Position numbers and translations under genes: made by a program. The notes beneath the pieces are model-generated. The model was not told the DNA's origin. It saw only the letters and a list, made by a program, of their open reading frames with translations, and made no database searches. Shown in pieces: positions 1-64,000 of a stretch of DNA of 64,000 nt. Every line of letters begins with the position of its first letter. The stretch's first letter is position 1. Origin of the DNA: an uncultured Acidimicrobiia bacterium. Lineage in GTDB: Bacteria; Actinomycetota; Acidimicrobiia; IMCC26256; JAENVU01. The stretch lies in NCBI GenBank assembly GCA_963765075.1, contig CAVXVA010000008.1, forward strand, positions 133,078 through 197,077, given 5' to 3'.

Positions 1-1
1 C

Positions 2-682
2 CATGGCGAGATCGAGGTCGTCGGAAGAGTGGCGTGGTCTTCGAATGCCGCGCTGTTGGTGACCGTCGAACGCGACGATGTGCAGACGCTCGCGGTCTAC
101 AAGCCGGAGCAAGGCGAGCGGCCGTTGTGGGATTTCCCCGACGGCACCCTGTGCCGACGTGAGTATGCGTCGTACCGGCTCAGCGAGGCACTCGGCTGGA
201 ATCTGGTTCCCCCCACGGTGCTGCGCGACGGTCCGTTCGGCATCGGTTCGGTGCAGTGCTTCGTCGAACACGATCCCGACGAGCACTACTTCACGTTGCT
301 CGAAGACCACGTCGACGACTTCATGCGGTTCGCGGTGTTCGACGTTCTCGCCAACAACGCCGATCGCAAGGGCGGGCACTGCCTGCGCGAGCTCGAGACA
401 TCGCAGATCTTTGGCATCGATCACGGACTCACGTTCCATGTCGCGCCGAAGCTGCGCACCGTGATCTGGGATTTCGCCGGTGAGGTCGTGCCGCCCGCGT
501 TGCTCGCCGACGTCGAGCGGTTGTGTGTTGCGCTCGACGGTGCGCTCGGCGACGAGTTCGCCGGCCTGCTCCACCGGGTCGAGGTCGACGCGCTGCGTCG
601 CCGCATCGACGACCTCCTCGACGATCCCCGCCTCCCCGAACCCGACGAGGGCTACCACTCCGTCCCCTGGCCGATGATCTGA
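2..682 (+). CDS. SCO1664-family PI3/PI4-kinase-like protein, 5' end outside the window
   Basis: The frame of ORF 29..682 stays open upstream to nt 2 (HGEIEVVGR...), so the N-terminus is off-window. Motifs KPEQGERPLWDFPDGTL, NNADRKGGH and GIDHGLTFH match my recollection of this actinobacterial kinase-like family. Confidence 0.6.
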   Translation, partial: HGEIEVVGRVAWSSNAALLVTVERDDVQTLAVYKPEQGERPLWDFPDGTLCRREYASYRLSEALGWNLVPPTVLRDGPFGIGSVQCFVEHDPDEHYFTLLEDHVDDFMRFAVFDVLANNADRKGGHCLRELETSQIFGIDHGLTFHVAPKLRTVIWDFAGEVVPPALLADVERLCVALDGALGDEFAGLLHRVEVDALRRRIDDLLDDPRLPEPDEGYHSVPWPMI

Positions 683-756
683 GAACCCGCACCGAACGAC
701 CCCGTCGGAGCGGCGCGAGACCCACCCACCGGCACCGGTTGCCTCTTGGTGCGCCT

Positions 757-2415
757 TCAGACGCGTTCCAGGACGTTGTCGAGGTAGCGGGTGCGGCAGA
801 GGGTGCGTTGCAGCTTGCCGGATGACGTCTTGGGCAGCGTGCCGGGGTTGACGAGCACGACCTCGCCGGGTGGGATGCCGATCGCGTGGGTCACGCGTTC
901 GACGATGTCGGTGCGCACCGGGTCGGTGTTGTCGGTGCGAGTCTCGGCCACGACCACGATCGACTCTCGACCGCGGCGACCGGACGTCCCGAAGGCGATC
1001 ACGTTCCCCGCCCGCACACCCGTTGCCCGCGCCGCGGCGCGTTCCACATCTTCCGGGAACACGTTGCGACCGCCGACGATGATCACGTCCTTCCGGCGAC
1101 CGCAGATGACGACTTCGCCGTCGACGAGGTAGCCGAGGTCGCCGGTGCGCAACCAGCCGTCGGTGATCGTGGCCGAGGTGGCCTCGGGGTTCTTGAAGTA
1201 CCCGGGGGTGATCGAGTTCCCGCGGAGTTCGATCTCGCCGACTTCCCGTTCTCCACGCGCCGCGCCGGTGTCGGGATCGACGATCCGGAGTTCCAGGCCG
1301 TCGAGCACCTTCCCGAGTTTCGGAAGTCGCCGCGCGTTCGGGGCGTCGAGCGCTACCGGGGTCGCGACCTTGTCGGTCTCGAGCACCTGTCGGTCCACCG
1401 TGTCGACGGTGAGGCCACTGCCGGGCTCGGGGAAGCTGATGGCGAGCGTGGCCTCGGCCATGCCGTAGACGCAGAAGGGCACCGACGGGGCGAGCCCGAA
1501 CGGGGCGCCGGCTTCGAGGAAGGCTTCGACCGAGTCGGGGTCGATGGGTTCGGCGCCGTTGAGCGCGAGGCGCCACCGGGACAGGTCGAGATCGGTGGCG
1601 CGCCGCATCGCCCGCGCCGCGAGCGCGTAGGCGAAGTTGGGTCCACCGGTGAGCGTGCACTCGAACTCCGACATCCATTGCATCCACCGCAGTGGCGCGG
1701 CCAAGAAGTCTTGGGGCCCGGCGAGGACGAGATTCACGCCGTTGGTCATCGGGACACCGAGGAGACCGATCAAACCCATGTCGTGATACAGCGGCAGCCA
1801 GGACGCCACCCGATCGGTGGCCGGATCCAGCGCGGCGCCGACGGTGATCGCGTCCAGGTTGGCGGTCACGCAGCGATGGGGGAGCATGACCCCCTTGGGG
1901 TCGGACGTACTGCCGCTCGTGAACTGCAGGATGGCGAGCGAATCAGGGTCGATGACCGGCGCGACGTAGTCGGCGCCGGACCGACCGTGGAGATCTGCGA
2001 ATGGTGTGGTCGTGAGATCCGCGGGCACGAACTCGCTGAGCAGCGGATCGACGAGCACGAGGTCGATTTCGGCGTTCTCGATGCGTCGACGCGTGGAGTC
2101 GATGAACTCGTCCATCGAACCCAGCCGCATCGGGAGCGGCAACATCGCGACGGTCGCGCCCGCGAGCCACGTGGCCTGGATAGTGGTGACGAGATCGCGA
2201 GTCGTCGGGCCGAGGATGCCCACGGTCGATCCGGGCCCCGCGCCGCGTTCGGCGAGCGCGACAGCCATTGCTCGCGCGTCGTCGTGCAGCACCGACCACG
2301 GCACGACTTCGGACGTGTACCCGGGCCCATCGGTAGCCCCGGTGACGAAGGTGATCGTGGTGGATCGGGCCGCAGCCGCGGCGAGCCGGGGCAGAAGCGT
2401 GTCGTTGTCGGTCAT
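757..2415 (-). CDS. fatty-acyl-AMP ligase / acyl-CoA synthetase (AMP-binding superfamily)
   Basis: Listed ORF 757..2784 is over-extended at its 5' end (Arg/Ser-rich, overlaps nhaA). The first credible start is ATG 2415 (MTDNDTLLPRL). AMP-binding signatures FTSGSTSDPKGV, YGMAE, TGDLG, PKTSSGK. Confidence 0.85.
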   Translation of the reverse strand: MTDNDTLLPRLAAAAARSTTITFVTGATDGPGYTSEVVPWSVLHDDARAMAVALAERGAGPGSTVGILGPTTRDLVTTIQATWLAGATVAMLPLPMRLGSMDEFIDSTRRRIENAEIDLVLVDPLLSEFVPADLTTTPFADLHGRSGADYVAPVIDPDSLAILQFTSGSTSDPKGVMLPHRCVTANLDAITVGAALDPATDRVASWLPLYHDMGLIGLLGVPMTNGVNLVLAGPQDFLAAPLRWMQWMSEFECTLTGGPNFAYALAARAMRRATDLDLSRWRLALNGAEPIDPDSVEAFLEAGAPFGLAPSVPFCVYGMAEATLAISFPEPGSGLTVDTVDRQVLETDKVATPVALDAPNARRLPKLGKVLDGLELRIVDPDTGAARGEREVGEIELRGNSITPGYFKNPEATSATITDGWLRTGDLGYLVDGEVVICGRRKDVIIVGGRNVFPEDVERAAARATGVRAGNVIAFGTSGRRGRESIVVVAETRTDNTDPVRTDIVERVTHAIGIPPGEVVLVNPGTLPKTSSGKLQRTLCRTRYLDNVLERV

Positions 2416-2449
2416 CTGACCTGCTTGGACGGAGTGATGGTCCCAGAAG

Positions 2450-3613
2450 TTACGTGGGCGCGTCCGAATTCTGGGGGATCGTCCGAAGCATTCCCGCGGC
2501 CGCGATGGCGGCGACGATCGAGGTCGCGAGGATCGCGAGCTTGGCGATGTCGAGCGCGGTACCGGTGAAGGCCAGCGCGGCCACGAACAACGAGACTGTG
2601 AACCCGATGCCGCCGAGGAGTCCGATCGTGAGGATCTCGCGCGGTCCGACCCCGTCGGGCAGCCGCCCACCCAATCGGGTGGCGATGAAGACACCGGTGC
2701 CGATCCCGACGACCTTGCCCACGATGAGCCCGAGCGCGATGCCGAGCGCCAGGGAGCTGCGCTGCGCGTCGCGGATCCCATCACTCGAGATCACGATCCC
2801 GGCATTCGCCAGGGCGAAGAGCGGCAACACGACGAAGCTGCTCCACGGGTGGAGGGCGTGTTCGAGGTTGGCCAGCACCTCACGCCCGGAGCGGGTCTTC
2901 ACCGGCGTGAGGAATCCGAGTGCCACCCCGGCGATGGTGGCGTGGATCCCCGAACGCAACACCAGGAGCCAGAGGATCAATGCAGGGATCACGTACCACG
3001 CGGGGTGATCGGCGAAGCGCCGCAGGACGACGAACCCGCCGATGAGTGCGATCGCGCCGAGGAACGCCTCGACCGAGAATCCGTGGGAGTAGAAGATCGC
3101 GATCACGAGGATCGCGCCGAGGTCGTCGACGATCGCGAGGGTGAGCAACGTGAGCCCGACCCCACTCGGCGCCCGGCGGCCGAAGATGCCCAGGATGCCG
3201 ATGGCGAAGGCGATGTCGGTGGCCATCGGGATTCCCCAGCCGCCGCCGTAGTCGCTGCCCGCAGTGACGGCCAGGAAGATCAACGCGGGCACGATCATGC
3301 CGCCGATCGCCGCGGCGACCGGCACCGATGCCGTTCGCGGATCGCGGAGTTCACCGTCGACGACTTCCCGTTTGATCTCGAGGCCGACGACGAAGAAGAA
3401 GATCGCCATCAGGCCGTCGTTCACCCACTCCGACAGCGTCAAAGCGTGGTCGGGACCAGGGAGCGAGAGGTGGTGGCTCCAGGCCGTGGTGTACGAACCG
3501 GGCGAGAGGTTGGCCCAGAGCAGCGCCGCCGCAGTGGCGAGGACGAGGACGACACCGCCTGCGACTTCGGTGCGCAGGAACTCGCCGACTCGGCGGAACG
3601 GGATCATTGGCAC
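2450..3613 (-). CDS. nhaA: Na+/H+ antiporter NhaA
   Basis: Complete 387-aa polytopic ORF with NhaA-type motifs FFFVVGLEIKRE, PMATDIAFAIG, AIVDDLGAI. Confidence 0.9.
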   Translation of the reverse strand: MPMIPFRRVGEFLRTEVAGGVVLVLATAAALLWANLSPGSYTTAWSHHLSLPGPDHALTLSEWVNDGLMAIFFFVVGLEIKREVVDGELRDPRTASVPVAAAIGGMIVPALIFLAVTAGSDYGGGWGIPMATDIAFAIGILGIFGRRAPSGVGLTLLTLAIVDDLGAILVIAIFYSHGFSVEAFLGAIALIGGFVVLRRFADHPAWYVIPALILWLLVLRSGIHATIAGVALGFLTPVKTRSGREVLANLEHALHPWSSFVVLPLFALANAGIVISSDGIRDAQRSSLALGIALGLIVGKVVGIGTGVFIATRLGGRLPDGVGPREILTIGLLGGIGFTVSLFVAALAFTGTALDIAKLAILATSIVAAIAAAGMLRTIPQNSDAPT

Positions 3614-3715
3614 ACCATGCGTGAGACTCCGGGCGGGGTTCGGGGGTTGATGCCGACCAGACTTCCCGGCGCTCCGGACCCCAGCCTAGGTGACCGAGAC
3701 TCGCTCGGCCTCAGG

Positions 3716-4846
3716 TCACGGGATCAGGTGGGTGCGGGGAGCCGGCGGTGCGTCGACCGCGAACTCGGGCCACCGCTTGCGGCTCTTGGCCGCGAGCTTG
3801 TGCATCAGGGCGATGGCGCCCGGGTCGTCGTCGCCGGGCCGGGTCTCGATCCAGCCCTCGGCGATCATGCCGTCGATGATCTCGCGACCGATGTCGGTGC
3901 GCACGATGGTGAGGGTCCAGTCGTTGAACTTGCCGATCCCGCCCGTCGAGATGTCGGCGTGTTCCGCGGCGAAGTCGGGGCACGCCTTGCAGCCCTCGCG
4001 GGTCCAGGCGTGGCATTCCTTCAACGGGATCTCGTGGTAGTCGCCGTTGTTCATCCAGATCTGGAAGACGCCCTTGATGTTCATCTTCTTCATGTCGGCC
4101 TTCTTCAGGCCGTACTTCGCTTCGAACAGCTCTTCGAAGATCGCGTCGTCGAAGGTCTTCGAACACAACAGGCCGATGTTGAGTGAGAGCCGCCGCCCGA
4201 CCTTGCCGGCCTTGCGCTGCTTCATCACCTGGGGCACCGAGCTCTGGCAGCTCATGCCGACGAGCGCGATGCGCTCCGCACCACCCTCGATGGCCTCGGC
4301 GTAGGCCATGGTGTTCGCGGAGTACGTGTAGCGGGAGCCGGCCGACGCGATGATCTCCTCACGCGTCTTGGCCACCCCTGGGATCGCCTTCCAGGTGGAG
4401 CCATCGCCCTCGAGGTAGCTCACGAGCGCGGCGTCGATGATGTCCTTCTCCAGGCAGTACAGCAGGATCGCCGAGACCAGCCCGCCGTCCTGGCCGACTT
4501 CGTGGATATCTGGGTCAGCAGCTCGCGTGAGGAGAATGTCTTTGTAGATACCCGACACCTCCTCGGGGGTGCGGGCGCGGCCGAACATGAACTCGTCGAT
4601 CTCGGGCTCCCAGGCCCGGAACCGCGGGCACGCCCGGGTGCACGACGTGCAGCCCTTGTCGCCGTGGGAGCAGTCTGCCGGTCCGCCGTACTCCTCGAGT
4701 TGGAACGGCTTGTAGACCCCTTCGGTGTCCTGGTATCCGAGGACGTCGTGCGGGCACGCGATCACACACCCGGCGCATCCGGTGCAGAGCCCGGAGGTCA
4801 CGACTTCGTCGTACAGGTGCTTCCACTGAAACTTCTCTGGCGGCAT
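3716..4846 (-). CDS. FrhB/FdhB-family (coenzyme F420 hydrogenase/dehydrogenase beta-like) iron-sulfur protein
   Basis: 376-aa ORF. Cys clusters CTGCAGCVIACP and CSHGDKGCTSCTRACP, then an FrhB-like core (LVGMSCQ, CKACPDFAAEHADISTGG). Confidence 0.75.
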   Translation of the reverse strand: MPPEKFQWKHLYDEVVTSGLCTGCAGCVIACPHDVLGYQDTEGVYKPFQLEEYGGPADCSHGDKGCTSCTRACPRFRAWEPEIDEFMFGRARTPEEVSGIYKDILLTRAADPDIHEVGQDGGLVSAILLYCLEKDIIDAALVSYLEGDGSTWKAIPGVAKTREEIIASAGSRYTYSANTMAYAEAIEGGAERIALVGMSCQSSVPQVMKQRKAGKVGRRLSLNIGLLCSKTFDDAIFEELFEAKYGLKKADMKKMNIKGVFQIWMNNGDYHEIPLKECHAWTREGCKACPDFAAEHADISTGGIGKFNDWTLTIVRTDIGREIIDGMIAEGWIETRPGDDDPGAIALMHKLAAKSRKRWPEFAVDAPPAPRTHLIP

Positions 4847-4927
4847 GGTCGGAGTTTGTCATCGTGGCGCACCCGGCGTCGAAGACATTCGATCGGGTGT
4901 CGACGCCGGCGCCCGTAGTCTGGGCCG

Positions 4928-5866
4928 ATGGCCTTACCCCCGACCGGTCCGACCTGGGGTGCTCCGCCCCCTCCTCCGCCCCCTCCTCCTCCGCCGCCCA
5001 TGACGCCGGGCGGGGTTCTGCCCCCCTACCCGATGGCGTATGCGCAGCAACCGTTCCGCAGTCTGGGGGGCCTGGCGGTTGCGATGTACGTCTTGCTGCC
5101 GATCGCCGGTCTCTTGGCCCTGACCGCGATTCCGGTGTCACTCAACGCTCGATCGGTGGTGCACGATCACGCATCGGATGGAGTGGTGTTCGTGACTCCG
5201 TCGGTGAAGGACGCAACCGATGCGGTCGCGGGGGTTGTCGGGTTCAGCTTCCTCGTCGGTCTCGCGTTGGCGGTGTTGTTCATCATCTGGATGTGGCGGG
5301 CGGCATCGAACCTTCAGTTGTTCGGTCGCGTGAAGCCGAAGTTCGGCCCGGGGTTCGCGATCGGGGGGTGGTTCATCCCGCTGGCCAACCTGATCATTCC
5401 GGGCATGCACATGTTCGACATCGACAAGGGCTCCGGTCCTCCTCTGCGCCCCGGCGAGCGGGCACGGGGATCGGGCCTCGTGGTGGTGTGGTGGATCATG
5501 TTCATCGTCGGGCGGATGCTCGGGATGCTCGCACCGAGCTTCGAGGGTTTCCGCACCTACGACGTGTCGAACTTCGATGTGCAGAACGTGCTGCTCATCG
5601 TCGGTTCGGCGTTCACCGCAGTGGCGGCGGTCGCCGCGATTCTTGTGATCCGCCAGGTCACGGCGGCCCAGGAGGCGGGTCTGGCCGACCTTCAGACCGT
5701 AGGCGCGGCTCCCGCTCAGCCGGCACCGGTCGTTGCCTACCCACCGGTTACCTACCCACCGGTTGCCGGGTATCCGCCGGTCGCGCCTGCACCACCGGCG
5801 CCGCCGGTCGGTGGAGAGATCTGGCCCGGCCCCGCCGACCCGCCGGTGGGTTCAGACCCGGAGTAG
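4928..5866 (+). CDS. integral membrane protein, DUF4328-like, with Pro-rich termini
   Basis: 312-aa ORF with ATG start. It has 12 consecutive Pro codons (4964-4999), several hydrophobic helices, and a GGWFIPLANLIIP motif that I associate with DUF4328. Confidence 0.7.
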   Translation: MALPPTGPTWGAPPPPPPPPPPPPMTPGGVLPPYPMAYAQQPFRSLGGLAVAMYVLLPIAGLLALTAIPVSLNARSVVHDHASDGVVFVTPSVKDATDAVAGVVGFSFLVGLALAVLFIIWMWRAASNLQLFGRVKPKFGPGFAIGGWFIPLANLIIPGMHMFDIDKGSGPPLRPGERARGSGLVVVWWIMFIVGRMLGMLAPSFEGFRTYDVSNFDVQNVLLIVGSAFTAVAAVAAILVIRQVTAAQEAGLADLQTVGAAPAQPAPVVAYPPVTYPPVAGYPPVAPAPPAPPVGGEIWPGPADPPVGSDPE

Positions 5867-6127
5867 TCGCTCGACGGCGCCCAGCGCCTCGGTGATCTTC
5901 TCGTCGCTCTCACTGGCGGCGTGCGCCTCCATGACGCAGTGGCGGAGATGTTCGTCGAGCAGACCGAGGCCGACATTCTGCAGCGCCTTGGTGACCGACG
6001 CGATCTGGGTGAGCACGTCGATGCAGTACTGGTCCTCGTCGATCATGCGGGCCAGTCCTCGTACTTGTCCCTCGATGCGGGCGAGTCGTCGGCTGTAGTC
6101 GTCCTTGTGCAACGTGTATCCGCGCAT
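5852..6127 (-). CDS. csoR: CsoR-family copper-sensing transcriptional repressor
   Basis: 91 aa. RLARIEGQVRGL helix and C-x24-H-x3-C ligand pattern (YCIDV...HLRHC). Divergent from copA. Its 3' end overlaps the convergent DUF4328 gene by 15 nt. Confidence 0.85.
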   Translation of the reverse strand: MRGYTLHKDDYSRRLARIEGQVRGLARMIDEDQYCIDVLTQIASVTKALQNVGLGLLDEHLRHCVMEAHAASESDEKITEALGAVERLLRV

Positions 6128-6148
6128 CGAGTCTCCGCCTTGTGCGAG

Positions 6149-6176
6149 ATAGGGTAGGGGGGTATACTATCACCCT
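6149..6176. promoter_or_regulatory. candidate CsoR operator in the csoR-copA intergenic region
   Basis: G-tract flanked by TA-containing arms (atagggtaggggggtatactatcaccct) within the 67-nt divergent intergenic region. It resembles GC-rich CsoR boxes but is not a perfect palindrome. Confidence 0.3.
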
Positions 6177-6194
6177 CGAACGAGGAGGGCCACC

Positions 6195-8436
<2,242 letters not shown>

Positions 8437-8454
8437 CGGCGAACGCCCGGTCGG

Positions 8455-8940
8455 TCAGCCGAGCCAGTTCTCGATGAGGGCGATCTGAGCCATCGCGTTC
8501 TCTTCGAGGCCGCCGATGATCGCCCGTTCGACCTTGCCGCCGACGAGTGGCATCCGCACCTTGATCTCGCCGGTCAGCGTGCGCCGGGTGCCCGAGCTGG
8601 CGTCGACGATGGTCGAGCGATAGTGGCCCGCGAGAAGCCCGTCGTAGTGGTCGGGACGGATCTCACAGTCGGTCTCGTGGGTGGTGAGGTTGCACGTCGA
8701 TCGCTCGACCCAGGTCAACAAGTTCGGGTCGACGACCCGGGTGACGGCCCGAGAGAGTTCGGCCTGGAACAGATACCGCACGTCCTGCACCATGACGTCG
8801 TTGTCGCGCTGCTGCTCCAAAACCGTGGCCGCGCCGAGCTTGGGCAGCTCGGCCATGCGTACCAGGAATTCGGGATCGATCAGGGTGAGGTCGACGGCCT
8901 CGACGGTCGCGCGGATGTCCTGGACGATCTCGAAGTTCAT
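8455..8940 (-). CDS. small conserved hypothetical protein (SRPBCC/DUF2505-like guess)
   Basis: Only the last 161 codons of listed ORF 8455..10053 look coding (MNFEIVQDIR...). ATG 8940 overlaps the upstream NRAMP stop (ATGA). The family is guessed from length and pattern only. Confidence 0.5.
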   Translation of the reverse strand: MNFEIVQDIRATVEAVDLTLIDPEFLVRMAELPKLGAATVLEQQRDNDVMVQDVRYLFQAELSRAVTRVVDPNLLTWVERSTCNLTTHETDCEIRPDHYDGLLAGHYRSTIVDASSGTRRTLTGEIKVRMPLVGGKVERAIIGGLEENAMAQIALIENWLG

Positions 8941-10277
8941 GCGCTCAGAAGGTACGCAATGGGGAGGGCAACACTGAGGATGACCGTCCCGACCATGAGG
9001 GTCGACGACAGTCGGCCACTCGCTCGGTCTCCGAGCACCTCGGGATTCCGTGCCAATCGCCACATGACGAAGACCAATGGCGGCGCGGAGATGCCGTTGA
9101 GGATCGCGGCGTAGAAGAGGCTGCGGATCGGATTGAGTCCGAGCAGGTCGAGGGAGAGCCCGACGAACATCGATCCGAGGATCACCAGGTAGAACCCCCG
9201 TGCCTCTCGGAAGTGACGAGAGAGTCCCTCCGGCCGCCCGATGGCCTCGGCGATGGCGTAACCCGTCGATCCGGCGAGGACCGGGACGGCGAGCAGTCCG
9301 AGTCCGACGATCCCGACCGTGAAGAGCAACTGCGCGAACGATCCGGCGAGCGGTTCGAGGGCCCGAGCCGCCTGGTCGGCCGTCGAGATGGTGGTCGAGC
9401 CGTTGGTGTGCAACGTGAATGCCGTCGAGATCATGATGGCGCTGGCGACGACGACCGCCGAGGTCATCCCTCCGATCACGTCGACGCGCATCGCCGTGAG
9501 CTGATCGTCGGTGGGGGCGATGTGGGATTCCTCGGCGATCTCGCCGGTCTCCTCGATCTCCTCCGACGCCTGCCAGAAGAACAGGTACGGCGACACCGTG
9601 GTGCCGAAGATGGCGATGAGCGCGACGATCGCGCCGCGTCCACTCGGGAGGGAGAACGACAGGAAGCCGCGGGCGACTGCGCCCCAGTCGACGTCGATGG
9701 TGAACACGACGATGATGTACGCACCGAGCGAGAGCGCCAGCACCCGAAGCACCCGGCTGTAGCGGTGGTAGGCGACGAACAGTTCCAGCGCGCTGATCCC
9801 GACGGCCAACGCGATCGTGACGAGTGCCTGGGGTGCGTCGATTTCGAGCCGGATGGCGGCGGCCATCGAGGCCAGGTCGGCCGCGATGTTGAAGGTGTTC
9901 GCAATCGCAACGAGGATCACGCAGACCAGCAGGACCCGCCGACCGAGATGCCGCCGCACCAGCGTCGACAACCCCACTCCGCTCTGTAGCCCGAGGCGGG
10001 CCGCGGTTTCCTGGACGGTGGCGGCCATGACCCCCACCACCGGCATCGACCACAGCAGTGCGGTGCCGAAACTGGCACCGACCTGGGAATAGGTGCCGAT
10101 CCCGGACGGGTCGTCGTCGGCCGCGCCCGTGACCAGCCCCGGACCGAGCCGCCGGAAGTAGCCGCGGCCACGGAATCCGCCGGATCGGGTGGTGCCGGCC
10201 GCGTGCGAGTGGCCGAATCCGGTCTCATGCCCGCGGAGTCTCGCGTACCCTTCTGCACCCATGAAGATCACCGACAT
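8937..10277 (-). CDS. mntH: NRAMP-family divalent metal (Mn2+/Fe2+) transporter
   Basis: 446-aa polytopic ORF with the GPGLVTGAADDDPSGIGTYSQ signature. The start is ATG 10277 or 10262; both overlap the divergent metF start at 10261. Confidence 0.85.
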   Translation of the reverse strand: MSVIFMGAEGYARLRGHETGFGHSHAAGTTRSGGFRGRGYFRRLGPGLVTGAADDDPSGIGTYSQVGASFGTALLWSMPVVGVMAATVQETAARLGLQSGVGLSTLVRRHLGRRVLLVCVILVAIANTFNIAADLASMAAAIRLEIDAPQALVTIALAVGISALELFVAYHRYSRVLRVLALSLGAYIIVVFTIDVDWGAVARGFLSFSLPSGRGAIVALIAIFGTTVSPYLFFWQASEEIEETGEIAEESHIAPTDDQLTAMRVDVIGGMTSAVVVASAIMISTAFTLHTNGSTTISTADQAARALEPLAGSFAQLLFTVGIVGLGLLAVPVLAGSTGYAIAEAIGRPEGLSRHFREARGFYLVILGSMFVGLSLDLLGLNPIRSLFYAAILNGISAPPLVFVMWRLARNPEVLGDRASGRLSSTLMVGTVILSVALPIAYLLSA

Positions 10278-11134
10278 CCTCGCCGCCGGTCCCAGCTACA
10301 GCTTCGAGTTCTTCCCGCCGAAGACGCCGGCGGCCGCCGAGGCGCTGACGACGGCGCTCGCCGAGCTCGAACCGCTGGGCCCGTCGTTCGCGTCGGTCAC
10401 CTACGGCGCCGGTGGCGGGACCCGTGAGATGACCCACGACATCGTGACCGGGCTCCACCGCGACACGAACGTCGTGCCGATGGCGCACCTCACGTGTGTC
10501 TGTCACACGAAGGCTGGAGTTGGCCGACATCGCGACCCGTTATCGCGACGCCGGCATCGACAACATCCTGGCGCTCGGTGGCGATCCTCCGAAGGACTCC
10601 GACCTCCCACCGGGTGAGCTCGAACATGCCATCGAACTGGTTCGGTTGGTGCGCGAGGTCGGAGACTTCTCGATCGGCGTCGCCGCGTTCCCCGAACCGC
10701 ACCCGAAGTCTCCGGACCTCGCGTCGGATCGCAGTCGCACTGCGGAGAAGTTGGCCGAGGCCGACTTTGCCATTACGCAGTTCTTCTTCGACGCCGATCA
10801 CTACTTCCAGTTGGTCAGTGCACTGCATGACCTCGGCGTCGACAAGCCGGTGATCCCCGGGATCATGCCGGCGACCGCGATCAGCAGCATCAAGCGCATG
10901 ACCGAGCTGCAAGGCTCGGACTTCCCGGTCTGGCTCTCGGACAAGCTCCACGCCGTGGGTGACGACCCGGAGTCGGTGTTCGCGGTGGGCGTGGAGGAAG
11001 CGACCAAGTTGTCGCAGCAGTTGCTCGACGGCGGCGCGCCCGGCCTGCACTTCATCACCCTCAACCGTTCCCGCGCGACCCGAATGATCTACGAGAACCT
11101 CGGACTCACCCCGGCGCGACGCTCGATGACCTGA
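10261..11134 (+). pseudogene. metF: methylenetetrahydrofolate reductase with a 1-nt insertion (or a base-call error)
   Basis: ORF 10189..10617 reads MKITDILAAGPSYSFEFFPPKT...AHLTCVCHT and then junk. ORF 10496..11134 (frame +1) reads RLELADIATRYRDAGIDNILALGGDPP...LHFITLNR. The join is at acg-a-agg, about 10507-10512. Confidence 0.85.
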
Positions 11135-11172
11135 CGCGCACCGACCCGGACGAAGCTGTCCGGGTCGGTGGA

Positions 11173-11260
11173 TGGCGGAGGGGGTGGGATTTGAACCCAC
11201 GGTGAGTTTCCCCACAATGGTTTTCGAGACCATCCGATTCGGCCGCTCTCGCACCCCTCC
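11173..11260 (-). tRNA. tRNA-Ser (anticodon CGA), CCA encoded
   Basis: Reverse complement folds as acceptor GGAGGGG/CCCCTCC, anticodon arm ATGGT-CTCGAAA-ACCAT, a long variable arm, T arm GTGGG-TTCAAAT-CCCAC, and terminal GCCA. Confidence 0.9.
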
Positions 11261-11314
11261 TCGGCGTACCCCGGCCTGCCGGTGCACGAGCGGGTCAGTG
11301 TACTGAGCTGGCGG

Positions 11315-11818
11315 TCAGCCCCTGCGGCTGGAGAAGAACTCGGTGAGGAGCTGTGCCGATTCCTCGCCGCGCACGCCGTGCTGGACCGGACACTCGTGGT
11401 TGAGTCGCGGGTCGGCGAGGAGGTGGTAGCGACTGCCGACGGCGCCGGCCTTGAGGTCCGGGGCGCCGAACGCGACCGTCCCGATCCGGGTGTTGACGAG
11501 CGCTCCCGCGCACATTGCACAGGGCTCCAAGGTGACGATCAGCGCGTACTGGTCGAGGCGCCAACTCCCGACGGCCGCCGCCGCGTCGCGCAGCGCCAGG
11601 ATCTCCGCGTGCGCGGTGGGGTCCTGGGTGAGCTCGCGCTCGTTGTGACGGCGGGCGATCACCTCGCCGGTCTCGATCCGTGCCACCACCGCACCGACCG
11701 GCACGTCGTCGTGGTCCAGGGCCGCCCGCGCTTCGTCGAGGGCGATCCCCATCAGCTCGTCGACCCGGTCCGCCAGCACGACCGCAGAACCTACCGGCTC
11801 GCCCGGCTCCTTGGTCAC
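11315..11818 (-). CDS. tadA: tRNA adenosine(34) deaminase TadA
   Basis: C-terminal part of listed ORF 11315..12472. Deaminase motifs HAEILAL and TLEPCAMCAGAL. The start is GTG 11818 (preferred) or ATG 11752. Confidence 0.8.
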   Translation of the reverse strand: MTKEPGEPVGSAVVLADRVDELMGIALDEARAALDHDDVPVGAVVARIETGEVIARRHNERELTQDPTAHAEILALRDAAAAVGSWRLDQYALIVTLEPCAMCAGALVNTRIGTVAFGAPDLKAGAVGSRYHLLADPRLNHECPVQHGVRGEESAQLLTEFFSSRRG

Positions 11819-11919
11819 ACGCGGCAGCCCCTCCTCCACCGCGTTTGGGGTGTCACCGTCGCTTTCCGACGCTGTCACCCCAGACGCGGCGGCGGGGGTG
11901 CCCGGGAAGTGATCGCGAC

Positions 11920-12690
11920 TCAGGTTCGGCGGGGCTCCCAGCGGAATCGCATGGCCGCGATCACCAGCGTGCCGACGCCCCATGCGAGCAACACGGCGAT
12001 GTGCGAGAGGACAATCCCCGTGCCGGTCGTGTTGGGGTTGAACACACCCTCGAGCAGTTGATTGAGGTGGCGGATCGGGAAGATCGACGCGATTCGGCCG
12101 AGCGTCGAGGTCGATTCGACGCGACCGAAGGTGCCCGAGATGAAGAGCAGTGGGAACACCACGAAGTTGATGATCGCCGGCGCGGCGTCTTCGTTGGGCA
12201 CGAAGGTCGCGACCATCGACCCGACTGCACTGAAGCAGAACGCGCCGGCCGCCAGTGCGACGACGAATCCGAGGTAGCGACCGGGGAAGGTCACCCCGTA
12301 GACGAGGATGCCGAGCGCGGTGACGAGGGACGTGAGGATGATGCTGATCACGATCACGTTGCCGGCGAGGCCGGAGAGGTACATCGCCGGTGAGAGGGGT
12401 GTGCTGCGGACTCGCTTCAGGAGTCCGTTGTCCCGCCGGATCGAGAGGGTGAACGCGAGGTTCGTGTAACACGCACTGATCACACCGAACGCGGCGATGG
12501 CCGGTACGTAGAACTGCGCGAACTTGACCGTGCCGCCCGGCAGGCGAACGGTCTCGTTGCCGTTGATCGCGATGAACACCACGAGGAAGACCAGCGGGAA
12601 CGCGAACGTGAACGACGCCGACGCCGGGTTGCGCCAGAAGCTGCGTTGTTCCCAGAACACTTGCCGACCGAACGCGCGCAGCGTCTTCAC
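11920..12690 (-). CDS. ABC-2 type transporter permease
   Basis: 256-aa six-helix membrane ORF. Its start overlaps the stop of the upstream ATPase gene by 4 nt. Confidence 0.8.
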   Translation of the reverse strand: MKTLRAFGRQVFWEQRSFWRNPASASFTFAFPLVFLVVFIAINGNETVRLPGGTVKFAQFYVPAIAAFGVISACYTNLAFTLSIRRDNGLLKRVRSTPLSPAMYLSGLAGNVIVISIILTSLVTALGILVYGVTFPGRYLGFVVALAAGAFCFSAVGSMVATFVPNEDAAPAIINFVVFPLLFISGTFGRVESTSTLGRIASIFPIRHLNQLLEGVFNPNTTGTGIVLSHIAVLLAWGVGTLVIAAMRFRWEPRRT

Positions 12691-13592
12691 GACGGATCCT
12701 CGGACACGTTCGTGAGTTCGAGATAGATGTCTTCGAGTGATGGGCGGGTCACGGTCATCCCGTCGAGGTCGACGCCGTGATCGATGGCCCAGCTCGTGAG
12801 GGTGTGGACGTCGCGGGTGACGGCATCGGTCTCGATCCGGGCGTGGTCACCGTCGCGGGATGCGGCCACCGGCAAGGTCGCCAGATCTGCATCCACCGGC
12901 CATGGGATTCGGATCGTGGTCTTGGCACCGGCGCGGCCCCCGATGGTTTCCGGCGTGCCCTCCGCGATGACCTCGCCCGCGGCGATGACGATCACGCGAT
13001 CGGCCAGCTCCTGGGCTTCGTCCATGTAGTGCGTGGTGAGCAGCACGGTGGTGCCCAGATCGCGGAGTCGATGCACGAGTTCCCAGGCTTGGCGACGCGC
13101 CGATGGGTCGAAGCCCGTCGTGGGTTCGTCGAGGAAGAGGATCTCGGGGCTGCCGATGATGCCGAGGCCGACGTCGAGTCTTCGTTGCTGTCCGCCCGAA
13201 AGGGTCTTCACCCGGCTCGAACGCTTCTCGTCCAGGCCAACGAGCGTGATCACGTCGTCGACGGCACGGGGATGGTCGTAGTACGAGGCATGTTGGGTCA
13301 GAACCTCGGTCACGCTGAGGTAGGGATCGATCCCACATTCTTGGAGCACGATGCCGAGCCGTTGACGGAGTGCGCTGCCGCCGGTGGCCGGATCGGTGTC
13401 GAGCACGCGGATCGTCCCCGCATCGGGAGTCCGGAACCCTTCGAGCATCTCGATGGTGGTCGTCTTGCCCGCTCCGTTCGGCCCGAGGACCGCGACGACT
13501 TCACCGGCCTCCACTTGGAACGACACGCCCCGAACGGCGGCAACGTCGCCGTAGGACTTGTGCAGATCCGAGACGTCGATCACGGGTGCCAC
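12687..13592 (-). CDS. ABC transporter ATP-binding protein (DrrA-like)
   Basis: Walker A GPNGAGKTT, signature LSGGQQRRL, Walker B ILFLDEPTTG. Confidence 0.9.
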   Translation of the reverse strand: MAPVIDVSDLHKSYGDVAAVRGVSFQVEAGEVVAVLGPNGAGKTTTIEMLEGFRTPDAGTIRVLDTDPATGGSALRQRLGIVLQECGIDPYLSVTEVLTQHASYYDHPRAVDDVITLVGLDEKRSSRVKTLSGGQQRRLDVGLGIIGSPEILFLDEPTTGFDPSARRQAWELVHRLRDLGTTVLLTTHYMDEAQELADRVIVIAAGEVIAEGTPETIGGRAGAKTTIRIPWPVDADLATLPVAASRDGDHARIETDAVTRDVHTLTSWAIDHGVDLDGMTVTRPSLEDIYLELTNVSEDPS

Positions 13593-13624
13593 GACGTCAA
13601 CCTAGGACTCGTGGGTTCTCGGTG

Positions 13625-13654
13625 TTGACATGTGACTAATAGGTCACCTATTGT
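13625..13654 (+). promoter_or_regulatory. candidate promoter (TTGACA-18-TATTGT) with embedded GTGAC-N6-GTCAC operator
   Basis: TTGACA at 13625-13630 and TATTGT at 13649-13654. Perfect inverted repeat GTGACtaatagGTCAC at 13632-13647 lies between them. This is the divergent region between the ABC exporter and the ArsR gene. Confidence 0.45.
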
Positions 13655-13661
13655 GTCCTGC

Positions 13662-13994
13662 GTGGCACCCGACGGTGATGACGGCGATCTCGTGTTCAAA
13701 GCGCTGGGCGATCCGACCCGACGTCTGCTGCTCGATCTCCTGTTCGAGCGGGAAGGTCGCACCTTGACCGACCTCGAATCGGGTCTCGCCATGACTCGGT
13801 TCGGCGTCATGAAGCACCTGAAGGTGCTCGAAGGCGCGGGGCTCGTCGTGACCAAGAAAGCAGGACGGGAGAAGTTGCACTACCTCAACGCAGTGCCGAT
13901 CCGGCTGGTGCACGACCGTTGGATCGACAAGTTCACCGAACGGCAGGTGTCCGCACTCGCCGATCTCAAACAGGCCCTGGAGGAAATCGCATGA
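13662..13994 (+). CDS. ArsR/SmtB-family transcriptional regulator
   Basis: HTH region LGDPTRRLLLDLL...LTDLESGLAMTRFGVMKHLKVLEGAGLV. The ORF track starts at GTG 13632, inside the putative operator. I prefer GTG 13662 (about 7 nt after the -10, possibly leaderless), with 13653 also possible. Confidence 0.7.
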   Translation: MAPDGDDGDLVFKALGDPTRRLLLDLLFEREGRTLTDLESGLAMTRFGVMKHLKVLEGAGLVVTKKAGREKLHYLNAVPIRLVHDRWIDKFTERQVSALADLKQALEEIA

Positions 13995-14491
13995 CCGACA
14001 CGACGACCCGCACCACCCAGATGCACCGCGTCTACATCAAGGCGACGCCAGAGCAGGTGTGGCAGGCGATCACCGATCCGGAGTGGAACGCACGGTACGG
14101 CTATCCCGGCCACACCGAGTACGACCTCACCCCTGGCGGTGCCTTCCGCGCCGTCATGCCCGCCGACATGGTGCGCGACTTCGGTGTCCCTGAGGTTGGC
14201 TGCGACGGTGAGGTCGTCGAGTCCGATCCGCCGCACCGCCTGGTCCAGACCTATCGGTTCTGTTTCGACGAGGCGCAGATCGCGGAGGGGTTCCACGAAG
14301 TGATCTGGGAGATCCATCCCGAACACGGTGGGGTGACCCGTTTGACCGTGACCCACGATGTGACCGATGCACCCATCACTGCCGCGATGCTCGAAGGTTC
14401 GACCGACCTGCAAGAGGGCGGCGGCGGATGGGACTGGATTCTTTCCGGTCTCAAGACGATGCTCGAGACCGGCGAGACCTTGGCCGGCTGA
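13991..14491 (+). CDS. SRPBCC-superfamily protein (AHSA1/Aha1-like)
   Basis: ATG 13991 overlaps the arsR stop (ATGA). It shows the ATPEQVWQAITDPE pattern, and ArsR+AHSA1 is a typical gene pair. Confidence 0.7.
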   Translation: MTDTTTRTTQMHRVYIKATPEQVWQAITDPEWNARYGYPGHTEYDLTPGGAFRAVMPADMVRDFGVPEVGCDGEVVESDPPHRLVQTYRFCFDEAQIAEGFHEVIWEIHPEHGGVTRLTVTHDVTDAPITAAMLEGSTDLQEGGGGWDWILSGLKTMLETGETLAG

Positions 14492-14581
14492 GCAAACGCC
14501 ACGGGCGGATCAAAGGGCTCAAGCCGTCTCACATGGGCGCCGATCAGAGGGACGGGTATTCCTTCGAGCAGTGAGAACGCC

Positions 14582-15715
14582 ATGCGGGTAATGACGGTTG
14601 AGTGGTCCCCGGACACAGGCTGGTCCGATCGGCTCGGTGCGCTCGACTCACCGATGACGCTGGTGCTGTTCTTTGGCAATCGGCTGATCGAGGGCGAGAG
14701 CATGCCGCTCGAAGAGCTGGTGGCGGCCCATCCAAAATCCATTGTTGTCGGGTGCTCAACGGCTGGCCAGATCACTGGGAGAACGCTCCGAGACGATGAG
14801 TGCGTCGCCGCGATTGTGCAGTTCGACGCCGTCCCGCTCGCGCTCGCCTCACGAGATGTCCGCGCCGACGGTGACTCAAGAATGGTCGGGGCGGAGTTGG
14901 GTGCGGAGCTCGCCGCTGACGACCTGCGCGCGGTGTTCGTCCTTTCGGATGGGCTCTTGGTCAACGGCACCGACGTCGTACGCGGTCTCGTCGGAGAGGT
15001 CGCGGCCGACGTCCAGGTCACCGGAGGTTTGGCCGGTGATGGCGATGCCTTCGAACGGACATGGGTGTTCGACGGTGTTCGCCGATCGTCAGGGCTCGTG
15101 GTCGCGGTGGGAATGTACGGCGACCGGCTCCGGCTCGGTTCCGGTTCCGGGGGTGGGTGGGGCATCTTCGGGCCCGATCGGATCGTGACGCGTTCGGCTG
15201 GCAATGTTCTGTTCGAGCTGGATTCCAAGCCCGCGCTCGAGCTCTATAAGGAGTACCTCGGCGATCTCGCCATCGGACTCCCGGCCAGCGCGCTGCTGTT
15301 CCCGCTGGCGGTTCGGGCCGGCGCAGGCGACGAAGAGGTGGTGCGGACCGTGCTCGCGGTCGACGAGGCGGATCAGTCGATGACGTTCGCCGGCGACATC
15401 CCCCAAGGTTGGCGGGCGCGTCTGATGCGATCCAGCGCGGATCGGCTGGTCGATGGTGCCGCAGCTGCGGCCGCCGCCAGCCGTGAGGGCGTGAGCGAAG
15501 AGACTCCGGTGCTTGGAATCGCGATCTCTTGTGTTGGTCGACGGCTCGTGCTGGGTGCGCGGACCGACGAAGAGCTTGATGCGGCGCTCGACGGGCTGCC
15601 GGCGAGCTCGGAGTTGATCGGGTTCTACTCGTATGGCGAGATCGCCCCGGGGGTGGGAGGGGCATGTGACCTCCACAATCAGACGATGACTATGACGACG
15701 CTGTCCGAGGTCTAG
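14582..15715 (+). CDS. FIST-domain sensory protein
   Basis: 377 aa. FIST-like patterns VGCSTAGQI and FYSYGEIAP. The stop lies 4 nt before the downstream histidine kinase start. Confidence 0.75.
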   Translation: MRVMTVEWSPDTGWSDRLGALDSPMTLVLFFGNRLIEGESMPLEELVAAHPKSIVVGCSTAGQITGRTLRDDECVAAIVQFDAVPLALASRDVRADGDSRMVGAELGAELAADDLRAVFVLSDGLLVNGTDVVRGLVGEVAADVQVTGGLAGDGDAFERTWVFDGVRRSSGLVVAVGMYGDRLRLGSGSGGGWGIFGPDRIVTRSAGNVLFELDSKPALELYKEYLGDLAIGLPASALLFPLAVRAGAGDEEVVRTVLAVDEADQSMTFAGDIPQGWRARLMRSSADRLVDGAAAAAAASREGVSEETPVLGIAISCVGRRLVLGARTDEELDAALDGLPASSELIGFYSYGEIAPGVGGACDLHNQTMTMTTLSEV

Positions 15716-15719
15716 CTCC

Positions 15720-18312
15720 ATGGCCGAGCGGCGCGAGGTCATGAGCCACCGACTGGTCGCCCGGTTGATGAAGCGCTGCGGCATCGACGACTCAGCCCCC
15801 CCGACTGCGGAGGCATGGCAAGCGTTCCTTCGGTCGACCACGGCGTTACTCGACGACTTGGAGCAGGATCGCTATCTCCTCGAACGGTCGCTGGAAGCTT
15901 CGTCGAACGAGATGCTCGGCTTGAACCAGCATCTCCGTGTGTCTGCAGAGTCTCTCGCCGCCGACCGAGAGGAGCTGCGGGGCACGAACTCGTTGCTGGC
16001 GGCGACATTGGAGTCCACGACCGACGGAATTCTCGTGGTGGCATCCGACGGCCGGATCACGAACTTCAACCGCCGCTTCGTCGAGATGTGGAATCTTCCG
16101 AGCGATGTGCTCGACACACGCGACCGGACGAGAGTTGCCGACCACGTCGAGAGCCAGCTGCTCGATCCAGATGGGTTTCGCAGTGACCTTGGCCGCTTGT
16201 ATTCGGACCCGACGTCGGAGAGCTGCGACATCCTTGAGTTTCGGGATGGCCGGGTCTACGAGCGCGCCTCGCGCCCACAACGCATCGACGACCAGGTGGT
16301 GGGGCGGGTCCTCTATTTCCGTGATGTCACCGAAGCTCGGCGGCTCCAGGTCGAGCGCGACGCGGCCGCGACGGAGCTGCAACGCGTCCTTGACTGTGCA
16401 CCGGACTTTCTCTCTACTCTCGACGTCGCGACGTTCGAGATGGCACTCCTGAATCGCCCGGATCTGCTCGGACACGACCCCGATGGCATCACCGGGATGC
16501 TCTCACTCGAGGAGCTCGTCCATCCGGACGATGTCGGGGACGTCGCGACCTGGTGGTTCGAAGAGGTGATCGCCGCTGGTGCAATGGGAAGCTTCGACCA
16601 CGAGATGCGGTTGCGCCGGAGCGACGGGCTCTATGTGTGGGTCAATGTCCGGCTCAGTCCGCTGACAATCGACGCCAACGGGAACCCGACGACGTTGTTG
16701 GCCGCAATCACCGACGTCGACGACCGCCATCGCGCAGAACGCGCGCTGGCTGAGTCCGAACGACACCTGCGGGCCGTGCTCGAGGCCTCACCGGACGTGG
16801 TCAGCTTTCTCGATCTCGTGGATCTCCGACTCGACTTCGTGAACGCGACTGAGTTTCTCGGCTATCCAACGGATCAGATACGTCACCTCACTCTCGAATT
16901 GCCGCAAGAGTTCGTGCACCCTGACGACCTCGGGAACCTCACCGAACTCATGGCGGGCAACTTCGCGGCGCCGAGAAATGAGGGCATTGAGTTCCGCTGT
17001 CGGCACGCAGGCGGCCAATGGGAATGGGTCCGGATCCGTCAATCGGTGGCCTTGTACGACACCGACGGGCATCCGAGCCGCATCCTGCTCACCCTCACGA
17101 TGATCGGCGAGGAGGTCGAAGCCCGAGAACAGAACGATCGGCTTCGTACGCAGCTCGAACAAGCGCAACGGCTCCAAGCCGTCGGGCAACTCGCCGGCGG
17201 GGTCGCGCACGACTTCAACAACTTGCTGTCCGCGATTCTCGGATTCGCGGAGTTGCTCCAGGATGCGGTGTCCGGAGACGAAGCGGCGTCCGACCTGCGA
17301 GAGATCGGCGAGGCCGCGCAACGCGGGGCCGAACTGAGCCGCCGCCTACTCACCTTCTCCCGCGGGGACACCACGGCGATTACCGCGGTCGATCTCGGAG
17401 CGGTGCTGAACGGGATGCACTCGCTGCTGGCCCGAACAATCGGTGAGTCCATCGAGCTGGGCATGCACATCGAAGACACGCCCGCGGTCGTGGCCGACGC
17501 GACCGGTGTCGAGCAGGTTCTGATGAACCTGGTGGTCAACGCGAGGGACGCGATCGACAGTTCGGGGCGAATCAGCGTGACGACCGCCGTCTGCGATATC
17601 GACGAGGAGACATCGGTCGAGGCGCACGGCGATCTGACACCGGGCTCGTATGTGGTGCTTGCGGTTCGAGACACGGGCGCAGGCATGGATGCGGCAACGG
17701 TGCAACGGGCCTTCGAACCGTTCTTCACGACAAAGGCCGCGGCCAGGGGTACCGGTTTGGGGCTCGCCACCGTGTATGGCATCGCCCGTCGCTTCGGTGG
17801 GCATGTCGAGATCACCAGTGATGTCGGGGAGGGGACCACCGTCTCGGTCTATTTCCCGGTGGCCGACGCCGCCTTGGTTGCGACTGCGCCGAGTCCACCC
17901 AGCCTGGAGCGGGTGACTTCGGACGGTCCGACGGATGCGCGCATCCTGCTCGTCGAAGACGAACCCGCGGTGCGCGCGGCGACGCGGCGCCTTCTCCAGC
18001 GGGCGGGCTATGACGTCACCGAAGCCACGAACGGCGCGGCGGCGTTGGCCTTTGCAAGGGAGGCCCACTTCGATCTGCTTCTCACGGATGTCGTGATGCC
18101 TGGCGAGATGAGTGGTCCCGCGACCCGCGAATGCAGTTCGTGGGGTCGGCGCTTGTGACTACGTCCTCTACATGAGCGGGTACGCCCCGGAGGCCGTCGC
18201 CAATCACGGGTTCATCGAGCCCGGAGTCCCCTTGCTCGAGAAGCCGATTTCGGCTGACCAACTCCTCGGAACGATCGAACGGTTGCTCGCATCTGCACCC
18301 GTCGCGCGGTGA
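15720..18312 (+). pseudogene. hybrid sensor histidine kinase (3 PAS, HisKA, HATPase_c, REC) with a 1-nt frameshift inside the REC domain (or a base-call error)
   Basis: H-box GGVAHDFNNLL, then N/G boxes, then REC ILLVEDEPAV...TDVVMPGEMSG. Frame 0 then stops at 18158. ORF 18112..18312 (frame +1) supplies ANAVRGVGACDYVLYMSGY...LLEKPISADQLL. Confidence 0.85.
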
Positions 18313-18347
18313 CGCTCGGCCAACCGCTGGGGTGAGGCGGTAGCTGC

Positions 18348-20573
18348 TCAGGTGACAGTGACGGGGATTCCAGCTGAGACCTGTACCTCGTTGTTCGTCC
18401 CGCCCGTGGTCGCAACCGCCCGGAGCAGCGCCTCGTTGCTCACTGGCTTCTGGAGCAGCAGCACGCCGGGCTCGATAATGCCCTGATTGTTTGCAGCCAG
18501 CTCTGAGTATCCACTGACGTAGATGACGCCGATGCGCGGAGCATGTGACCGCACCTGCTGTGCGAGTTCCCGCCCGTTCATGCCGCCGGGCATGATCATG
18601 TCGGTCATCAACACGTCGAAATGTTCGCCGCCGAGCGCCGCGAGAGCTGCGGGACCGTGCTCACACGCGTGCACGGTGTGACCGGCGGCGACCAGGATCC
18701 GCTCGAACACATTTCGCACGGCAGCTTCGTCCTCGACGAGTAACACCCGGCGGTGCTTGGGGTCGGGAACAGCGCGGGCGGGGGGGCGAGGTGGCGCCGG
18801 GATCGGTCGCGTCGAGAGAGGAAACCACACGGTGATCTCGGTACCCTCGCCGAGTGTCGACGTGACCGAGATCCGCCCGGCGGCCCGACGGACCACGCCG
18901 TGCGCGGTGGCGAGGCCGAGCCCGGTGCCCTGCCCGGCCTCCTTGGTCGTGAAGAACGGCTCGAAGATGCGCGTCGCCACATCGTCGGTCATCCCATCAC
19001 CGTTGTCGCGGACCGTGAGTCGAGCGTAGGTCCCTGCTGGCAGGTTGTGAGCCCGGCCCTGGTCGGCGTTGAGCTGAGCGACGTCGGTGATCACCTCGAT
19101 GGCGCCGCCATCGTGCACGGCGTCGCGTGCGTTGATGACCAGATTGAGGACCACCTGATCGATGCCGGTCGGGTCGACCTCCACCGGGAGTTTCTGGTCG
19201 CAGCACGCAATCGTCAGCGTGCAGGTCTTGGTGATCGTGCGTTCGAGCATCTCTCGCACTCCCAACACGCGAGCGTTGAGGTCGATGACGTCGACCCGGT
19301 TCACATCGACCCGAGAGAACGCAAGGATCTGCCGCGCGAGATTCGCGCCGCGGTCGGCGGCGCTCGAGATTTCGGCGAGGTCCTGGGACCCGGTCTCCGA
19401 GGTCACTTCGTCCTTCAGGAGTTCCGCCGACGATTGGATCACACACAAGATGTTGTTGAAGTCGTGGGCGATCCCGCCGGCGAGCTGTCCGACGGCCTCG
19501 AGCTTGCCGGACTGGCGGAGTTGTGCCTCGAGTTGTCGGGACTCGGTGACGTCGTGGGCATTGATGACGAATCCTTCGATGAGCGATTCATCGAGCTGGT
19601 TTCCCACCGTTGCCATGATCGTCCGCCAGGCGGCCTGCTCGTCGGCAACTCGGATCTCGAGCGTGAGACTGGCACCGGGCCCCAGCGTGGCCATCGCATT
19701 CTCCAACGCAGGACGATCCTCCGGATGCACGAAGTCTCGGAAGCGGGCGCCGGCGATCTCGTGTGTCTCCCGCCCCAAGACGCGGGTGGCCGACGGGGAC
19801 TGATAGCTCACTGCACCGACTGCGTCGAGGACCAGCACGAGGTCGGGTGCCTCTTGGACCAGCGCGCGGTAGCGGGCATTCGCCGCGCTCGCGAGTTCTC
19901 GTTGCAACGCCCGACGGCGAACTGCGACGAACGCCGACATCACCGCCAGCACGATTCCGAAGTCGATGGCCGCGATCACGACGCCCATGAAGCGGAGTCG
20001 ATCGGACACGCTGCTGACCTGTCGAGTGATGAGGGTCTTCTCAACGTCGAGCGCGTTCATGATGACCCGGTACTGGGGGTGTGGTTCCGGGGTGAGGAAG
20101 GATTCCGGGTTGATCGTGCTGCCGAACCGTTGCTGCTCGACGGTCAAGGCCTTCGTGTAGCTGCGAAGTTGGGTCAACACGCCGTCGATCCGCTCGCGAC
20201 CTGACCGGCTGGTCATCGTGGCGCGGGCGGACATCAGGGCTGTCTCCGCGCGGTGTCGTCGTTCGATCACCGCCTTGTCGTTGAGGGTGCGACCGGCGAG
20301 CTGTGCCCACGCCAGCCCGTTGAGTCCCTCGGCCTCCACCACGGCCTCGGCGATGGCGGTCGCCTCATGGTTGCGGTCTTCGAGCGACTGCGTGAGTGAC
20401 CGGGTGAGCACCGCGGATCCGAAGGTCGCGACACCGACGAGCACGACGAGGATGCCCGATGCGAGGATGCTCCTGCGCCACTTGTTCACGCTGTCGTCCC
20501 ACTGTTCGATTCGCGACCGTTCGACCGCTGCTCGCGAACATCGACCCGTGCCCGGTCCGGGTTGAGTAGTCAT
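18348..20573 (-). CDS. membrane-anchored hybrid sensor histidine kinase (TM-periplasmic-TM, PAS, HisKA, HATPase_c, REC)
   Basis: 741-aa ORF. H-box GGIAHDFNNIL, G-boxes, and C-terminal REC VLLVEDEAAV...TDMIMPGGMNG...YVSGY. The exact start is uncertain. Confidence 0.85.
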   Translation of the reverse strand: MTTQPGPGTGRCSRAAVERSRIEQWDDSVNKWRRSILASGILVVLVGVATFGSAVLTRSLTQSLEDRNHEATAIAEAVVEAEGLNGLAWAQLAGRTLNDKAVIERRHRAETALMSARATMTSRSGRERIDGVLTQLRSYTKALTVEQQRFGSTINPESFLTPEPHPQYRVIMNALDVEKTLITRQVSSVSDRLRFMGVVIAAIDFGIVLAVMSAFVAVRRRALQRELASAANARYRALVQEAPDLVLVLDAVGAVSYQSPSATRVLGRETHEIAGARFRDFVHPEDRPALENAMATLGPGASLTLEIRVADEQAAWRTIMATVGNQLDESLIEGFVINAHDVTESRQLEAQLRQSGKLEAVGQLAGGIAHDFNNILCVIQSSAELLKDEVTSETGSQDLAEISSAADRGANLARQILAFSRVDVNRVDVIDLNARVLGVREMLERTITKTCTLTIACCDQKLPVEVDPTGIDQVVLNLVINARDAVHDGGAIEVITDVAQLNADQGRAHNLPAGTYARLTVRDNGDGMTDDVATRIFEPFFTTKEAGQGTGLGLATAHGVVRRAAGRISVTSTLGEGTEITVWFPLSTRPIPAPPRPPARAVPDPKHRRVLLVEDEAAVRNVFERILVAAGHTVHACEHGPAALAALGGEHFDVLMTDMIMPGGMNGRELAQQVRSHAPRIGVIYVSGYSELAANNQGIIEPGVLLLQKPVSNEALLRAVATTGGTNNEVQVSAGIPVTVT

Positions 20574-20646
20574 TCCCTATGAACGCCTTCAGGCGATCCG
20601 GCAGGTGCCGATACCCACCAGATAATCGGATGGCCCAGGAGGACCG

Positions 20647-21534
20647 ATGAACAAGCCGCGTGGAACGAAACGGGCTCGATGGACGAAAGCGGTGGTCGTG
20701 ACGCTGGTCGTGGCCGGCGCGACGGCAGGGTGTGGGACGGATGGGAATGGACGAAACAGGTCCGCGTCGCCACGGCGTGAGCCGGCGTTCGCGATGCAGG
20801 AGGAGATGCCGCACGAGATGGCGCCGATACCCGAGTACGCCGCGGCATGGAGGCTCACGGTCGGTTCGTCCGCGGCCGATGGCGTCGTGACCGGCAACGC
20901 CGTCGACTTCTCGGTCCAACCGGAGGGCTTCGTCCTGGACTGTGACTACGCGGGCAAGGCGTCGGCTCCCGGTATCGGTCAGTACCACGTCACCCTCGAC
21001 GGCGCGCTGATCGATATGGAGTGCTCTACCGAGCAGCAGGTTTCCATGCAGAATGTCAAGCCCGGCCATCACGAGATCGCGGTCGTTGCAACGCTGAACG
21101 ATCACACCGAAGTGATGAACGCCGAGGACGCGTTCTCGTTCGAGTACCGGCCGACGTCGCCGCTTCCCTTCGAAAAGGGCGATCACTTCGACGGTCGCCC
21201 GAGCATCCGCATCGTGTCACCGACCTCCGGCACCGTCGTCTCCGGGAACTTCGACGTGGTCGTTCAGGTGTCTCGCCTCGACATGGACTGCGGTCTCTTG
21301 GGCAAGAAGCCGGTCCCGGGGTACGGACATTGGCATGTCAACCTCGACTCGACGATCGGTCCGATGATGGGAATGGCCACGATGGTCGGGATGAGCTGCA
21401 CCAATGTGCTGCGGGTTTCGACCAAGGGTCTGACGCCGGGCTCCACCCACAAGCTGATCGCCCTTGCGGTGAACGGGCTCCACTCGCCGCTTGAACCGCC
21501 GGTCGAATCCAGCGTCGACGTCGTTATTGGCTGA
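20647..21534 (+). CDS. lipoprotein with two tandem copies of a G-x-H/Y-H-V-x-L-D domain
   Basis: Signal peptide plus lipobox (VVAGATAGC). Internal repeat: GIGQYHVTLDG...GHHEIAVVATLNDH versus GYGHWHVNLDS...STHKLIALAVNGLH. This is possibly DUF4399-like (unverified). Confidence 0.65.
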   Translation: MNKPRGTKRARWTKAVVVTLVVAGATAGCGTDGNGRNRSASPRREPAFAMQEEMPHEMAPIPEYAAAWRLTVGSSAADGVVTGNAVDFSVQPEGFVLDCDYAGKASAPGIGQYHVTLDGALIDMECSTEQQVSMQNVKPGHHEIAVVATLNDHTEVMNAEDAFSFEYRPTSPLPFEKGDHFDGRPSIRIVSPTSGTVVSGNFDVVVQVSRLDMDCGLLGKKPVPGYGHWHVNLDSTIGPMMGMATMVGMSCTNVLRVSTKGLTPGSTHKLIALAVNGLHSPLEPPVESSVDVVIG

Positions 21535-23266
21535 CCGGCGCGTCGGTCCCTGCGGGCGACCGGAGCTCGGCGCTCCGACCCAGCGTGCCGGCGACCGCAT
21601 CGAGCAGCTCATCGGGAGTGAACGGTTTCTGGAGGAGGTTGGCCTCGTCGTGGGCCACGCCTCGGCGAAGGATCTCGTCGTCGGTGTAGCCGGACATGTA
21701 GAGATAGGTCAGGTCGGTCCGGAGGTCTCGCGCCGCCTCGATGACGGCGCGACCGCCCATGTCCGGCATCACGACGTCGGTGAGGAGCAGGTCGATGCGG
21801 GCCGGGTCCCGACCGAGGATCTCGAGCGCGGCCACCCCGTCACGTGCGCTGAGGACGGTGTATCCGTCGCGCGTGAGTGTGCGCACGACGAGGTCACGGA
21901 GCGCATGCTCATCCTCGACGACGAGAACCGTGTCCGACGCCCGGCCCCGGGCCTTGGGTTTTGGGGTCGCGGGCGCGGCGGTGGGAGCGTCGCCGGTCGC
22001 TGGGAACGCGACCTCGAAGCGGGACCCTCCACCGGACGGAGTCGTGATGGAGATGGTCCCGAAGTTCTCCTTCACGATCGCATCGACCGTCGAGAGCCCG
22101 AGGCCGGTGCCCTTGCCTGGGGGCTTCGTTGTGAAGAACGGGTCAAAGATTTGGTCGCGGATTGCTTCGGGGATGCCGGTGCCGGTGTCGGTGACCACCA
22201 AGCGCACCCGGCCCAGCACCGGGGTGACCTCGATTCTCAGCTCACCACCGGTGGGCATCGCGTCGCGGGCGTTCACGGCGAGGTTCAGCACGAGCTGCTC
22301 GATCTGGGTTCGATCGGCGCGGATGGTGGCGGTGCCCGGGTCGACGGCGATCGATACGCGTATGTCCTCACCGATAGTTCGTGCGAGCATGCGCTCGAGT
22401 TCCCGGACGACGCGGCCGAGATCGAGCACGGTTGGCTGCCGAACCTGTTTGCGACTCATCGTCAGGAGCTGGCTGGTGAGATCGGCGGCTCGGCCCGCGG
22501 CCTCGTCGATGTCCTGGAGTGACTCGGCGGTCGCCGGATCACTCGCGGCGAGGTCGTCGATGAGCAACGAAACGTTGCCTCGGATCACGGTGAGAAGATT
22601 GTTGAAGTCGTGGGCGATACCGCCCGCGAGCAGACCGATCGCCTCCATTTTCTGTGCTTGACGAAGCTCGTCGTCCTTGCGTCGCAGTTCGGCCTCGGCC
22701 CGTTTCCGGTCGGTGACGTCGATCATGCAGCCTCGGGTCTGTACGATCCGTCCGTCGGCGTCCTGTTCCGGGATGGACTCGTCGTAGAACCACACGATCT
22801 CGCCGCTCTTGCTGATGACCCGGTACTCCGACCGATTTCGGTGACCCGCGTTGTTGAAGGCGATCTCCTTTTGGAGTCGTTCCCGATCATCGGGGTGCAG
22901 GATCTGCATGAAGAAGTCCGGACTCGAATACCACTCCTCGGTCGAGTAGCCGATGTACTCCTCGAGTTTCGGGCTGATGTACATCGCCGAGCCCACCTCG
23001 TCGGCCGCGTCGACGTAGATGATCGCCGGGATTTCCTGGACGAGGTTGCGGAACATCGCCTCCTCATCCTGGAGTTTCTGCGCGAGCCGCAGGTGCCGAC
23101 GAGCCACTTCGATAGCCGTAGCTCCGGCGACCAGCGTGCCGATCGCGAGCGGAGCCGATCCCACCTGAATCGACGCGTATCCGAGGGCGCCGACGGCGAT
23201 CGACAGCGTGAGTAACAGGCCGACGGACACGTTGCTGGATCGCGAACCTGAGTGTCGCCTCATCAC
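21524..23266 (-). CDS. membrane-anchored hybrid sensor histidine kinase (PAS, HisKA, HATPase_c, REC)
   Basis: 580-aa ORF. H-box GGIAHDFNNLL and REC VLVVEDEHALR...TDVVMPDMGG...YMSGY. Confidence 0.85.
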   Translation of the reverse strand: MMRRHSGSRSSNVSVGLLLTLSIAVGALGYASIQVGSAPLAIGTLVAGATAIEVARRHLRLAQKLQDEEAMFRNLVQEIPAIIYVDAADEVGSAMYISPKLEEYIGYSTEEWYSSPDFFMQILHPDDRERLQKEIAFNNAGHRNRSEYRVISKSGEIVWFYDESIPEQDADGRIVQTRGCMIDVTDRKRAEAELRRKDDELRQAQKMEAIGLLAGGIAHDFNNLLTVIRGNVSLLIDDLAASDPATAESLQDIDEAAGRAADLTSQLLTMSRKQVRQPTVLDLGRVVRELERMLARTIGEDIRVSIAVDPGTATIRADRTQIEQLVLNLAVNARDAMPTGGELRIEVTPVLGRVRLVVTDTGTGIPEAIRDQIFDPFFTTKPPGKGTGLGLSTVDAIVKENFGTISITTPSGGGSRFEVAFPATGDAPTAAPATPKPKARGRASDTVLVVEDEHALRDLVVRTLTRDGYTVLSARDGVAALEILGRDPARIDLLLTDVVMPDMGGRAVIEAARDLRTDLTYLYMSGYTDDEILRRGVAHDEANLLQKPFTPDELLDAVAGTLGRSAELRSPAGTDAPVSQ

Positions 23267-23424
23267 CGAACCCCTTTCGACACCTCACGCGGCCGAGTTG
23301 AGGGGGAAAGCCCGGCTCTGTCCGACTTTGGTCAAGGAGTTCCTTGGGAGTGTCAACTCGTTTTGCCCAAGTCCCTTTTTTGACGGTTCAGGTAGCTCAC
23401 GGGCGAGCCGAACAACAGGATGTG

Positions 23425-25539
23425 ATGTCGACGGGGCAAGAAATCAGAACGGCGCACATCTTGGTCGTGGATGACGAGTCGGCGCTGCGGCGGATCCTGG
23501 CCCGGATCCTGGAGCGTGAAGGCTACGAGGTGGCCACTGCCGGTGACGCGACGGCCGCGCGGGAACTGCTTGCGACGAACAGCTTCGACTTGGTGATCAC
23601 CGACATCACGATGCCGGGCGAAGACGGCCTGTCACTGGTCCGAGGGATTCGCATCGCCTGGCCGGAGACCGCGACCCTGATCGTCTCGGGCGTCTCGGAC
23701 GCCGAGGTGGCCGACCAGGTCCTTGCCTGCGGAGCCTCGGGCTATGTGATGAAGCCATTCCAATCGAGCGCGGTGATCATCGAGGTGCAGCAGGCCATCG
23801 GTCGCCACCTCCAGGAGCAGGAACGATCCAACGAGTTGGAGGCGACGACTCGCCGATTGGCCGATACCGAGGTGCGGTTCCAGGCGCTCACAGCTCAGAG
23901 TCCGCTGGCGATCCTGTATTCGGATGTCGACGGCCGGTGTGTCTATGTCAACGACATGGCGTGCGACCTCGCCGGCAGGCCCGCAGCTGCGCTGCTCGGG
24001 CTCGGTTGGGTCGATGTTGTGCATCCTGACGACAGCGAGGCGGTACTCGCAGCGTTGGCGCACGCCCGGGAGTACCGGTCGTCCTTCGTCATGGAGCACC
24101 GCATCCGCACCCAGACCGACGCGGTCCTCTGGGGCGAGCTCCGCGTTGGACCCATCGTCGGGGACGACGCCGTGGTTACAGGCTTCCAGGCGATCATGAC
24201 GGACATCACACAACGGGTGGAATATCACGCGCAGCTCGAGCGGCAGTCCACACACGACATTGTCACCGGGCTGCCAAACAGCGCGGTGGTGGCGACCTGG
24301 CTCGACTCGGGCGTCGAAGCGAACCGACCGGTCATCGCGATCGCAGTCGAACGCCTCGACGCACTGCGCGACGCGGTCGGTGTCGAGATCGTGGATGCGG
24401 TGCTCGGTGTGGTTGCTCGTCGAATCTCGGAACTGGTGGCCGGTCGGGCTCAGATCGGCTCATTGGATCGTGGCGTGTTTGCCGTCGTACCGCGAGCGAG
24501 TGGAGACGAAGATGCCGTGCGCCTCGCAGAGGAGTTGCTCGAGTGCGTCGAGGCCGGGGAATACCCGGAGTGTCCGAGTGCCGTGACCGCGAGCGCCGGC
24601 GTCGCCATGACCGATGGTTCTGTCAGTCCCATGCTCGTCCTCCGGGATGCCACGCTGGCGGCGCGACGAGGTGGGACCACGGGTGGGTCCCGCACGCGAT
24701 TCGCGGATGTTGCAATCCGCGAGCAGGTGATGCGACGGTTCGCGCTCGAGAACCGCCTCCGAGAAGGAATTCACAACGGCGAGATTTTCGTTCATTACCA
24801 GCCCGAGTTCGCCGTCGACGGTCGCTTGACCGGGGTCGAAGCGCTTGCTCGGTGGCAGTGCGACGGCGAAGACATTCCTCCCGATGTCTTCATCCCGATC
24901 GCCGAGCGGGCAGGCCTGATCGGTCACCTGGGAGCTTCGGTGCTCGAGCGGGCGTGCCATCAGGTTCAGTCCTGGCGGCGGACGCGCAAGGATCTCGTCG
25001 GCCTCGTCATTGCGGTCAATGTCTCCGCCTTCCAGTTGGCCGACGACACGTTCGTCGCGACGGTCGAGCAGATCTTGAATCGGACCGTGCTTCCCGCGCG
25101 CAATCTGTGTCTGGAGGTCACCGAGAGTGCGGTGATGGCAGATCCCGAGGTGGCGGTCGCCCAGCTTCGACGCCTGCGGGATTTGGGGGTCGCCATCGCG
25201 CTCGACGACTTCGGCACTGGCCACTCGTCGTTTGCTCAGCTGACCCGGCTACCACTCGACCTTCTCAAGATTGACCGCGCCTTCGTCGCCGACATGACCC
25301 AAGATGCCCGCAGCCGACAGCTCGTCGACGGCATGATCCACCTGGCGCATGTCCTCGGTCTGACGGTCATCGCCGAGGGCGTCGAGACCCACGAACAGCG
25401 GGAGTCACTCTCGCGACTCCACTGCGACCTTCTCCAAGGGTTCCTCCTGGCTCGTCCGGCGCCGCCCGACTCCCTGCCGCTGCAGCCGCTCGAGTTTCAC
25501 CATGTCGGAGCCGAGCTCGTGCAGCGTTACGCGCCCTGA
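23425..25539 (+). CDS. response regulator with PAS, degenerate GGDEF and intact EAL domains (likely c-di-GMP phosphodiesterase)
   Basis: Start ATG 23425 follows aacagga. REC ILVVDDESALRR...TDITMPGEDG. The GGDEF site reads LDRGVFAV. EAL motifs QPEF, EALARW, EVTES, DDFGTGHSS, KIDRAF, AEGVET, QGF. Confidence 0.85.
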   Translation: MSTGQEIRTAHILVVDDESALRRILARILEREGYEVATAGDATAARELLATNSFDLVITDITMPGEDGLSLVRGIRIAWPETATLIVSGVSDAEVADQVLACGASGYVMKPFQSSAVIIEVQQAIGRHLQEQERSNELEATTRRLADTEVRFQALTAQSPLAILYSDVDGRCVYVNDMACDLAGRPAAALLGLGWVDVVHPDDSEAVLAALAHAREYRSSFVMEHRIRTQTDAVLWGELRVGPIVGDDAVVTGFQAIMTDITQRVEYHAQLERQSTHDIVTGLPNSAVVATWLDSGVEANRPVIAIAVERLDALRDAVGVEIVDAVLGVVARRISELVAGRAQIGSLDRGVFAVVPRASGDEDAVRLAEELLECVEAGEYPECPSAVTASAGVAMTDGSVSPMLVLRDATLAARRGGTTGGSRTRFADVAIREQVMRRFALENRLREGIHNGEIFVHYQPEFAVDGRLTGVEALARWQCDGEDIPPDVFIPIAERAGLIGHLGASVLERACHQVQSWRRTRKDLVGLVIAVNVSAFQLADDTFVATVEQILNRTVLPARNLCLEVTESAVMADPEVAVAQLRRLRDLGVAIALDDFGTGHSSFAQLTRLPLDLLKIDRAFVADMTQDARSRQLVDGMIHLAHVLGLTVIAEGVETHEQRESLSRLHCDLLQGFLLARPAPPDSLPLQPLEFHHVGAELVQRYAP

Positions 25540-25594
25540 CTGAGGGCGTCGGACGATCCTACGAACACACGCCACGTGCGGCGGCTCACGCTCC

Positions 25595-26977
25595 TCAGAA
25601 GAGAACGGCGCAGCTGGACATCCGCGCCTCACCGCTGGTGCAGCGGTCGGCGCCGTCCTCACCGTCGATGGAGTCGTAGTCGGCGCCACCGTTGAGCGTG
25701 TCGTCGTCATCGCCGCCGTAGAGCGAGTCGTTCCCGGCGCCCCCGTCGATGAGATCAATACCCGCTTCGCCGTAGAGCGTGTCCCAACCGTCGCCTCCAC
25801 AGATCGTGTCGTTGCCGCCGAGACCGTGGATCACGTCGTTCCCCGAAAGACCGTGGATCACGTCGTTCCCGGAGGTGCCGTTGATCGTCTCGTTCGCAGC
25901 GCCCGTGCCCATGATGGTGATGACCTTGCCTTGACACGTCGGAGTCACAACCTTGAACGGGCACGGTTTCGTGCGTTGGTTCCCCGCGATGTCGAACCCG
26001 GTCACCGGGTAGTACTGCAGACCCAGGGTCGACGTGTTGACGAGCTCGGTCACCGTGGACTGAGGCACACCCGAGAGAGCGTCGGTGAGTGTCGCGGTCA
26101 CGTACGCGGGATGCTGGGTGAGGAAATACGTGGGCGTCGGGCCGCACTTGACGGCTGGCGGCGTCACGTCGCGCCGGATCGTCACGGACCTCGTCGTCGG
26201 ACCACCAACACCGGCCGACGTTGCGGTGCACGTGTACGTCTTGCCGGCCGTGTTCGTGCTCAACAGCTTGTAGCCGCAGCCGACCGCCGACACGATCGGC
26301 GATTCGAGATCTTCGACCATCCACGTGATCTCGACGTTGGACCGGTACCAGCCACTCGCGCCAATCAACCCGGAGGGCGTGGGCATGACGACGGGCGGGG
26401 TGTAGTCGAGCCCGGCGGTCCGCCAGAGGAAGACACCCGTGTCATTGTCCGCCCCGTCTGCTCGTGAACCCAACCCCAGGCTTCCACTCGCGGTCGAGCC
26501 GGTCCCCGAGTGTTGATCGTACGAGCTTCCGACGATCGGTACACCGGACGAGTCGACCGACGCGGTCCAGCCGTACGCCCACTGACTCGAGAAGTAGGTC
26601 AGGCCGATCCAACCCGTCGGACGCATGTCGGTGAGGAACGCGGAGCTCGCGAAGAAGCCCGAAATCCCGCTGATCACCGGCGGTTCGAGCGTGGCGAGCT
26701 CGGCCCAGTAGTCGTCCATCAGCGCTCGGACCTGGGGGGAAGTGGCCCAGACCCATCCGGAGAGATTCTTCCCGCCGACGGTGCCGTTGCAAGGAGTCAC
26801 CCCGTCCGTAGGACAGACAGTCGCGATTTGAGCACGGCTGAGGCCGACGGTGTCGGTGAGCTCCCGCCACTCCTTGCCCTCCTGGACGGGTGCGGCCGAG
26901 GCCGAGTGCGACTCGATCCCGAACACCCCAGCCGAGAGCAGGACCATCCCGAGGGCGAGACAGGTGATCCGACGCAT
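25595..26977 (-). CDS. secreted protein with C-terminal hemolysin-type (RTX) calcium-binding repeats
   Basis: ATG 26977 follows GGAGG. Sec signal MRRITCLALGMVLLSAGVFGIESHSASA. C-terminus GNDVIHGLSGNDVIHGLGGNDTICGGDGWDTLYGEAGIDLIDGGAGNDSLYGGDDDDTLNGGADYD. Confidence 0.75.
   Translation of the reverse strand: MRRITCLALGMVLLSAGVFGIESHSASAAPVQEGKEWRELTDTVGLSRAQIATVCPTDGVTPCNGTVGGKNLSGWVWATSPQVRALMDDYWAELATLEPPVISGISGFFASSAFLTDMRPTGWIGLTYFSSQWAYGWTASVDSSGVPIVGSSYDQHSGTGSTASGSLGLGSRADGADNDTGVFLWRTAGLDYTPPVVMPTPSGLIGASGWYRSNVEITWMVEDLESPIVSAVGCGYKLLSTNTAGKTYTCTATSAGVGGPTTRSVTIRRDVTPPAVKCGPTPTYFLTQHPAYVTATLTDALSGVPQSTVTELVNTSTLGLQYYPVTGFDIAGNQRTKPCPFKVVTPTCQGKVITIMGTGAANETINGTSGNDVIHGLSGNDVIHGLGGNDTICGGDGWDTLYGEAGIDLIDGGAGNDSLYGGDDDDTLNGGADYDSIDGEDGADRCTSGEARMSSCAVLF
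25822..25875. repeat. tandem 27-nt coding repeat (two RTX nonapeptide triplets)
   Basis: gaccgtggatcacgtcgttccc occurs twice, 27 nt apart, encoding GNDVIHGL(S/G) on the minus strand. Confidence 0.9.
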
Positions 26978-27109
26978 GATTCCTCCAACGATGACGGGGC
27001 GCGCGGGAACACGCGGTCTCTGACCGTACGACGGCCGCGTCACGATTGGTATCGGACCTTGGTCGTAGGACCATCGGCGTCGGACGGAGATTTAGTGCTA
27101 ACATGCGCC

Positions 27110-27565
27110 GTGAGGCCGAACCTGCCATCCCCCGACCGGCTCGGCCTGGTGGTCGTCGACCACGGGTCGCGCCGAGTCGAGTCGAACACCGCGCACGAAC
27201 AACTGGTTCGCGATTGGGCCGCGACCCGTGAGTACTGCGCGGTCGAGCCCGCGGACATGGAACTCGCCGAGCCGACGATTTCCGACGCGTTCACCCGCTG
27301 CGTCGAGCAGGGCGCGACCACGATGGTCGTCGCTCCGTACTTCCTCGGTCCGGGCCGGCACTGGGACCGCGACATCCCGACCCTCGCGGCCGAGGCGGCC
27401 GCCGCCCATCCCGGGGTCCGCTGGCTGGTCAGCGCGCCGCTCGGCCCGGACCCGCGCCTGCTCGACCTGCTCGAGGCCCGGGTCGCGGCCTGCGCAGCCC
27501 ACGCCGAAGGGACGGGCGACCCATGCGCCCAGTGCACTGAGCGCGAGCCGTGCCGGTACCGGTGA
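27110..27565 (+). CDS. cbiX: sirohydrochlorin chelatase, CbiX (small) type
   Basis: C-terminal 151 codons of listed ORF 26510..27565. GTG 27110 gives VRPNLPSPDRLGLVVVDHGSRR...APYFLGPGRHW, with a Cys-rich tail CAQCTEREPC. Confidence 0.7.
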   Translation: MRPNLPSPDRLGLVVVDHGSRRVESNTAHEQLVRDWAATREYCAVEPADMELAEPTISDAFTRCVEQGATTMVVAPYFLGPGRHWDRDIPTLAAEAAAAHPGVRWLVSAPLGPDPRLLDLLEARVAACAAHAEGTGDPCAQCTEREPCRYR

Positions 27566-28317
27566 GCGCGCGCCGGCGCCTGCTCATCGGGCTGCTCACC
27601 GGCGTCGCGGTGCTGCTCGTCCCGGCAGTCGCGGGCGCGCACGAGCCGGTGTTCGTCACCGAGGCCGACGCGACTCCGGCAACCGGGCCGCTGCTCGAGG
27701 ACGGCAACCACTCGTGGGCGGTCTACGGCGTCCTTAAGGAGCCGGACGCGGCTCGCGGCGTCCGCACGCAGCTGACCGCGGGCCAGACGCTCGTGGTCGA
27801 CCTGCTGATTCCCGATCTGGCACCCGAGGTCGACCTCGCACCCGGCGACCTACCGACCGTGTCGGTCCGGTGGCCGGACGGGACCACCCGAAGCCTCGAG
27901 TCGGACCGGCGCGTGGCGTTCGACGAGCCGTTCAGCAACACGAGCTACGTGCGGATCGCGGAGCTGCGCGAGCCGACGAGTCAGACCGGCGTCTACGAGC
28001 TGACCGTCACCGGCGCCGCGCCGGCCCGCTTCACGCTTGCCACCGGCACCGTCGAGGGCTTCGGCGGTGCGCAGCGCGACGCCGAACCGGTTCCGGAGGG
28101 CGGCCTCGCCGGCTGGTACGCGACGCCGCCACCGACCGTGCTCGCTGCGCCGTCGACCACAGCCAGCTCGACCACGGCGACCGACCGGCCGCGGGAGCGC
28201 GCCCGCGAGGCGAGATCGGAGAGCTCATCGGCGGTGCCGTGGCTCCTCGGCATCGGACTGGCCGGGGTGGTCACCGTCGCGACGGTCCTCGTCATCCAGC
28301 GCCGCCGCAAGAGCTGA
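27562..28317 (+). CDS. secreted, C-terminally membrane-anchored protein of unknown function
   Basis: GTG 27562 overlaps the cbiX stop (GTGA). Signal peptide SARRRLLIGLLTGVAVLLVPAVAGA followed by HEPVF. A Ser/Thr/Pro linker, then TM helix WLLGIGLAGVVTVATVLVI and RRRKS. Confidence 0.6.
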   Translation: MSARRRLLIGLLTGVAVLLVPAVAGAHEPVFVTEADATPATGPLLEDGNHSWAVYGVLKEPDAARGVRTQLTAGQTLVVDLLIPDLAPEVDLAPGDLPTVSVRWPDGTTRSLESDRRVAFDEPFSNTSYVRIAELREPTSQTGVYELTVTGAAPARFTLATGTVEGFGGAQRDAEPVPEGGLAGWYATPPPTVLAAPSTTASSTTATDRPRERAREARSESSSAVPWLLGIGLAGVVTVATVLVIQRRRKS

Positions 28318-28363
28318 GCCGATATCGGCTCAGCTCCCTCGCGAGGTCCACCCTGTGCAGAGG

Positions 28364-29134
28364 TCAGGGGACCGGATCGGGGTGAGCCTCGAGCCATGCG
28401 GCGGATTCGACCTCGACATCGGTGAGTCGGGTCATCTCGTCGACGGCGGCACCGAACTCGCGGTCGAGTGCCGTCGGGATCCGGCCGGCCAGCGCCTTGC
28501 GCAGCCCGACGTAGTAGTCGAGCTGGAGTGCCGGCGACGCGTTGAACCGCGTCCATGCCGGCGGCGCCGTCCGGAGGTCGTCGACGATGGCCCGTGCGTT
28601 GTGGAGCTTGTCCGCGACGGTCACGAGCAACGTGGCCTGGTCGCTGACGACGGCAAGGTGGTCGAGGTAGGCGGCCTTGCGTGCGGACCAGTTCGCCGCG
28701 GTGCGTTGCGGCGTGACGGCGTCGGCCTGTTCGGGGTCGTCACCGGGTGCCACGAGGTCGTCGGTGCAGGCGCGCACGATCTCGAGGACCCGTGGTCCGA
28801 AGCGGCGGCGGATCTCCTCGTCGGCGACCCGGTGATCCTCGATCGCATCGTGCAACAGCGCCGCGACGGCCTCCGTCTCCGAGCCGCCCGCCTCGAGCAC
28901 GATCGCCGTGACTCCCAGGAGGTGGGACACGTAGGGCACCCCGGGCTTGCCCTTGCGGTGTTGGTCCTGGTGCAACTTCGCAGCCCACGCCAGCGCCTTA
29001 CGGAACGGCTTGCCGATGACTCCGGGACGATCGGACGGCGGGTACTTCACGTGCTGGTCCCCCACGGTCCCTCCTCGGTCGACACTTGCCCGGTCTGGAG
29101 CATCGCACTCCGGGCGGGAGGACTCCAGGGTCAT
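28364..29134 (-). CDS. HD-domain phosphohydrolase (RelA/SpoT-type hydrolase-like)
   Basis: HD signature YVSHLLGVTAIV...LLHDAIED. Start taken as ATG 29134 within listed ORF 28364..29269. Confidence 0.7.
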   Translation of the reverse strand: MTLESSRPECDAPDRASVDRGGTVGDQHVKYPPSDRPGVIGKPFRKALAWAAKLHQDQHRKGKPGVPYVSHLLGVTAIVLEAGGSETEAVAALLHDAIEDHRVADEEIRRRFGPRVLEIVRACTDDLVAPGDDPEQADAVTPQRTAANWSARKAAYLDHLAVVSDQATLLVTVADKLHNARAIVDDLRTAPPAWTRFNASPALQLDYYVGLRKALAGRIPTALDREFGAAVDEMTRLTDVEVESAAWLEAHPDPVP

Positions 29135-29337
29135 CGGACCCCTCCTGCCGCTCCCTTCGGCACCGCTCGCGAGCGTCGACACGAGCACGGCGGGTGACGA
29201 CGTGCTCGTGTACTGCGCCGGTCCTCGGAGATCGGTTGCCGACCGAGTGACTAACGCCCCTGGTCGCATCGACCGCCCGGCGCGATGTTGCGAGCAACGC
29301 GCCCGCGCGAGTCGGGCATCGGCAGAGGAGGGGTCCT

Positions 29338-29745
29338 GTGGTGGAAGTGACTGAGATCTGGACCTGGTCCGTGTGGGAGATCGTGCCTGTCGACGCCGAG
29401 TCGGAGACGGCGGCCGCGGCGACGACCGAGACCGAGGTCGGCCCCGAGGCCGGTCCGGAGGTCACGGGATTCGCCGTCGAGGCCAGCGACGGTCACATCG
29501 GTACCGTTGACGAAGTCAGCTACGACGCCGGGACCGGCTCCATCGTCGTCGACACAGGCCATTGGATCTTCGGAAAGAAGCGGATGGTCCCCGCCGGGAT
29601 GATCGAGAAGATCGACACCGAGGCACGCGTCGTGACCCTCTCCTGCACGAAGGCCGAGGTCAAGGCCGCCCCGGATTACGACGCGAGTCGAGCGGACGAC
29701 GCCGCGCATCGTGCCGGAGTCGGCGAGCACTACCAATCGCCGTGA
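29338..29745 (+). CDS. PRC-barrel domain protein
   Basis: GTG 29338 follows GGAGG. PRC-barrel-like core VEASDGHIGTVDEVSYD...GKKRMVPAGMIEKID. Confidence 0.65.
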   Translation: MVEVTEIWTWSVWEIVPVDAESETAAAATTETEVGPEAGPEVTGFAVEASDGHIGTVDEVSYDAGTGSIVVDTGHWIFGKKRMVPAGMIEKIDTEARVVTLSCTKAEVKAAPDYDASRADDAAHRAGVGEHYQSP

Positions 29746-29746
29746 G

Positions 29747-30100
29747 ATGGGCTCGTTGACGCCGACCGACGAATCCGAGGTTGCGTCCTCCCGAGTGTTC
29801 AGTGTTCCGTCGTCCGCTTTCGGACGGGTCGCTGCCACCGTGATGTTCGGGGCGATCCTGCTCGTCGTGATCGTCAACGTCGTCAGCGAGCAGGGAGCCG
29901 ACGACGTCCCGGCATGGCAGTCAGTCGTGTTCGTCGGAGCTCTCGGCGGCCTCCTCATGGGCTGGGTGCTCGGGCTGATCGCGGTGTTCCGTCGGCGCGA
30001 GCGCTCATGGCTCGTGCTCCTGCCGTCGGCGCTCATCACCGTGGTCGTCGTCAACGAGTCGATCCAGGGGCTCCTGCTCCTGTTCGGGCACGGCGAATGA
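29747..30100 (+). CDS. small membrane protein, unknown function
   Basis: ATG 29747 within listed ORF 29711..30100. Three or four hydrophobic helices; no family recognised. Confidence 0.5.
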   Translation: MGSLTPTDESEVASSRVFSVPSSAFGRVAATVMFGAILLVVIVNVVSEQGADDVPAWQSVVFVGALGGLLMGWVLGLIAVFRRRERSWLVLLPSALITVVVVNESIQGLLLLFGHGE

Positions 30101-30507
30101 GCAGCGAGCCGGCACAGGCGGATACCGGCTTCATGCTGCCGGCGACAGGTCCCGGCGTGACGGTCGACGTGACCGCCACCGTCGGGACGGCCTGGGAGTA
30201 TGCCTGCGAGAGTCGCGCCGTCACCCGGGGACTGACGAGCACCTTCACCGACCGGTACACCTTCCTCGGCCGCCGGCGCCTCACGGTCGAGGGTGCCGAG
30301 ATCCGGGCCTACGCCTACCGGGTCGAGCGGTCGCTGCGGGGGGACCAGTCGGGCAACGAGCGCAACGAGCTGTGGTTCGCCGCCCGCACGGGCCTGCCGA
30401 TACGGGTGCGCCGGGAGGCGGACCTGGAGTCGCCGACGCCGTTCGGCACGGTGAGCTACACCGAACAGGGCACCTTCGCGCTCGCGTCGGCCGCGCCGAG
30501 ACGGTAG
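30097..30507 (+). CDS. hypothetical protein
   Basis: ATG 30097 overlaps the previous stop (ATGA). 136 aa (MSSEPAQADTGFMLPATGPG...); no family recognised. Confidence 0.45.
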   Translation: MSSEPAQADTGFMLPATGPGVTVDVTATVGTAWEYACESRAVTRGLTSTFTDRYTFLGRRRLTVEGAEIRAYAYRVERSLRGDQSGNERNELWFAARTGLPIRVRREADLESPTPFGTVSYTEQGTFALASAAPRR

Positions 30508-30518
30508 AAGCCGCGGCG

Positions 30519-32042
30519 ATGGAGCGGCTCGGGAGCCTTGACGCGATCTTCCTCGAGATCGAGAGCCCGACGACTCCGATGAACATCGGCTCGGTGTCGA
30601 TCTTCGAAGGTGCCGCCCCGTCGTTCGCCGAGATCCGTGCGTTCGTCGCGGCGCGAGTGGCGCTGGTACCGCGGTGCCGGCAGCGGGTACGTCGCTCCGG
30701 GCTCGGCCTCACCCGGCCGGTGTGGATCGATGATGTGGGCTTCGACCTCGGCCGCCATCTGCACCACGTGACGCTCCCCGCCGGCGGCATCGCCACCCTC
30801 GAGTCCGTCGTCGTCGAGGCCATGACGACCCCACTCGATCGCCGGGCTGCGCTGTGGGAGATGTGGCTCGTCGAGGGGCTCGCGGACGGCCGTTGGGCGG
30901 TGATCTCGAAGGTGCATCACTGCATGGTCGATGGGATCGCGGGCACGGACCTGCTCGCGGTGATGCTCGACGCCGACGTGTCGGTCCCGCCCGGGCCGCC
31001 GCCGACCTGGCGACCGACCCCCGAGCCCTCGGCCCTCGCGGTGGCCTGCTTCGGCCTCGCCCGGACCGCGAGGTCGATCCGCGCCCACCTCGGGGGGATC
31101 GTCCGCGCGCTCGGGCGGCCGGGGAGGTCCTGGCAGCGGCTTCGCGATCTCCTTGCCGGCGCGCGTGGACTCTGGCTCCAGCCCCGACGGCGCGATTCGC
31201 CGCTCACCGGCCCGATCGGCCCGGACCGACGCTGGGCTCACCTCGAGGTGTCACTCGCCGACGTCGGGGTCGCGCGCGATCGCTTCGGCGGGACGGTCAA
31301 CGATGTCGTGCTCAGCGCCATCGCGCTCGGATTCCGCGAGCTGCTCACCGCGCGCGGCGAACCGGTCGAGGGACGAGACGTGATGGCCCTCGTGCCCGTC
31401 TCCCTCCGCACGCGGGACGCGCGTGGCCAACTGGACAACCGGGTCGCCGTGACCCACGCACTGCTGCCCGTCGGAATCAGCGAACCGGCGGCCGCGTACA
31501 CCGCAGTGCGACAGCACCTCGACGCTCTGAAACGCTCGCACCAGGCCGACGCATCGGCGGCCCTGCTCCACACCGGTGACTACGCGCCGCATGTCGTCGC
31601 GGGCGCGGTCGCGCGTGGCGTCGTCCGAATGCAGCGGAACATCGAGACGATCGCCACCAACGTGCCGGGCCCCCGCGCGCCGTTGTTCGTCTGCGGGCGA
31701 CGAATGATCGAGGCGTATCCGTTCGCACCGATCGGCGCAGAGATTCGTATCGCCATCGCGATCTGGTCCTACTGCGGGACGTTCTACTTCGGCATCACCG
31801 TCGACCGCGAGGCGGTGACCGACCTCGACACGCTCGTCGTCGGGATCCGGCGCGCTTTCGCCGCCCTGCGGACCGCGGCCGAGACCGACGGGCCCTCCGG
31901 TCTTGAGTGCGATCGCGTACGGGAAGCCGGTGAAGACGACACGCCAGAGCCTGGCCATCAGCACGAACAGGAGGATGCCGCCCACGCCGGTCTCGAACCG
32001 GACGCCGGTGAGGAACCCCAGGGCGATCACGGGGACCGCTAG
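30519..32042 (+). CDS. wax ester synthase/diacylglycerol acyltransferase (WS/DGAT) with an aberrant ~49-aa C-terminal extension
   Basis: ATG 30519 (MERLGSLDAIFLEIE). Active-site HHCMVDG. The family-like sequence ends near ...AFAALRTAAETDG (~31890). The acidic tail beyond it is antisense to an ABC-2 permease fragment. Confidence 0.8.
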   Translation: MERLGSLDAIFLEIESPTTPMNIGSVSIFEGAAPSFAEIRAFVAARVALVPRCRQRVRRSGLGLTRPVWIDDVGFDLGRHLHHVTLPAGGIATLESVVVEAMTTPLDRRAALWEMWLVEGLADGRWAVISKVHHCMVDGIAGTDLLAVMLDADVSVPPGPPPTWRPTPEPSALAVACFGLARTARSIRAHLGGIVRALGRPGRSWQRLRDLLAGARGLWLQPRRRDSPLTGPIGPDRRWAHLEVSLADVGVARDRFGGTVNDVVLSAIALGFRELLTARGEPVEGRDVMALVPVSLRTRDARGQLDNRVAVTHALLPVGISEPAAAYTAVRQHLDALKRSHQADASAALLHTGDYAPHVVAGAVARGVVRMQRNIETIATNVPGPRAPLFVCGRRMIEAYPFAPIGAEIRIAIAIWSYCGTFYFGITVDREAVTDLDTLVVGIRRAFAALRTAAETDGPSGLECDRVREAGEDDTPEPGHQHEQEDAAHAGLEPDAGEEPQGDHGDR

Positions 32043-32072
32043 TGCCATCACGAGCCCGAAGTCGGCGACCAT
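31890..32072 (-). pseudogene. internal fragment of an ABC-2 transporter permease gene
   Basis: About 60 codons (VADFGLVMALAVPVIALGFLTGVRFETGVGGILLFVLMARLWRVVFTGFPYAIALKTG) parallel the mid-section of the intact permease at 11920..12690. There is no N- or C-terminal remainder. Confidence 0.5.
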
Positions 32073-32262
32073 CAGCCAACGGCGTTCGGGTCAGGGTTCG
32101 AAAGAGTGCCGATCTCCCACCGAGTGATCGGTAGGGCGAGCAAGGCCCTGTACAGGGACGACGCCCTGCGTTCGCCAACGAGCCGGTGTGTGGGAGCTCT
32201 TTCGAACCAGAGCCGGCGCTCGCGGAGCTGATAGCTGACGGCGCGTACGTGCGCGGTCCCTA

Positions 32263-32649
32263 CCGGGGATCTGCGGCAACTCGGTCACGTCGTTGTGCGC
32301 GGCGTGTGGTTGACGCGGTCGCGGTGAAGAGCCGCCAAGTTCCGGGAACGCCCTTGAGGGAGTGGTTGCTATGGGTGTTGAAGGTGATGCCGGAACTGGC
32401 AGCCACTTCACTCACGGTGCGCGATGTGCACACTTCTCCCGGGCCTGCGAGATCACAGATGCGTTTGGTGATGCTGACGGCGAGACCGACGACGTCGTCG
32501 GTTCGGACCTCGATCTCGCCCAGGTGGACACCGGCACGTACCTCCAAACCCATGTTCCTTGCTTGGGTCACGATCTCGATGGCGGCGCGCACCGCGCGGG
32601 TTGTGGCATCGAAGGTGGCGAGGAACCCGTCCGAGAAATGACGCAGACC
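32263..32649 (-). pseudogene. 5'-truncated class III adenylate/guanylate cyclase catalytic-domain fragment
   Basis: The frame opens right after a TGA at 32650-32652 and reads HFSDGFLATFDATTRAVRAAIEI...RAGVHLGEIEV...GLAVSITKRICDLAGPGEVCTS...LKGVPGTWRLF. The first ~60 residues of the domain and any start codon are missing. Confidence 0.6.
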
Positions 32650-32684
32650 TCAATATTGACGAAAACGTCATTTCACTGTAGGGT
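32650..32684 (+). promoter_or_regulatory. candidate TetR promoter/operator: overlapping palindromes and TTGACG-17-TAGGGT
   Basis: Perfect palindromes tcaatattga (32650-32659) and tgacgaaaacgtca (32657-32670). TTGACG at 32656-32661 and TAGGGT at 32679-32684. GTG start at 32692. Confidence 0.45.
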
Positions 32685-32691
32685 CACGTTC

Positions 32692-33429
32692 GTGACGCCG
32701 ACGATTGACGCATCACCGACTCGAGGGCACAAGAAGAAGGGCCGCACCCGTGCGGCGCTGATCGACGCCGCCATCGACGTCATCTCGGACCAGCCCGGTG
32801 GCTTCAGCGTCGGCGACGTGACCGCGTGGGCAGGCGTATCGCAGGGCACCTTCTACAACTACTTCGACGATCGCGACACGCTGATCGACGCGGTCGTCCC
32901 CGAAGTCCTCACCCGCTTCGCCGTCGAGAGCGCCGAACTCGTCGCGATCGACGAGCCCGTCGAACGGTTTGCCACCCTCACCACCATGGCACTGCGAATG
33001 GCGGCCGACGCTCCCCACGAGGTGCGGGTGCTCCTACGACTCGACGCGGTTCACCGAGCGATCGTCGAGGCGCCGGTGCTCGACCACATGCGCACCGACC
33101 TGCTGGCCGGGTACCGCTCCGGCGCATTCATCAGCGGCCCCGATGCGTCGAGCCTCGATGTCATCGTCGGCGCGATTCTCGTCGGCGCACGACGGATCAC
33201 CGATGAAGCTGTACCTGCGGAGTACGTCCCTCGCCTCGTCGCATCGCTGCTCCGATCTCTCGGCGTCGCCGCCGGCCCCGCAACCGAGGTCGCCGATCGC
33301 GTGGCGCGGTCCGTCGACGAGATCCGCCGCGTCTCCTCCGGCTCGACCAAACCAGCTCCGACTCGCAACGCAATGGAAGTTCTCGCGTCGTCGCCAACGC
33401 CGTCGCCGTCGTCCGACCGTCTCGACTGA
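32692..33429 (+). CDS. TetR/AcrR-family transcriptional regulator
   Basis: HTH RTRAALIDAAIDVISDQPGGFSVGDVTAWAGVSQGTFYNYFDDRD. Start GTG 32692 is preferred (possibly leaderless); ATG 32638 would include the operator. Confidence 0.8.
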   Translation: MTPTIDASPTRGHKKKGRTRAALIDAAIDVISDQPGGFSVGDVTAWAGVSQGTFYNYFDDRDTLIDAVVPEVLTRFAVESAELVAIDEPVERFATLTTMALRMAADAPHEVRVLLRLDAVHRAIVEAPVLDHMRTDLLAGYRSGAFISGPDASSLDVIVGAILVGARRITDEAVPAEYVPRLVASLLRSLGVAAGPATEVADRVARSVDEIRRVSSGSTKPAPTRNAMEVLASSPTPSPSSDRLD

Positions 33430-33437
33430 TCAGGAAA

Positions 33438-34016
33438 GTGACCCATCCCATGCCCACATCGTCTTCACCGCGACTCTCGCTGAGTCATACGACACTTGCC
33501 GTGCGCGACCTCGACGCGATGCTCGACTTCTATCGCGAGGTGCTCGGCTTCGTCGTCACCAACCGAGGCGAAGCCCCGGGCGGATCCGAGATGGCGTTCA
33601 TCTCCCAGGACCCCGCGGAGCATCATCAGATCGTGTTCATTTCCGGGCTTCCCGGCACTGATCGTCAGTTCGTGATGCTCGACCACCTGGCGTTTCGCAC
33701 CAACAGCCTCGACGACCTCCGTGCGATCGGCGTTCGTCTCGAGGAGGCCGGCGTCGACGGGGTCATCCCGATCTCCCACGGCAACGCGTGGTCGTTGTAC
33801 TTCACCGATCCCGAAGGCAACGGCCTGGAGTGCTTCGTCGACAGTCCTTTCCATGCCGCGCAGCCGTACGCCGATGGTTTCGACCTCGGCGCCGACGACG
33901 CGGCGATCGAGGCCGACACGCGCGCGAAGATCCAGGACGACGACGAGTTCCAGTCGATGGCGGACTGGCAGGCGCAGTTCCGGGTTCGCCTCGACGGCGA
34001 TGCGGCGGGAGACTGA
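33438..34016 (+). CDS. VOC-family (glyoxalase/extradiol dioxygenase-like) protein
   Basis: 192 aa. LSHTTLAVRDLDAMLDFYREVLGF...LDHLAFR...SLYFTDPEGNGLE pattern. Confidence 0.75.
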   Translation: MTHPMPTSSSPRLSLSHTTLAVRDLDAMLDFYREVLGFVVTNRGEAPGGSEMAFISQDPAEHHQIVFISGLPGTDRQFVMLDHLAFRTNSLDDLRAIGVRLEEAGVDGVIPISHGNAWSLYFTDPEGNGLECFVDSPFHAAQPYADGFDLGADDAAIEADTRAKIQDDDEFQSMADWQAQFRVRLDGDAAGD

Positions 34017-34019
34017 CCC

Positions 34020-34796
34020 GTGGACCTCGGAATCGCGGGTCGCACGGCCCTCATCTGCGCCTCGTCGCGCGGACTCGGGTTCGCCTGTGCCGACTCGCTC
34101 GGACGCGAGGGTGTCCACCTGGTCATCAACGGCCGGATAGGAACCCTCGCGGGTGCTGCGGACGAACTACGCGGCCGCCACCGCGTCAGGTGTCGACGGA
34201 TGCGGGCGACATCGCGGAGGCGGCAACCCGCGATCGGTTACTCCAGGTCTGCCCCGAGCCCGACATCTTGGTGAACAACAACAACGGCCCGGAACCGGGA
34301 CGATTTCAGGATTGGGATCGCGCGGACTGGATTGCTGCGCTCGACGCCAACATGCTTGCGCCGGTACTGCTGATCCGCGCCGTTATCGACGGCATGTCGG
34401 CGCGCCGCTTCGGTCGGATCGTCAACATCACCTCGGCCATGGTGAAGACACCGATGTCGGCCATGGGGCTCTCCACCGGTGCGCGAACTGCGCTCACTTC
34501 GGTGAGCAAGGCGCTGTCTCGAGACGTGGCCTCGGCCAACGTCACGATCAACAACCTGCTGCCGGAACGCTTCGACACCGCCCGCCAACAACAGATGGCG
34601 GAGCTGCATGCCGCGCTCGGCGACATCACCGTCGAGGCGGCCTACGCAGCAGATGAAGGCGACGATCGCCGCGAAACGGCTGGGCCGGCCCGACGAGTTC
34701 GGCGATGCGTGCGCGTTCCTGTGCAGTGCACAGGCGGGCTACATCTCCGGTCAGAACCTCCAGCTCGATGGCGGCAGCTACGCAGGCCTGTTGTGA
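34020..34796 (+). pseudogene. short-chain dehydrogenase/reductase needing two frame corrections (or base-call errors)
   Basis: Frame 0 gives MDLGIAGRTALICASSRGLG...HLVINGR. The frame of ORF 33788.. gives DIAEAATRDRLL...PDILVNNNNGP...NITSAMVKTP...TINNLLPERF. Frame 0 resumes (ORF 34608..34796) with MKATIAAKRLGRPDEFGDACAFLCS...GQNLQLDGG. Shifts at about 34165-34200 and about 34649. Confidence 0.8.
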
Positions 34797-36460
34797 CCGA
34801 CGAGTCCGCGAGCGGCTCCGCATCGGACCTCGACGTCGACGTCCTGATCGTCGGTGGGGGCCCGGTCGGAATGTTCGGCGGCATCCTTGCCTCGCGGCAT
34901 GGACTCACTTCGCTCGTGGTCGAACGTCGGGACGGACCGCAGACCGCCCCGGCCGCGCACGTCGTCAATGCCCGCACCTACGAGATCTGCCGGCAGGCGG
35001 GGCTCGACATGGATCGAATCCACGCCGCCGGCAAGGAACCGGCCGACTCCGGCCACGTCAATTTCGTGACCCGACTCAGCGGCGACGTGATCGGCCGCCT
35101 TCCGTTCGAACGTCAGGGCGATGGATGTCTCGACCTCACGCCGACCCCGCTCCGCAACCTCTCCCAGCACCGCTTCGGACGGATCCTGGCCGACGAGGTC
35201 CGAGGGTCGCCGGGTGCCGAGCTGCGCTACAGCCAGCAGTGGGAAGGCGCCGAGGAGATCGGCGATGCGGTGATGTCCGTCGTCACCGATCTCGAGACCG
35301 GCACGACGACCAGGGTACGAAGCCGCTACGTCATCGGGTGTGACGGCGCGGGCAGCCGGGTCCGCAAGATGCTCGGGATCGAGATGCTGGGCCCGCCGCT
35401 GATCCAGTGCTATCTGATGATCCACTTCGGCGCCGACCTCCGTGCGCTCACCTCTGACCGGCCGGCTGTGCTGCATTTCGTGCTCGACCCGGAGGTCGGT
35501 GGCGCCTTCATTGCCCACGACGTCGAATCGGATTGGGTGTTCATGCACCCCATTGACCCAACCCGGGAATCCGTCGAGGACTACGACGACGCTCGCTGCC
35601 TCGACATCATCGACCGGGCCGCCGGCACCCCGCTCGGCGCTGAGATCCTGGGCAAGGGCGCGTGGTGGATGAGTTCACAGACCGCCGAATCGATGGGCGG
35701 CGGACGCATCTTCCTCGTGGGCGATGCTGCGCACCGATTCCCCCCGACCGGTGGTCTCGGTCTGAACTGTGGGGTCCAGGACATCCACGGATTGATGTGG
35801 CGCCTCGCCGCAGTTTCGAGTGGCCACGCGTCGGCCGCTCTGCTCGACTCGTACGGAACCGAACGCATTCCGGTTGCCCAGAACAACGCCCATCAGTCGT
35901 TGACCAACGCGCTCAAGATGGTCCACCTGTCTGCCGCGCTGGGGACCGATGTCGAGCCGACGACCGAGCAGCTCCACGCGTCGTTGACGGATCCGTCGAA
36001 GGCCGATGAGATCGCTGCGGCAGTCGAGATGCAGCGGGAACACTTCGACCTGATCGGACTCCAGCTCGGCTACGTCTATGGCGACGGGGCGCTCGTCGCC
36101 GAGGAGTCGCCCCCTGAACCCGAGTCGCCGAGCACCTACGTCCCCACGGCGCGCCCCGGCGCGCGGTTGCCCCACGCCTGGTTGCGCGAGGTCGGCGGCA
36201 CGTCGACGCTCGATCTCGTCCCCGTCGACCGACCCGTGCTCTTCAGTTTCGGGGAGCACGACGTCTGGGCCGACGCGCTCGGCACCGACGATGTCGCGGC
36301 GGTGCGAGTCGGCGTCGACACGCCCTCGCTCGACTCGTGGCAGAAGGTGTGCGACGTCGGCGACGGTGGCGCGCTTCTGGTGCGCCCCGATCACCACGTG
36401 GCGTGGCGGGCTCGTGACGCCGCGCAACGTCGGCACACGGACCCGCGCTCGACGCGGTGA
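34793..36460 (+). CDS. FAD-dependent aromatic-ring monooxygenase (PheA/TfdB-like)
   Basis: GTG 34793 overlaps the SDR stop (GTGA). VLIVGGGPVGMFGG, CDGAGSRVR, GDAAHRFPPTGGLGLN. Part of listed ORF 33788..36460. Confidence 0.85.
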   Translation: MTDESASGSASDLDVDVLIVGGGPVGMFGGILASRHGLTSLVVERRDGPQTAPAAHVVNARTYEICRQAGLDMDRIHAAGKEPADSGHVNFVTRLSGDVIGRLPFERQGDGCLDLTPTPLRNLSQHRFGRILADEVRGSPGAELRYSQQWEGAEEIGDAVMSVVTDLETGTTTRVRSRYVIGCDGAGSRVRKMLGIEMLGPPLIQCYLMIHFGADLRALTSDRPAVLHFVLDPEVGGAFIAHDVESDWVFMHPIDPTRESVEDYDDARCLDIIDRAAGTPLGAEILGKGAWWMSSQTAESMGGGRIFLVGDAAHRFPPTGGLGLNCGVQDIHGLMWRLAAVSSGHASAALLDSYGTERIPVAQNNAHQSLTNALKMVHLSAALGTDVEPTTEQLHASLTDPSKADEIAAAVEMQREHFDLIGLQLGYVYGDGALVAEESPPEPESPSTYVPTARPGARLPHAWLREVGGTSTLDLVPVDRPVLFSFGEHDVWADALGTDDVAAVRVGVDTPSLDSWQKVCDVGDGGALLVRPDHHVAWRARDAAQRRHTDPRSTR

Positions 36461-36526
36461 CAGGCCGACGCTGATGGCCGTCAACGCGGCCACGAGTAGA
36501 ACGTCCTCGACGAATGAAGGATCCCT

Positions 36527-37381
36527 GTGAGCTACTCCCTTGCCAACGTCGGCGGCCGAGCCGCCCTGGTCGCCGGTGATCAGTGGTACGACCTCGAGTC
36601 GCTCTCCGGCGGCGAGCTCGGCCCCGACCCGATGGGCGCACTGTCGGCACCGGACCGCCTGGCCGCATTGACCGCTGATCTCGGAGCGCGCGAGTCGACC
36701 GGCGTCGTCGACTTCGACCGGCTCGGACCTCCGGTCCCGCAGCCCCGCAGCGTGTTCGCCATCGGTCTCAACTACCTGGACCACGCCGCAGAAGGAGCGA
36801 TGGAGGCTCCTGCCAATCCACTGGTGTTCGCGAAGTTCTCCTCGTGCTTGTCGGGTCCGGTCGCCGACGTCGAAATGCGCAGCGACTTCGTCGACTACGA
36901 GGGTGAGCTCGTCGTGGTGATCGGTCGGGGCGGCAAGGACATCAGCCGGCCGAGCCGGGATCACGTTGTCGGGTTCACGTTCGGCCAGGACATCTCCGAC
37001 GGGTCGTCGCAGTTTGCGTCCTCGCCGCCGCACTTCGATCTCGGCAAATCCTTCGACACCTTCGGGCCGATCGGCCCGGTGATGGTCTCGCCGGACTCCG
37101 TCGACCGGGACCACTTGCGGATCATCACCCAAGTCAACGGCGAGGTCCGCCAGGACGGGACGATCGGCGAGCTGATCTTCGATGTCCCGACGCTCGTGTC
37201 GTACCTGTCGAGAGTGACCACGCTGACAACCGGCGACCTGATCTTCACGGGCACCCCCGGCGGCATCGGCGCCACGCAAGGCAAGTTTCTGGCCGACGGT
37301 GACATCGTCACCACGCGCATCGACGGCGTCGGCGAGCTCGCCAACCGTTGTGTGCGGATCACCGACCACAACGTCTGCTGA
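36527..37381 (+). CDS. fumarylacetoacetate hydrolase (FAH) family protein
   Basis: 284 aa. FAIGLNYLDHA, VDYEGELVVVIG, GKSFDTFGPIGP, GDLIFTGTPGG. Confidence 0.85.
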   Translation: MSYSLANVGGRAALVAGDQWYDLESLSGGELGPDPMGALSAPDRLAALTADLGARESTGVVDFDRLGPPVPQPRSVFAIGLNYLDHAAEGAMEAPANPLVFAKFSSCLSGPVADVEMRSDFVDYEGELVVVIGRGGKDISRPSRDHVVGFTFGQDISDGSSQFASSPPHFDLGKSFDTFGPIGPVMVSPDSVDRDHLRIITQVNGEVRQDGTIGELIFDVPTLVSYLSRVTTLTTGDLIFTGTPGGIGATQGKFLADGDIVTTRIDGVGELANRCVRITDHNVC

Positions 37382-37487
37382 AGGGAACCCCGATGACGGA
37401 ATATCGGGATCGACAGCTGTGGGATCTTGCGGCCTGGCCGGAGATGCACTCGTAGGCGGCGCCAGGTATCTCGCATCGTTCGTACGC

Positions 37488-38701
37488 TCACACCTCTTGG
37501 TACACGATGTCGGTGATGTCCATGAGTGCCAGCCCACCGCCGCCGTCGACGCGCCGCGGACCGTCGGACAGCGCGTTCGTCAGCGTCGCCAGCGCGATGT
37601 CCGCCGACATGTTCTGGTCGATCCGCATCCAGGTGTACAGGCCCTCCACAAGCCCGTCGGTATGACCACCCAGGAGCAGGTGCGTATAGAGCCCGGGGGA
37701 ACTCCGCGACCAGCCGCTGCCCGACACGTTCCCATTGATGCCCGACAACCTTGCGTCGTCCAGCTGTGAGCCGGCGTTGTTCAAGATCCAGTACGCGTGC
37801 ATGTCGTCGAGCTTCTCGCTGGCGACCCTCCTGGGGTTGACGTTGACGAGATTCAGCCAGGTGTGCTCGATCTGGAGCTGCAGCACGTCGACCGCGATCA
37901 GCGCCCGCACGAGCGTCACCAGAGCCTCGAGCTGAGCCTTCGGCGGAAGGTAGACGCACAGCTCCTTACCCTTCTTGTCAAGGCTCGGGAGGTTGCGGAT
38001 GGCCGATACCTTCGTCGCGTTGACACCGTTGTGCACAGCGCCGTCCTGTCTCATCTGGTCGGCTTGCCCGGCGTTGCCCCACGGATCGTTCACGAACTCG
38101 ATGCCGATCGACGTCCCGATCAGGGTCGGCAGGTGATCGCGAGCTCACAAACGTCGAGGAACTGTCGGATCGTGCCGTCGCGATCGATGCAGAAGTGCGC
38201 CATGGGCCGGTACGAGTGCTGGACGCCACCACTGTCCCGCCAGGTTGCGACCCGGAAGTCGCTGACGTGCAGCAGATCGCGGCTCCCGGCCGTCTCGTGG
38301 AGAGCGATCTTGTTCAGCGAGGCCGCCGGGCGGTATCCGCCACCCGAGTAGACACGCATGCCGGGGTGGAGCGGATCCGCGAAGAACCGGTCTGCGTCGC
38401 GGGCGGCGTCGTCGAACGTGCCATCGGCCTTCTGGTACATGCCACGCCAGTTCGTCAAACCCGCAACCGCTCCCTTTTCGGCGCCGTCAACGACGAGGGT
38501 GTCGGTCGCCGCCGGAACGAAGTCACGAATGCGTTGCTGGTTGCTCGTCGAGCCGCCAACGGACACGCTCCCTGAGCTAGTGCTTGCGAACGCTGCGGCT
38601 TGATAGGCGTCCTTGTAGTAGACGAGGAGTGGAACTGTGGCGTCCGCGTAAGCGGTGATCGTCTCCACGACACGCTCGGTCTTTGCCATGAAGGTCTGCA
38701 A
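37488..38701 (-). pseudogene. island gene C: amidase_2 (PGRP-type N-acetylmuramoyl-L-alanine amidase) domain protein, one frame disruption
   Basis: ORFs 38120..38701 and 37488..38093 join across about 38100-38125 (...DGTIRQFLDV / ARDHLPTLIGTSIGIEFVNDPW...). Signatures KIALHETAG, HFCIDRDGTIRQ, SIGIEF, GGHTDG. No signal peptide. Likely start ATG 38689. Confidence 0.65.
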
Positions 38702-38719
38702 GTCTTCGTAGCTTACGCC

Positions 38720-41700
38720 TTACCGGGAATCGACCACGATGCGGTAGGTCGTGTTGACACTGCTGGCGTCGCCGGGCCAGCGGTCACGAGGCGACCGTGG
38801 AGAGCGCGTCGTCGATCGATCGAGATCGGTCACCCAGATCGGTCCGAAGCGCTCGAGAATGTCAACGTAGTGCGAGACTGGGAACTCGGCATTCGGCACG
38901 TCGTACTGCATGCCGGCGACACCGGCGACCTCGGTGACCTGGTCAAGGGCAGCCCGGCGTCGATGTACGGCAGCCACTCGGCACCGATCGAAGGGATGTA
39001 CTCGTGGACCGACTGGGCGGCCTGGTTCTTCCAGTTGGCCATCATCGTGGCGACGGTCGCCCAGCACGCCATCGGCGTGTCCTGGCGCAGTGGTCCAACG
39101 TGCCGGGAATGGAGACGTCGTGCTTTGTCGCCTCCGCCTCGATCACGACCTCGAGGCTCTTGAGGTTTCCCTCGGCGTCGCTCTCGGTCGCCTTGACCGA
39201 GCCCGCACCTTCCTGCGAGAGCTGGACCGCGGACCTGATCGAGGACGGAGTAGCCCTCCGCTCATCGCGATCGGCCTCCGCCCCCGCGGCGGCACCGCCG
39301 TCGATCTGTTGCTGCGCGTGGGCCTTGACCAGCGTGCCGTATTCCTCGTCGTTCAGCGCTCCCTTCGTCTTGGCCGAGTCGAGCGTCTCCATGATCTTGT
39401 CGGAGTGCTCAGTGTTGTGGGACTGCATCGCCATACCCTTCGCCATCTCGGCAAAGGCCTTCGTGTTCTCCTGGTTGGAGAGGTAGGTGCGCATCGCGTT
39501 CTGCTGGGTGGCCCCCAGGCCGGTGATGTCGTTGAAGATACCGGCCTTGCCGAGCAGCTCGGTGATGCCGCCGAGTCCCTCGCCCAGCGCTGGAAGTGCC
39601 GGCGCGTTCTGGATGTTCACGAGCGGCGGCGCGAACGCTCGAACGCGGCCTTCCAGTCGGTGACGGTCGGCGTGGGCGTGGCGACCGGCAGGAGCGCGGT
39701 TGGCTCGTCGGTACGGAAGCGTTCCCAGTCCTGTGACGAGTTCTCCTTCACGCGCTCGCAAGCGTCGCACACGCCCTGCACCGCTTCGAGGAACACCCCG
39801 TCTGACGGCACACTGATGCGGTACGGGGGCACCGGCTCCTCCGGCCGATAGTGGTCCATGATCGAGCACGCGCTCGGTCTCGCCTTCCTCGTCGACCTCC
39901 GAGAGGTAGGACTGGCTCACGCGGTAGCCCGCGGCGACTGGGAAGATGATTGAGTTCCCCGAGATCCCGAGCAGCTGGTTCTTCACAACCGACGCGAGGC
40001 TGCGGGCCGGTTGCGGGACGCCGAAGTCGTTGTAGACATCGATGTTGAACCCGTCGAGCAGCATGTACCGACGGTCTGGATCCAGCTGTGTCCAGAGGAC
40101 CTTGTTGTAGTGCTCGATGTTGCTGTTGAGGTGCTCGATCAGCTTGCGGGCGAGATACCGGTCCTCGTCATGCGGGTCGCGCTGCTCGGAGGAATTCATC
40201 GGAGCGTTCACGACGTATGGAGAAACCACGTTGTCGTACAGATCGGTGTTGACGGTCGTGTTGACGACATAGCCGTCGGAGTGGCTCGCCGTGTAGTGGA
40301 TGCTCAGGCCCTCGATGCTGAGCGTCGCCTGGTCCCAGAAGTCGGCCCAATAGCTGATCGTCTTGGAGTAACGGATTCGTACCTCGGTGATCTCCCGCCT
40401 GTCTTCGACGTGCGGGCTCCGAAGTTCATTCTGATCAGACGCCGGCCGCCGTGGTACTTCCCCGCTGGCGTCGTATCAAGAGTGGTAAAGGGCTCCAGCG
40501 TGATCGTGTTCTCCGTGAGGGCCTCGAAGATGCGCGGCGCGATCTCCTCGTTGAACGTCTGATCCCACTGTGAGATGGTCTTGTGGGCGAAGTAGTTCTG
40601 CAGGAAGGCCTCGAGGTCGTCGTAACCGAGCAGCCCGGCGACGGCTCGGCACAGGCGGTCATCGCGACTTCCGGGCTCGAAGAAGTCCTTGAAGTTGATG
40701 ACCTCGATGACGTCTTCGGGACGGCCCGTCTGGAAGTTGTCGTAGATACGGATGTGGGAGTCGATGAACTTCTCCCGCTCCTCCCAACCGTGCTTCGAGA
40801 TGTCCGGCCCGAGGAAGGCGTCGGCGATGAAGCCGAAGAGGCCACCACCGTGGTGGTTCACCAGCACCTCGCGCTTGACCACCGGGAAAGACTTGACCCG
40901 GTCGTAGACGGTCTTGGGGCGCGGGATGTCGACCCGCAGGTTGAAGTGTCCGGTCACCGACGTGATCGGGTCGTCGCAATAGGCGCCGGCAGGGAAGTCG
41001 ACGAACTGGTAACCGGACTGGATGCGGGCGTTCGCGTCGAACGCCGGGATCAACGGATGCTTGGCGCGATAGCGGAGGAACGGTACGGGCTGGAGATAGG
41101 TGTTGGCCGGGAGCGGAAGGAGGTGCTGTGCGAGCACGTCCGACCACTTGTAGATGTTGCTCGGCGAGAACTCCGTCATGAGGAGAGGGACGAAGATGCA
41201 CTCCTCGACCGACTCGAGCTCCTGGAACACCGCGAAGTGCCGCAGCACCTCGAAGTACATCATCGTGAGCGCATGGCAGTGGTTATGGTTGGCGATGACG
41301 TCAGTCGTCAGGTCGTACGTCTGGCCCTCCCGGACCGTCGTTACCACGGTCGCATTCAGCTGCCGATAGCTGCGCGCGTTCTGCAGGATGCCCTGTCTCA
41401 GCTGCTCGCCGAAGAACATCGCAGTGTTGCGCGAGCTGTTCTGCGACGTGTTGGCTTCGGAGTTGGAGTACCCGCCGGCGACGCCCAGCGATGCCCCGAT
41501 ACCCCCGTACGACACGCCGACTCCGAGCCCGGCACTGACGCCAGCAGTGTTCGAGTCGCTGTGACCACGCAGCGCCTCAGCGACGTTGCCGCTCACCTGA
41601 TCCAGCACGTTCCGTTCGTTGATCAGGCTGGCGCTCAGCGACTCCGCTTGGGAGATCGACTGCGACTCGGACGCCTGAAGCCGATGACGTGCGTCAATCT

Positions 41701-42943
41701 GGACGATCTCACGTTTCTGGCCAGGCGCCAGGGCGAGGGAGTAGAGCAGGTCACCGAGCGAGTAGCCGTCGGCCTTGAACACCGCCTTGTAATGCAAGAC
41801 GTGGCCGGTTGCGATCGTCACCGCCTGGTAGAGCGACAGATTCTCATGGGCACCGGGAGCGTCCTGCCAGCGAATCGGGTTGGCGAGGCTGACCCGGTCG
41901 CGGGTCTGGGTCACCGTCCCGCCCTGGAGGTCGAAGTTCCAACCGTCGGAGTTCCGCACCAGCGTGTAATTGGCAACGTCCGGATCGGAGGTCCGCACGA
42001 TGCCTCGATACGAGAACTCGGCCAATGTGCGATTCGGCACGGAGAGGTTCACGCACCCGGCACCGAGGTCCTGGGTGTAGTCACCCGAGCCGACGAGGTC
42101 TGCCTGGTCAGGGAGGCGCCCAGCCCCGTTCCCGCCGTGACAGTCGCAGTCCTCACCGTCCGCGTGTGGGCAGGTCGGGTCGGTGACGAGCAGGTAGAGG
42201 AAGTCATCCGAGATGGTGTCCGGCGAATTCTCAGCGTGGACCGCGATGTCGGCCGGATGGTCGGGCGCAAGTGACGTCAGCGCCTGCGCGTGGACATAGT
42301 CCCCTGACGGGTAGGGCATCCAGAAGTTGCCCGACGAGTCGGTGGACGCCGCCCCGACGACCCTCCACACGCCGTCGTCGGTCTCCTTGGCCTGAACGAT
42401 GACGGTGACGTCCTTGACCGGGCAGTCCTTCACGAGTTCGACGACGCGTCCGCGCAGCCGCTTGCCCACCGACGTCGGCCCCTCGCCGGGATCCAACCGC
42501 ACAGGCCTCACACGGTCGACGACGATCTCGAGCTCCGCGAGCTCCTCCGAACGCGCCGGATGCGTTGCTGTCCACTGCACGACTCCGTCGAAGGACTTGA
42601 CGGTGACCGCAACCAGCGCAGGCCGGCCTCCGACGACGATCTTGCGTGACTCGGCGAAATCGAAGGGAACCCGTCCGTGTTCGAGTCGGTTGACGCTGTT
42701 GGCCCAGTCGTAGCGGAAGGACGTCGCGAGCGAACCGTCGGAAGGTTGGTACTGCGCTTCGAGTTCGTAGAAGACCAGATCCTTCTTCGTGAGCGCCGGT
42801 CGACCGTCGGAACGCAATTCGAAGGTGCCGGCGATCGTCAGTGGTGCGAGCTCGCCGAGCTCGAGGGGGAAGTCGAAAAGCGCGGGCAGGTACCGGACGA
42901 CCCACTTGAGGAGCTCGGGCTCGGGCTCGAGCCCGATGCTCAC
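38720..42943 (-). pseudogene. island gene B: ~1,400-aa multidomain protein of unknown family with a C-terminal papain-like Cys-peptidase module; at least 5 frame disruptions
   Basis: ORFs 40304..42943, 39042..40229, 39617..39859, 38830..39072 and 38720..39067 tile one reading unit. This needs 1-nt shifts at about 40414-40417, 39853-39863, 39620-39645, 39093-39106 and 38947-38949. GTG start 42943 overlaps the gene A stop (GTGA). Confidence 0.6.
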
Positions 42944-43591
42944 GAGGGACCGTCGCAGGACCTCCCGATTCTCCGGCTGAAGTCGTCGAAGATGGTGTCG
43001 GGTCCGATTTCGGTGGCATCCAGATACCGAATGAAGAGCAGTGCCAGGAACTGCTCGTCACGCCCGGTCAGATCTGACCAGACACGGGCGTACTCTTCGA
43101 GGCGCTCGGCGTTGACGAGCACGATCCGACGTTCCAACTCAGGCCCGGGATCGGCATCCGTCGCGCACTCGAGCCCCGACGCCGCCCACAAGCGCGCCCC
43201 GTCCGAGAATGCCCCACTGACGATCAGGGGGATTGCGCGCACGATCGTCGTTCCGACCACGGCACTGTCGATGCTGAACTCGACGGGAATTCCGAAGGCC
43301 AACGACGCCAGTCGGCCCTCGGCGAACGCCGTAAGGAAGAATCGAACGAAGCGGCTCCGCGCTGCCGGTCGGCGCGCCGACGAGCCCTGACGCCGACGCG
43401 ACGATCGAGTACTGATCAGCGTCGAGCCGCTGATCCGCTCCTACCGGGTCGGTTTCGACTAGTACCCGCTCGATGCGGTCGTCGCCAGCGACGAAATCGA
43501 AGACCGGCAGCTGCGCTCCTATCTGAACGGAATCCACCGGCGCATCTACGTCCGCGCCGCGATAGGCGAAACTTCGCTGCAGCGTGACCAT
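42940..43591 (-). pseudogene. island gene A: ~217-aa orphan protein, one frame disruption
   Basis: ATG 43591 follows GGAGAGGGGG (MVTLQRSFAYRGADVDAPVDSVQIG...). At about 43335-43357 the sensible reading moves to the frame of ORF 42940..43302 (...RFVRFFLTAFAEGRLASLAFGIPVEFSID...). No family recognised. Confidence 0.5.
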
Positions 43592-43666
43592 TACAGCCCC
43601 CTCTCCGAGCCTCAGCCGCTGGTCCGGCCATGCTCCTGCCTCGGCGGACGGTAACCGCTCCGACTG

Positions 43667-44080
43667 GTGATTTCCAGGGCCACCTTCGAATGTCGAGACA
43701 GGGGGCGTCCGCCGACCGGGACCGCAGAAAGAACTGACACTGACAAGAAGCGCGCGTCCTATGAAGGCAAGCTCAAGCGTCTCGAAGCCGAACGCCAGAA
43801 GCTGCTCCAAGCCCACTACGCCGATGCCGTACCGCTCGATCTGATGAAGAGCGAACAGGCGCGCATCACCGAAGAGATCGCCAGCACCAACAACGCGCTG
43901 CAAGGTGCGGTGTTCGATGCTGAGCGCATCGAGCAGACTGCCGAGCGGGTAGTGCAGCTCCTGAAGAACTGCCAGACGACCTACGAGGAGATGGGGCCCC
44001 ACGAACGCCGGCTCATGAACCAGGCCTTCTTTCACAAGATCTGGGTCACCGAGGAAGGCGTCGTCGGCTGGGAGTACTAG
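43667..44080 (+). pseudogene. C-terminal fragment of a large serine recombinase gene
   Basis: Coiled-coil/C-terminal motifs KLKRLEAERQKLLQAHYADAVPLDLMKSEQARI and RRLMNQAFFHKIWVTEEGVVGWEY. The resolvase catalytic domain and zinc ribbon are absent. The frame is interrupted by TAG at 44078. Confidence 0.65.
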
Positions 44081-44254
44081 CAACCCTTCGCCAGCCTGCT
44101 CAGACGCCACAAGGCAAAGAGCCGATCTTCACGGCCGAGGTCCAAGAAATCTCGGCAGGCGAACGCTGGCGACCCCGACAGACACGCTATGAACGAAGAC
44201 GCCCCAGCCAGACGGCCGGGGCTTCCCATCGGCCTGGTTCGAAACAGATCTACT

Positions 44255-44342
44255 TGGCGGAGGGAGAGGGATTCGAACCCTCGGTGAGTTTCCCCACACA
44301 CGCTTTCCAAGCGTGCCGATTCGGCCGCTCTCGCACCCCTCC
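44255..44342 (-). tRNA. tRNA-Ser (anticodon GGA), CCA encoded
   Basis: Reverse complement has acceptor GGAGGGG, anticodon arm CACGC-TTGGAAA-GCGTG, a long variable arm, T arm GAGGG-TTCGAAT-CCCTC, and terminal GCCA. Confidence 0.9.
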
Positions 44343-44530
44343 GGGCGTCTCGCGAGCGAGACGTCGAGTGGGTGATGGTAGCGGGCGAGGTCCTGATACC
44401 CTCCCCTCGCGGACCGTGCTAGGTGGGGAACCTGTGGTGCCCTGTAACCCTCAATCCACATGTGGGGGGCTGAATTCCTGCCTGAGGCTCGAGCCGGAAT
44501 AGGGAAGGCGACTCGCACGCAGCGTCGAGG

Positions 44531-44625
44531 GCCGGGTCCTGCGCAACGAGATCTCGTGAACCGAGTCAGGTCCGGAAGGAAGCAGCTCTCAGCGGGCCCT
44601 CTCGTGTGCCGCAGGGTTGCCTGGT
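44531..44625 (+). ncRNA. ffs: signal recognition particle RNA (small bacterial 4.5S type)
   Basis: Conserved domain IV string gtgaaccgagtcaggtccggaaggaagcagc. It is closed by helices cctgcg/cgcagg and acgaga/tctcgt. The classic position upstream of dnaX-ybaB-recR fits. Ends are approximate. Confidence 0.75.
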
Positions 44626-44745
44626 CTGAGCCAGCGACGAGACCCGCGCCCTATTGCGTCGAGTCGATTGCAGGTGCACGGTCCGCATCCGCGAATTTGC
44701 GGGTGGTCCCTCACTCCGGGACGCCACGCGAATACTCTCCCGCCC

Positions 44746-45522
44746 GTGGGGGAGAGGGCGAAATCCACGTCGCGTACGCGCGCGCTGACTGCAGTGCCGC
44801 GCGTCCGGGCGCCGATTCGGTTGACCGTGTTCGCGGTGCTGGCGCTCGCGGGCGTCAGCGTCGTGTCGTTCCCGTCTCCCGGTGCTGCCGGACCGTCGGA
44901 TCCACCCGGGTTGCGCGTTGCGGTCCTGACGCCGGACTTCACCGATTCACTCAGCTTCGAGACTGCCCCCGGTCGGATTCAGGCGATCGCGGCGGCTTCC
45001 AACAGCCATACGAATTTGCGGTCGGTGTTCTGGTGGTCCGACGCGCCGGTCGAAACCGATGCCACGAGCTGCGCGACCTGGACCGACGAGGCCGGCACGC
45101 TGACCCAGCAGGGTGCTGCACTCCACCTGACCGACGGTCCGCGTGGCTCGGTTCAAGCAATCACCGTGACCAAGAACATCTACTTCGGTGGTCCATGGAT
45201 CTTCAACGTCCACGTCTGGGATTCCGACACCGGTCGGATGGAGCGGCTCGACTCCGTCCCGGTGCGCTCGCTGCTCGTGGACAACGACGAGGCTCAGGTG
45301 CGGCCGCTGCCCTGGCGGCTCTGCGCCCGCACCCGGGGCTCCGAGCTCTCGTTCAAGGTCTGGCCGACCGCCGCCGCGGAGCCACCGTGGGGCGACTCCC
45401 GATTCGGGGGCACGATCGCCCTGCCTGCCGATGCCCCCGCGTCCGGCGCCAGCGGCTGGTACGTCGGTCACATGAGCCCCGGCACCGTGTCGACATTCAG
45501 CGACCTCGAGACCACGGCTTGA
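44746..45522 (+). CDS. hypothetical secreted protein
   Basis: Part of ORF 44617..45522. GTG 44746 gives a basic N-region and hydrophobic core (RAPIRLTVFAVLALAGVSVVSFPSPGAAG). No family recognised; the start is uncertain. Confidence 0.5.
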   Translation: MGERAKSTSRTRALTAVPRVRAPIRLTVFAVLALAGVSVVSFPSPGAAGPSDPPGLRVAVLTPDFTDSLSFETAPGRIQAIAAASNSHTNLRSVFWWSDAPVETDATSCATWTDEAGTLTQQGAALHLTDGPRGSVQAITVTKNIYFGGPWIFNVHVWDSDTGRMERLDSVPVRSLLVDNDEAQVRPLPWRLCARTRGSELSFKVWPTAAAEPPWGDSRFGGTIALPADAPASGASGWYVGHMSPGTVSTFSDLETTA

Positions 45523-45560
45523 CCCGACGGGGAGCGTCGCCGGGTCGATAGGGTCGGGCG

Positions 45561-47497
45561 ATGTCGTTCCAGGCCCTGTACCGGAAGTACCGACCGCAAC
45601 GGTTCGGCGAGCTGGTCGGTCAGGACCACATCACCGCGGCGCTGCGCAACGCGGTTCGAGAGAACCGGATCGGCCACGCCTACCTCTTCTCCGGGCCGCG
45701 CGGAAATGGCAAGACCACGACGGCTCGCGTCCTGGCCAAGGCGCTCAACTGCCTCGATCTCGGTGACGACGGGGAGCCGTGCGGGCAGTGCGAGAACTGT
45801 GTGTCGATCGCGGCCGGGACCTTCAGCGATCTGATCGAGATGGACGCCGCGTCGAACCGGGGGATCGACGACGCCCGAGACCTCGTGAGCCGGATCAGTC
45901 TCGGCCTCGGCGCCACCTCCAAGCGGAAGGTGTACCTCCTCGACGAGGTGCACATGCTCACTCCGCAGGCGGCGAACACGCTCCTCAAGACCATCGAGGA
46001 ACCTCCGGCTCACGTGGTCTTCATCCTCGCGACCACCGAACCCGAGAAGGTGCTGCCCACGATTCGGTCGCGCACGCAGCACTTCGAGTTCAAGTACCTG
46101 ACCGTCGACGAGTTGACCGGCCTGCTCGCGTCGGTCCTGACCGACGAAGGTGTCGAGTTCGAAACCGATGCGTTGGCGATCGTGGCACGCGCAGCCGGCG
46201 GTTCGGCGCGCGACTCCGAGTCCCTGCTGGACCTGGTCCTGGCGCGCGGCGGTGCCGTCACGGTGGCGGCGGTCGAGGCCGCGCTCGGCGGCGCACCCTT
46301 CGAACTCCAGATGACGATCCTCGACGCCGTCGCGGCCGAGGACGTTGCCGGTGTCCTCACCGGCGTCGCCGCCTTACTCGATGCCGCGCACGACCCGCGC
46401 CGTATCGCCGAAGGATTGCTCGGGTCGCTGCGAGACGCGTTCATCTCCGTGGCGGGTGCGGGTCGGGTCGCGATCGACGAGCCCGACGAGGTCCGAGCCC
46501 GACTCCGGACCGTCGGGGAGACGATGGGGAACGCGGTACTGGTGCGCGCCCTCGAAACGTTGGGGCAAGCCATCGTCGACATGCGGGGCACCGATGCCGC
46601 CGATCCGCGCCTCGTCTTGGAGATTGCGCTGGTCCGGCTGGCCCGGCGTGATGCCGCGGGCTCGCTGCAAGCACTCGCCGATCGTGTCGACCGACTGGAG
46701 GCCCGCCTCGAACCGGGCGGTGCGCCGGTATCGGCCGGCGCGGTACCCGCGGCTCCGACCGCGGCTGCGCCCCACCTACGCCCGAACCAACGCCCGCACC
46801 CACGAGGTCGGCGGCGCCGGCGCGGCCGGCCCGGACGCGACGCGCCGCGGCCGAACCCGAGGAGCCCGCGGCGCCGACACCTTCGAGCGATGCCGACGCG
46901 GCTCCGGTTCCGCGGGGTCGACCGGCCGCGCTGGGCGCACTGCGCAAAGCCGCGGCGTCGACGTCCCCCGCCGGTGCCGACCCGGAACCGGCTCCGGCAG
47001 CTGCGGCGGATGCCGACGCGCCGGCGCCGCCGACCGACCCGGCGGTGGAGTTCGACTTCTCCGACGTGATCGTGGCCTGGGCGAGGGTGTTGGACGCCGT
47101 GCCGAAGTCGCTGCGGGCATCGGTGATGGAGGCCCAGCCGGTGCGGGTCGAAGGCAACGTCATCGTCTTCGGCGTGGCTCGGAATCACATCGACGCGGTG
47201 AAACCCAAGTTCCAGAAAGACGCGGATGCCATCCGTCAGGCGTTCATCCAGGAACTGGGTGGGCCGCCGCGGTTCAAGTTCACCCAGCAGGAGTGGGGCG
47301 ACGGCGAAGGTCCGCCGCACCGCCTGAACGTCGCCCCCGAACCCGAACCGCCACCGGAGTTCGATGACGCCATCGACCTGGTCGATCCGGAAGAACTCGT
47401 GGACGCACCAATGAGTGAGGGGCCGGCAGTAGATTCGGTGACACGTCTTGCCGATCAGTTCGGTGCGACGGTCGTGGAAGAGCAGCCGAAGCCGTAG
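45561..47497 (+). CDS. dnaX: DNA polymerase III subunit gamma/tau; the full-length product needs a -1 frame change at about 46770-46773
   Basis: The N-terminal AAA+ clamp-loader part is intact (GPRGNGKTTTARVLAKALNC, CGQCENC, LDEVHML, SRTQHF). Frame 0 then gives ~100 aa of Arg/Pro junk to 47069. The -1 frame gives a Pro/Ala/Glu linker that runs into ORF 47045..47497 (VEFDFSDVIVAW...). Confidence 0.85.
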
Positions 47498-47505
47498 GGG
47501 ATCTC

Positions 47506-47835
47506 GTGGCCAAATCGAAGCCGCCAATGAACAACATGATGCGGCAGGTCCAGCAGATGCAGGAAGACATGTTCGCCGCGCAGGCCGCGCTGGCCGAGAC
47601 CACCGTCGAGGGGTCGGCCGGCGGAGGCATGGTCAAGGCGATGGTCACCGGTACCGGTGACCTCGTGTCGATCACCCTGTCGCCCGACGTCGTGGACCCC
47701 GACGACATCGAGATGCTCCAAGATCTCGTCGTTGCCGCCGTCGCCGACGCGAACCGGGCTGCGCAAGCGATTCAGTCCGAGCGGATGGGTGGCGTCACCG
47801 GCGGTATCGATCTGAGTGCTTTCGGCCTTGGCTGA
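47506..47835 (+). CDS. ybaB: YbaB/EbfC-family nucleoid-associated protein
   Basis: 109 aa. MMRQVQQMQEDM...VEGSAGGGMVKAMVTGTGDLVSITLSPDVVDPDD. Position is dnaX-ybaB-recR. Confidence 0.9.
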   Translation: MAKSKPPMNNMMRQVQQMQEDMFAAQAALAETTVEGSAGGGMVKAMVTGTGDLVSITLSPDVVDPDDIEMLQDLVVAAVADANRAAQAIQSERMGGVTGGIDLSAFGLG

Positions 47836-47868
47836 GGTGGCGGTCGTCCCTGACCCCGCGGGCCGTTC

Positions 47869-48477
47869 GTGACGTCGGTCTACGCCGGACCCGTCCAACG
47901 CTTGATCGACGAACTGGGTCGGTTACCCGGTATCGGTCCGAAGTCGGCTCAGCGGATCGCGTTCTACATTCTGAAGGTCGCGCCCGAAGACGCACGCCGG
48001 TTGGCCGGGTCGATCGTCGAGGTCAAGGACAAGATCTCGTGGTGTCGACGGTGCTTCAACATCGCCGAAGGTGAGCTCTGCCAGTTCTGTCAGGACGAGC
48101 GTCGGGACCGTACGGTCCTGTGCGTGGTCGAGGAACCACGAGACATCGTGGCCGTCGAGCGGACCCAGGAGTTCCGCGGCTCCTATCACGTACTCCAGGG
48201 AACGATCAGCCCGATCGAGGGCATCGGGCCGGATCAACTCCGGATCAAGGAGTTGCTCGCGAGGGTGCGCGACGACGGCGTGACCGAAGTGATCCTCGCC
48301 ACCAATCCCAACACCGACGGCGAAGTCACCGCGATGTATCTGGCGCGGGCGTTGAGCGACAGCGGCACCAAGGTCACGCGGATTGCCAGTGGCCTGCCCG
48401 TAGGTGGCGATCTCGAATACGCCGACGAAGTCACCCTCGGCCGCGCCTTCGAAGGCCGCCGCACCCTCGACCCCTGA
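47869..48477 (+). CDS. recR: recombination protein RecR
   Basis: 202 aa. [18 protein letters not shown]4 zinc finger [16 protein letters not shown], Toprim [12 protein letters not shown]. Confidence 0.95.
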
Positions 48478-48535
48478 ACGTGCGTCAATAACCCCCGCGC
48501 CCGGCGGGGTTATTGACGCAAGTTCGGGCTGGGGG

Positions 48536-49672
48536 TCAGCGCAGCGCCGAGCGGATGATGGTGCCGACCTGCTCGGGTTCGGTGAGGAAGCCGTCGTGGC
48601 CGTCGAGGGATTCGATGACGTGCAGCGTCTCTGCACTCGGGATCAGCTCCACGAGTTCTTCCTGGAGCCGGAGCGGGTAGAGCCGGTCCGAGGCAATGCC
48701 CGCGACGGTGACGGCGCCTTTGATGCGGCGCAACGCCGCGGGGATGCCGCCGCGGCCGCGTCCGACGTCGTGGTGATTCATGGCCTGGGACAACGTGATG
48801 TAGGTGTTCGCGTCGAACCGATGGCTGAGTTTGGCGCCGTGATAGTCGAGGTAGGACTCGATCGCGTAGCGGCCACCTTCCATCGGGCTCTCGTCGCCCT
48901 GGTGACCCCGACCGAACCGATGATCGAGTTCGATCTCGGATCGGTACGACACCTGCCCAATCCCGCGCGCGAGCGACATCCCCCGCCATGGCCCGTCGCC
49001 CGGGGCTGCGTCGTAGTAGTCGCCGCCGCGATACAACGGGTCGGCGCGAATCGCCCGAGTTTGGAGTGAACACAACGCGATCTCCTCGGCGGTGGCCTGC
49101 GCCCCACACGCGATGATCACCGAACGCGGCACCCGATCCGGGAACGACACCGCCCACTCGAGGGCCCGTTGCCCACCCATCGAGCCGCCGATGACCGCCG
49201 ACCACGCATCGATGCCGAGCTGCGTCGCGAGCGCGGCCTCGACCACCACCTGATCACGGATCGTGATGACCGGAAACGTGGATCCGTACGGCGCGCCCGT
49301 CGCCGGGTCGTCCGCGGCCGGTCCGGTGGTCCCTTGGCAGCCGCCGAGCACGTTCGGACACACCACGAAGTAGCGGTCGGTGTCGATCGCCAACCCCGGC
49401 CCGACCACATGCTCCCACCAACCGGTTTGTGCGTGACCGGGCCCGGTCGGTCCGGTGGCGTGGCTGTCGCCGGTGAGCGCGTGCAGGATCAGCAGTGCGT
49501 TCGACCGTTCGGCATCGAGCGCACCCCAGGTTTCGTACGCGACGGTGACGTGCGCGAGCCGACCACCTATCTCGAGCACATGCGCACGGGCGTCGAACAG
49601 CGTTGCGAACTGGCGACGGCCCGGGTGATCCCCGGGCCGCCATGCGCCAGTGACGGGAACAGGAGCTTCCAC
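48536..49672 (-). CDS. metX: homoserine O-acetyltransferase
   Basis: 378 aa; alpha/beta-hydrolase MetX pattern (VIGGSMGGQRALEW, ...DRLYP...). Confidence 0.9.
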   Translation of the reverse strand: MEAPVPVTGAWRPGDHPGRRQFATLFDARAHVLEIGGRLAHVTVAYETWGALDAERSNALLILHALTGDSHATGPTGPGHAQTGWWEHVVGPGLAIDTDRYFVVCPNVLGGCQGTTGPAADDPATGAPYGSTFPVITIRDQVVVEAALATQLGIDAWSAVIGGSMGGQRALEWAVSFPDRVPRSVIIACGAQATAEEIALCSLQTRAIRADPLYRGGDYYDAAPGDGPWRGMSLARGIGQVSYRSEIELDHRFGRGHQGDESPMEGGRYAIESYLDYHGAKLSHRFDANTYITLSQAMNHHDVGRGRGGIPAALRRIKGAVTVAGIASDRLYPLRLQEELVELIPSAETLHVIESLDGHDGFLTEPEQVGTIIRSALR

Positions 49673-49681
49673 GGTGCCGGG

Positions 49682-51089
<1,408 letters not shown>

Positions 51090-51944
51090 TTAGACCCGCC
51101 CGTCCTTCCGGGCGAGGACCCACTCGAGCAACTGCTCGCCTTGCACGGTGGGATCGAGCCCGGGAACGTGCGCCCGCAACCGTCCGGCGAGTTGGTGCGA
51201 GAGCTGGATCCGCGCGTTCATCGGAAGCGCCGCCCGCCGTTCGAGGTAACGACGGGTCACGAAGACCTCGTCCGCGGTCACGCCACCGACATCCCAGCTG
51301 AGATCAGCCGGTCGGGGGGTGGCCATGTAGGTGGGGTCGATGCGGTCGGCCGTCTGGAGCCGGTCGCGAATCACGACCGTTCCGGCCGCGAGGTCGCCGA
51401 GGCGCTGCGCGTGCCGGGTGACGAATGCGGTGATGAACCCCACCGGGAAAAGGAAGAACGTGATCACCATCCATCCGTCGATGAGGCGCAGGATGTTGCG
51501 GAGCACGCTGCCGGTGGTGCGGACGGGGCTGCCGTCGATCCGGACGACCCGGATCCCCGCCGCGAGCTTTCCGGGCGTGCGGCCGTGGTTCAGTACTTCG
51601 AACAGGATCGGGTACGCGAAGAGCACGAGAAAGAACGTCACGCCGCCGATTGCGGCGGCGTAGCCGTTGTCGAATCCAAAGGTCGCGACCTGCCCGATGA
51701 CCATCAACGCAAACATTTGGATCGTGATATCGAGCATCCCGGCGAGGAAACGAGAGCCGATTCCGGCGGTGATCAGCTCGATCGCGACCCCCTCCGGCGT
51801 GACGATCCGGAGACGGTCATCCAATTCCACTCTGAAACGGTAGACAATCCCTCCGTGGACCGAGAGCTCTTCGTCGCCGATCGTGATGCTCGTTGGGTCG
51901 AACTCGATTCCATCACCCGTCGCGGACGGGCGATTCGCCGTCAT
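51090..51944 (-). CDS. RDD-family membrane protein
   Basis: Last 284 codons of listed ORF 51090..53309. RDD-type core GSRFLAGMLD...GRTPGKLAAGIRVV...QRLGDLAAGTVVI. Start is ATG 51944, or GTG 51830 if overlap with the divergent gene is disallowed. Confidence 0.7.
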   Translation of the reverse strand: MTANRPSATGDGIEFDPTSITIGDEELSVHGGIVYRFRVELDDRLRIVTPEGVAIELITAGIGSRFLAGMLDITIQMFALMVIGQVATFGFDNGYAAAIGGVTFFLVLFAYPILFEVLNHGRTPGKLAAGIRVVRIDGSPVRTTGSVLRNILRLIDGWMVITFFLFPVGFITAFVTRHAQRLGDLAAGTVVIRDRLQTADRIDPTYMATPRPADLSWDVGGVTADEVFVTRRYLERRAALPMNARIQLSHQLAGRLRAHVPGLDPTVQGEQLLEWVLARKDGRV

Positions 51945-52868
51945 CCGGACGCGATCAAACGGCTCGCCGAGCTGTATCGCTCGACCGCGGCCGACCTGGC
52001 GATCGCCCGCCGTCGCTTCCCGGGCGACCCTCTGTGCATCGCGCTGGAGCGACGAGTCGTCACCGCCCGGCAGCAGCTCGCGAACCTCGATCGCAGCCGC
52101 CCGCGCGTCGTGCACTTCCTGACCACGGGCTACTGGCGCCGGATCCGAGAGCGGCCGCGGCTGTTGCTCGTCGCGTTCCTGTTCCTCATGGTCCCGTTCG
52201 TGCTGTCCGCGGTGTGGGCGACGCGCGAACCGGTGAAGGCACGCGGTCTGGTGCCCGGTGGCGCGGAGTCGGTGACCTCGCGAGACCGGGCCGACTTCGG
52301 CTTGAGCGCGGACGAGAAGGCGGCGGTCTCGTCGCAGATCTTCACCAACAACATCCGGGTGACGTTCATCGCGTTCGGGCTGGGCGTGATCGGCGGAGTG
52401 GGTGCGCTGGTCTTCTTGGGGTACCAAGGCGTGGTCCTCGGTGCCACGTTCGGCCTGGCGATCCATGTGGGGAATGGCGAACCGCTCTTCGAATTCGTCT
52501 TCCCGCACGGCATCCTCGAACTCAGCTGCATCATCGTGGCCGGCGCGGCCGGGATGCGCCTCGGCTGGGCGTTGGTCGCGCCCGGGTATCAGACTCGTGC
52601 GAGCGCGTTCCGCGCCGAGGCGATCGGCGCGATCGAGATGATCATCGGCACCGCGGTGGTGCTGACCGGATGCGGCATCGTCGAAGGGTCGCTGTCGACG
52701 TCGGGGATCGGGCTCGTGCCCGCGATTGCCGTGGGGGTGGTGCTCGGCGGAGGATTCTGGTCGCTGGTGTTCTTGCGGGGCCGACCGGATCGCGCCCCGG
52801 TCGATCCCGAAGCGCCGGTCGTGGTGGCGCGGCCTCGACTCACAACCGCGAGCGCCGCTTCTCTCTGA
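51855..52868 (+). CDS. SpoIIM-like (DUF95) integral membrane protein
   Basis: Last 337 codons of listed ORF 50919..52868, from GTG 51855. LAELYRSTAADLAIARRRF, then multi-helix core FTNNIRVTFIAFGLG...FPHGILELSCIIVAGAAG. Confidence 0.7.
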   Translation: MDRELFVADRDARWVELDSITRRGRAIRRHPDAIKRLAELYRSTAADLAIARRRFPGDPLCIALERRVVTARQQLANLDRSRPRVVHFLTTGYWRRIRERPRLLLVAFLFLMVPFVLSAVWATREPVKARGLVPGGAESVTSRDRADFGLSADEKAAVSSQIFTNNIRVTFIAFGLGVIGGVGALVFLGYQGVVLGATFGLAIHVGNGEPLFEFVFPHGILELSCIIVAGAAGMRLGWALVAPGYQTRASAFRAEAIGAIEMIIGTAVVLTGCGIVEGSLSTSGIGLVPAIAVGVVLGGGFWSLVFLRGRPDRAPVDPEAPVVVARPRLTTASAASL

Positions 52869-54150
52869 GATAGGCGCGCACGCACGCCTCGCTGAAATGT
52901 TCGACGGGCGCTTCGACGACCACGGCGCCCGCGTGTTCCAACTGGCCGATGACCCGGGCCCGATTGGCCAACAGGTCGGTGGCCGCGGCGGCCCGGTAGA
53001 CGTCAGCGACCGTCTCCGGGTCCGCGCGCCGGAGCCGATCCAGGTCGGGATCGACAACACTGGCGACGACCACGACATGGCGCCGTCGGAGCACGGGCAG
53101 GGACTGCAGCAGTTCGGCCGCGGCCGCACCGTCGAGGAGATCCGTGAACACGACGACGAGTGAGCGCTTGCCACCACCAACGGTGCGAAACGCGAGGTCG
53201 TAGGCCGCGTCGGTCGCAGTCGGTTCCAGGTCGAAGATCGAGCGGACGATGGCATCCGCACCTCGGCGTTGGGGCGTGACCTTGACGCGAATCGATTCTG
53301 CGAACGCAATCACGCCGGCGCGGTCCCCGAGTTCGTCAGCCACGAAGGCGATCGCCGTGAGTGCGTCGAGCGCGGCGTCGAGCCGGGTCCGGTCGCCGAC
53401 GGGTGCGGCCATGAGCCGGCCGCTGTCGACGAGCCCGATCACCGTACGGTCTTGTTCGACCCGGTACTGGTTGCTCATCGGGCGTCCTTGGCGCTGGGTC
53501 GCGGCCCAGTTGACCTGGCGGATGTCGTCATCGGGGAGGTAGTCCCGAATCGATTCGAAGTCGGACCCCAGGCCGAGCGGCCCTCGGGTCAGTTCACCGG
53601 AGTCCCGGAATCGGCCTCGTCGGACCTCGGTGGCAATGCGCCTCGCGTGGGGAACGTCGGGATACACGACGACGGTTTCGACCGGGCCCTCCCGGCGGTA
53701 CCAGGCGGCGAGTCCGAGTGGGCCCGTGTGGCGCGTGGCGACCGGCCCGAGTTGGTGACGGCCGCGCCGCTCGGCAATCAGATGGGCTTCGAGGTGCGTG
53801 TCGGCCTCGGGGGGATCGACGCGTACCTCCGCGGCCCGAGGCTGGCGCACACGGACCACACCGAGAATCGGCGCGGATTCGACGGTCATCGGGGCGGGCA
53901 GGCCCCGAACGAGTAGGGGTGGCAGTGCTCTCGTGAGCGTTGGGCGGTGCCGAGCGAGCACGGCATCGGCCATCCATGCCCCGCCGAGCACGATCGCGCC
54001 TCCCACGATGATCGACGTCGGAACCGCGATCGCCGCGACGGTGAGCGCGACCGCGATGAGGCCGGCGCGCGGCGTGACCATGAGGGGAGACGCGCCGAGC
54101 CCGATCGTGGCGCCGGCCACGCACGCGGCGATCAGGAAGACGATGGTCAT
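52840..54150 (-). CDS. DUF58 (vWA-like) protein, MoxR partner
   Basis: 436 aa. N-terminal TM helices, and GLGSDFESIRDYLPDDDIRQVNWAATQRQGRPMSNQYR typical of DUF58. Confidence 0.8.
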   Translation of the reverse strand: MTIVFLIAACVAGATIGLGASPLMVTPRAGLIAVALTVAAIAVPTSIIVGGAIVLGGAWMADAVLARHRPTLTRALPPLLVRGLPAPMTVESAPILGVVRVRQPRAAEVRVDPPEADTHLEAHLIAERRGRHQLGPVATRHTGPLGLAAWYRREGPVETVVVYPDVPHARRIATEVRRGRFRDSGELTRGPLGLGSDFESIRDYLPDDDIRQVNWAATQRQGRPMSNQYRVEQDRTVIGLVDSGRLMAAPVGDRTRLDAALDALTAIAFVADELGDRAGVIAFAESIRVKVTPQRRGADAIVRSIFDLEPTATDAAYDLAFRTVGGGKRSLVVVFTDLLDGAAAAELLQSLPVLRRRHVVVVASVVDPDLDRLRRADPETVADVYRAAAATDLLANRARVIGQLEHAGAVVVEAPVEHFSEACVRAYLREKRRSRL

Positions 54151-54153
54151 CGC

Positions 54154-55079
<926 letters not shown>

Positions 55080-55083
<4 letters not shown>

Positions 55084-56165
55084 GGCATTCCTTTCTGGGT
55101 GCGGGCAAAGGCGTGGCCGAGGGCAAGCACCGAGTCACGATCCGACGGTGGCGTAACGAGCGCGCGTGCTTCCTCGACGCTCCAGCCCGATGCGACGGCC
55201 GCGTCGATGATCAAGGCCGGGTCCGCATCGAGTTCGAGGTGAGCTTGGTGCACCACGTGGTGTCGTGCGACTCGACGAAGTTCTTCGAGCGCCCTCGCCG
55301 GTTGGCGGCTGCGTTGGAGTCCGGCGGCGAGGACCTCGGCGGTCGCGCCGCGGGGTGGATCGAGTGCTCGCTGCTGCTCCTCGGCCGAGCCGATCCGGCG
55401 ACCCAACGCGATGGCCGTGAGTAGGAGCGAGAGCGCGCCGCCGAGGATGGCGATCTTCCAGCCGACCGGCACTGCGGACCAACCGGTGTCGCGGGTGCTG
55501 GCGGCGCTGCGATCCAGGAACACGACCCGGCGGTCGGTTCCGGCCAGCGCGAGACCGTACGCCGCGTTGTCACGCTGACCGAGGCGCGCGTTCTCGAGCA
55601 GGGACCCCTCGGCGATGAGTACCACGACCCCTCGCCCGACCGTGCGTACCGCGGTGAGTTCCGGTCGGTTGGCACTGCGCCAGCGGGAGGTGCCGGCCGT
55701 CTGGATTTCGAACCGTTCACCGTCGAGAGTGGTGGTCGACCGTGATGACCCGCGCACCGGGCTCGGACGGTCTTCCGCAAGCCAATCGGCGGCGCCCAGT
55801 CCCCCGATGACCACTCGGCCGCCGGTGCTCGCAAACGCCAATACCGCACGACGATCGTCGTCGGACGGGAACCAGTTGTCGAGGATCATGACCGTCGCCG
55901 ACGAGTCGAGCCCGGCGCCGGGGGGGCGGCCGAGTTCCGAGGTGGCGTTGCCGAATCGATCGAGGAGCAGCCGGTAGGCCTTCGTTCCGTTCTGCGCGGT
56001 CGACCGGGCCGAGCCTTGGGTTTCGAACGAGGACTCCTGTCGACCGCGAGTCGCGCGATCCACGATGTTCACGGTGACGACGAGCAGCACGAACGCCATC
56101 CCGACCACCGCCGCCGCGCGCACTCCCGGCGAGAGGTGCCGCCACCGTGATGAAGCCGCGTTCAT
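55080..56165 (-). CDS. DUF4350-like membrane-anchored protein
   Basis: ATG 56165 within listed ORF 55080..56612 (MNAASSRWRHLSPGVRAAAVVGMAFVLLVV...). ATGA overlaps at both ends (56162-56165, 55080-55083). Confidence 0.65.
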
Positions 56166-56794
56166 CGCGGTCCGACTTCGGCGAGGAGTGCAGGCCACTC
56201 GCGGCGGGCCGACGAATCGGTCTCGTCGGTCGCCGGCACGCCGCCGTAGGCGACCGCGTCGAAGGTTTCGGCGATGCGATCGAAGCGAGGGGAACCGATA
56301 CGACGAGCCAGGGCGGCGCTGGTGTTCCACGGTCGCAGATCGATCACCGCGGCATGATCCAGGCGAATGAGTCCGGCGCGGTACCGCAATCGCACGGCCG
56401 AGGAGTAGTCGCCGGCCCGTGCGGCGGCATCGGCCGCCGCATCCAGCTCGTCGGGATCTTCGACGGGCGCGTGCTCGGGATGGGTGCGATGGAGGGTCCG
56501 ACGACCGTAGGGCGTGCGGACCAGCAGCCCAACGACGGCCGCAACCAGGACCACCAAGACGATGACACCGACGATCGTGCCCCAGATGCCGGGCAGGAGC
56601 CCGAACAGCCATCGGAAGAGGTCGGAGAATGCCTGGCCGATCCAGTCGGCAATGCCGTTGAGTCGATCGCCGAGCCAGCGCAACGGGCTCTCCAACGGCT
56701 TCGGCGGTTGCTCGGGACGGAACTCGTCGCCCCGCAGGATCGAGCGTGCCGAATCGCGCGCGGCCCCCGGATCGACGTCGAGCCGTCGAATCAT
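56162..56794 (-). CDS. DUF4129-like protein
   Basis: 210 aa. Central TM helix and a C-terminal AVRLRYRAGLIRLD...LRPWNTSAALARR pattern that I associate with DUF4129. Confidence 0.65.
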   Translation of the reverse strand: MIRRLDVDPGAARDSARSILRGDEFRPEQPPKPLESPLRWLGDRLNGIADWIGQAFSDLFRWLFGLLPGIWGTIVGVIVLVVLVAAVVGLLVRTPYGRRTLHRTHPEHAPVEDPDELDAAADAAARAGDYSSAVRLRYRAGLIRLDHAAVIDLRPWNTSAALARRIGSPRFDRIAETFDAVAYGGVPATDETDSSARREWPALLAEVGPR

Positions 56795-57801
56795 GCGGGC
56801 GGCGCGACTGGTGGGGCGCCGGGTGGTGGAGGCGGCGGGAGGTCGTCGATACCGGCCCAGGGTGATGCGGGGGGCGGGGGGCTCGCCGACGTCTGCGGAG
56901 TCCCGACGATGCCCGGCATCAACGGCTCCGCGGCGGGACTCATTTTGGCCGGGCTCGAGGTCGCAGGCACGTCGCCGAGCCGCTGTATCAACAGCGCGAC
57001 ATCGAAGCCCTCCTTGCGGACCCGCAGGTCGAAGTAGATGACCACCGCCACCGCGGCGCTGATCGGAGTGATGAGGATCTCGATCGCCCCCGTAAGGATC
57101 GCCTGGGTGATCTGGGTTGCCGTCGAGCTGGTGGTATTCGCGATCAGGAACGAGCTACCCCCCACGAGTAGCCCACCGATCACGGTCAACGTCGTCGAGA
57201 TCAGCAGGATCACCAGCAACGTCCAGAAGGTCGCCCACCACCGCGTGCCGATCAGGTCGCGCGATCGCGACAACGCCTTGGCGCCGCCTACGTCTTCGAC
57301 CAGCCGCACGGGGATGGTCACCGCGAACGCGACGTAGAGATAGATCCCGGGGATGACACAGGCCATGCTGCCGAGGATCCAGCCCAGGCCACCGAGGACG
57401 ACAACCCAGAGGAGCGATCCCAGGCGCCGACCTGCATAGCGCAGCGACTCGATCCACGAGGTCGTGGTGCCGAGATAGTGGTCGGTCAGGATGCGCATCG
57501 CGGCTCCTTGGGCCAGCGCGATGGTGAGTGCGGAGATCAGCAGGCCGACCAGGAGGATTGCCAGCTGCGCACCGGCCGAGGTCGTGGTCGTGCGGAATGT
57601 GGTGTCCCCGAATTGTTGAATGCTGGTGGTCGTGGTCGGCGTGGAGAGAGTGACGAACAGCCGCAACACCGCGGTTGGGATGACGACGACGGCGATGGCG
57701 GACACCAGCGAACCGAAGCGGCGACGGTAGAGCCGAAAGGCCGCGTCGAGGACTTCTCCGATCCCGAGTGGTCGGAGGTGCTCGTAGTCCATCGCGGCCA
57801 C
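56791..57801 (-). CDS. polytopic membrane protein, first gene of the MoxR operon
   Basis: 336 aa. N-terminal LGIGEVLDAAFRLYRRRFGSL motif, six or more helices, and a Pro-rich C-terminus (PPPPPPGAPPVAPPA). Confidence 0.65.
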   Translation of the reverse strand: MAAMDYEHLRPLGIGEVLDAAFRLYRRRFGSLVSAIAVVVIPTAVLRLFVTLSTPTTTTSIQQFGDTTFRTTTTSAGAQLAILLVGLLISALTIALAQGAAMRILTDHYLGTTTSWIESLRYAGRRLGSLLWVVVLGGLGWILGSMACVIPGIYLYVAFAVTIPVRLVEDVGGAKALSRSRDLIGTRWWATFWTLLVILLISTTLTVIGGLLVGGSSFLIANTTSSTATQITQAILTGAIEILITPISAAVAVVIYFDLRVRKEGFDVALLIQRLGDVPATSSPAKMSPAAEPLMPGIVGTPQTSASPPPPASPWAGIDDLPPPPPPGAPPVAPPA

Positions 57802-57875
57802 GCTAGGAGCGGCGCCGAGCCCGGCCGTGGATGCGCGCGCCTTGGGGCCACACGTCTCGTAGGCTGAACTTCGTG

Positions 57876-58310
57876 ATGGCTTCGGAACCCCGTCTCCACG
57901 GGCAGAGGTCGCGCCGCGCCGCGCTGGTTCCGGCGCTGGCCGCGGGCACGGTGCTCCTCGCAGGCTGTGCGGCCTCCGCGTTGATCGATCCCCGCGAAGG
58001 TCCCACGGTGTGTCCGTTCAAGGCGATGACCGGGCTCGACTGCCCGGCGTGTGGCGCCACCCGCGCGCTGCACTTCGCGCTCCGCGGCGATGTCGTGACC
58101 GCTGCGGGGTACAACGTGCTGCTCGTTGCCGTGCTCCCGGTGCTGCTCGTCGCCGTGTACTTGGGGCTCGCGCGTGCCTTCGGTTCGCCGTGGCGGATGC
58201 CACGGGTTTCGCTGAGCCCGCGCCACGTCGGGCTGCTCCTGGTCGTGGTGACGCTCTTCGCGGTCCTGCGCAACCTTCCGGTCGCGCCATTCCGCGCGCT
58301 CGGAACCTGA
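57876..58310 (+). CDS. DUF2752-like small membrane protein
   Basis: CPFKAMTGLDCPACGATRAL motif; start ATG 57876 within ORF 57831..58310. Confidence 0.65.
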   Translation: MASEPRLHGQRSRRAALVPALAAGTVLLAGCAASALIDPREGPTVCPFKAMTGLDCPACGATRALHFALRGDVVTAAGYNVLLVAVLPVLLVAVYLGLARAFGSPWRMPRVSLSPRHVGLLLVVVTLFAVLRNLPVAPFRALGT

Positions 58311-58318
58311 CGGCTGCG

Positions 58319-58380
58319 TTCGCGTTCGGCCGGTTCTGCGTGAACGCGAAATCGGCCGCCCCCGAAGGAGCGGCCGATTT
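58319..58380. terminator. tandem hairpins forming a bidirectional intrinsic terminator between convergent genes
   Basis: ttcgcgttc(58319-58327)/gaacgcgaa(58342-58350) form a 9-bp stem. aaatcggccgc(58349-58359)/gcggccgattt(58370-58380) form a perfect 11-bp stem with A/T tracts on both sides. Confidence 0.75.
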
Positions 58381-58403
58381 CATCTGAGTGTTGCGGTGCG
58401 TTG

Positions 58404-59183
58404 TTACGCCGCGACGGGCTCGTTCTGCAGTCGCTTGTACATGTAGCCGGTCGCGATGATCACGACGGGCCAGGCCACGATGAGCCCGATTCCACATGCG
58501 ATGGCGCCGACCAGGATCGTCACATAGCTGAGGAGGAAGAAGACGAACACCGCACCGGCGTTGTCCTTCACCAGGTTGTAGCTCGCGGTGATCGCCTCCA
58601 TCGGCGCCATCTTCTTGTCGATGAGGAAGTAACCCCAGAACGATGTGAGGAAGGCCACCGCGATCCCGGGGAGGATGCAGAGGATGAATCCGACGAACGT
58701 CATGATGCCGACGAGAATCGCCCCGATCATGTAGGCCCCGAGGTTCTCGGTGCTCATGACGGCCGAGGCCTCGAGCTTCTGGCCCCTCACGATCATCAAC
58801 GTTGCCCGGATCACGAAGAGTTGCAGGACCGACGTTCCCAGGAAGATGAGGAACTGGAAGATCGCTCCCGCGACGATCGACATGAAGAAGCCGGGACTAT
58901 CGCCGCACCCGCTGCTGCGGAAGACGCCGTTGTTGATGTCGACCTTGCACTCGTCGACGCTCGTGAGGCTGGACTGAATCACGAAGCCGATGATGCCGAG
59001 TACGACGATCGCCGCGAAACCGATGACCAGCGCGAGGACGATCTCGTTCCAGTTTTCCTTGAACTTCTCCCAGCCGTACTTGATCGCGGCTGCTCCCTCG
59101 GCGGGCTGATTGCCGCCGGCCATCGGCATTCCGCCGCTGGGTGGCATGGGTGGTGGTGGTGGCGGTGGTGGGACTTGGGACAT
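58404..59183 (-). CDS. integral membrane protein with a Pro-rich N-terminus
   Basis: 259 aa. MSQVPPPPPPPPMPPSGG followed by five or six hydrophobic helices; no family confidently recognised. Confidence 0.6.
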   Translation of the reverse strand: MSQVPPPPPPPPMPPSGGMPMAGGNQPAEGAAAIKYGWEKFKENWNEIVLALVIGFAAIVVLGIIGFVIQSSLTSVDECKVDINNGVFRSSGCGDSPGFFMSIVAGAIFQFLIFLGTSVLQLFVIRATLMIVRGQKLEASAVMSTENLGAYMIGAILVGIMTFVGFILCILPGIAVAFLTSFWGYFLIDKKMAPMEAITASYNLVKDNAGAVFVFFLLSYVTILVGAIACGIGLIVAWPVVIIATGYMYKRLQNEPVAA

Positions 59184-59262
59184 AGCGCTTCTCCGATTCG
59201 TCAGCGAACGGCAGAAACGCTAACGACGCCACCGCGCCAAAATGGGGATACCAGCCGCGGAC

Positions 59263-60456
59263 CTACAGGGTCCGGATCAGCGCAGCGTCGCCCTGGCCGC
59301 CACCGCCGCAGAGGGCGGCAGCGCCGAGGCCACCGCCACGGCGGCGGAGTTCGTGGATGATCGAGCCGACGATGCGGGCGCCCGACATGCCGACCGGGTG
59401 ACCGAGGGCAATCGCGCCGCCGTTCACGTTGACGACATCGTCGGAGATGCCAAGGTCACGCATCGATGCGACACCGACCGCGGCGAAGGCCTCGTTCAAC
59501 TCGAACAGGTCGACGGCGGAGACGGGCAGGTTCGCCTGGTCCAGGGCGCGCTTGATCGCTCGCGACGGCTGATGCAGCAGTGACGGGTCGGGACCGGCGA
59601 CCATGCCGAACCCGGCGAGCTCCGCGATCGGGGTCGCACCGAGCTCCTCGGCCTTCTCCCGACTCATCACGACGAGTGCTGCGGCGCCATCGGAGATCTG
59701 TGAGGCATTCCCGGCGGTGATCGTGCCGTCCTTCCCGAACGCGGGCCGCAAGTTGCCCAGCGACTCGATCGTGGTCTCGGGGCGGACACCCTCGTCCTCG
59801 AGCACCATGACCGGCTCACCCTTGCGCTGGGGAACCGGCACGGGGACGATCTCGTCCGCGAGGCGCCCGGCCTTCATCGCCGCCGCGGCGCGGTCGTGGC
59901 TCTTGGCCGCGAGCTCGTCCTGGGCCGACCGATCGACCTCGTGTTGGTTCGCGTAGCGCTGCGTTCCGGTACCCATGTGTTCCATGTCGAACGCGCACCA
60001 GAGGCCGTCGTGGATCATCGAGTCGATGACCTCGGCGTTGCCCATCCGGTAACCCGCGCGCGCCTTGGGCAGCAGGTACGGCGCGTTGGTCATCGATTCC
60101 ATGCCACCCGCGACCACGACCTCGGCGTCACCGGACGCGATCATCTGGTCGGCGAGGTACAGCGCGTTGATTCCCGAGAGGCATACCTTGTTGATGGTGA
60201 TCGCCGGGACGCTCATCGGGATACCCGCCCGCTCGGCCGCCTGCCGAGCGGTGATCTGCCCCTGGCCGGCCTGGAGCACGTGGCCCATGATCACGTAGTC
60301 GACTTGCTCGGCGTCGACCCCGGCGCGCTCGAGGGCACCCTTGATGGCGATGCCGCCGAGGTCCGTCGCGCTGAAGGATGCGAGCGCACCCGAGAGCTTG
60401 CCGATCGGCGTACGGGCAGTGGAGACGATCACGGAACCGGGCATGGCGACTCCCAC
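59263..60456 (-). CDS. acetyl-CoA C-acetyltransferase (thiolase II)
   Basis: 397 aa. Thiolase motifs [10 protein letters not shown] (active Cys), [23 protein letters not shown]. Confidence 0.9.
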
Positions 60457-60600
60457 GAGAGCTGGACGTCGGTTCGGTTACCGACGAGTAGGGGTCATGA
60501 TGGTAGCCCCGCACCGGGGCATTTCGTCCAGCTGTCTGCCCGTACGCTCACGATCCGTCGGTTTTGGACGGCGAGCGCTGCACCACTACCGTCCTGCGCC

Positions 60601-61950
60601 ATGACGACCGAGATCGATGCCATCCGTACTGCCATTCTCGAGGGAGCGCCCGGTGACGATCTCGCCGCCCTCCCGATTCCCGAGGCGGTGCGCGGCGCAC
60701 TGGTGAAGGCCGACGAACAGGAAATGTTCGCGGGGATTGAATCCGAGGCCAAAGACCCTCGCCTGTCCACCCACGTCGAGGAGTTCGCGTTCCCCGAGAT
60801 TGCGCCCGACGAGGTGGTGCTGGCGGTCATGGCCAGCTCGATCAACTTCAACACGGTGTGGACGTCGATCTTCGAGCCGCTCCCCACGTTCGGATTCCTG
60901 AAGCGCCTCGGTAAGGAGAGCGTGTGGGGGGCGCGCCACGACCAGCCGTACCACGTCATGGGCAGCGATGCCTCGGGCGTCGTCATGCGCGTTGGTTCGG
61001 CCGTGCGGAACTGGAAGCCCGGCGACCGGGTGACGGTGCACTGCAACTACCTCGACGACCAGGACCCGTCGGCGCACGACGACTCGATGATGGCGACGAA
61101 CCAACGCATCTGGGGGTTCGAATCCAACTTCGGCGGCCTCGCGGATCTCAGTGTCGTCAAGGCCAACCAGTTGATGCCCAAGCCCGAACACCTCACGTGG
61201 GAAGAGGCCGCGGTCAACGCGTTGTGCAACAGCACGAGCTACCGCATGATCGTCAGCCCGAACGGCTCACACATGACCCAAGGTCAGAGCGTTCTGGTCT
61301 GGGGCGCGACCGGCGGTATCGGCGCCTACGCGTGTCAGTACGTCAAGAACGGCGGCGGCACCCCGATCGCGGTGGTGTCGAGCGAGAAGCGGGTGGCACT
61401 GCTCAACGAGATGGGCATCGCTGCCGTCATCGACCGCCGGGCCGAGGGGTACAACTTCTGGAAGAGCGACACCGAGCAGGACCCCGGCGAGTGGCGGCGG
61501 CTCGGCAAGAAGATTCGTGAGCTCAACGGCGGTCGCGATGTCGACATCGTGTTCGAACACCCCGGTCGGTCCACGATGGGCGCGTCGGTGTTCGTCGCGA
61601 AGCGTGGCGGGATGATCATCACCTCCGCGGCGACCAGCGGCTTCATGATCGAATACGACAACCGCTACCTCTGGATGAACCTCAAGACCCTCAAGGGCTG
61701 CCACTTCGCGAACTACCGCGAAGCATGGGAGGCGAACCGGGCGATCTGCGAGGGCAAGGTCCACCCGACGCTCTCGAAGGTGTTCACCCTCGAAGACTCC
61801 GGTGAGGCCGCGTACCAAGTGCACCACAACATGCACGAGGGCAAGCTCGGCGTCCTCTGCCTCGCGCCCGAGGAAGGCCTCGGTGTGACCAACGCGGAGA
61901 TGCGCGAGCGCCTTCTCCCCGAGATCACCCTGTTCCGGCGCCACGCGTAG
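60601..61950 (+). CDS. ccr: crotonyl-CoA carboxylase/reductase
   Basis: ATG 60601 within ORF 59896..61950. 449-aa MDR-family protein with Ccr-like strings SINFNTVWTSIFEP, RIWGFESNFGGLA, VWGATGGIGAYA. Confidence 0.8.
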   Translation: MTTEIDAIRTAILEGAPGDDLAALPIPEAVRGALVKADEQEMFAGIESEAKDPRLSTHVEEFAFPEIAPDEVVLAVMASSINFNTVWTSIFEPLPTFGFLKRLGKESVWGARHDQPYHVMGSDASGVVMRVGSAVRNWKPGDRVTVHCNYLDDQDPSAHDDSMMATNQRIWGFESNFGGLADLSVVKANQLMPKPEHLTWEEAAVNALCNSTSYRMIVSPNGSHMTQGQSVLVWGATGGIGAYACQYVKNGGGTPIAVVSSEKRVALLNEMGIAAVIDRRAEGYNFWKSDTEQDPGEWRRLGKKIRELNGGRDVDIVFEHPGRSTMGASVFVAKRGGMIITSAATSGFMIEYDNRYLWMNLKTLKGCHFANYREAWEANRAICEGKVHPTLSKVFTLEDSGEAAYQVHHNMHEGKLGVLCLAPEEGLGVTNAEMRERLLPEITLFRRHA

Positions 61951-62004
61951 CCGAACTCCGGTGTGACCCCGACTGTGGCCTCGCGGCCGGGTACCGTTGT
62001 GCAC

Positions 62005-62577
62005 ATGTTGAATTCTGCTCGCCGTTTCGGCGCGTTCCTGATCCTGCCCGTCCTCGCCATTGCGCTCGGCGCCTGTGGGAGTTCGGACCCGTCGCCCGGC
62101 AAGATCGCCACCAACCCGGCCGGTCCCACCGCGTCGTCGTCGAGCACGACGACGGCCGCCCCGGCATCAGCCGCCGGCAAGCCCTGCGTCGCCGAGGTCA
62201 CCGCCGATGCACCGGCGGGCGCGCCCCCGGTTCCGGTCAAGGTCGGCCCGCCGCCGACCACGCTGATCAAGGAAGACTTGAAGGTCGGTGATGGCGACGA
62301 GGTCGTGGCGACATCGTCGGTGACCGTCGACTACATCGGCGTTGCCTGCTCGACCGGCAAGATCTTCGACTCGTCCTACACGACTGGCCAGCCGGCGACG
62401 TTCGCGCTGAACCAAGTGATCAAGGGCTGGTCCGAGGGCCTGGTCGGGATGAAGGTCGGCGGCGTGCGTCTGCTCGGCATTCCGTCTGATCTCGCCTACG
62501 GACCATCGGGCCAGGGCGCCGACATCGGGCCGGACGAGGCGCTGTGGTTCGTCGTGACACTGAAGTCGATCTCGTAG
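62005..62577 (+). CDS. FKBP-type peptidyl-prolyl cis-trans isomerase lipoprotein
   Basis: ATG 62005. Lipobox LAIALGAC. FKBP core VTVDYIGVACSTGKIFDSSY...VIKGWSEGLVGMKVGGVR. Confidence 0.85.
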   Translation: MLNSARRFGAFLILPVLAIALGACGSSDPSPGKIATNPAGPTASSSSTTTAAPASAAGKPCVAEVTADAPAGAPPVPVKVGPPPTTLIKEDLKVGDGDEVVATSSVTVDYIGVACSTGKIFDSSYTTGQPATFALNQVIKGWSEGLVGMKVGGVRLLGIPSDLAYGPSGQGADIGPDEALWFVVTLKSIS

Positions 62578-62615
62578 GGCACGAACGCAGGGCACACTCA
62601 CTACCATCGGCGTTC

Positions 62616-63017
62616 ATGCAACTGACTGAGATCGACCACGTCGCCATTGCCGTCAACGACCTCGAGGCCGCGATCGCGTATTACCACGACACCTTCGGGT
62701 GCACGGTGGAGCATCGCGAGGTCGTCGAGAGTGACGGCGTCGAAGAAGCGCTGCTCAAGGTCGCCGACTCGTATGTGCAACTGCTCACACCGACGCGCGA
62801 CGACTCACCGGTGGCGAAGTACCTGGCCAACAAAGGCGAGGGTCTCCATCACATCGGGTACCGGGTCGACGATTGCGGCGCCGCGCTCGAGCGCGTGAAG
62901 GCAAACGGCGGTCGGGTCATCGATGAGGCACCTCGCCCCGGCAGTCGCGGCACCACGGTCGCGTTCGTGCACCCGAAGGGCGCGTTCGGCACCCTGATCG
63001 AACTCGTCCAGGAGTAG
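62616..63017 (+). CDS. mce: methylmalonyl-CoA (ethylmalonyl-CoA) epimerase
   Basis: ATG 62616. 133-aa VOC fold [18 protein letters not shown]...[11 protein letters not shown]...[16 protein letters not shown]. Confidence 0.85.
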
Positions 63018-63138
63018 CCCGCCGCCCCCCACTCCGCATCGTTTGGCACCTGGTGGTTGGCTCCCGACCACCACATGCCAAACGGTGGGGGCTCCGGCCG
63101 GAACCGGGGCCCATGGCGACCGGTATCGTGTCCGGCTT

Positions 63139-64000
63139 ATGGCTGCACAGGTACCTTCCACCCCGCACCCGATCCACGAACTGATGGATCAGCTCGCCGA
63201 GCGCCGCGAGCAGGCGCTGCACGCAGGGAGCGACGAATCCATCGCCCGCCAGCACAGCCGGGGCAAGCTCACCGCCCGCGAGCGCATCGACCTGCTCCTC
63301 GACCCCGGTTCGTTCCACGAACTCGACATGCTGGCCCGCCACCGCGCGCACGGTTTCGGCATCGAGAACAACCGTCCGCTCACCGACGGTGTCGTCACCG
63401 GCTGGGGCACGGTCGACGGGCGCAAGGTCTTCCTCTTCGCGCAGGACTTCACCGTCTTCGGTGGCGCGCTCGGCGAGGTGTTCGCCGAGAAGATCCACAA
63501 GGTGATGGACCTCGCCGCGAGCACCGGCGCGCCCTTCATCGGCCTCAACGACGGCGCCGGCGCCCGCATTCAGGAAGGGGTCGTCTCGCTCGCGAGCTAC
63601 GGCGGGATCTTCCACCGCAATGTGAAGGCGAGCGGCGTCATTCCCCAGATCAGCGTGATCCTCGGCCCGTGCGCGGGCGGCGCGGTGTACTCACCGGCGA
63701 TGACCGATTTCATCTTCATGGTGAAGGGCACGTCGCACATGTTCATCACGGGTCCCGACGTCGTGAAGGCGGCCACCGGTGAGGACGTCACCCAAGAAGA
63801 ACTCGGCGGCGCGATGACCCACGCGCAGAAGTCGGGGGTGGCCGGGTTCGTCTACGACGACGAAGCAACCTGTCTCGAGCAGGTGCGATACTTGTTGTCG
63901 TTCCTCCCGGCGAACAACCTCGAGGATCCACCGGCGTTCGAGCCCGACGACCCGCGCGACCGTCCGTGTGACGCGATCCTCGATCTCATCCCGGATGCGC
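63139..64000 (+). CDS. pccB: acyl-CoA (propionyl-CoA) carboxylase beta subunit / carboxyltransferase, 3' end outside the window
   Basis: ATG 63139. My own translation gives MAAQVPS...[18 protein letters not shown]...[26 protein letters not shown]...[23 protein letters not shown]. It is not in the ORF track because no stop occurs before 64000. Confidence 0.85.

Follow-up and report, generated by a model that had tools for sequence, protein, structure and literature searches.

A single giant gene beside tRNA-Ser(GGA) in an Acidimicrobiia-like genome: an exchangeable peptidoglycan-directed C-terminus and a possible role as a cell-wall-attacking toxin

One giant gene next to tRNA-Ser(GGA)

The window analysed here is the whole stretch of 64,000 nucleotides. 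Its minus strand is filled with coding sequence from 43591 to 37488, between the tRNA-Ser(GGA) gene (44255..44342, minus strand) and a convergent FAH gene, the stop of which (37381, confirmed together with a full Pfam match) lies 107 nt from the end of this segment. We showed that the segment 37488-43591 of this Acidimicrobiia-like genome holds a single gene, about 2,037 codons long. In the raw window, about 13-16 small indels and a TAA stop (38720-38722, minus strand) interrupt it; the coding frame shifts at least eight times, a cluster of further small indels is also present, and the longest raw ORFs encode 879, 395, 201, 193 and 120 aa. From one end to the other, all nine reading-frame pieces follow the order of single ORFs, about 2,000 aa long, in other genomes. 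The best collinear partner is a 2032-aa protein of Chitinophaga sp. CF118 (L013:297-6395), residue 1 of which corresponds to the ATG at 43591 and the final residue to 37491. Since a single ORF accommodates the pieces in order, with coinciding start and stop, the apparent gene limits are frame breaks. The gene was repaired by using the window as a backbone together with ten short patches taken from contig L084, an independent contig of 12,095 bp (98.4% identical), which aligns to exactly 44259-32157. The patched ORF (43591..37488) is open across 2,037 codons, its residues 1-2037 align to residues 1-2032 of the L013 protein, and its Pfam C70 and Amidase_2 matches now exceed the thresholds.

The first-pass annotation had divided this segment into three genes (A, B and C), a division that does not survive the collinearity with one ORF. 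A corresponds to the N-terminal domain of the giant protein; the GTGA overlap (42940-42943) taken as A-B coupling is a by-product of the 1-nt indel near 42977; the B stop and C start are frame breaks, and a start at C would cut the C70 domain. When A, B and C were searched for as a conserved co-occurring triad, the three were found fused, as one gene here and at about 80 other loci. The N-terminus of the giant protein reads MVTLQRSFAYRGADVD, with neither a signal peptide, as had been noted before, nor any hydrophobic signal-like stretch.

Comparison with relatives supports the first-pass view of a tRNA-linked island, in that the segment looks foreign and is probably strain-variable. The tRNA 3' end is the exact right limit of the homology to relatives and coincides with the first base of L084. 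Nucleotide homology to L081 and L083 begins at 44255-44257, in a coarse comparison with relatives that are about 85% protein-identical, and three related genomes carry different genes at the site beside the tRNA. On the plus strand, between the tRNA and the giant gene, lies the truncated serine recombinase already recognised in the first pass, namely the 3' remnant of a large serine integrase gene (43655..44080; ORF 43667-44080), which matches phrog_95 (profile 452-561 of 651, E 2e-5), lacks the catalytic N-terminal part and is found in L084 with the same truncation. The candidate strain-variable island of about 12 kb (32157..44254) would comprise genes for TetR, a glyoxalase, an SDR, a FAD monooxygenase and FAH, as well as the giant gene and the integrase remnant; its left limit is suggested only by the L084 contig end. 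The 3' remnant is the sole integrase sequence on the island, and no second copy of the tRNA 3' end (att direct repeat) was found; serine integrases do not make long repeats. The GC content is 0.651 for the island, 0.642 for the giant gene and 0.668 for the whole window, and GC3 is host-like.

Domains of the giant protein and its family

All domains are given on the minus strand. The N-terminal domain (42929..43591, about 220 aa) matches the N-termini of P0019, L013, L005 and L004, and opens with a family-wide start motif, M-x-T/S-L-Q-x-S/T-F-x-Y-x-G. Further downstream, a transthyretin-like or carboxypeptidase-regulatory-like beta-sandwich domain (42215..42457) was recognised by weak Pfam matches to phage_tail_N and CarboxypepD_reg, by PDB profile matches to transthyretin-like proteins (the only domain that this search recovered) and by Foldseek (probability 1.0 to transthyretin). 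The best-conserved stretch of the family body (40844..42055), with near-invariant columns in alignments A1 and A3, was modelled by AlphaFold2 as very long beta-hairpins, for which Foldseek gave no significant fold match. This stretch includes a conserved Gly/Ser-rich hairpin (41429..41560) with small residues at alternate positions (A3 column statistics), which was modelled as long at low pLDDT (<50) and may be a membrane-inserting hairpin. It also includes the NHNHCH motif (41273..41290), which is near-invariant across the family and served as the family scan pattern. Overall, the confidence of the models is moderate to low (pLDDT 69-70). Beta-barrel pore toxins predominate in the weak Foldseek list, the best E-value of which is 0.16, with others up to 2, none being significant. 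Traced through the tblastn frame path, a second conserved region of the body and the helical linker after it (39114..40403) lie in two other frames of the raw window, with indels at 40400, 39865 and 39636. Searches of the N-terminal 1,500 aa against Pfam, NCBIfam and PADLOC gave no recognised secretion signal or trafficking domain, and the PADLOC anti-phage defence models matched none of the pieces.

The papain-like peptidase and Amidase_2 modules, which had been noticed at the 3' end from the start, were both recovered by Pfam on the patched tail. The Peptidase_C70 domain (38678..39084), also aligned with homologues, scored 61.5 bits (Pfam cut-off 19; positions 14-140 of 141), as compared to a partial match of 21.5 bits on the raw piece. 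Its catalytic Cys (39064-39066) lies within CWATVATMM, and its His (about 38797-38799), within LHGRL, is readable only after the repair. The N-acetylmuramoyl-L-alanine amidase domain (Amidase_2, PF01510; 37893..38314), which is split by the indel at 38137, scored 31.5 bits (cut-off 26) on the patched tail and had no Pfam match on the raw pieces; the homologous region of L013 matches Amidase_2.

Homology searches showed that the predicted protein belongs to a large family of solitary giants (1,500-2,500 aa), which is unnamed, in keeping with the failure of the first pass to name one. The family was represented by 101 homologues in a word index, by 262 loci in species-representative genomes of many phyla, and by 2,295, 1,798 or 566 representative clusters at 50% identity (E 1e-3, 1e-10 and 1e-30, respectively); its median ORF length is 1,869 aa. 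The members share a constant body of about 1,500 aa, made of the N-terminal domain starting with MxTLQxSFxY, beta-sandwich domains, the long-hairpin core holding the Gly/Ser-rich hairpin and the NHNHCH motif, and the helical linker; they have no signal peptide. At about 80 loci, no neighbour gene was conserved and no downstream cluster was common. A literature search found no publication with experimental data on any family member.

The end of the protein varies. As predicted with Pfam, the C-termini of the family are made almost only of peptidoglycan hydrolases, usually a papain-like C70 domain and then a second peptidoglycan enzyme, which is Amidase_2 in the window copy. The 54 tails found on the conserved body belong to at least ten Pfam families (C70, 37/54; Amidase_2, 6; DUF2272, 5; beta-lactamase-like, 4; GH25, 2; pesticin, 1; M15_4, 1); M23 was found among family tails too, and more distant plasmid members have OmpA and Hedgehog-N/M15-like ends. 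Similarity of the body and similarity of the tail are uncoupled: the best body matches, L005 (55%) and L004 (52%), show no similarity in the tail, and L013, which matches the tail best (48% over 547 aa), reaches a body identity of just 43%.

Frame breaks in the window copy

Nearly all lesions of the window copy are 1-nt deletions outside homopolymers (43375, 43356, 42977, 40400, 39636, 39093, 38939, 38819, 38801 and 38137), those near 43375, 43356 and 42977 falling inside the N-terminal domain; the largest indel is 2 nt. About 14 lesions were checked in L084 and none of them was present there. It follows that the immediate ancestor or population had an intact giant gene, and that the lesions are either consensus errors on a strain-variable island or the mark of very recent decay. 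Of the two, consensus errors, arising from low coverage or micro-diversity of the island, are the more probable explanation in our view.

Genuine recent inactivation is nevertheless a serious contender; the lesions would then be real and the copy a pseudogene, decaying as cargo of a degenerating integrative island. Uncompensated frame breaks pile up in the giant gene (about 14 in 6.1 kb), while the syntenic genes examined outside it (about 13.7 kb in all) have a single frame change, in dnaX, the remaining 14 genes being clean, and an 11-kb core stretch shows no isolated 1-nt indel relative to a 93%-identical relative. In addition, the neighbouring integrase is genuinely truncated in both assemblies, fragmented family copies occur in other genomes (L033, L060, L067 and L072), and the giant gene has a pN/pS of 1.67 and 2.3 times as many mismatches per kb as the flank. 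Besides the intact state of every checked position in L084, the following lines of evidence argue against real decay. First, the spectrum is restricted to 1-2-nt indels, which match evident errors of L084. Second, indels make up a very high share of the window-L084 differences (42 indels and 77 mismatches within the gene, the errors of L084 itself adding to both counts), far beyond usual pseudogene decay, which generally yields a much lower indel-to-substitution ratio. Third, the flanking, functional catabolic genes likewise have a pN/pS of about 1.5, so that most of the window-L084 differences behave like noise; conserved motifs are garbled there, the FAH of the window scores 16 bits below the version with L084 alleles, and frame changes affect dnaX and an SDR gene too. 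Fourth, the divergence of the giant gene exceeds the synonymous divergence of its neighbours, and relaxed selection alone cannot explain such an excess.

Possible function and alternative readings

From the constant body, the swappable peptidoglycan-directed ends, the patchy spread and the island site, we tentatively propose that the giant protein may be a polymorphic toxin that is self-contained and attacks cell walls. Binding to the target wall and transport of the enzymatic end to it would be the task of the body, delivery possibly proceeding via an oligomeric beta-barrel assembled from the long hairpins. The C70 module would either cut peptide stems or cross-links, or free the terminal enzyme by self-cleavage, and the amidase would cut the MurNAc-L-Ala bond. 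Against this proposal, neither a signal peptide nor a known domain for secretion or trafficking was detected in the protein, and no immunity-like gene follows the giant gene in the window or is conserved downstream at the about 80 loci. Against the pore idea in particular stand models of low to moderate confidence with no significant Foldseek match. Of the conflict-module idea put forward in the first pass, the part concerning a toxin or cell-envelope attack fits best, whereas the multi-component triad does not stand. Taken as a whole, a single gene intact in the ancestor, on a strain-variable tRNA island, from a family with swappable tails, with probably artefactual lesions and a possibly wall-attacking product, is the explanation to which we give a probability of about 60%.

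Polymorphic toxin systems, reportedly described by Zhang, Aravind and colleagues (2012), are said to join an invariable N-terminal part, which serves delivery, to C-terminal toxin domains that differ between proteins. Similarly to these systems, the giants have a long constant body with recombined alternative C-terminal enzymes and are patchy and island-located, but a recognised trafficking domain or signal is lacking, as are a neighbouring immunity gene and a cassette array, and their toxin repertoire is limited to peptidoglycan-directed enzymes. In pesticin, lysostaphin and zoocin A, too, a killing domain that cuts the wall comes after a part for uptake or binding, and one member of the giant family has a Pesticin C-terminal domain, others M23 or M15. 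Unlike these bacteriocins, the giants are five to ten times larger, have a body of unrelated sequence and no immunity gene, and showed no receptor or Ton/Tol-box features. The modelled very long hairpins and the alternating Gly/Ser-rich hairpin resemble those of anthrax protective antigen, CDTb, aerolysin and lysenin, but with non-significant fold matches (E >=0.16) and low-confidence models this is a resemblance, not a membership. Lastly, most giants (37 of 54 tails) have a papain-like C70 domain just ahead of the variable terminal enzyme. This position would suit release by self-cleavage, in the manner of self-processing cysteine-protease modules such as AvrRpt2 (Peptidase_C70) and those of MARTX and large clostridial toxins, although C70-like domains serve as lysin endopeptidases too.

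A self-directed or structural role at the producer's own envelope, as a giant wall-anchored autolysin or a remodelling scaffold that would operate, for example, during growth, the formation of cysts or spores, or the release of vesicles, appears unlikely. It would account for the absence of an immunity gene, for the solitary gene, and for end domains that all act on or bind peptidoglycan, including the non-catalytic OmpA-like domain of a plasmid member. However, body-independent C-terminal swapping, patchy spread and an island site are typical of conflict rather than housekeeping genes, one member has a pesticin-type toxin domain, and the protein has no signal peptide for reaching the wall. 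It is similarly speculative that the family represents a new class of secretion-system-independent, self-delivering giant bacteriolysins, in which oligomerising beta-hairpin bodies would build a channel or docking device and bring a tethered, exchangeable hydrolase warhead to the wall of a competitor, with C70-mediated release, and of which a sub-branch would be loaded into or onto encapsulin nanocompartments. Were it true, the old "linocin M18 bacteriocin" activity ascribed to encapsulins would find a molecular explanation in this sub-branch.

An encapsulin shell gene (Linocin_M18) does lie directly upstream, on the same strand, in four loci of different phyla (L003, L056, L071 and L074), and an extra N-terminal domain is common to the giants of at least three of them. 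It is nonetheless very improbable here that the protein is carried inside a nanocompartment or on its surface, or that it acts within the cell as an abortive-infection effector causing lysis. The encapsulin gene is absent near the window gene and about 74 other loci, the window copy has no such extra domain, PADLOC found nothing, and cytoplasmic peptidoglycan hydrolases need a holin-like partner to reach the wall, none of which is conserved nearby.

We regard as equally improbable that the locus is a prophage relic at a tRNA (a phage tail-associated lysin, tape-measure or endolysin module), of which the first-pass annotation had envisaged the tail-lysin and endolysin forms. An integrase remnant does adjoin the tRNA, the weak phage_tail_N/transthyretin-like domain is present, BFVD fold matches to tail-fibre Ig-like domains were obtained, and the catalytic domains (Amidase_2, GH25, M15, M23 and C70) are of the kinds found in phage virion-associated hydrolases and endolysins, PF12385 (C70) being in the list of phage lytic protein catalytic domains of PhaLP (PMC8310338). 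Yet the BFVD matches are generic beta-sandwich repeats (TM-scores <=0.16), the body matches no PHROG family, a single one of 50,697 phage records matches it, distantly (an unverified, unannotated contig), and no phage structural genes adjoin any of the about 80 loci.

Finally, a multi-component conflict system encoded by a three-gene operon can practically be discarded, as the collinear single-ORF alignments rule it out: virtually every complete homologue has A, B and C fused, their proposed limits cut conserved domains, the raw sequence has no ORF of the sizes attributed to them, and PADLOC recognised no such system. Split versions can exist, as in the metagenome contig L001, in which gene calling gives a body of 1,295 aa and, next to it, a separate C70 protein of 381 aa.

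One gene in the stretch read as three

The minus strand is coding between the FAH gene (36527-37381, plus strand, Pfam match over its full length) and an integrase ORF (43667-44080, plus strand), and its longest raw ORFs measure 879, 395, 201, 193 and 120 amino acids. In a three-frame translation, protein-like sequence jumps from frame to frame. The first-pass annotation had read this region as an operon of three genes, A, B and C, a reading that is refuted by the following lines of evidence. First, the intact 879-amino-acid piece (window:40307-42943:-) has 101 homologues of 900-1,500 amino acids in a word-indexed protein database, all unnamed, in which about 220 residues stand ahead of the region matching the window piece; 'gene A' is a match to exactly those N-terminal residues. 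Second, every one of the nine reading-frame pieces of the window finds its place, in order, along single ORFs elsewhere. Third, the best end-to-end alignment partner, a 2,032-amino-acid protein from Chitinophaga sp. CF118 (L013:297-6395), has its residue 1 aligned with an ATG at 43591 of the window and its last residue with 37491, next to the stop codon at 37488-37490. The extreme N-terminus of the giant protein, MVTLQRSFAYRG, fits the motif found at the start of most family members. Stitching the frames gave 2,029 codons with eight long-range frame changes and one in-frame stop, the product aligning from 1-2029 with 1-2032 of the Chitinophaga protein; further small indels lie within the C70 domain of the raw window.

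The signs of an operon find another explanation. The 'GTGA overlap' that seemed to couple A to B arises from an indel near 42977, while the presumed B stop (38720-38722) and C start both fall within the papain-like domain; the amidase domain is also split, at 38137. Nor do A, B and C co-occur as a triad. From the 262 relatives found in a scan of species-representative genomes, 78 loci were retained, and their ORFs were called and all their neighbours clustered; the family gene is one ORF, and no neighbouring gene is common to more than eight of the 78 loci. The first-pass annotation was wrong about the anatomy of the locus and right about its flavour.

A sister contig and the origin of the frame breaks

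Protein P0302, a 97%-identical fragment of 243 amino acids, surfaced in the exhaustive representative search and led to the sister contig L084 (ENA ERZ25039524 contig_34006, 12,095 bp), which aligns end to end with window 44259-32157 at 98.4% identity (107 mismatches, 76 indels). None of the frame breaks of the window is present in L084, and where the window has TAA stops, L084 has TAC codons. L084 has breaks of its own, which are evenly spread over every gene, FAH and monooxygenase included, and it is therefore a noisy assembly. We chose alleles by dynamic programming and then explicitly patched ten short stretches into the window sequence, which became one uninterrupted ORF of 2,037 codons aligning from 1-2037 with 1-2032 of the Chitinophaga protein. 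In the patched tail, Pfam detects a full Peptidase_C70 domain (61.5 bits) and an Amidase_2 domain (31.5 bits; cut-off 26), as compared with 21.5 bits for Peptidase_C70 and no Amidase_2 match in the raw pieces. The 6-kb stretch resembling an orphan operon is one gene, of the kind that automatic annotation will shred; public gene calls on L084 present it in five fragments. Family genes are also called as two to five fragments at four other loci (L033, L060, L067 and L072), reflecting either frequent decay or length-driven assembly errors.

From the frame breaks and the clean neighbouring genes, the window copy was first read as a heavily decayed pseudogene, an interpretation revised once L084 was found. 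The neighbours have full Pfam coverage, and 14 of the 15 genes syntenic with the related Acidimicrobiia genome L081 give single full-length tblastn matches, dnaX alone shifting frame. The lesions are nearly all 1-nt deletions outside homopolymers, with no indel longer than 2 nt, a spectrum that speaks for consensus errors; homopolymer sequencing errors were considered and rejected, the lesion contexts not being long homopolymers.

We propose, with a probability of roughly 0.6, that the lesions reflect a poor consensus on a strain-variable, low-coverage or micro-diverse island. The share of indels within the giant gene is very high (42 indels and 77 mismatches between the window and L084, both counts including L084's own errors), which counts for consensus errors. 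Between the two sequences, pN/pS is 1.67 for the giant gene and 1.46 for the catabolic genes that flank it, so that most of their differences behave like noise. The FAH gene of the window carries two frame-compensated clusters of 1-nt indels at 36943-37008, a +1/-1 pair 9 nt apart and three -1 deletions inside 14 nt, which garble conserved FAH motifs. That these clusters are errors of L084 was rejected, as its alleles lift the FAH Pfam score by 16 bits, from 183.7 to 199.7. Similar clusters, net multiples of three, occur at 34135-34235 and 32186-32302. The nearby SDR gene has two uncompensated 1-nt frame changes, near 34187 and 34647, and L084 is intact at both sites. A very recent inactivation of the giant gene is quite conceivable, if not the reading we favor: the anomalies do not extend beyond the island, a core-genome stretch of 11 kb being devoid of isolated 1-nt indels against a 93%-identical genome, and the uncompensated breaks are concentrated in the giant gene. 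Whether consensus error or inactivation holds, the immediate ancestor or population had an intact giant gene.

It is worth noting that, on the strain-variable islands of genomes assembled from long-read metagenomes, a break in frame should be taken neither for a gene boundary nor for decay until an independent sequence is checked. The 890-amino-acid ORF at 33788-36460 (plus strand) is spurious, being the frameshifted SDR gene read on, in the wrong frame, into the FAD-monooxygenase gene. Somewhere between about 46733 and 46877, the dnaX gene (45561-47491, plus strand) switches frame: frame +3 matches residues 1-391 of its relatives, and frame +2 their residues about 397-611; its annotated product has 502 amino acids versus 590-650 in relatives. 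This switch reflects either an indel of the consensus within the variable linker or a frameshift that hits an essential gene.

The island at tRNA-Ser(GGA)

The tRNA-Ser(GGA) gene (44255-44342, minus strand), the FAH stop at 37381 and the truncated serine recombinase, all claimed from the sequence alone, were borne out by ARAGORN, Pfam and PHROG, respectively. The recombinase ORF at 43667-44080 matches the PHROG family phrog_95 over profile positions 452-561 of 651 only, and so is what remains of the 3' part of a large serine integrase gene. On the right-hand side of the tRNA stand the bacterial large SRP RNA (44414-44681, plus strand; Rfam RF01854, 194 bits), the gene of a 281-amino-acid protein, dnaX, ybaB, recR and further genes, in an order kept in three relatives. 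The host, represented by a metagenome-assembled genome, is Acidimicrobiia-like: its DnaX relatives are 84-86% identical, and the named ones are labelled Acidimicrobiia. A 363-amino-acid ORF (44460-45551) overlaps the SRP RNA and is over-extended, the conserved gene spanning about 44746-45519.

The segment is absent from the tRNA-Ser(GGA) locus of relatives. Nucleotide homology to them starts exactly at the tRNA 3' end, position 44255, and to the left each relative has different genes, with neither a giant gene nor an integrase. The sister contig L084 starts at the tRNA end and stops at 32157, which suggests an island of about 12 kb comprising the TetR, glyoxalase, SDR, FAD monooxygenase and FAH genes, the giant gene and the integrase remnant. 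No att-like repeat of the tRNA 3' end turned up when looked for; a serine integrase would leave no such repeat. The GC content is slightly low (0.651 for the island versus 0.668 for the window). The island is small and degenerate, and the giant gene rides on it.

The two tRNA-Ser genes, CGA (11173-11260) and GGA (44255-44342), lie 33 kb apart in the window and 6.5 kb apart in the related genome L081 (2016-2101 and 8627-8714), where the intervening genes (rpiB, MFS, YCII and sigma-70) have no match in the window. From this comparison, the entire stretch of 13.6-44.25 kb may be variable, and not just the 12-kb island.

A giant-protein family with exchangeable ends

The window copy is a broken or mis-assembled member of a widespread, undescribed family of giant proteins with swappable peptidoglycan-hydrolase ends. 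An exhaustive HMMER search returned 2,295 representative clusters (50% identity) at E <= 1e-3 and 566 at E <= 1e-30. The median length of the family ORF is 1,869 amino acids over the 78 loci, which belong to Bacteroidota (the majority), Pseudomonadota, Myxococcota, Actinomycetota, Acidobacteriota, Bacillota, cyanobacteria, Chloroflexota and one Methanoperedens archaeon. Soil and marine genera with a lytic or antagonistic way of life contribute many members, among them Chitinophaga, Corallococcus, Aquimarina, Massilia and Paenibacillus. The body, some 1,500 amino acids long, is matched by no Pfam, NCBIfam, PHROG or PADLOC model except at a transthyretin-like beta-sandwich, which was also the only domain found in a PDB-sequence profile search; on the raw window pieces, Pfam gave only weak matches. 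The N-terminal 225 amino acids of the Chitinophaga protein retrieved no homologue, so the N-terminal domain is not traceable to other architectures. Literature searches on C70 with Amidase_2, encapsulin with AvrRpt2, polymorphic toxin with C70, and encapsulin cargo with peptidoglycan toxin returned nothing relevant. The family is very large, spread across many phyla and nameless, with neither a structure nor a paper found.

Among the C-terminal tails of 54 members surveyed with Pfam, 37 have Peptidase_C70, six Amidase_2, five DUF2272, four Beta-lactamase2 and two GH25, with Pesticin, Peptidase_C11, M15_4, C39_2 and Tectonin in one each; M23 is present in one further member. PF12385 (Peptidase_C70) has been listed with catalytic domains of phage lytic proteins (PMC8310338). 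Judged from their domain matches, the business ends of these proteins of about 2,000 amino acids are almost always predicted peptidoglycan hydrolases. Similarity in the body does not go along with similarity in the tail: the two proteins closest to the window protein in the body, at 55% and 52% identity, carry tails unrelated to its own, and the best tail match (48% over 547 amino acids) has a body identity of just 43%. Such swappable tails, uncoupled from the body, argue for a polymorphic-toxin architecture whose warheads are probably directed at peptidoglycan. The giant family shares the idea of polymorphic toxins, its variation being a delivery body of no known kind; unlike a classical toxin, it has no signal or known trafficking domain and no immunity gene.

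In two AlphaFold2 models (pLDDT 70 and 69), the most conserved core is predicted to form several hairpins whose strands are 15-28 residues long, and in one conserved Gly/Ser-rich segment every other position is fixed as a small residue. Searched with Foldseek in PDB and BFVD, neither model had a significant match for the core; the weak list (E-values 0.16-2) consists mostly of pore states of beta-barrel toxins, including anthrax protective antigen, CDTb, lysenin and aerolysin, none of them significant. From the predicted hairpins, the alternating segment and this weak list, we propose, with moderate to low confidence in the mechanism as a whole, that the body would be a binding and translocation device, that the C70 module would cut peptide stems or free the terminal enzyme, and that the amidase would cut the MurNAc-L-Ala bond. 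If the giants are antibacterial weapons, they would represent a new principle of delivery and could supply modular lysins; intact copies exist in several cultured strains, so the weapon question is directly testable. The window copy itself is of modest interest, and the family is worth experimental work.

An encapsulin link concerns a sub-branch only. A Linocin_M18 encapsulin shell gene lies directly upstream of the giant gene, on the same strand, in four loci from different phyla (L003:4903-5862, L056:6323-7225, L071:1714-2655 and L074:5770-6756), and at least three of the four giants (those of L003, L056 and L074) have in common an extra N-terminal domain of about 120 amino acids with the pattern MxFExDxxxLWxG...WLRND...QYF...C.C.GRQVP. 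These encapsulin-linked giants may form a new class of encapsulin-associated proteins. Self-directed use of the hydrolase ends, as an autolysin, or a role as a scaffold, is conceivable but seems less likely to us. The phage tail-lysin or endolysin relic that the first-pass annotation offered as an alternative is unlikely, as the body has no PHROG, 50,697 phage records gave one distant match, in an unverified contig, and no locus has phage neighbours.

More distant members are carried by plasmids. One from Psychrobacter has an OmpA-like end, and the 1,105-amino-acid member of the Bacillus tropicus pXO-type plasmid JMTpXO (L087:5341-8658) has a Hedgehog N-terminal signalling (LAS/M15-like) end (175 bits); its gene adjoins a site-specific integrase gene. 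A 1,257-amino-acid homologue with a C70 end (P0042; 41% identity, 83-kb contig) is attributed to the fungus Thelonectria olida, through either horizontal transfer into a eukaryote or contamination. In Segetibacter sp. 3557_3, two giant-family genes whose predicted N-terminal residues are the same stand head to tail (L015:3653-10171 and L015:10155-15215): a 6-kb gene duplicated in tandem.

Follow-up and report, generated by a model that had tools for sequence, protein, structure and literature searches.

In the 64,000-nucleotide window examined here (the whole stretch of DNA that was analysed, from an uncultured Acidimicrobiia bacterium, GCA_963765075.1 CAVXVA010000008.1:133078-197077), positions 43591 to 37488 on the minus strand are, by alignment with intact homologues, one gene some 2,030 codons long, and the papain-like peptidase and the amidase that an earlier note had placed on two proteins (the end of a giant protein B and a separate protein C) are its last two domains. 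As sequenced, the gene cannot be translated: it is interrupted by ten or more ±1 frameshifts and by one TAA in frame. The best joint explanation, which we hold with moderate confidence, is that this is a broken copy of a one-gene architecture belonging to a family of polymorphic toxins that would target the cell wall.

A single gene ending in two enzyme-fold domains

The reading frame was repaired by reference to L015, an intact single ORF of 2,034 aa from Chitinophaga sp. CF118. By tblastn and protein-to-DNA alignment the giant gene was found to be colinear with residues 3-2034 of L015 (1,978 aligned, 47% identity), starting at the ATG at 43591, just ahead of which stands GGAGAGGGGG, and stopping at the TGA at 37490-37488. 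Its parts are:

37488..43591, minus strand: giant gene (formerly B and C), ~2,030 codons after frame repair
42960..43591, minus strand: variable N-terminal region, ~210 codons, with two frameshifts (~43375 and ~42999)
42188..42457, minus strand: transthyretin/CarboxypepD_reg-like beta-sandwich; the first third of the body holds several such Ig-like domains
41144..41800, minus strand: hyper-conserved body core, near-identical across phyla
41714-41773, minus strand: core motif ADGYSLGDLLYSL
41468-41542, minus strand: tandem glycine zippers of the core, GLGVGVSYG/GASLGVAGG
41273-41290, minus strand: core motif NHNHCH
39100..39640, minus strand: conserved pre-cargo linker, FAPPLVNIQNAP ... LLGKAGIFNDITGL ... 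QQQIDGG (the last at 39294-39323)
38600..39099, minus strand: Peptidase_C70 domain (AvrRpt2-like papain fold, Pfam PF12385)
38534..38599, minus strand: Ser/Gly-rich junction AAAFASTSSGSVSVGGSTSNQQ, where the constant part gives way to the polymorphic tail
37491..38533, minus strand: divergent Amidase_2/PGRP-fold tail, ~350 aa, with one frameshift (~38137)

The order from N- to C-terminus is a variable N-terminus, Ig/transthyretin-like sandwiches, the hyper-conserved core with its tandem glycine zippers and NHNHCH, a helical region and the linker ending in QQIDGG, followed by the C70 papain-like peptidase, a Gly/Ser junction and a polymorphic tail, here of the Amidase_2/PGRP fold. Body, C70 and amidase lie in one ORF in the intact homologues L015, P0108, L043, L051, L052 and L076, and L002 has the C70 and the amidase in the same order as the giant gene. 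Both the Pfam C70 match and the homologue alignment run through the TAA at 38722-38720 into what had been taken for the N-terminus of C. Therefore C has no N-terminus of its own, and the question of whether it carries an export signal is moot. Given that the match crosses this TAA and that the intact homologues are single ORFs, the proposed pair of modules on two proteins has to be given up. The motifs quoted in the earlier note were all found on the minus strand within 37488-39110, in three different frames, as its wording of a repaired and an alternative frame had implied. The ~125-aa N-terminal part of C that it left unassigned does not survive over its first ~40 aa, which are the end of C70 and are followed by the Ser/Gly linker; the rest does, as a conserved and confidently modelled N-terminal sub-domain of the amidase.

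State of the gene copy

An integrase remnant and two RNA genes lie on the 5' side of the giant gene:

43667..44080, plus strand: C-terminal ~110 aa of an integrase, phrog_95-type (positions 455-562 of 651 of PHROG 95 "integrase", E 8e-5)
44255..44342, minus strand: tRNA-Ser(GGA) (ARAGORN), directly upstream of the integrase remnant and the giant gene
44414-44681: SRP RNA, after the tRNA-Ser

The integrase remnant reads from its sequence as a large serine recombinase, and the tRNA-Ser is likely to be the former integration site. The G+C content is 62-65% over the giant gene compared with ~67% in the window. With at least ten frameshifts and a TAA beside the tRNA-Ser and the integrase remnant, this copy is therefore a gene acquired horizontally and now in decay, or else long-read sequence that was poorly polished here.

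That the frameshifts are assembly errors and that the organism makes the full protein is a serious possibility, to which we would give just under an even chance. The source NCBI/ENA record looks like a long-read MAG, and frameshifts also affect a P-type ATPase, metF, dnaX and (twice) an SDR elsewhere in the window. The lesions are all ±1 indels without large deletions, so that the length is kept (~2,030 vs 2,034 codons), and several of the shifts are cancelled by another within 30-400 nt. Over 1.4 kb, an independent Logan contig shows a single indel relative to the window, and the same kind of breakage is seen in the copy on L002, a low-coverage metagenome contig ("4x"). Assembly errors would, however, have to account for indels at ~1.6 per kb in the giant gene against ~0.1 per kb over the other 58 kb, in which ORFs of 2.2-2.4 kb are intact, and for an apparent decayed island with a truncated integrase beside the tRNA-Ser. 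In addition, the 879-aa ORF of the giant gene is not among the protein matches, although the protein collection does include other ORFs of this contig.

The C70 peptidase domain

The candidate catalytic elements of the domain are:

39099-39022, minus strand: motif VGPLRQDTPMACWAT...
38872-38828, minus strand: motif HYVDILERFGPIWVT
38805-38776, minus strand: ALHGRLVTAG, strand of the catalytic His
39084-39082 (Gln), 39066-39064 (Cys), 38799-38797 (His) and 38731-38729 (Asp), minus strand: catalytic residues

The frame across the domain is not open in the window (frameshifts at ~39095, ~38949, ~38809 and ~38778, and the TAA at 38722-38720). After repair the domain scores 54.9 bits against a Pfam Peptidase_C70 cut-off of 19, over profile positions 15-140 of 141, and in intact homologues it scores 63-88 bits. 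In a 10-sequence alignment the columns Q7, C13, H104 and D127 are invariant, as are the Trp after the Cys and a D-P. The call of a papain-like Cys peptidase is thereby borne out, with catalytic Gln, Cys, His and Asp all present; the Gln six residues before the Cys-Trp is one of the invariant columns of the family, and the alternative-frame ALHGRLVTAG does supply the family's invariant His, which at 38799-38797 sits in a stretch of ~30 nt shifted out of frame.

The domain belongs to the same Pfam family as AvrRpt2, the type III effector of Pseudomonas and Erwinia, far over the cut-off, and the Gln/Cys/His/Asp columns align with those of the solved structure 6hqz, to which the similarity is remote (profile match, E 2e-4). 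AvrRpt2 is a protease that processes itself, and a release role would fit this. The C70 considered here differs in being internal to a ~2,030-aa protein, in its non-pathogen context and in that no AvrRpt2/RIN4-type cleavage motif (PxFGxW) is present.

C70 was found in 46/75 giants. Given that it is near-constant and that the amidase is one of many interchangeable tails, it may therefore be a release protease and not a second lysin. In P0105 the linker is joined straight to the amidase tail without C70, so not every tail needs this domain. By analogy with the self-processing of AvrRpt2, C70 would most likely cut the tail free, and it may also, or instead, cut peptide stems. A release peptidase is placed before the cargo in polymorphic toxins (Zhang et al. 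2012, PMC3482391), which is the position of the near-constant C70 ahead of a hyper-variable tail. Homologues have a G-rich or ...GEG junction at the same place, directly after C70, and beyond it their sequences are unrelated.

The junction and this position argue against C70 being a cell-wall endopeptidase that acts beside the amidase in a two-enzyme lysin head, a role that we regard as possible but rather doubtful, and the characterised member AvrRpt2 cuts proteins and itself, not peptidoglycan. Papain-fold domains (NlpC/P60, CHAP, DUF2272/Tse1) nevertheless commonly cut peptidoglycan (PMC10318531), and a distant subfamily of ~1,410-aa proteins ends in C70, which must therefore be the effector there. 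DUF2272, which belongs to the NlpC/P60-Tse1 group (PMC10318531), occurs in 8 giants; P0007 and P0072 have it with no C70 recorded, and a papain-fold domain may therefore replace C70 in some members. The absence of PxFGxW also speaks for a lysin.

The amidase tail

The motifs of the tail are:

38305-38285, minus strand: ALHETAG
38197-38162, minus strand: HFCIDRDGTIRQ
38111-38094, minus strand: SIGIEF
37670-37653, minus strand: GGHTDG
38299-38297 (His) and 38296-38294 (Glu) of LHET, 38099-38097 (Glu) of GIEF, 37664-37662 (His) and 37658-37656 (Asp) of GHTDG, minus strand: amidase residues

The Amidase_2 (PF01510) match in the window is marginal (29.4 bits against a cut-off of 26, over profile positions 6-105 of 131 only), and the L015 tail scores 34-37 bits. 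The tail was modelled by AF2 with a pTM of 0.79 and a mean pLDDT of 69, and the best 50 PDB matches of this model in Foldseek were all Amidase_2/PGRP proteins (LysCS, T7 lysozyme, AmpD, PGRPs), with probabilities up to 1.0 and a TM of ~0.5 on the target. Both results bear out the assignment to Amidase_2.

Like the zinc amidases of this fold (T7 lysozyme, AmpD, AmiD, XlyA, LysCS, PGRP-LB), the tail has a first zinc His in (L)HET, the Glu of GIE, the strand HF..D.DG...Q and, as a candidate second ligand, the His in GH(T/S)D. H81/E82 of LHET and E148 of GIEF are the same in all 11 sequences compared and line up with XlyA and T7 lysozyme; in GH(T/S)DG, D295 does not vary and H293 hardly does (P0103 has Asn). 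The zinc-amidase signatures read earlier are in this way secure for LHET and GIEF, and GGHTDG is present but comes without the canonical third ligand: no Cys, Asp or His was found in the alignment at +8 to +10 from the second His, where an invariant Y-T-W stands, and in place of the Cys/Asp at its usual spacing there is an invariant Asp at +2. With the third ligand missing and Asn in place of the second His in P0103, the tail could for this reason be a peptidoglycan-binding module and not a hydrolase. If active, it would be predicted from its sequence to cleave N-acetylmuramoyl-L-alanine bonds in peptidoglycan.

The tail also differs from the known amidases in being about twice their size (350 aa): it has a conserved N-terminal sub-domain of ~75 aa and inserts of ~45 and ~90 aa, both conserved in homologues, so the long insert proposed earlier is real. 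The same amidase tail is found on a second carrier family (MDALLWELL...) and on short proteins.

N-terminus, body and linker

The extreme N-terminus, MxxLQ(K/R)xFxY, is conserved in the family, and the giant gene starts with MVTLQRSFAYRG. No signal peptide was predicted at this repaired N-terminus, in agreement with the earlier view that the giant protein has no export signal, and there is no hydrophobic TM helix. The beta-sandwich at 42188..42457 gave weak Pfam matches (CarboxypepD_reg, E 2.5e-4; phage_tail_N, E 3.7e-4), matched transthyretin-like proteins in a PDB profile search and, modelled by AF2 with a pLDDT of ~90, matched transthyretins in Foldseek. The hyper-conserved core had no Pfam match even at E 10; its AF2 model suggests long beta-hairpins on either side of a low-confidence Gly/Ser-rich segment. 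For the core no known fold or family, and for the body no fold, could be assigned. The pre-cargo linker is common to all homologues and stands directly before the variable C-terminal modules.

A widespread family with exchangeable tails

The family comprises 101 protein matches and 333 genomic loci (GTDB species genomes) in many phyla, with intact ORFs of 1,750-2,450 aa and bodies that are 40-58% identical across phyla. The hosts include Bacteroidota, Pseudomonadota, Myxococcota, Bacillota, Actinomycetota and others as well as one archaeal MAG; they are soil, marine and predatory bacteria, both Gram-positive and Gram-negative. One homologue (P0042) is annotated in the genome of a fungus, Thelonectria olida. 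No model for the ~1,500-aa body was found in Pfam, NCBIfam, PHROG or PADLOC; four intact members, searched over their first ~1,500 aa, matched no domain of Pfam or NCBIfam; and no published description of the giant family was found in the literature.

The 40 tails compared (40 loci), which follow the usually present C70, fell into 18 unrelated clusters. Those recognised by Pfam are Amidase_2, DUF2272, pesticin-type lysozyme and M15_4, and M23 was added by a protein search; others are not obvious wall enzymes (Beta-lactamase2-like, clostripain C11 and many without a Pfam match). No conserved neighbour gene was seen among 75 loci, no immunity gene in the form of a shared downstream ORF among six amidase-type loci, and no linked secretion-system genes or known trafficking domain at the loci examined. 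In the window the next gene downstream is a convergent FAA hydrolase, 107 nt away, and not an immunity gene.

Proposed function

The function of family members rests on domain homology and architecture, from which we infer a polymorphic toxin system, on a new scaffold, directed at the cell wall. The conserved body would deliver the cargo, with the sandwiches binding a surface and the glycine-zipper core acting on the membrane; C70, constant between body and variable tail, would release the tail, which would be the killing enzyme, here a peptidoglycan amidase. An immunity gene would be unnecessary if the enzyme were harmless in the producer's cytoplasm. The membrane role of the zipper is suggested by analogy with a T6SS effector in which a glycine zipper is described as aiding translocation (PMC10240207); the lack of a hydrophobic TM helix counts against it.

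Like known polymorphic toxins (Rhs/YD, CdiA, MuF, TANFOR; PMC3482391), the giants have a conserved N-terminal scaffold of large size, may carry an internal peptidase ahead of the cargo, and pass through a demarcation junction into hyper-variable C-terminal enzyme domains (18 types at 40 loci); the same tail cassette also occurs on unrelated scaffolds. They differ from them in a scaffold without Rhs, filamentous haemagglutinin, PAAR, LXG, MuF or TANFOR and in the lack of a signal peptide, a linked secretion system and an adjacent immunity gene, the last a classical hallmark. Pesticin, colicin M and other peptidoglycan-targeting bacteriocins are likewise signal-less and stand-alone and use their N-terminal part to carry a wall-degrading C-terminal domain to other bacteria, and one giant has a pesticin domain; the giants are, however, 5-6 times larger, with no TonB-box/receptor logic identified and no adjoining lysis or immunity gene, and occur in Gram-positive and Gram-negative hosts and one archaeal MAG.

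A bolder proposal, offered tentatively and in our judgement unlikely to hold in full, is that these are unrecognised, self-sufficient giant bacteriolytic toxins, present in at least 333 species, in which the zipper/NHNHCH core would be a new device for translocation across the envelope without a secretion system, C70 would free the cargo, and wall hydrolases would be exchanged without an immunity partner.

It is improbable that the giants are not antibacterial weapons and serve instead in endogenous wall remodelling or autolysis, or as toxins against eukaryotes. The missing immunity gene and secretion signal, the fungal homologue P0042 and the share of tails that are not wall enzymes would suit such roles, and AvrRpt2 acts inside plant cells. 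Most of the tails recognised by Pfam are nonetheless hydrolases of the bacterial wall, and one of them, pesticin, is a known bacteriocin domain; such extreme variety of tails is what conflict systems, and not housekeeping autolysins, typically show; and the hosts are soil, marine and predatory bacteria.

If the polymorphic-toxin reading is true, this would be a large, phylum-spanning antibacterial family whose delivery scaffold has no database model or paper that we could find, and it would pose the puzzle of how a 220-kDa signal-less protein brings wall-cutting enzymes to a target. The at least 18 tail modules, many without a known family, are candidate new lytic enzymes.

Two proteins or a phage lysis cassette

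A paired lysin set of two proteins, with a giant B ending in the papain-like peptidase and an independently translated amidase C, is very improbable. The sequence as it stands does have the TAA at 38722-38720 and an ATG at 38688, and the source annotation has separate small ORFs (P0110, 189 aa; P0102, 201 aa). These two, however, are halves of one amidase domain split by the frameshift at ~38137; the annotated ORFs are thus artefacts of frameshifts, and the two "proteins" are pieces of one broken gene. The C70 domain goes on for ~40 residues beyond the TAA, which aligns within an invariant D-P-x-x-G and is best explained by a +T/-G indel pair (DPGKG to DSR*G). By eye there is no obvious ribosome-binding site just upstream of the 38688 ATG, and the intact homologues speak for one ORF.

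The analogy with actinophage lysin A also fails. Peptidase followed by amidase is a common endolysin combination, as in mycobacteriophage lysin A, and an integrase remnant and a tRNA gene adjoin the giant gene, but a prophage or actinophage lysis cassette is hardly credible: the giant is chromosomal, body, C70 and amidase have no PHROG match, there is no cell-wall-binding C-terminal domain, and no holin, spanin or phage structural gene lies near it in the window, where the neighbours are housekeeping genes (WS/DGAT, TetR, glyoxalase, SDR, FAD monooxygenase, FAA hydrolase, dnaX). The earlier failure to see a holin-like ORF is extended by this lack of phage genes, and among the 75 related loci no prophage or holin case was seen. 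The logic of peptidoglycan-targeting effectors, and not that of a routine endolysin cassette, holds for this gene, in which the peptidase and amidase modules make up the last 25% of a ~2,030-aa protein.

A single broken gene

The earlier note had described a papain-like peptidase at the end of a giant protein (B) and a separate amidase (C), and all the motifs it quoted were located, on the minus strand from 39099 to 37653 in three reading frames. Frame-by-frame translation showed that the coding sequence switches frame repeatedly along the region. The division into two paired proteins did not hold, given that the match to Peptidase_C70 (an AvrRpt2-like papain-fold domain, hereafter C70) overruns the TAA at 38722-38720 by about 40 residues, into the supposed N-terminus of C, and that homologues in good assemblies are single ORFs (about 1,750-2,450 aa). 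When compared by tblastn and a protein-to-DNA dynamic-programming alignment, the window gene was colinear with the giant of Chitinophaga sp. CF118 (L015, NZ_FOMK01000015.1) from residue 3 to 2034 (1,978 residues aligned, 47% identity). The L015 ORF (2,034 aa) carries C70 at 1510-1675 and an amidase-like module at 1695-2033 that matches the window amidase (phmmer E 3e-102), and both domains were confirmed by Pfam. The same fusion of body, C70 and amidase was found in L043, L051, L052, L076 and P0108 and, in the same order, on the metagenome contig L002. Judged from these sequence comparisons, B and C are one gene:

43591 to 37488, minus strand: giant gene, starting at an ATG with GGAGAGGGGG in front

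Searched with an intact 879-aa stretch of B (40307-42943), the protein collection yielded 101 relatives. The alignment to L015 required ten frameshifts (at about 43375, 42999, 40402, 39866, 39637, 39095, 38949, 38809, 38778 and 38137), three of which are extra bases and seven missing bases. Two other shifts proposed by dynamic programming, at 40789 and 40674, were dismissed because the unshifted frame gives a normal protein, and two events at 38137 were set aside for a single missing base that keeps the invariant His. The TAA at 38722 lies in the invariant D-P-x-x-G motif of C70, where one T out and one G in turn DSR*G into DPGKG (DPATG in homologues). The sequence ALHGRLVTAG, previously offered from an alternative frame as a possible catalytic His strand, is indeed that strand; two shifts that cancel each other, separated by about 30 nt, have put it out of frame. 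Two small ORFs recorded at the amidase end, P0110 (189 aa) and P0102 (201 aa), are fragments, whether through decay or mis-assembly.

A comparable case was seen on L002 (contig 'ctg353434_4x', 13600-16405), where the body-C70-amidase gene is frameshifted into calls of 1,340, 178, 115 and 428 aa; owing to such breakage the database entries of the family are often fragments of 900-1,500 aa.

Decay or mis-assembly

Frameshifts were also found in other genes of the window, so indels in this assembly (or this genome) are not limited to the giant gene:

about 7350: one frameshift in a copper-type P-type ATPase
about 10510: one frameshift in metF
34017-34793: two frameshifts in an SDR gene, which reads through into the next gene, an FAD monooxygenase
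about 46800: one frameshift in dnaX, in a Pro/Ala-rich linker

The indel density in the giant gene is about tenfold higher, and several window ORFs of 2.2-2.4 kb are intact. An independent Logan contig (L084, run ERR11593397, 1.7 kb) was 99.8% identical to window 20580-22035 with one indel in 1.4 kb, a C missing from the Logan contig at 21872. In the Logan contig this indel breaks a 580-aa ORF, which the window has whole; the difference reflects strain variation or else a mistake in one of the two assemblies. Methylation-linked nanopore errors would place frameshifts at GATC sites, but GATC occurs every 96 nt in the window and proximity to it is meaningless. True decay and local mis-assembly are about equally probable causes of the frameshifts in the giant gene.

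Genomic setting

The genes flanking the giant gene are housekeeping genes, with WS/DGAT, TetR, glyoxalase, SDR, FAD monooxygenase and FAA hydrolase genes on one side and the SRP RNA, dnaX and recR-like genes on the other. Directly upstream of the giant gene were found:

43667-44080, plus strand: integrase remnant, phrog_95-type, C-terminal part of about 110 aa (E 8e-5)
44255-44342, minus strand: tRNA-Ser(GGA)

and, between the giant gene and dnaX:

44414-44681, plus strand: large SRP RNA

From its sequence we read the integrase remnant as a large serine recombinase. The G+C content is 62-65% in the giant gene compared with about 67% in the window. The region looks like an old integrated element, and the integrase remnant and tRNA-Ser(GGA), together with the SRP RNA between the gene and dnaX, suggest that the giant gene came on an element integrated at tRNA-Ser that has since decayed. 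No island edge was marked by a direct repeat (14 nt or more) copying the end of tRNA-Ser, and no att-like repeat was present.

The conserved body and its core

The window copy is damaged and little is gained from it alone, but the family behind it is large, uncharacterised and mechanistically puzzling. A genome scan of GTDB species representatives gave 333 loci. Pfam found no domain in the first ~1,500 residues (the body) of four intact members, the window body had no match in PHROG, and no part of the window gene was matched by PADLOC or NCBIfam. AF2 modelling of the body gave, in this order, Ig/transthyretin-like sandwiches, long beta-hairpins round a low-confidence Gly/Ser-rich segment, and helices. 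One stretch of it, the core (window 41144..41800), is almost invariant between Chitinophaga, Paenibacillus and the window genome, which looks actinobacterial from its genes and its 67% G+C, and the core matched neither a known family nor a solved fold. The core holds ADGYSLGDLLYSL, tandem GxxxGxxxG glycine zippers and NHNHCH; in the window and all related loci its motifs read:

window 41273-41542: GLGVGVSYG/GASLGVAGG zippers, then SNS.S.ASQNSSRN...QFFGEKLRQ, then VANHNHCH

The His/Cys-rich NHNHCH looks, by composition, like a metal or catalytic site. The N-termini of the giants have no signal peptide, and the giants have no hydrophobic TM helix. The N-termini share MxxLQ(K/R)xFxY. Unlike the next ~200 residues, these first ten (M-x-x-L-Q-K/R-x-F/I-x-Y, window 43556-43591) are kept across phyla and might serve as a signal for export or assembly that has so far gone unrecognised.

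The annotation of a fungal genome, Thelonectria olida, includes a C70-bearing homologue (P0042), and a 2,264-aa homologue occurs in an archaeal MAG, Candidatus Methanoperedens (L046); either could have arisen by transfer between domains of life or could be a contaminant.

The peptidase and amidase domains

Both enzyme calls were borne out by Pfam scores, taken on frames joined by eye. The end of B matched Peptidase_C70 with 54.9 bits (cut-off 19) over profile positions 15-140 of 141. Its Gln, Cys-Trp, Gly-Pro-x-Trp, His and Asp-Pro are invariant in a 10-sequence alignment, and these columns align with the solved AvrRpt2 structure 6hqz, which the family profile matches at E 2e-4.

The amidase scored 29.4 bits on Amidase_2 (cut-off 26). 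Invariant columns in an 11-sequence alignment were LHET, Q..D, H, G-x-E-F-x-N..W, QxE, W, H, D-G and Y-T-W-x-R; XlyA, T7 lysozyme, AmiD and AmpDh2 were found weakly by the amidase profile, and the best 50 PDB matches of the AF2 model (pTM 0.79) were all Amidase_2/PGRP. The ~75 residues ahead of LHET, formerly regarded as part of an unassigned N-terminal stretch, form a sub-domain that is conserved and modelled with confidence. Both zinc His residues, the second of them in GHTDG, are in place, as is the Glu of GIE. The tail is likely but not certainly competent in catalysis, given that the canonical third ligand is missing at the usual spacing and that the second His is Asn in one homologue.

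Polymorphic tails and a possible toxin function

C70 is present in 46 of 75 giants, and 40 of these 46 continue for 290-550 residues after it; the 40 tails sort into 18 clusters with no relation to one another, the point of divergence being marked by a Gly-rich or ...GEG junction. At the ends of 64 intact members Pfam recognised Peptidase_C70 (42 members), DUF2272 (8), Amidase_2 (7), Beta-lactamase2 (2) and, in one member each, Pesticin, Peptidase_M15_4, Peptidase_C11, DUF5675 and C39_2; the protein search added M23. DUF2272 is a member of the NlpC/P60-Tse1 group (PMC10318531). The window gene is a single, broken representative of an undescribed family of giant polymorphic proteins, and its cargo is probably a wall hydrolase. 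The comparison with phage lysins drawn in the earlier note is without support, whereas its comparison with peptidoglycan-targeting effectors is supported and becomes more specific.

The architecture is that of polymorphic toxins, in which the variable toxin is often freed by an internal peptidase (PMC3482391). However, two of their hallmarks are missing: no linked secretion system was found, and there is no conserved neighbour gene, the best family being common to 7 of 75 loci. Likewise, no candidate immunity ORF was found 3' of amidase-type tails, where no downstream ORF is common to the loci. The body would deliver the cargo, its sandwiches binding and its glycine-zipper core acting on a membrane; the T6SS effector Tde1 needs a glycine zipper for translocation (PMC10240207). 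The tail would hydrolyse peptidoglycan, and since this substrate sits outside the cytoplasm, the producer may do without an immunity protein.

C70 might cut the giant at the junction or attack peptide stems. Its constancy ahead of variable tails favours a release protease, whereas a subfamily with C70 as terminal domain and DUF2272-bearing giants without a recorded C70 favour an effector role, in which it would be a second lysin; both readings fit the data. Of 76 proteins, one contained the AvrRpt2 cleavage motif PxFGxW, in a position of no relevance.

An exhaustive HMMER search with the amidase gave 53 clusters at E ≤ 1e-30 and 316 at E ≤ 1e-10, and in many of the best-scoring matches it was the C-terminal end of a protein of >1,000 aa. 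The giant body preceded it in 20 of 147 matches checked; others had a different large carrier or were short proteins, a few with signal peptides.

The giant of Arthrobacter sp. SAFR-044 (L039) combines C70 with an Amidase_2 of canonical type (72 bits), which clusters separately from the long-insert type of the window, and the tail of Zhihengliuella salsuginis (L056) is homologous to it, so that the amidase tails paired with C70 are of two clearly distinct kinds. A second family of large proteins (1,050-1,790 aa; P0138, P0141, P0144, P0157, P0164 and P0186) starts with MDALLWELL...(S/T)PDD..EVLIKL and carries the amidase tail of the long-insert type. This family, which does not resemble the giant body, may represent a further toxin scaffold not yet described.

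Follow-up and report, generated by a model that had tools for sequence, protein, structure and literature searches.

Polymorphic toxin systems, of which the CdiA, Rhs, LXG and MuF types have been described (Zhang et al. 2012, PMC3482391), have a long N-terminal body that is conserved, a junction motif that is conserved sharply, and C-terminal modules that vary greatly and are exchanged among lineages; an internal "releasing" peptidase is optional. The same layout was found in a single 6.1 kb gene beside a tRNA gene, encoding a product of about 2,040 residues, in a stretch of DNA of 64,000 nucleotides (the window) from an uncultured Acidimicrobiia bacterium. Unlike polymorphic toxins, the giant protein has no recognised trafficking domain, secretion system or adjacent immunity gene, the identifiable ends of its family are almost exclusively cell-wall enzymes and not nucleases, deaminases or ARTs, and the fold of its body differs and is unannotated. 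Bacteriolysins and peptidoglycan-targeting bacteriocins (lysostaphin-type class III, pesticin, the colicin M family) have the same signal-peptide-less make-up, kill via the wall or its precursors and follow the same order of receptor-binding, delivery and enzyme parts; one family member carries a Pesticin domain. The giant protein is, however, 5–10 times larger, has a putative membrane-insertion core of its own where these proteins have Ton/Tol-parasitising domains, and no immunity gene was detected. With the large AB toxins (large clostridial toxins, MARTX) it shares its make-up as a single chain of at least ~2,000 aa, in which binding modules are joined to a hydrophobic region for delivery, a cysteine protease and an enzymatic effector, and the lack of a classical signal peptide. 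It differs in that the order is reversed, the effector being C-terminal, the protease is of the papain-like C70 type and not a CPD, and peptidoglycan is the target of the effectors; neither sequence nor fold similarity to large clostridial toxins or MARTX was detected.

The locus holds a single gene, a member of a large family not described before, and we propose that its product is a bacteriolytic toxin that is self-contained, follows polymorphic-toxin logic and has a new delivery body, a reading to which we give a probability of about 0.4. As given in the window, the gene is split into at least eight frame segments, which the earlier note had already read as parts of one gene. Searches by tblastn and frameshift-aware alignment against intact homologues, across all frames, bore this out: the tiled ORFs are not unrelated fragments but are colinear over residues 1–2032 with an intact 2,032 aa homologue of Chitinophaga sp. 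CF118 (L017:297-6395; 46% identity). The product starts with MVTLQRSFAYRGAD, the conserved N-terminus of the family, and ends in …DITDIVYQEV, matching the Chitinophaga homologue. The span of 38720-42943 initially assigned to the gene was too short (Table 1); it stopped at an in-frame TAA at 38722-38720 produced by three nearby indels (−1, −1 and +2 within 20 nt). All eight regions described within that span were recovered at their positions on the minus strand. They are not chance features: across 48–64 homologues, LAPGQ, the Gly positions and N-x-N-H-x-H either do not vary or are conserved at more than 90%. From the N- to the C-terminus, a conserved start is followed by two beta-sandwiches, a linker rich in Cys, the novel beta-sheet core with its Gly-rich insert, an alpha/beta body, the invariant junction and a variable lytic cassette. 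The label "island" is supported by the adjoining tRNA-Ser and a slightly lower G+C (0.62–0.65 versus ~0.67); no att repeat was found. A truncated recombinase-like ORF also adjoins the gene.

Table 1. Features of the giant gene and its upstream flank, in window coordinates.
Feature	Position	Strand	Basis or remark
Whole gene	37488..43591	(-)	ATG 43591-43589, TGA 37490-37488; repaired product 2,037 aa
N-terminal region	42950..43591	(-)	Family start MxTLQxxFxYxGD…PVFDF; from N-terminal comparison of 12 homologues in 5 phyla
First beta-sandwich	42509..42856	(-)	AF2 model m0b9da5319903, residues 30-145, pLDDT 82-94
Transthyretin / CarboxypepD_reg-like beta-sandwich	42179..42466	(-)	Pfam PF13620 E=9.6e-4, below its cut-off
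Beta-sandwich pattern GRVVELVKD…	42451-42236	(-)	Read from sequence
Cys-rich motif (DCxC), DPTCPHADGEDCDCHGG	42131..42181	(-)	Family consensus DCxC…GGxCxNL
Family-defining core	41174..42031	(-)	Long four-stranded antiparallel beta-sheet carrying the Gly-rich insert (AF2)
LAPGQ motif, GYSLGDLLYSLALAPGQKREIVQID	41767-41693	(-)	In core
Insert	41357..41653	(-)	Helix, Gly hairpin, polar S/N stretch, helix
Insert amphipathic helix 1	41653-41564	(-)	Hydrophobic moment on family column means
Insert Gly-rich beta-periodic hydrophobic hairpin	41548-41465	(-)	28 aa; hydrophobic moment
Insert amphipathic helix 2	41428-41357	(-)	Hydrophobic moment on family column means
NHNHCH	41290-41273	(-)	In core
Alpha/beta body	39640..41173	(-)	Conserved; family consensus
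RRYMLLDGF	40073-40047	(-)	In alpha/beta body
GxCDACE	39769-39755	(-)	In alpha/beta body
Junction / "pre-toxin"-like linker	39294..39614	(-)	IQNAP … FxDITGL … QQQIDGG; variable region begins after
Peptidase_C70 (AvrRpt2-type papain-like)	38700..39100	(-)	PF12385 E=2.5e-10, 40.9 bits vs cut-off 19, stitched translation
Papain-like Cys (CWAT; MACWAT)	39066-39055	(-)	Residue assigned from family consensus
Amidase_2 (N-acetylmuramoyl-L-alanine amidase, PGRP/T7-lysozyme type)	37890..38314	(-)	PF01510 E=2.3e-6, 28.4 bits vs cut-off 26, stitched tail
C-terminal extension of predicted lytic module	37488..37889	(-)	47% identical to L017 C-terminus
GGHTDG	37670-37653	(-)	In C-terminal extension
tRNA-Ser(GGA)	44255..44342	(-)	ARAGORN; flanks upstream side of gene

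The N-terminal region is broken at ~43369 and ~42950-42995 in the frameshift-aware alignment. Foldseek matched the first beta-sandwich to tandem Ig-like adhesin and pilin folds and the second to transthyretins with a probability of 1.00; the family profile of the second also matched transthyretin-like proteins of the PDB (E=3.9e-5). The Cys-rich motif lies in a linker modelled with low confidence (AF2 pLDDT <50, residues 261-303). The transthyretin/CarboxypepD_reg-like sandwich, Peptidase_C70 and Amidase_2 were all that Pfam, NCBIfam, PADLOC, PHROGs and a PDB sequence search yielded. The body itself had no match in Pfam, NCBIfam, PADLOC or PHROGs and no significant fold match in the PDB, in agreement with the earlier statement that no family could be assigned to it. 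A weak Pfam match to phage_tail_N (E=1.5e-3) was also recorded. The reported absence of the usual trafficking domains was confirmed with Pfam and NCBIfam, which gave no Rhs, PAAR, LXG or WXG domain and no Sec signal; the N-terminus MxTLQxxFxYxGD, conserved across phyla, is not signal-peptide-like. No Tc domain (VRP1, neuraminidase-like, TcA_TcB_BD, SpvB, TcdB_toxin_midN, RHS/YD shell) was present in the protein or its homologues, and a full-length match to a characterised family, set beforehand as the refuting observation, was not found.

The core defines the family. Its modelled strands cover residues 378-405, 410-425, 536-551 and 559-584; G, G, L and LAP are invariant, N-N-H-H is more than 90% conserved, and the core is kept in distant plasmid-borne relatives at 26–33% identity. 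Foldseek found no PDB match at E<0.1. The non-significant neighbours included beta-pore-forming toxins in the pore state (anthrax protective antigen, CDTb, lysenin, aerolysin) and the phi29 knob. Like the beta-barrel pore-forming toxins, which recurred among these neighbours with no significant structural or sequence match, the protein has an elongated beta-sheet into which a Gly/Ser-rich segment with alternating hydrophobicity is inserted; its length would suffice for a transmembrane hairpin, which is modelled here with low confidence. Unlike theirs, its insert comprises ~110 aa with two amphipathic helices. The hydrophobic moments of the segments flanking the Gly tract were 0.74 and 1.09 at 100 degrees versus 0.23 and 0.30 at 170 degrees, and that of the 28 aa tract was 0.14 at 100 degrees versus 0.73 at 170 degrees; the hydropathy of the tract over 19 residues peaked at 1.23–1.28. 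The glycine zipper-like tract seen previously is present and conserved, but its periodicity is of the beta type and not helical. A beta-periodic hydrophobic Gly tract between amphipathic helices, placed at the tip of the long sheet by AF2, argues for a membrane-active insert, although the pLDDT there is ~30–45 and the hairpin is of low confidence. We infer that the tract may insert into membranes; the Tde1 toxin, whose translocation requires a glycine zipper (PMC10240207), is a precedent for such an insert. The conserved alpha/beta body that follows has frame breaks at ~40398, 39863 and 39639.

The Q, N, P, F, G and L of the junction are invariant in all 59 tails compared, regardless of what follows. 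Beyond IQNAP…FxDITGL…IDGG the C-termini are polymorphic, with at least 25 terminal module types in 57 proteins. Pfam matches in the 59 tails were to C70 (39), DUF2272 (6), Amidase_2 (5), Beta-lactamase2 (3), GH25 (2), Pesticin (1) and M15_4 (1). Where identifiable, the end modules are almost always peptidoglycan-active enzymes; in about half of the terminal modules no domain can be recognised. The terminal module of the window copy is common to Chitinophaga, Taibaiella, Janthinobacterium and Pontibacter, and distant relatives retaining the core alone have OmpA-like, Hedgehog/M15-peptidase or tectonin domains. The resemblance to polymorphic toxins suggested in the earlier note is supported by the invariant junction and the variable end, but not by the repertoire, nearly all cell-wall enzymes instead of the broad classical toxin set, nor by the surroundings, as no conserved immunity gene or partner is adjacent.

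The cassette of the window copy consists of Peptidase_C70 and then Amidase_2, so that the papain-like module is not terminal as had been thought. The C70 region is cut by ~9 single-base indels and the apparent TAA at 38722-38720, where a second assembly (L086) reads YRIVDPIPGKAYYEDL. Candidate residues were assigned from the family consensus: the Cys (MACWAT) and, in another frame, the His (ALHGRL) are readable, and the Asp motif is VDSR followed by the stop in the window and DPIPG in L086. In intact homologues the C70 match reaches E=1e-19 to 4e-27. The module resembles AvrRpt2, the type III effector of MEROPS C70, in its above-threshold PF12385 match and in the Cys…His…Asp order of the family consensus (CWA…, S-x-HA, DP-x-x-G); plant pathogens use AvrRpt2 as a small T3SS effector, whereas here C70 sits inside a giant protein of soil and aquatic bacteria as an optional module. 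C70 is nearest to processing proteases (C39 and relatives) and not to NlpC/P60 (PMC10318531). The same end modules occur with and without C70; the protease is an optional adaptor and not the terminal effector. The Amidase_2 domain contains the motifs LHETAG (38302), HFCIDRDG (38197) and SIGIEF (38111), with a frame break at ~38136; the corresponding module of L017 scored E=5.5e-9. Two-domain phage endolysins of the LysK type likewise pair a papain-like module (CHAP) with Amidase_2, but the papain-like part is here a C70 clustering with C39-type processing proteases (PMC10318531), the cassette follows a ~1,350 aa body and the context is not that of a phage.

The window copy has 8–12 frame breaks and a "stop" codon in 6.1 kb, all of them single-base indels, and ~21 kb of neighbouring genes read intact. 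The FAH, monooxygenase, TetR, recR, metX, metY and moxR genes carry no such lesions. The lesions are concentrated in the giant gene and one SDR gene. Against the 98.4% identical L086, the giant gene has a pN/pS of 1.69 and a mismatch density 2.4 times that of the flanks. Together with the truncated recombinase-like ORF and the slightly low G+C, these observations are those expected if the copy were a truly decayed pseudogene, the remnant of a toxin gene acquired horizontally by the tRNA-Ser and now without function. This is a serious possibility, somewhat short of even odds. Arguing against it, the lesions are almost exclusively 1-nt deletions, nine of them packed within 400 bp, with no larger deletion, IS element or loss of length, and the "stop" dissolves into three indels. 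None is shared with L086, and substituting 15 L086 alleles repairs every one and restores an intact ORF of 2,037 codons; L086 is itself uniformly noisy (79 indels in 12 kb), and the non-sharing of lesions with this independent sequence of the same lineage is thus not decisive. The essential gene dnaX also has a frame break in the window, hence the assembly does contain indel errors. On balance, the frame breaks are somewhat more probably consensus errors than true, very recent decay.

The family is large and was not previously described. It comprises 2,183 clusters at 50% identity (E<=1e-3), 95 matches in an indexed protein search and 321 tblastn-confirmed stretches in 185,579 species-representative genomes, the latter covering Bacteroidota, Pseudomonadota, Myxococcota, Actinomycetota, Bacillota, Acidobacteriota, cyanobacteria and one Methanoperedens MAG. 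Fungal members also exist (P0040 from Thelonectria; fungal-type gene contexts for L003 and L007), and one structural match came from a giant virus. The family is almost absent from viruses: 2.9 million IMG/VR contigs and 50,697 phage records gave one relative each. This frequency, to be compared with the 321 stretches in species genomes, bears on a phage-derived structural or ejection protein (tape-measure, tail-lysin or knob-like) left as a prophage remnant at the tRNA. Large phage proteins such as T5 Pb2 and tail-associated lysins do combine a Gly-rich membrane-active segment with a C-terminal murein hydrolase, as the giant protein may; its gene adjoins a tRNA, the phi29 tail knob is the best, albeit non-significant, PDB neighbour of the core, and there is the weak phage_tail_N match. 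Such an origin is nevertheless very improbable, and largely refuted by the lack of a PHROGs match, the near-absence from viral genomes and the lack of conserved phage genes nearby in 78 loci.

The giant genes stand on their own, with no conserved neighbour in these 78 loci. No recurring downstream family that could provide immunity was seen either, and many of the genes downstream lie on the opposite strand; this negative result covers recurring families, and highly variable small immunity genes could escape it. In two loci (L004, L005) tandem paralogues adjoin TcA_TcB_BD and TcB/TcC genes, and in five a Linocin_M18 encapsulin shell gene is directly upstream, four of the five giant proteins of this branch sharing an extra N-terminal domain (L008, L063, L079, L087). 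On these grounds the protein could belong to a larger toxin machine, as a component or cargo of either a Tc (ABC) complex or an encapsulin shell. For the window this is highly unlikely: neither kind of gene, including a Linocin_M18-like one, was found near the locus, the protein begins directly with the family N-terminus and has neither the extra domain nor any Tc domain, and at least 70 other loci are without such neighbours.

In the model of a self-contained bacteriolytic toxin, the protein would act like a very large bacteriolysin or pesticin. As the signal peptide is missing, it would be released by lysis or some other route. The N-terminal sandwiches would bind the target envelope, and the core would oligomerise and push the Gly-rich amphipathic hairpin into the membrane, with the conserved His cluster as a possible trigger. 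The C-terminal peptidoglycan hydrolase would thereby be brought to the wall, and the optional C70 protease may cut the lytic module free. Counting against this are the low confidence of the insert, the PDB matches to the core, all at E>0.1, the lack of a secretion signal and of a conserved immunity gene, unusual for an interbacterial toxin, the unrecognisable half of the terminal modules and the few loci with encapsulin shell or Tc-toxin genes. The missing signal peptide, immunity gene and partner genes would suit a protein acting inside its producer, as a device for suicide or autolysis in which "holin plus endolysin" are fused, e.g., in abortive infection or in the programmed release of cell contents. 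The core would then breach the cytoplasmic membrane from its inner side, after which the C-terminal hydrolase would destroy the wall of the producer itself. The endolysin-type ends (Amidase_2, GH25, M15, pesticin/T4-lysozyme-like), an intrinsic protease as possible trigger, and the copies beside encapsulin shell or Tc toxin genes, structures needing lysis for release, point the same way. We consider such a device unlikely: PADLOC gave no match, no defence-island enrichment was seen in the contexts read, an external surface is the binding target suggested by the adhesin-/lectin-like N-terminal sandwiches and by the tectonin domains, and the family is also present in fungi, organisms that lack peptidoglycan.

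A bolder form of the toxin reading, which we hold to be improbable, is that the ~1,350 aa body is an unrecognised delivery machine needing no secretion system. It would possess a new beta-sheet pore-forming or translocation fold, in which two amphipathic helices enclose the Gly-rich hairpin and which is triggered through the conserved N-x-N-H-x-H cluster, would carry swappable wall-lytic warheads into or onto other cells, and would include an encapsulin-tethered branch. The body is widespread in bacteria and, on this reading, would have been captured by fungi and a giant virus. The extra N-terminal domain would tether the protein to the encapsulin shell, giving "armed" nanocompartments, and this branch might explain the old bacteriocin reports for linocin M18-type particles.

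Three-frame translation of the minus strand displayed a run of open frames which change phase across the giant gene. The earlier note had read these tiled frames as one protein at 38720-42943, and every motif it quoted was found in place. Intact homologues were colinear with the window through the frame switches in tblastn searches. A frameshift-aware protein-to-DNA alignment, written for this analysis, was made with the intact protein of Chitinophaga sp. CF118 (NZ_FOMK01000015.1, L017:297-6395) as query. Its residues 1-2032 aligned to 43591→37491 with 46% identity; the tiled frames are therefore indeed a single gene, longer than the extent first proposed. The gene starts with the ATG at 43591, the N-terminus of the product (MVTLQRSFAYRGAD…) being the conserved N-terminus of the family, and ends with the TGA at 37488, the C-terminus …DITDIVYQEV being the same as in the Chitinophaga protein. 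The module described in the note as C-terminal and papain-like is papain-like (Peptidase_C70, 40.9 bits versus a cut-off of 19) but not terminal, as an Amidase_2 murein amidase (28.4 bits versus a cut-off of 26 in the stitched tail) lies downstream of it. The G+C content of the gene was 0.62-0.65 versus approximately 0.67 across the window. A search for att-like direct repeats of the neighbouring tRNA-Ser found none.

Positions of features in the window and in related loci
Feature	Sequence	Position	Strand	Remark
Frameshifts in giant gene	window	~43369, 42950-42995, 40398, 39863, 39639, 39097, 38948, 38806, 38777, 38136	minus	alignment
In-frame TAA	window	38722-38720	minus	alignment
tRNA-Ser(GGA)	window	44255-44342		upstream neighbour of giant gene
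SRP RNA	window			upstream neighbour of giant gene
Linocin_M18 shell gene	L008	6903-7862		
Linocin_M18 shell gene	L063	8323-9225		
Linocin_M18 shell gene	L079	7770-8756		
Linocin_M18 shell gene	L076	1714-2655		
Linocin_M18 shell gene	L087	2-472		
Extra N-terminal domain motif	L008, L063, L079, L087			…LWFG-x-D-x-P-x-P…YF…EY…C-x-C-x-GRQVP
Distant core-only relative	L089	5969-11239		Psychrobacter plasmid; C-terminal OmpA-like domain
Distant core-only relative	L090	6341-9658		Bacillus tropicus plasmid; C-terminal Hedgehog/M15 peptidase domain (E=9e-52)
Distant core-only relative	L091	5827-8898		Streptomyces clavuligerus megaplasmid; C-terminal tectonin domain

Two side observations concern the surroundings. 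A 137-aa ORF on the plus strand (43667-44080) separates the giant gene from the tRNA-Ser and was also seen in a second assembly of the locus; its sequence is coiled-coil-like (…LLQAHYADAVPLDLMKSEQARI…) and may resemble the C-terminus of a large serine recombinase, a candidate assignment that Pfam, with no match, does not support. Unrelated to the giant gene, four large signalling genes of PAS/histidine-kinase/response-regulator or GGDEF-EAL type (about 820, 742, 586 and 745 codons) were clustered at 15696-25536.

The alignment to the Chitinophaga protein placed 8-12 frameshifts in the window copy. A protein fragment with 97% identity (P0152) pointed to the second assembly, L086 (ENA ERZ25039524 contig_34006), corresponding to window positions 44259-32157 with 98.4% identity, 105 mismatches and 79 indels. 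This assembly is independent and visibly noisier. Its indels were evenly spread (7.2 per kb in the giant gene, 6.6 per kb in the flanks); the giant gene has 22 frameshifts peculiar to this assembly, and the FAH, monooxygenase and SDR genes in the flanks are damaged in a similar way. None of the window lesions was present in it. When its alleles were swapped in at 15 window sites, 2,216 codons became open in a single frame, giving a 2,037-aa product from the ATG. The lesion sites are 43375, 43358, 42977, 40400, 39866, 39636, 39094, 38940, 38820, 38802, 38777, 38733, 38732, 38713 and 38138. A naive merge, in which each indel between the two assemblies was resolved in favour of the longer allele, was discarded: 8 frame breaks remained because L086 has insertion errors too. 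The apparent stop resulted from three indels (-1, -1, +2) in 20 nt, where L086 reads YRIVDPIPGKAYYEDL, fitting the family motif DPxxG.

We lean towards consensus error as the origin of the frame breaks, with a probability of about 55-60%. Nearly all lesions are 1-nt deletions, nine of them fall inside 400 bp, the gene has not lost length, and a frame break exists in the essential gene dnaX as well. The competing explanation is a real and recent inactivation of this copy, which would fit the concentration of the window lesions in the giant gene and one SDR gene, many other genes nearby being intact. It would also fit a pN/pS of 1.69 between the window and L086 (63 nonsynonymous and 12 synonymous differences) and a mismatch density in the giant gene 2.4 times that of the flanks. 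Exact-product look-ups for independent short-read contigs carrying the same fragments matched only the window's own 1.01-Mb contig; a recR identical to that of the window is present in the short-read run ERR11593397. The window copy is either mis-assembled or recently inactivated.

Two other genes of the window showed frame changes. In dnaX (plus strand, 45561-47497) the change occurs at 46770-46790, within a Pro/Ala-rich linker: the ATPase part at the N-terminus follows the frame of 45561, and the conserved C-terminal part (…VEFDFSDVIVAWARVLDAV…) follows another, up to 47497. Since dnaX is essential, this suggests an assembly indel, a programmed shift being less likely. A short-chain dehydrogenase gene (plus strand, 34000-34800) is in three pieces, with frame changes at ~34190-34210 and ~34650, which L086 indels at 34187 and 34647 compensate. 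If the frame breaks in the giant gene are consensus errors, the locus would be an example, for genome annotation, of how noise in long-read assemblies can give a whole 6-kb gene the appearance of separate fragments or of a pseudogene.

The family is interesting, large, uncurated and undescribed. An indexed protein search yielded 95 relatives of 1,200-1,460 aa, many of which were truncated gene calls, and 321 confirmed stretches came from scanning a single genome for each species. Intact genes among 78 retrieved loci encode about 1,650-2,520 aa. An exhaustive phmmer search gave 2,183 clusters at 50% identity (E<=1e-3), 532 of them with E<=1e-30. Hosts in the species scan included Chitinophaga, Pedobacter, Aquimarina, Taibaiella, Duganella, Massilia, Janthinobacterium, Microbulbifer, Dyella and Pseudomonas, together with Corallococcus, Paenibacillus, Arthrobacter, Zhihengliuella, Acidobacteriota, cyanobacteria and a Methanoperedens MAG. 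One member is fungal (P0040, Thelonectria olida), and two loci (L003 and L007) have neighbouring genes of fungal type (Fungal_trans, TRI12 MFS, F-box), which implies that the family moved from bacteria to fungi. Members are named "hypothetical" or "papain-like cysteine protease family protein" at NCBI. The body, the conserved part of the protein ahead of the junction described below, had no match in Pfam, NCBIfam, PADLOC or PHROGs, and a literature search found no paper describing the family.

Two AF2 models were built with 48-64 homologues (mean pLDDT of 70 and 72). The N-terminal part forms two confident beta-sandwiches, the second being transthyretin/CarboxypepD_reg-like, followed by a Cys-rich linker (DCxC) disordered in the models. 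The core consists of four very long antiparallel strands, carrying the invariant motif GYSLGDLLYSLxLAPGQ and an N-H-N-H-C-H turn more than 90% conserved. An insert of approximately 110 aa, modelled with low confidence, sits between the two strand pairs. Family column means showed helical amphipathicity in its two flanking segments and located the hydropathy maximum of the region in the 28-aa Gly-rich tract, which has a beta-type periodicity (moment of 0.73 at 170 degrees versus 0.14 at 100 degrees). The core is novel. A PDB sequence search with the family profile gave transthyretin-like matches only; Foldseek against the PDB gave sandwich folds only for the full model and nothing at E<0.1 for the core-only model, the phi29 tail knob and pore-state beta-pore-forming toxins being weak neighbours beyond that limit. 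Significant structural similarity to the core was found only once, in BFVD, with an uncharacterised Yasminevirus protein (A0A5K0U6Q4, E=2e-8). In distant plasmid relatives (26-33% identity) the core alone is retained, with its S/G-rich insert and NxNHxHAL motif, and the Cys of HNHCH is not invariant.

The body ends at a junction, IQNAP…FxDITGL…IDGG, whose key residues were invariant in 59/59 tails. A Pfam search beyond it identified Peptidase_C70 in 39 of the 59 tails, DUF2272 in six, Amidase_2 in five, Beta-lactamase2 in three, GH25 and C39_2 in two each, and Pesticin, M15_4, C11 and DUF5675 in one each. Where present, C70 always came straight after the junction, and a local profile search showed that 300-570 aa more usually follow. 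Among 57 proteins, at least 25 unrelated sequence types of terminal module were distinguished, about half of them having no Pfam match, and identical types occurred both with and without C70. The Amidase_2 module of the window clustered with modules from Chitinophaga, Taibaiella, Janthinobacterium and Pontibacter. The cell wall is the recurring theme, and the identifiable terminal modules are mostly wall-active. As a side observation, Segetibacter sp. 3557_3 (L022:~3300-17730) has two full-length tandem copies (2,172 and 1,895 aa) that differ in their terminal modules.

As a rule the giant gene is monocistronic and preceded by a long spacer, with downstream genes often on the opposite strand. 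When 1,182 neighbouring ORFs from 85 loci were clustered all against all, no conserved partner gene emerged except an encapsulin shell gene in 4 loci. Directly upstream and on the same strand, L008, L063, L076, L079 and L087 have a Linocin_M18 (encapsulin) shell gene. The giant proteins of four of these loci carry an extra N-terminal domain of ~110 aa, absent from other members, which may be an encapsulin tether. Tandem paralogues were observed at L004/L005:3984-23665 and L006:1591-11858 (1,900 and 1,414 aa, 36% identical over 1,250 aa), with a conserved 96-aa ORF in between; in L004 and L005 they are preceded by integrases and followed by TcA_TcB_BD and SpvB/TcdB/RHS (TcB-TcC) genes. Tc-toxin genes were rejected as a general context, the lead having come from these two loci with no conserved partner across the others. 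A phage-tail reading was rejected on distribution: there was no PHROGs match, and viruses almost entirely lack the family, a member being found in one of 2.9 million IMG/VR contigs (L088, IMGVR_UViG_3300014205_009237, 48% identity, a putatively viral contig) and one of 50,697 phage records. For the window, the Tc-component, encapsulin-cargo and phage-tail readings all fail; the gene is a stand-alone one and not a phage gene.

We infer that the giant protein is a self-contained bacteriolytic toxin. In this model, the N-terminal sandwiches would bind the target, the core would put the Gly-rich hairpin into the membrane, and the terminal hydrolase would be delivered to the peptidoglycan, with C70 as an optional releasing protease. 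C70 clusters with C39-type processing proteases (PMC10318531). In Tde1, an unrelated toxin, a glycine zipper is needed for translocation (PMC10240207); this sets a precedent for the Gly-rich tract but is not evidence. Functionally, the chief competing model is lysis from within, by a fused holin-plus-endolysin logic, which accounts equally well for the missing signal peptide and the missing immunity gene. The earlier note had likened the glycine zipper and terminal protease to polymorphic toxins; its observation was confirmed and extended, its interpretation supported in part.

If the toxin model is true, the family would be a new class of toxins that lyse bacteria, and a very large one (more than 2,000 clusters at 50% identity), found in most of the major phyla of bacteria and transferred also to fungi. 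Its members would act without any known secretion or delivery system, through a delivery body whose fold has no significant PDB match. The terminal modules, at least 25 types and half of them unannotated, would constitute a natural library of candidate new cell-wall enzymes, in an architecture modular enough for engineering, and the encapsulin-linked branch would represent a new kind of encapsulin partner.
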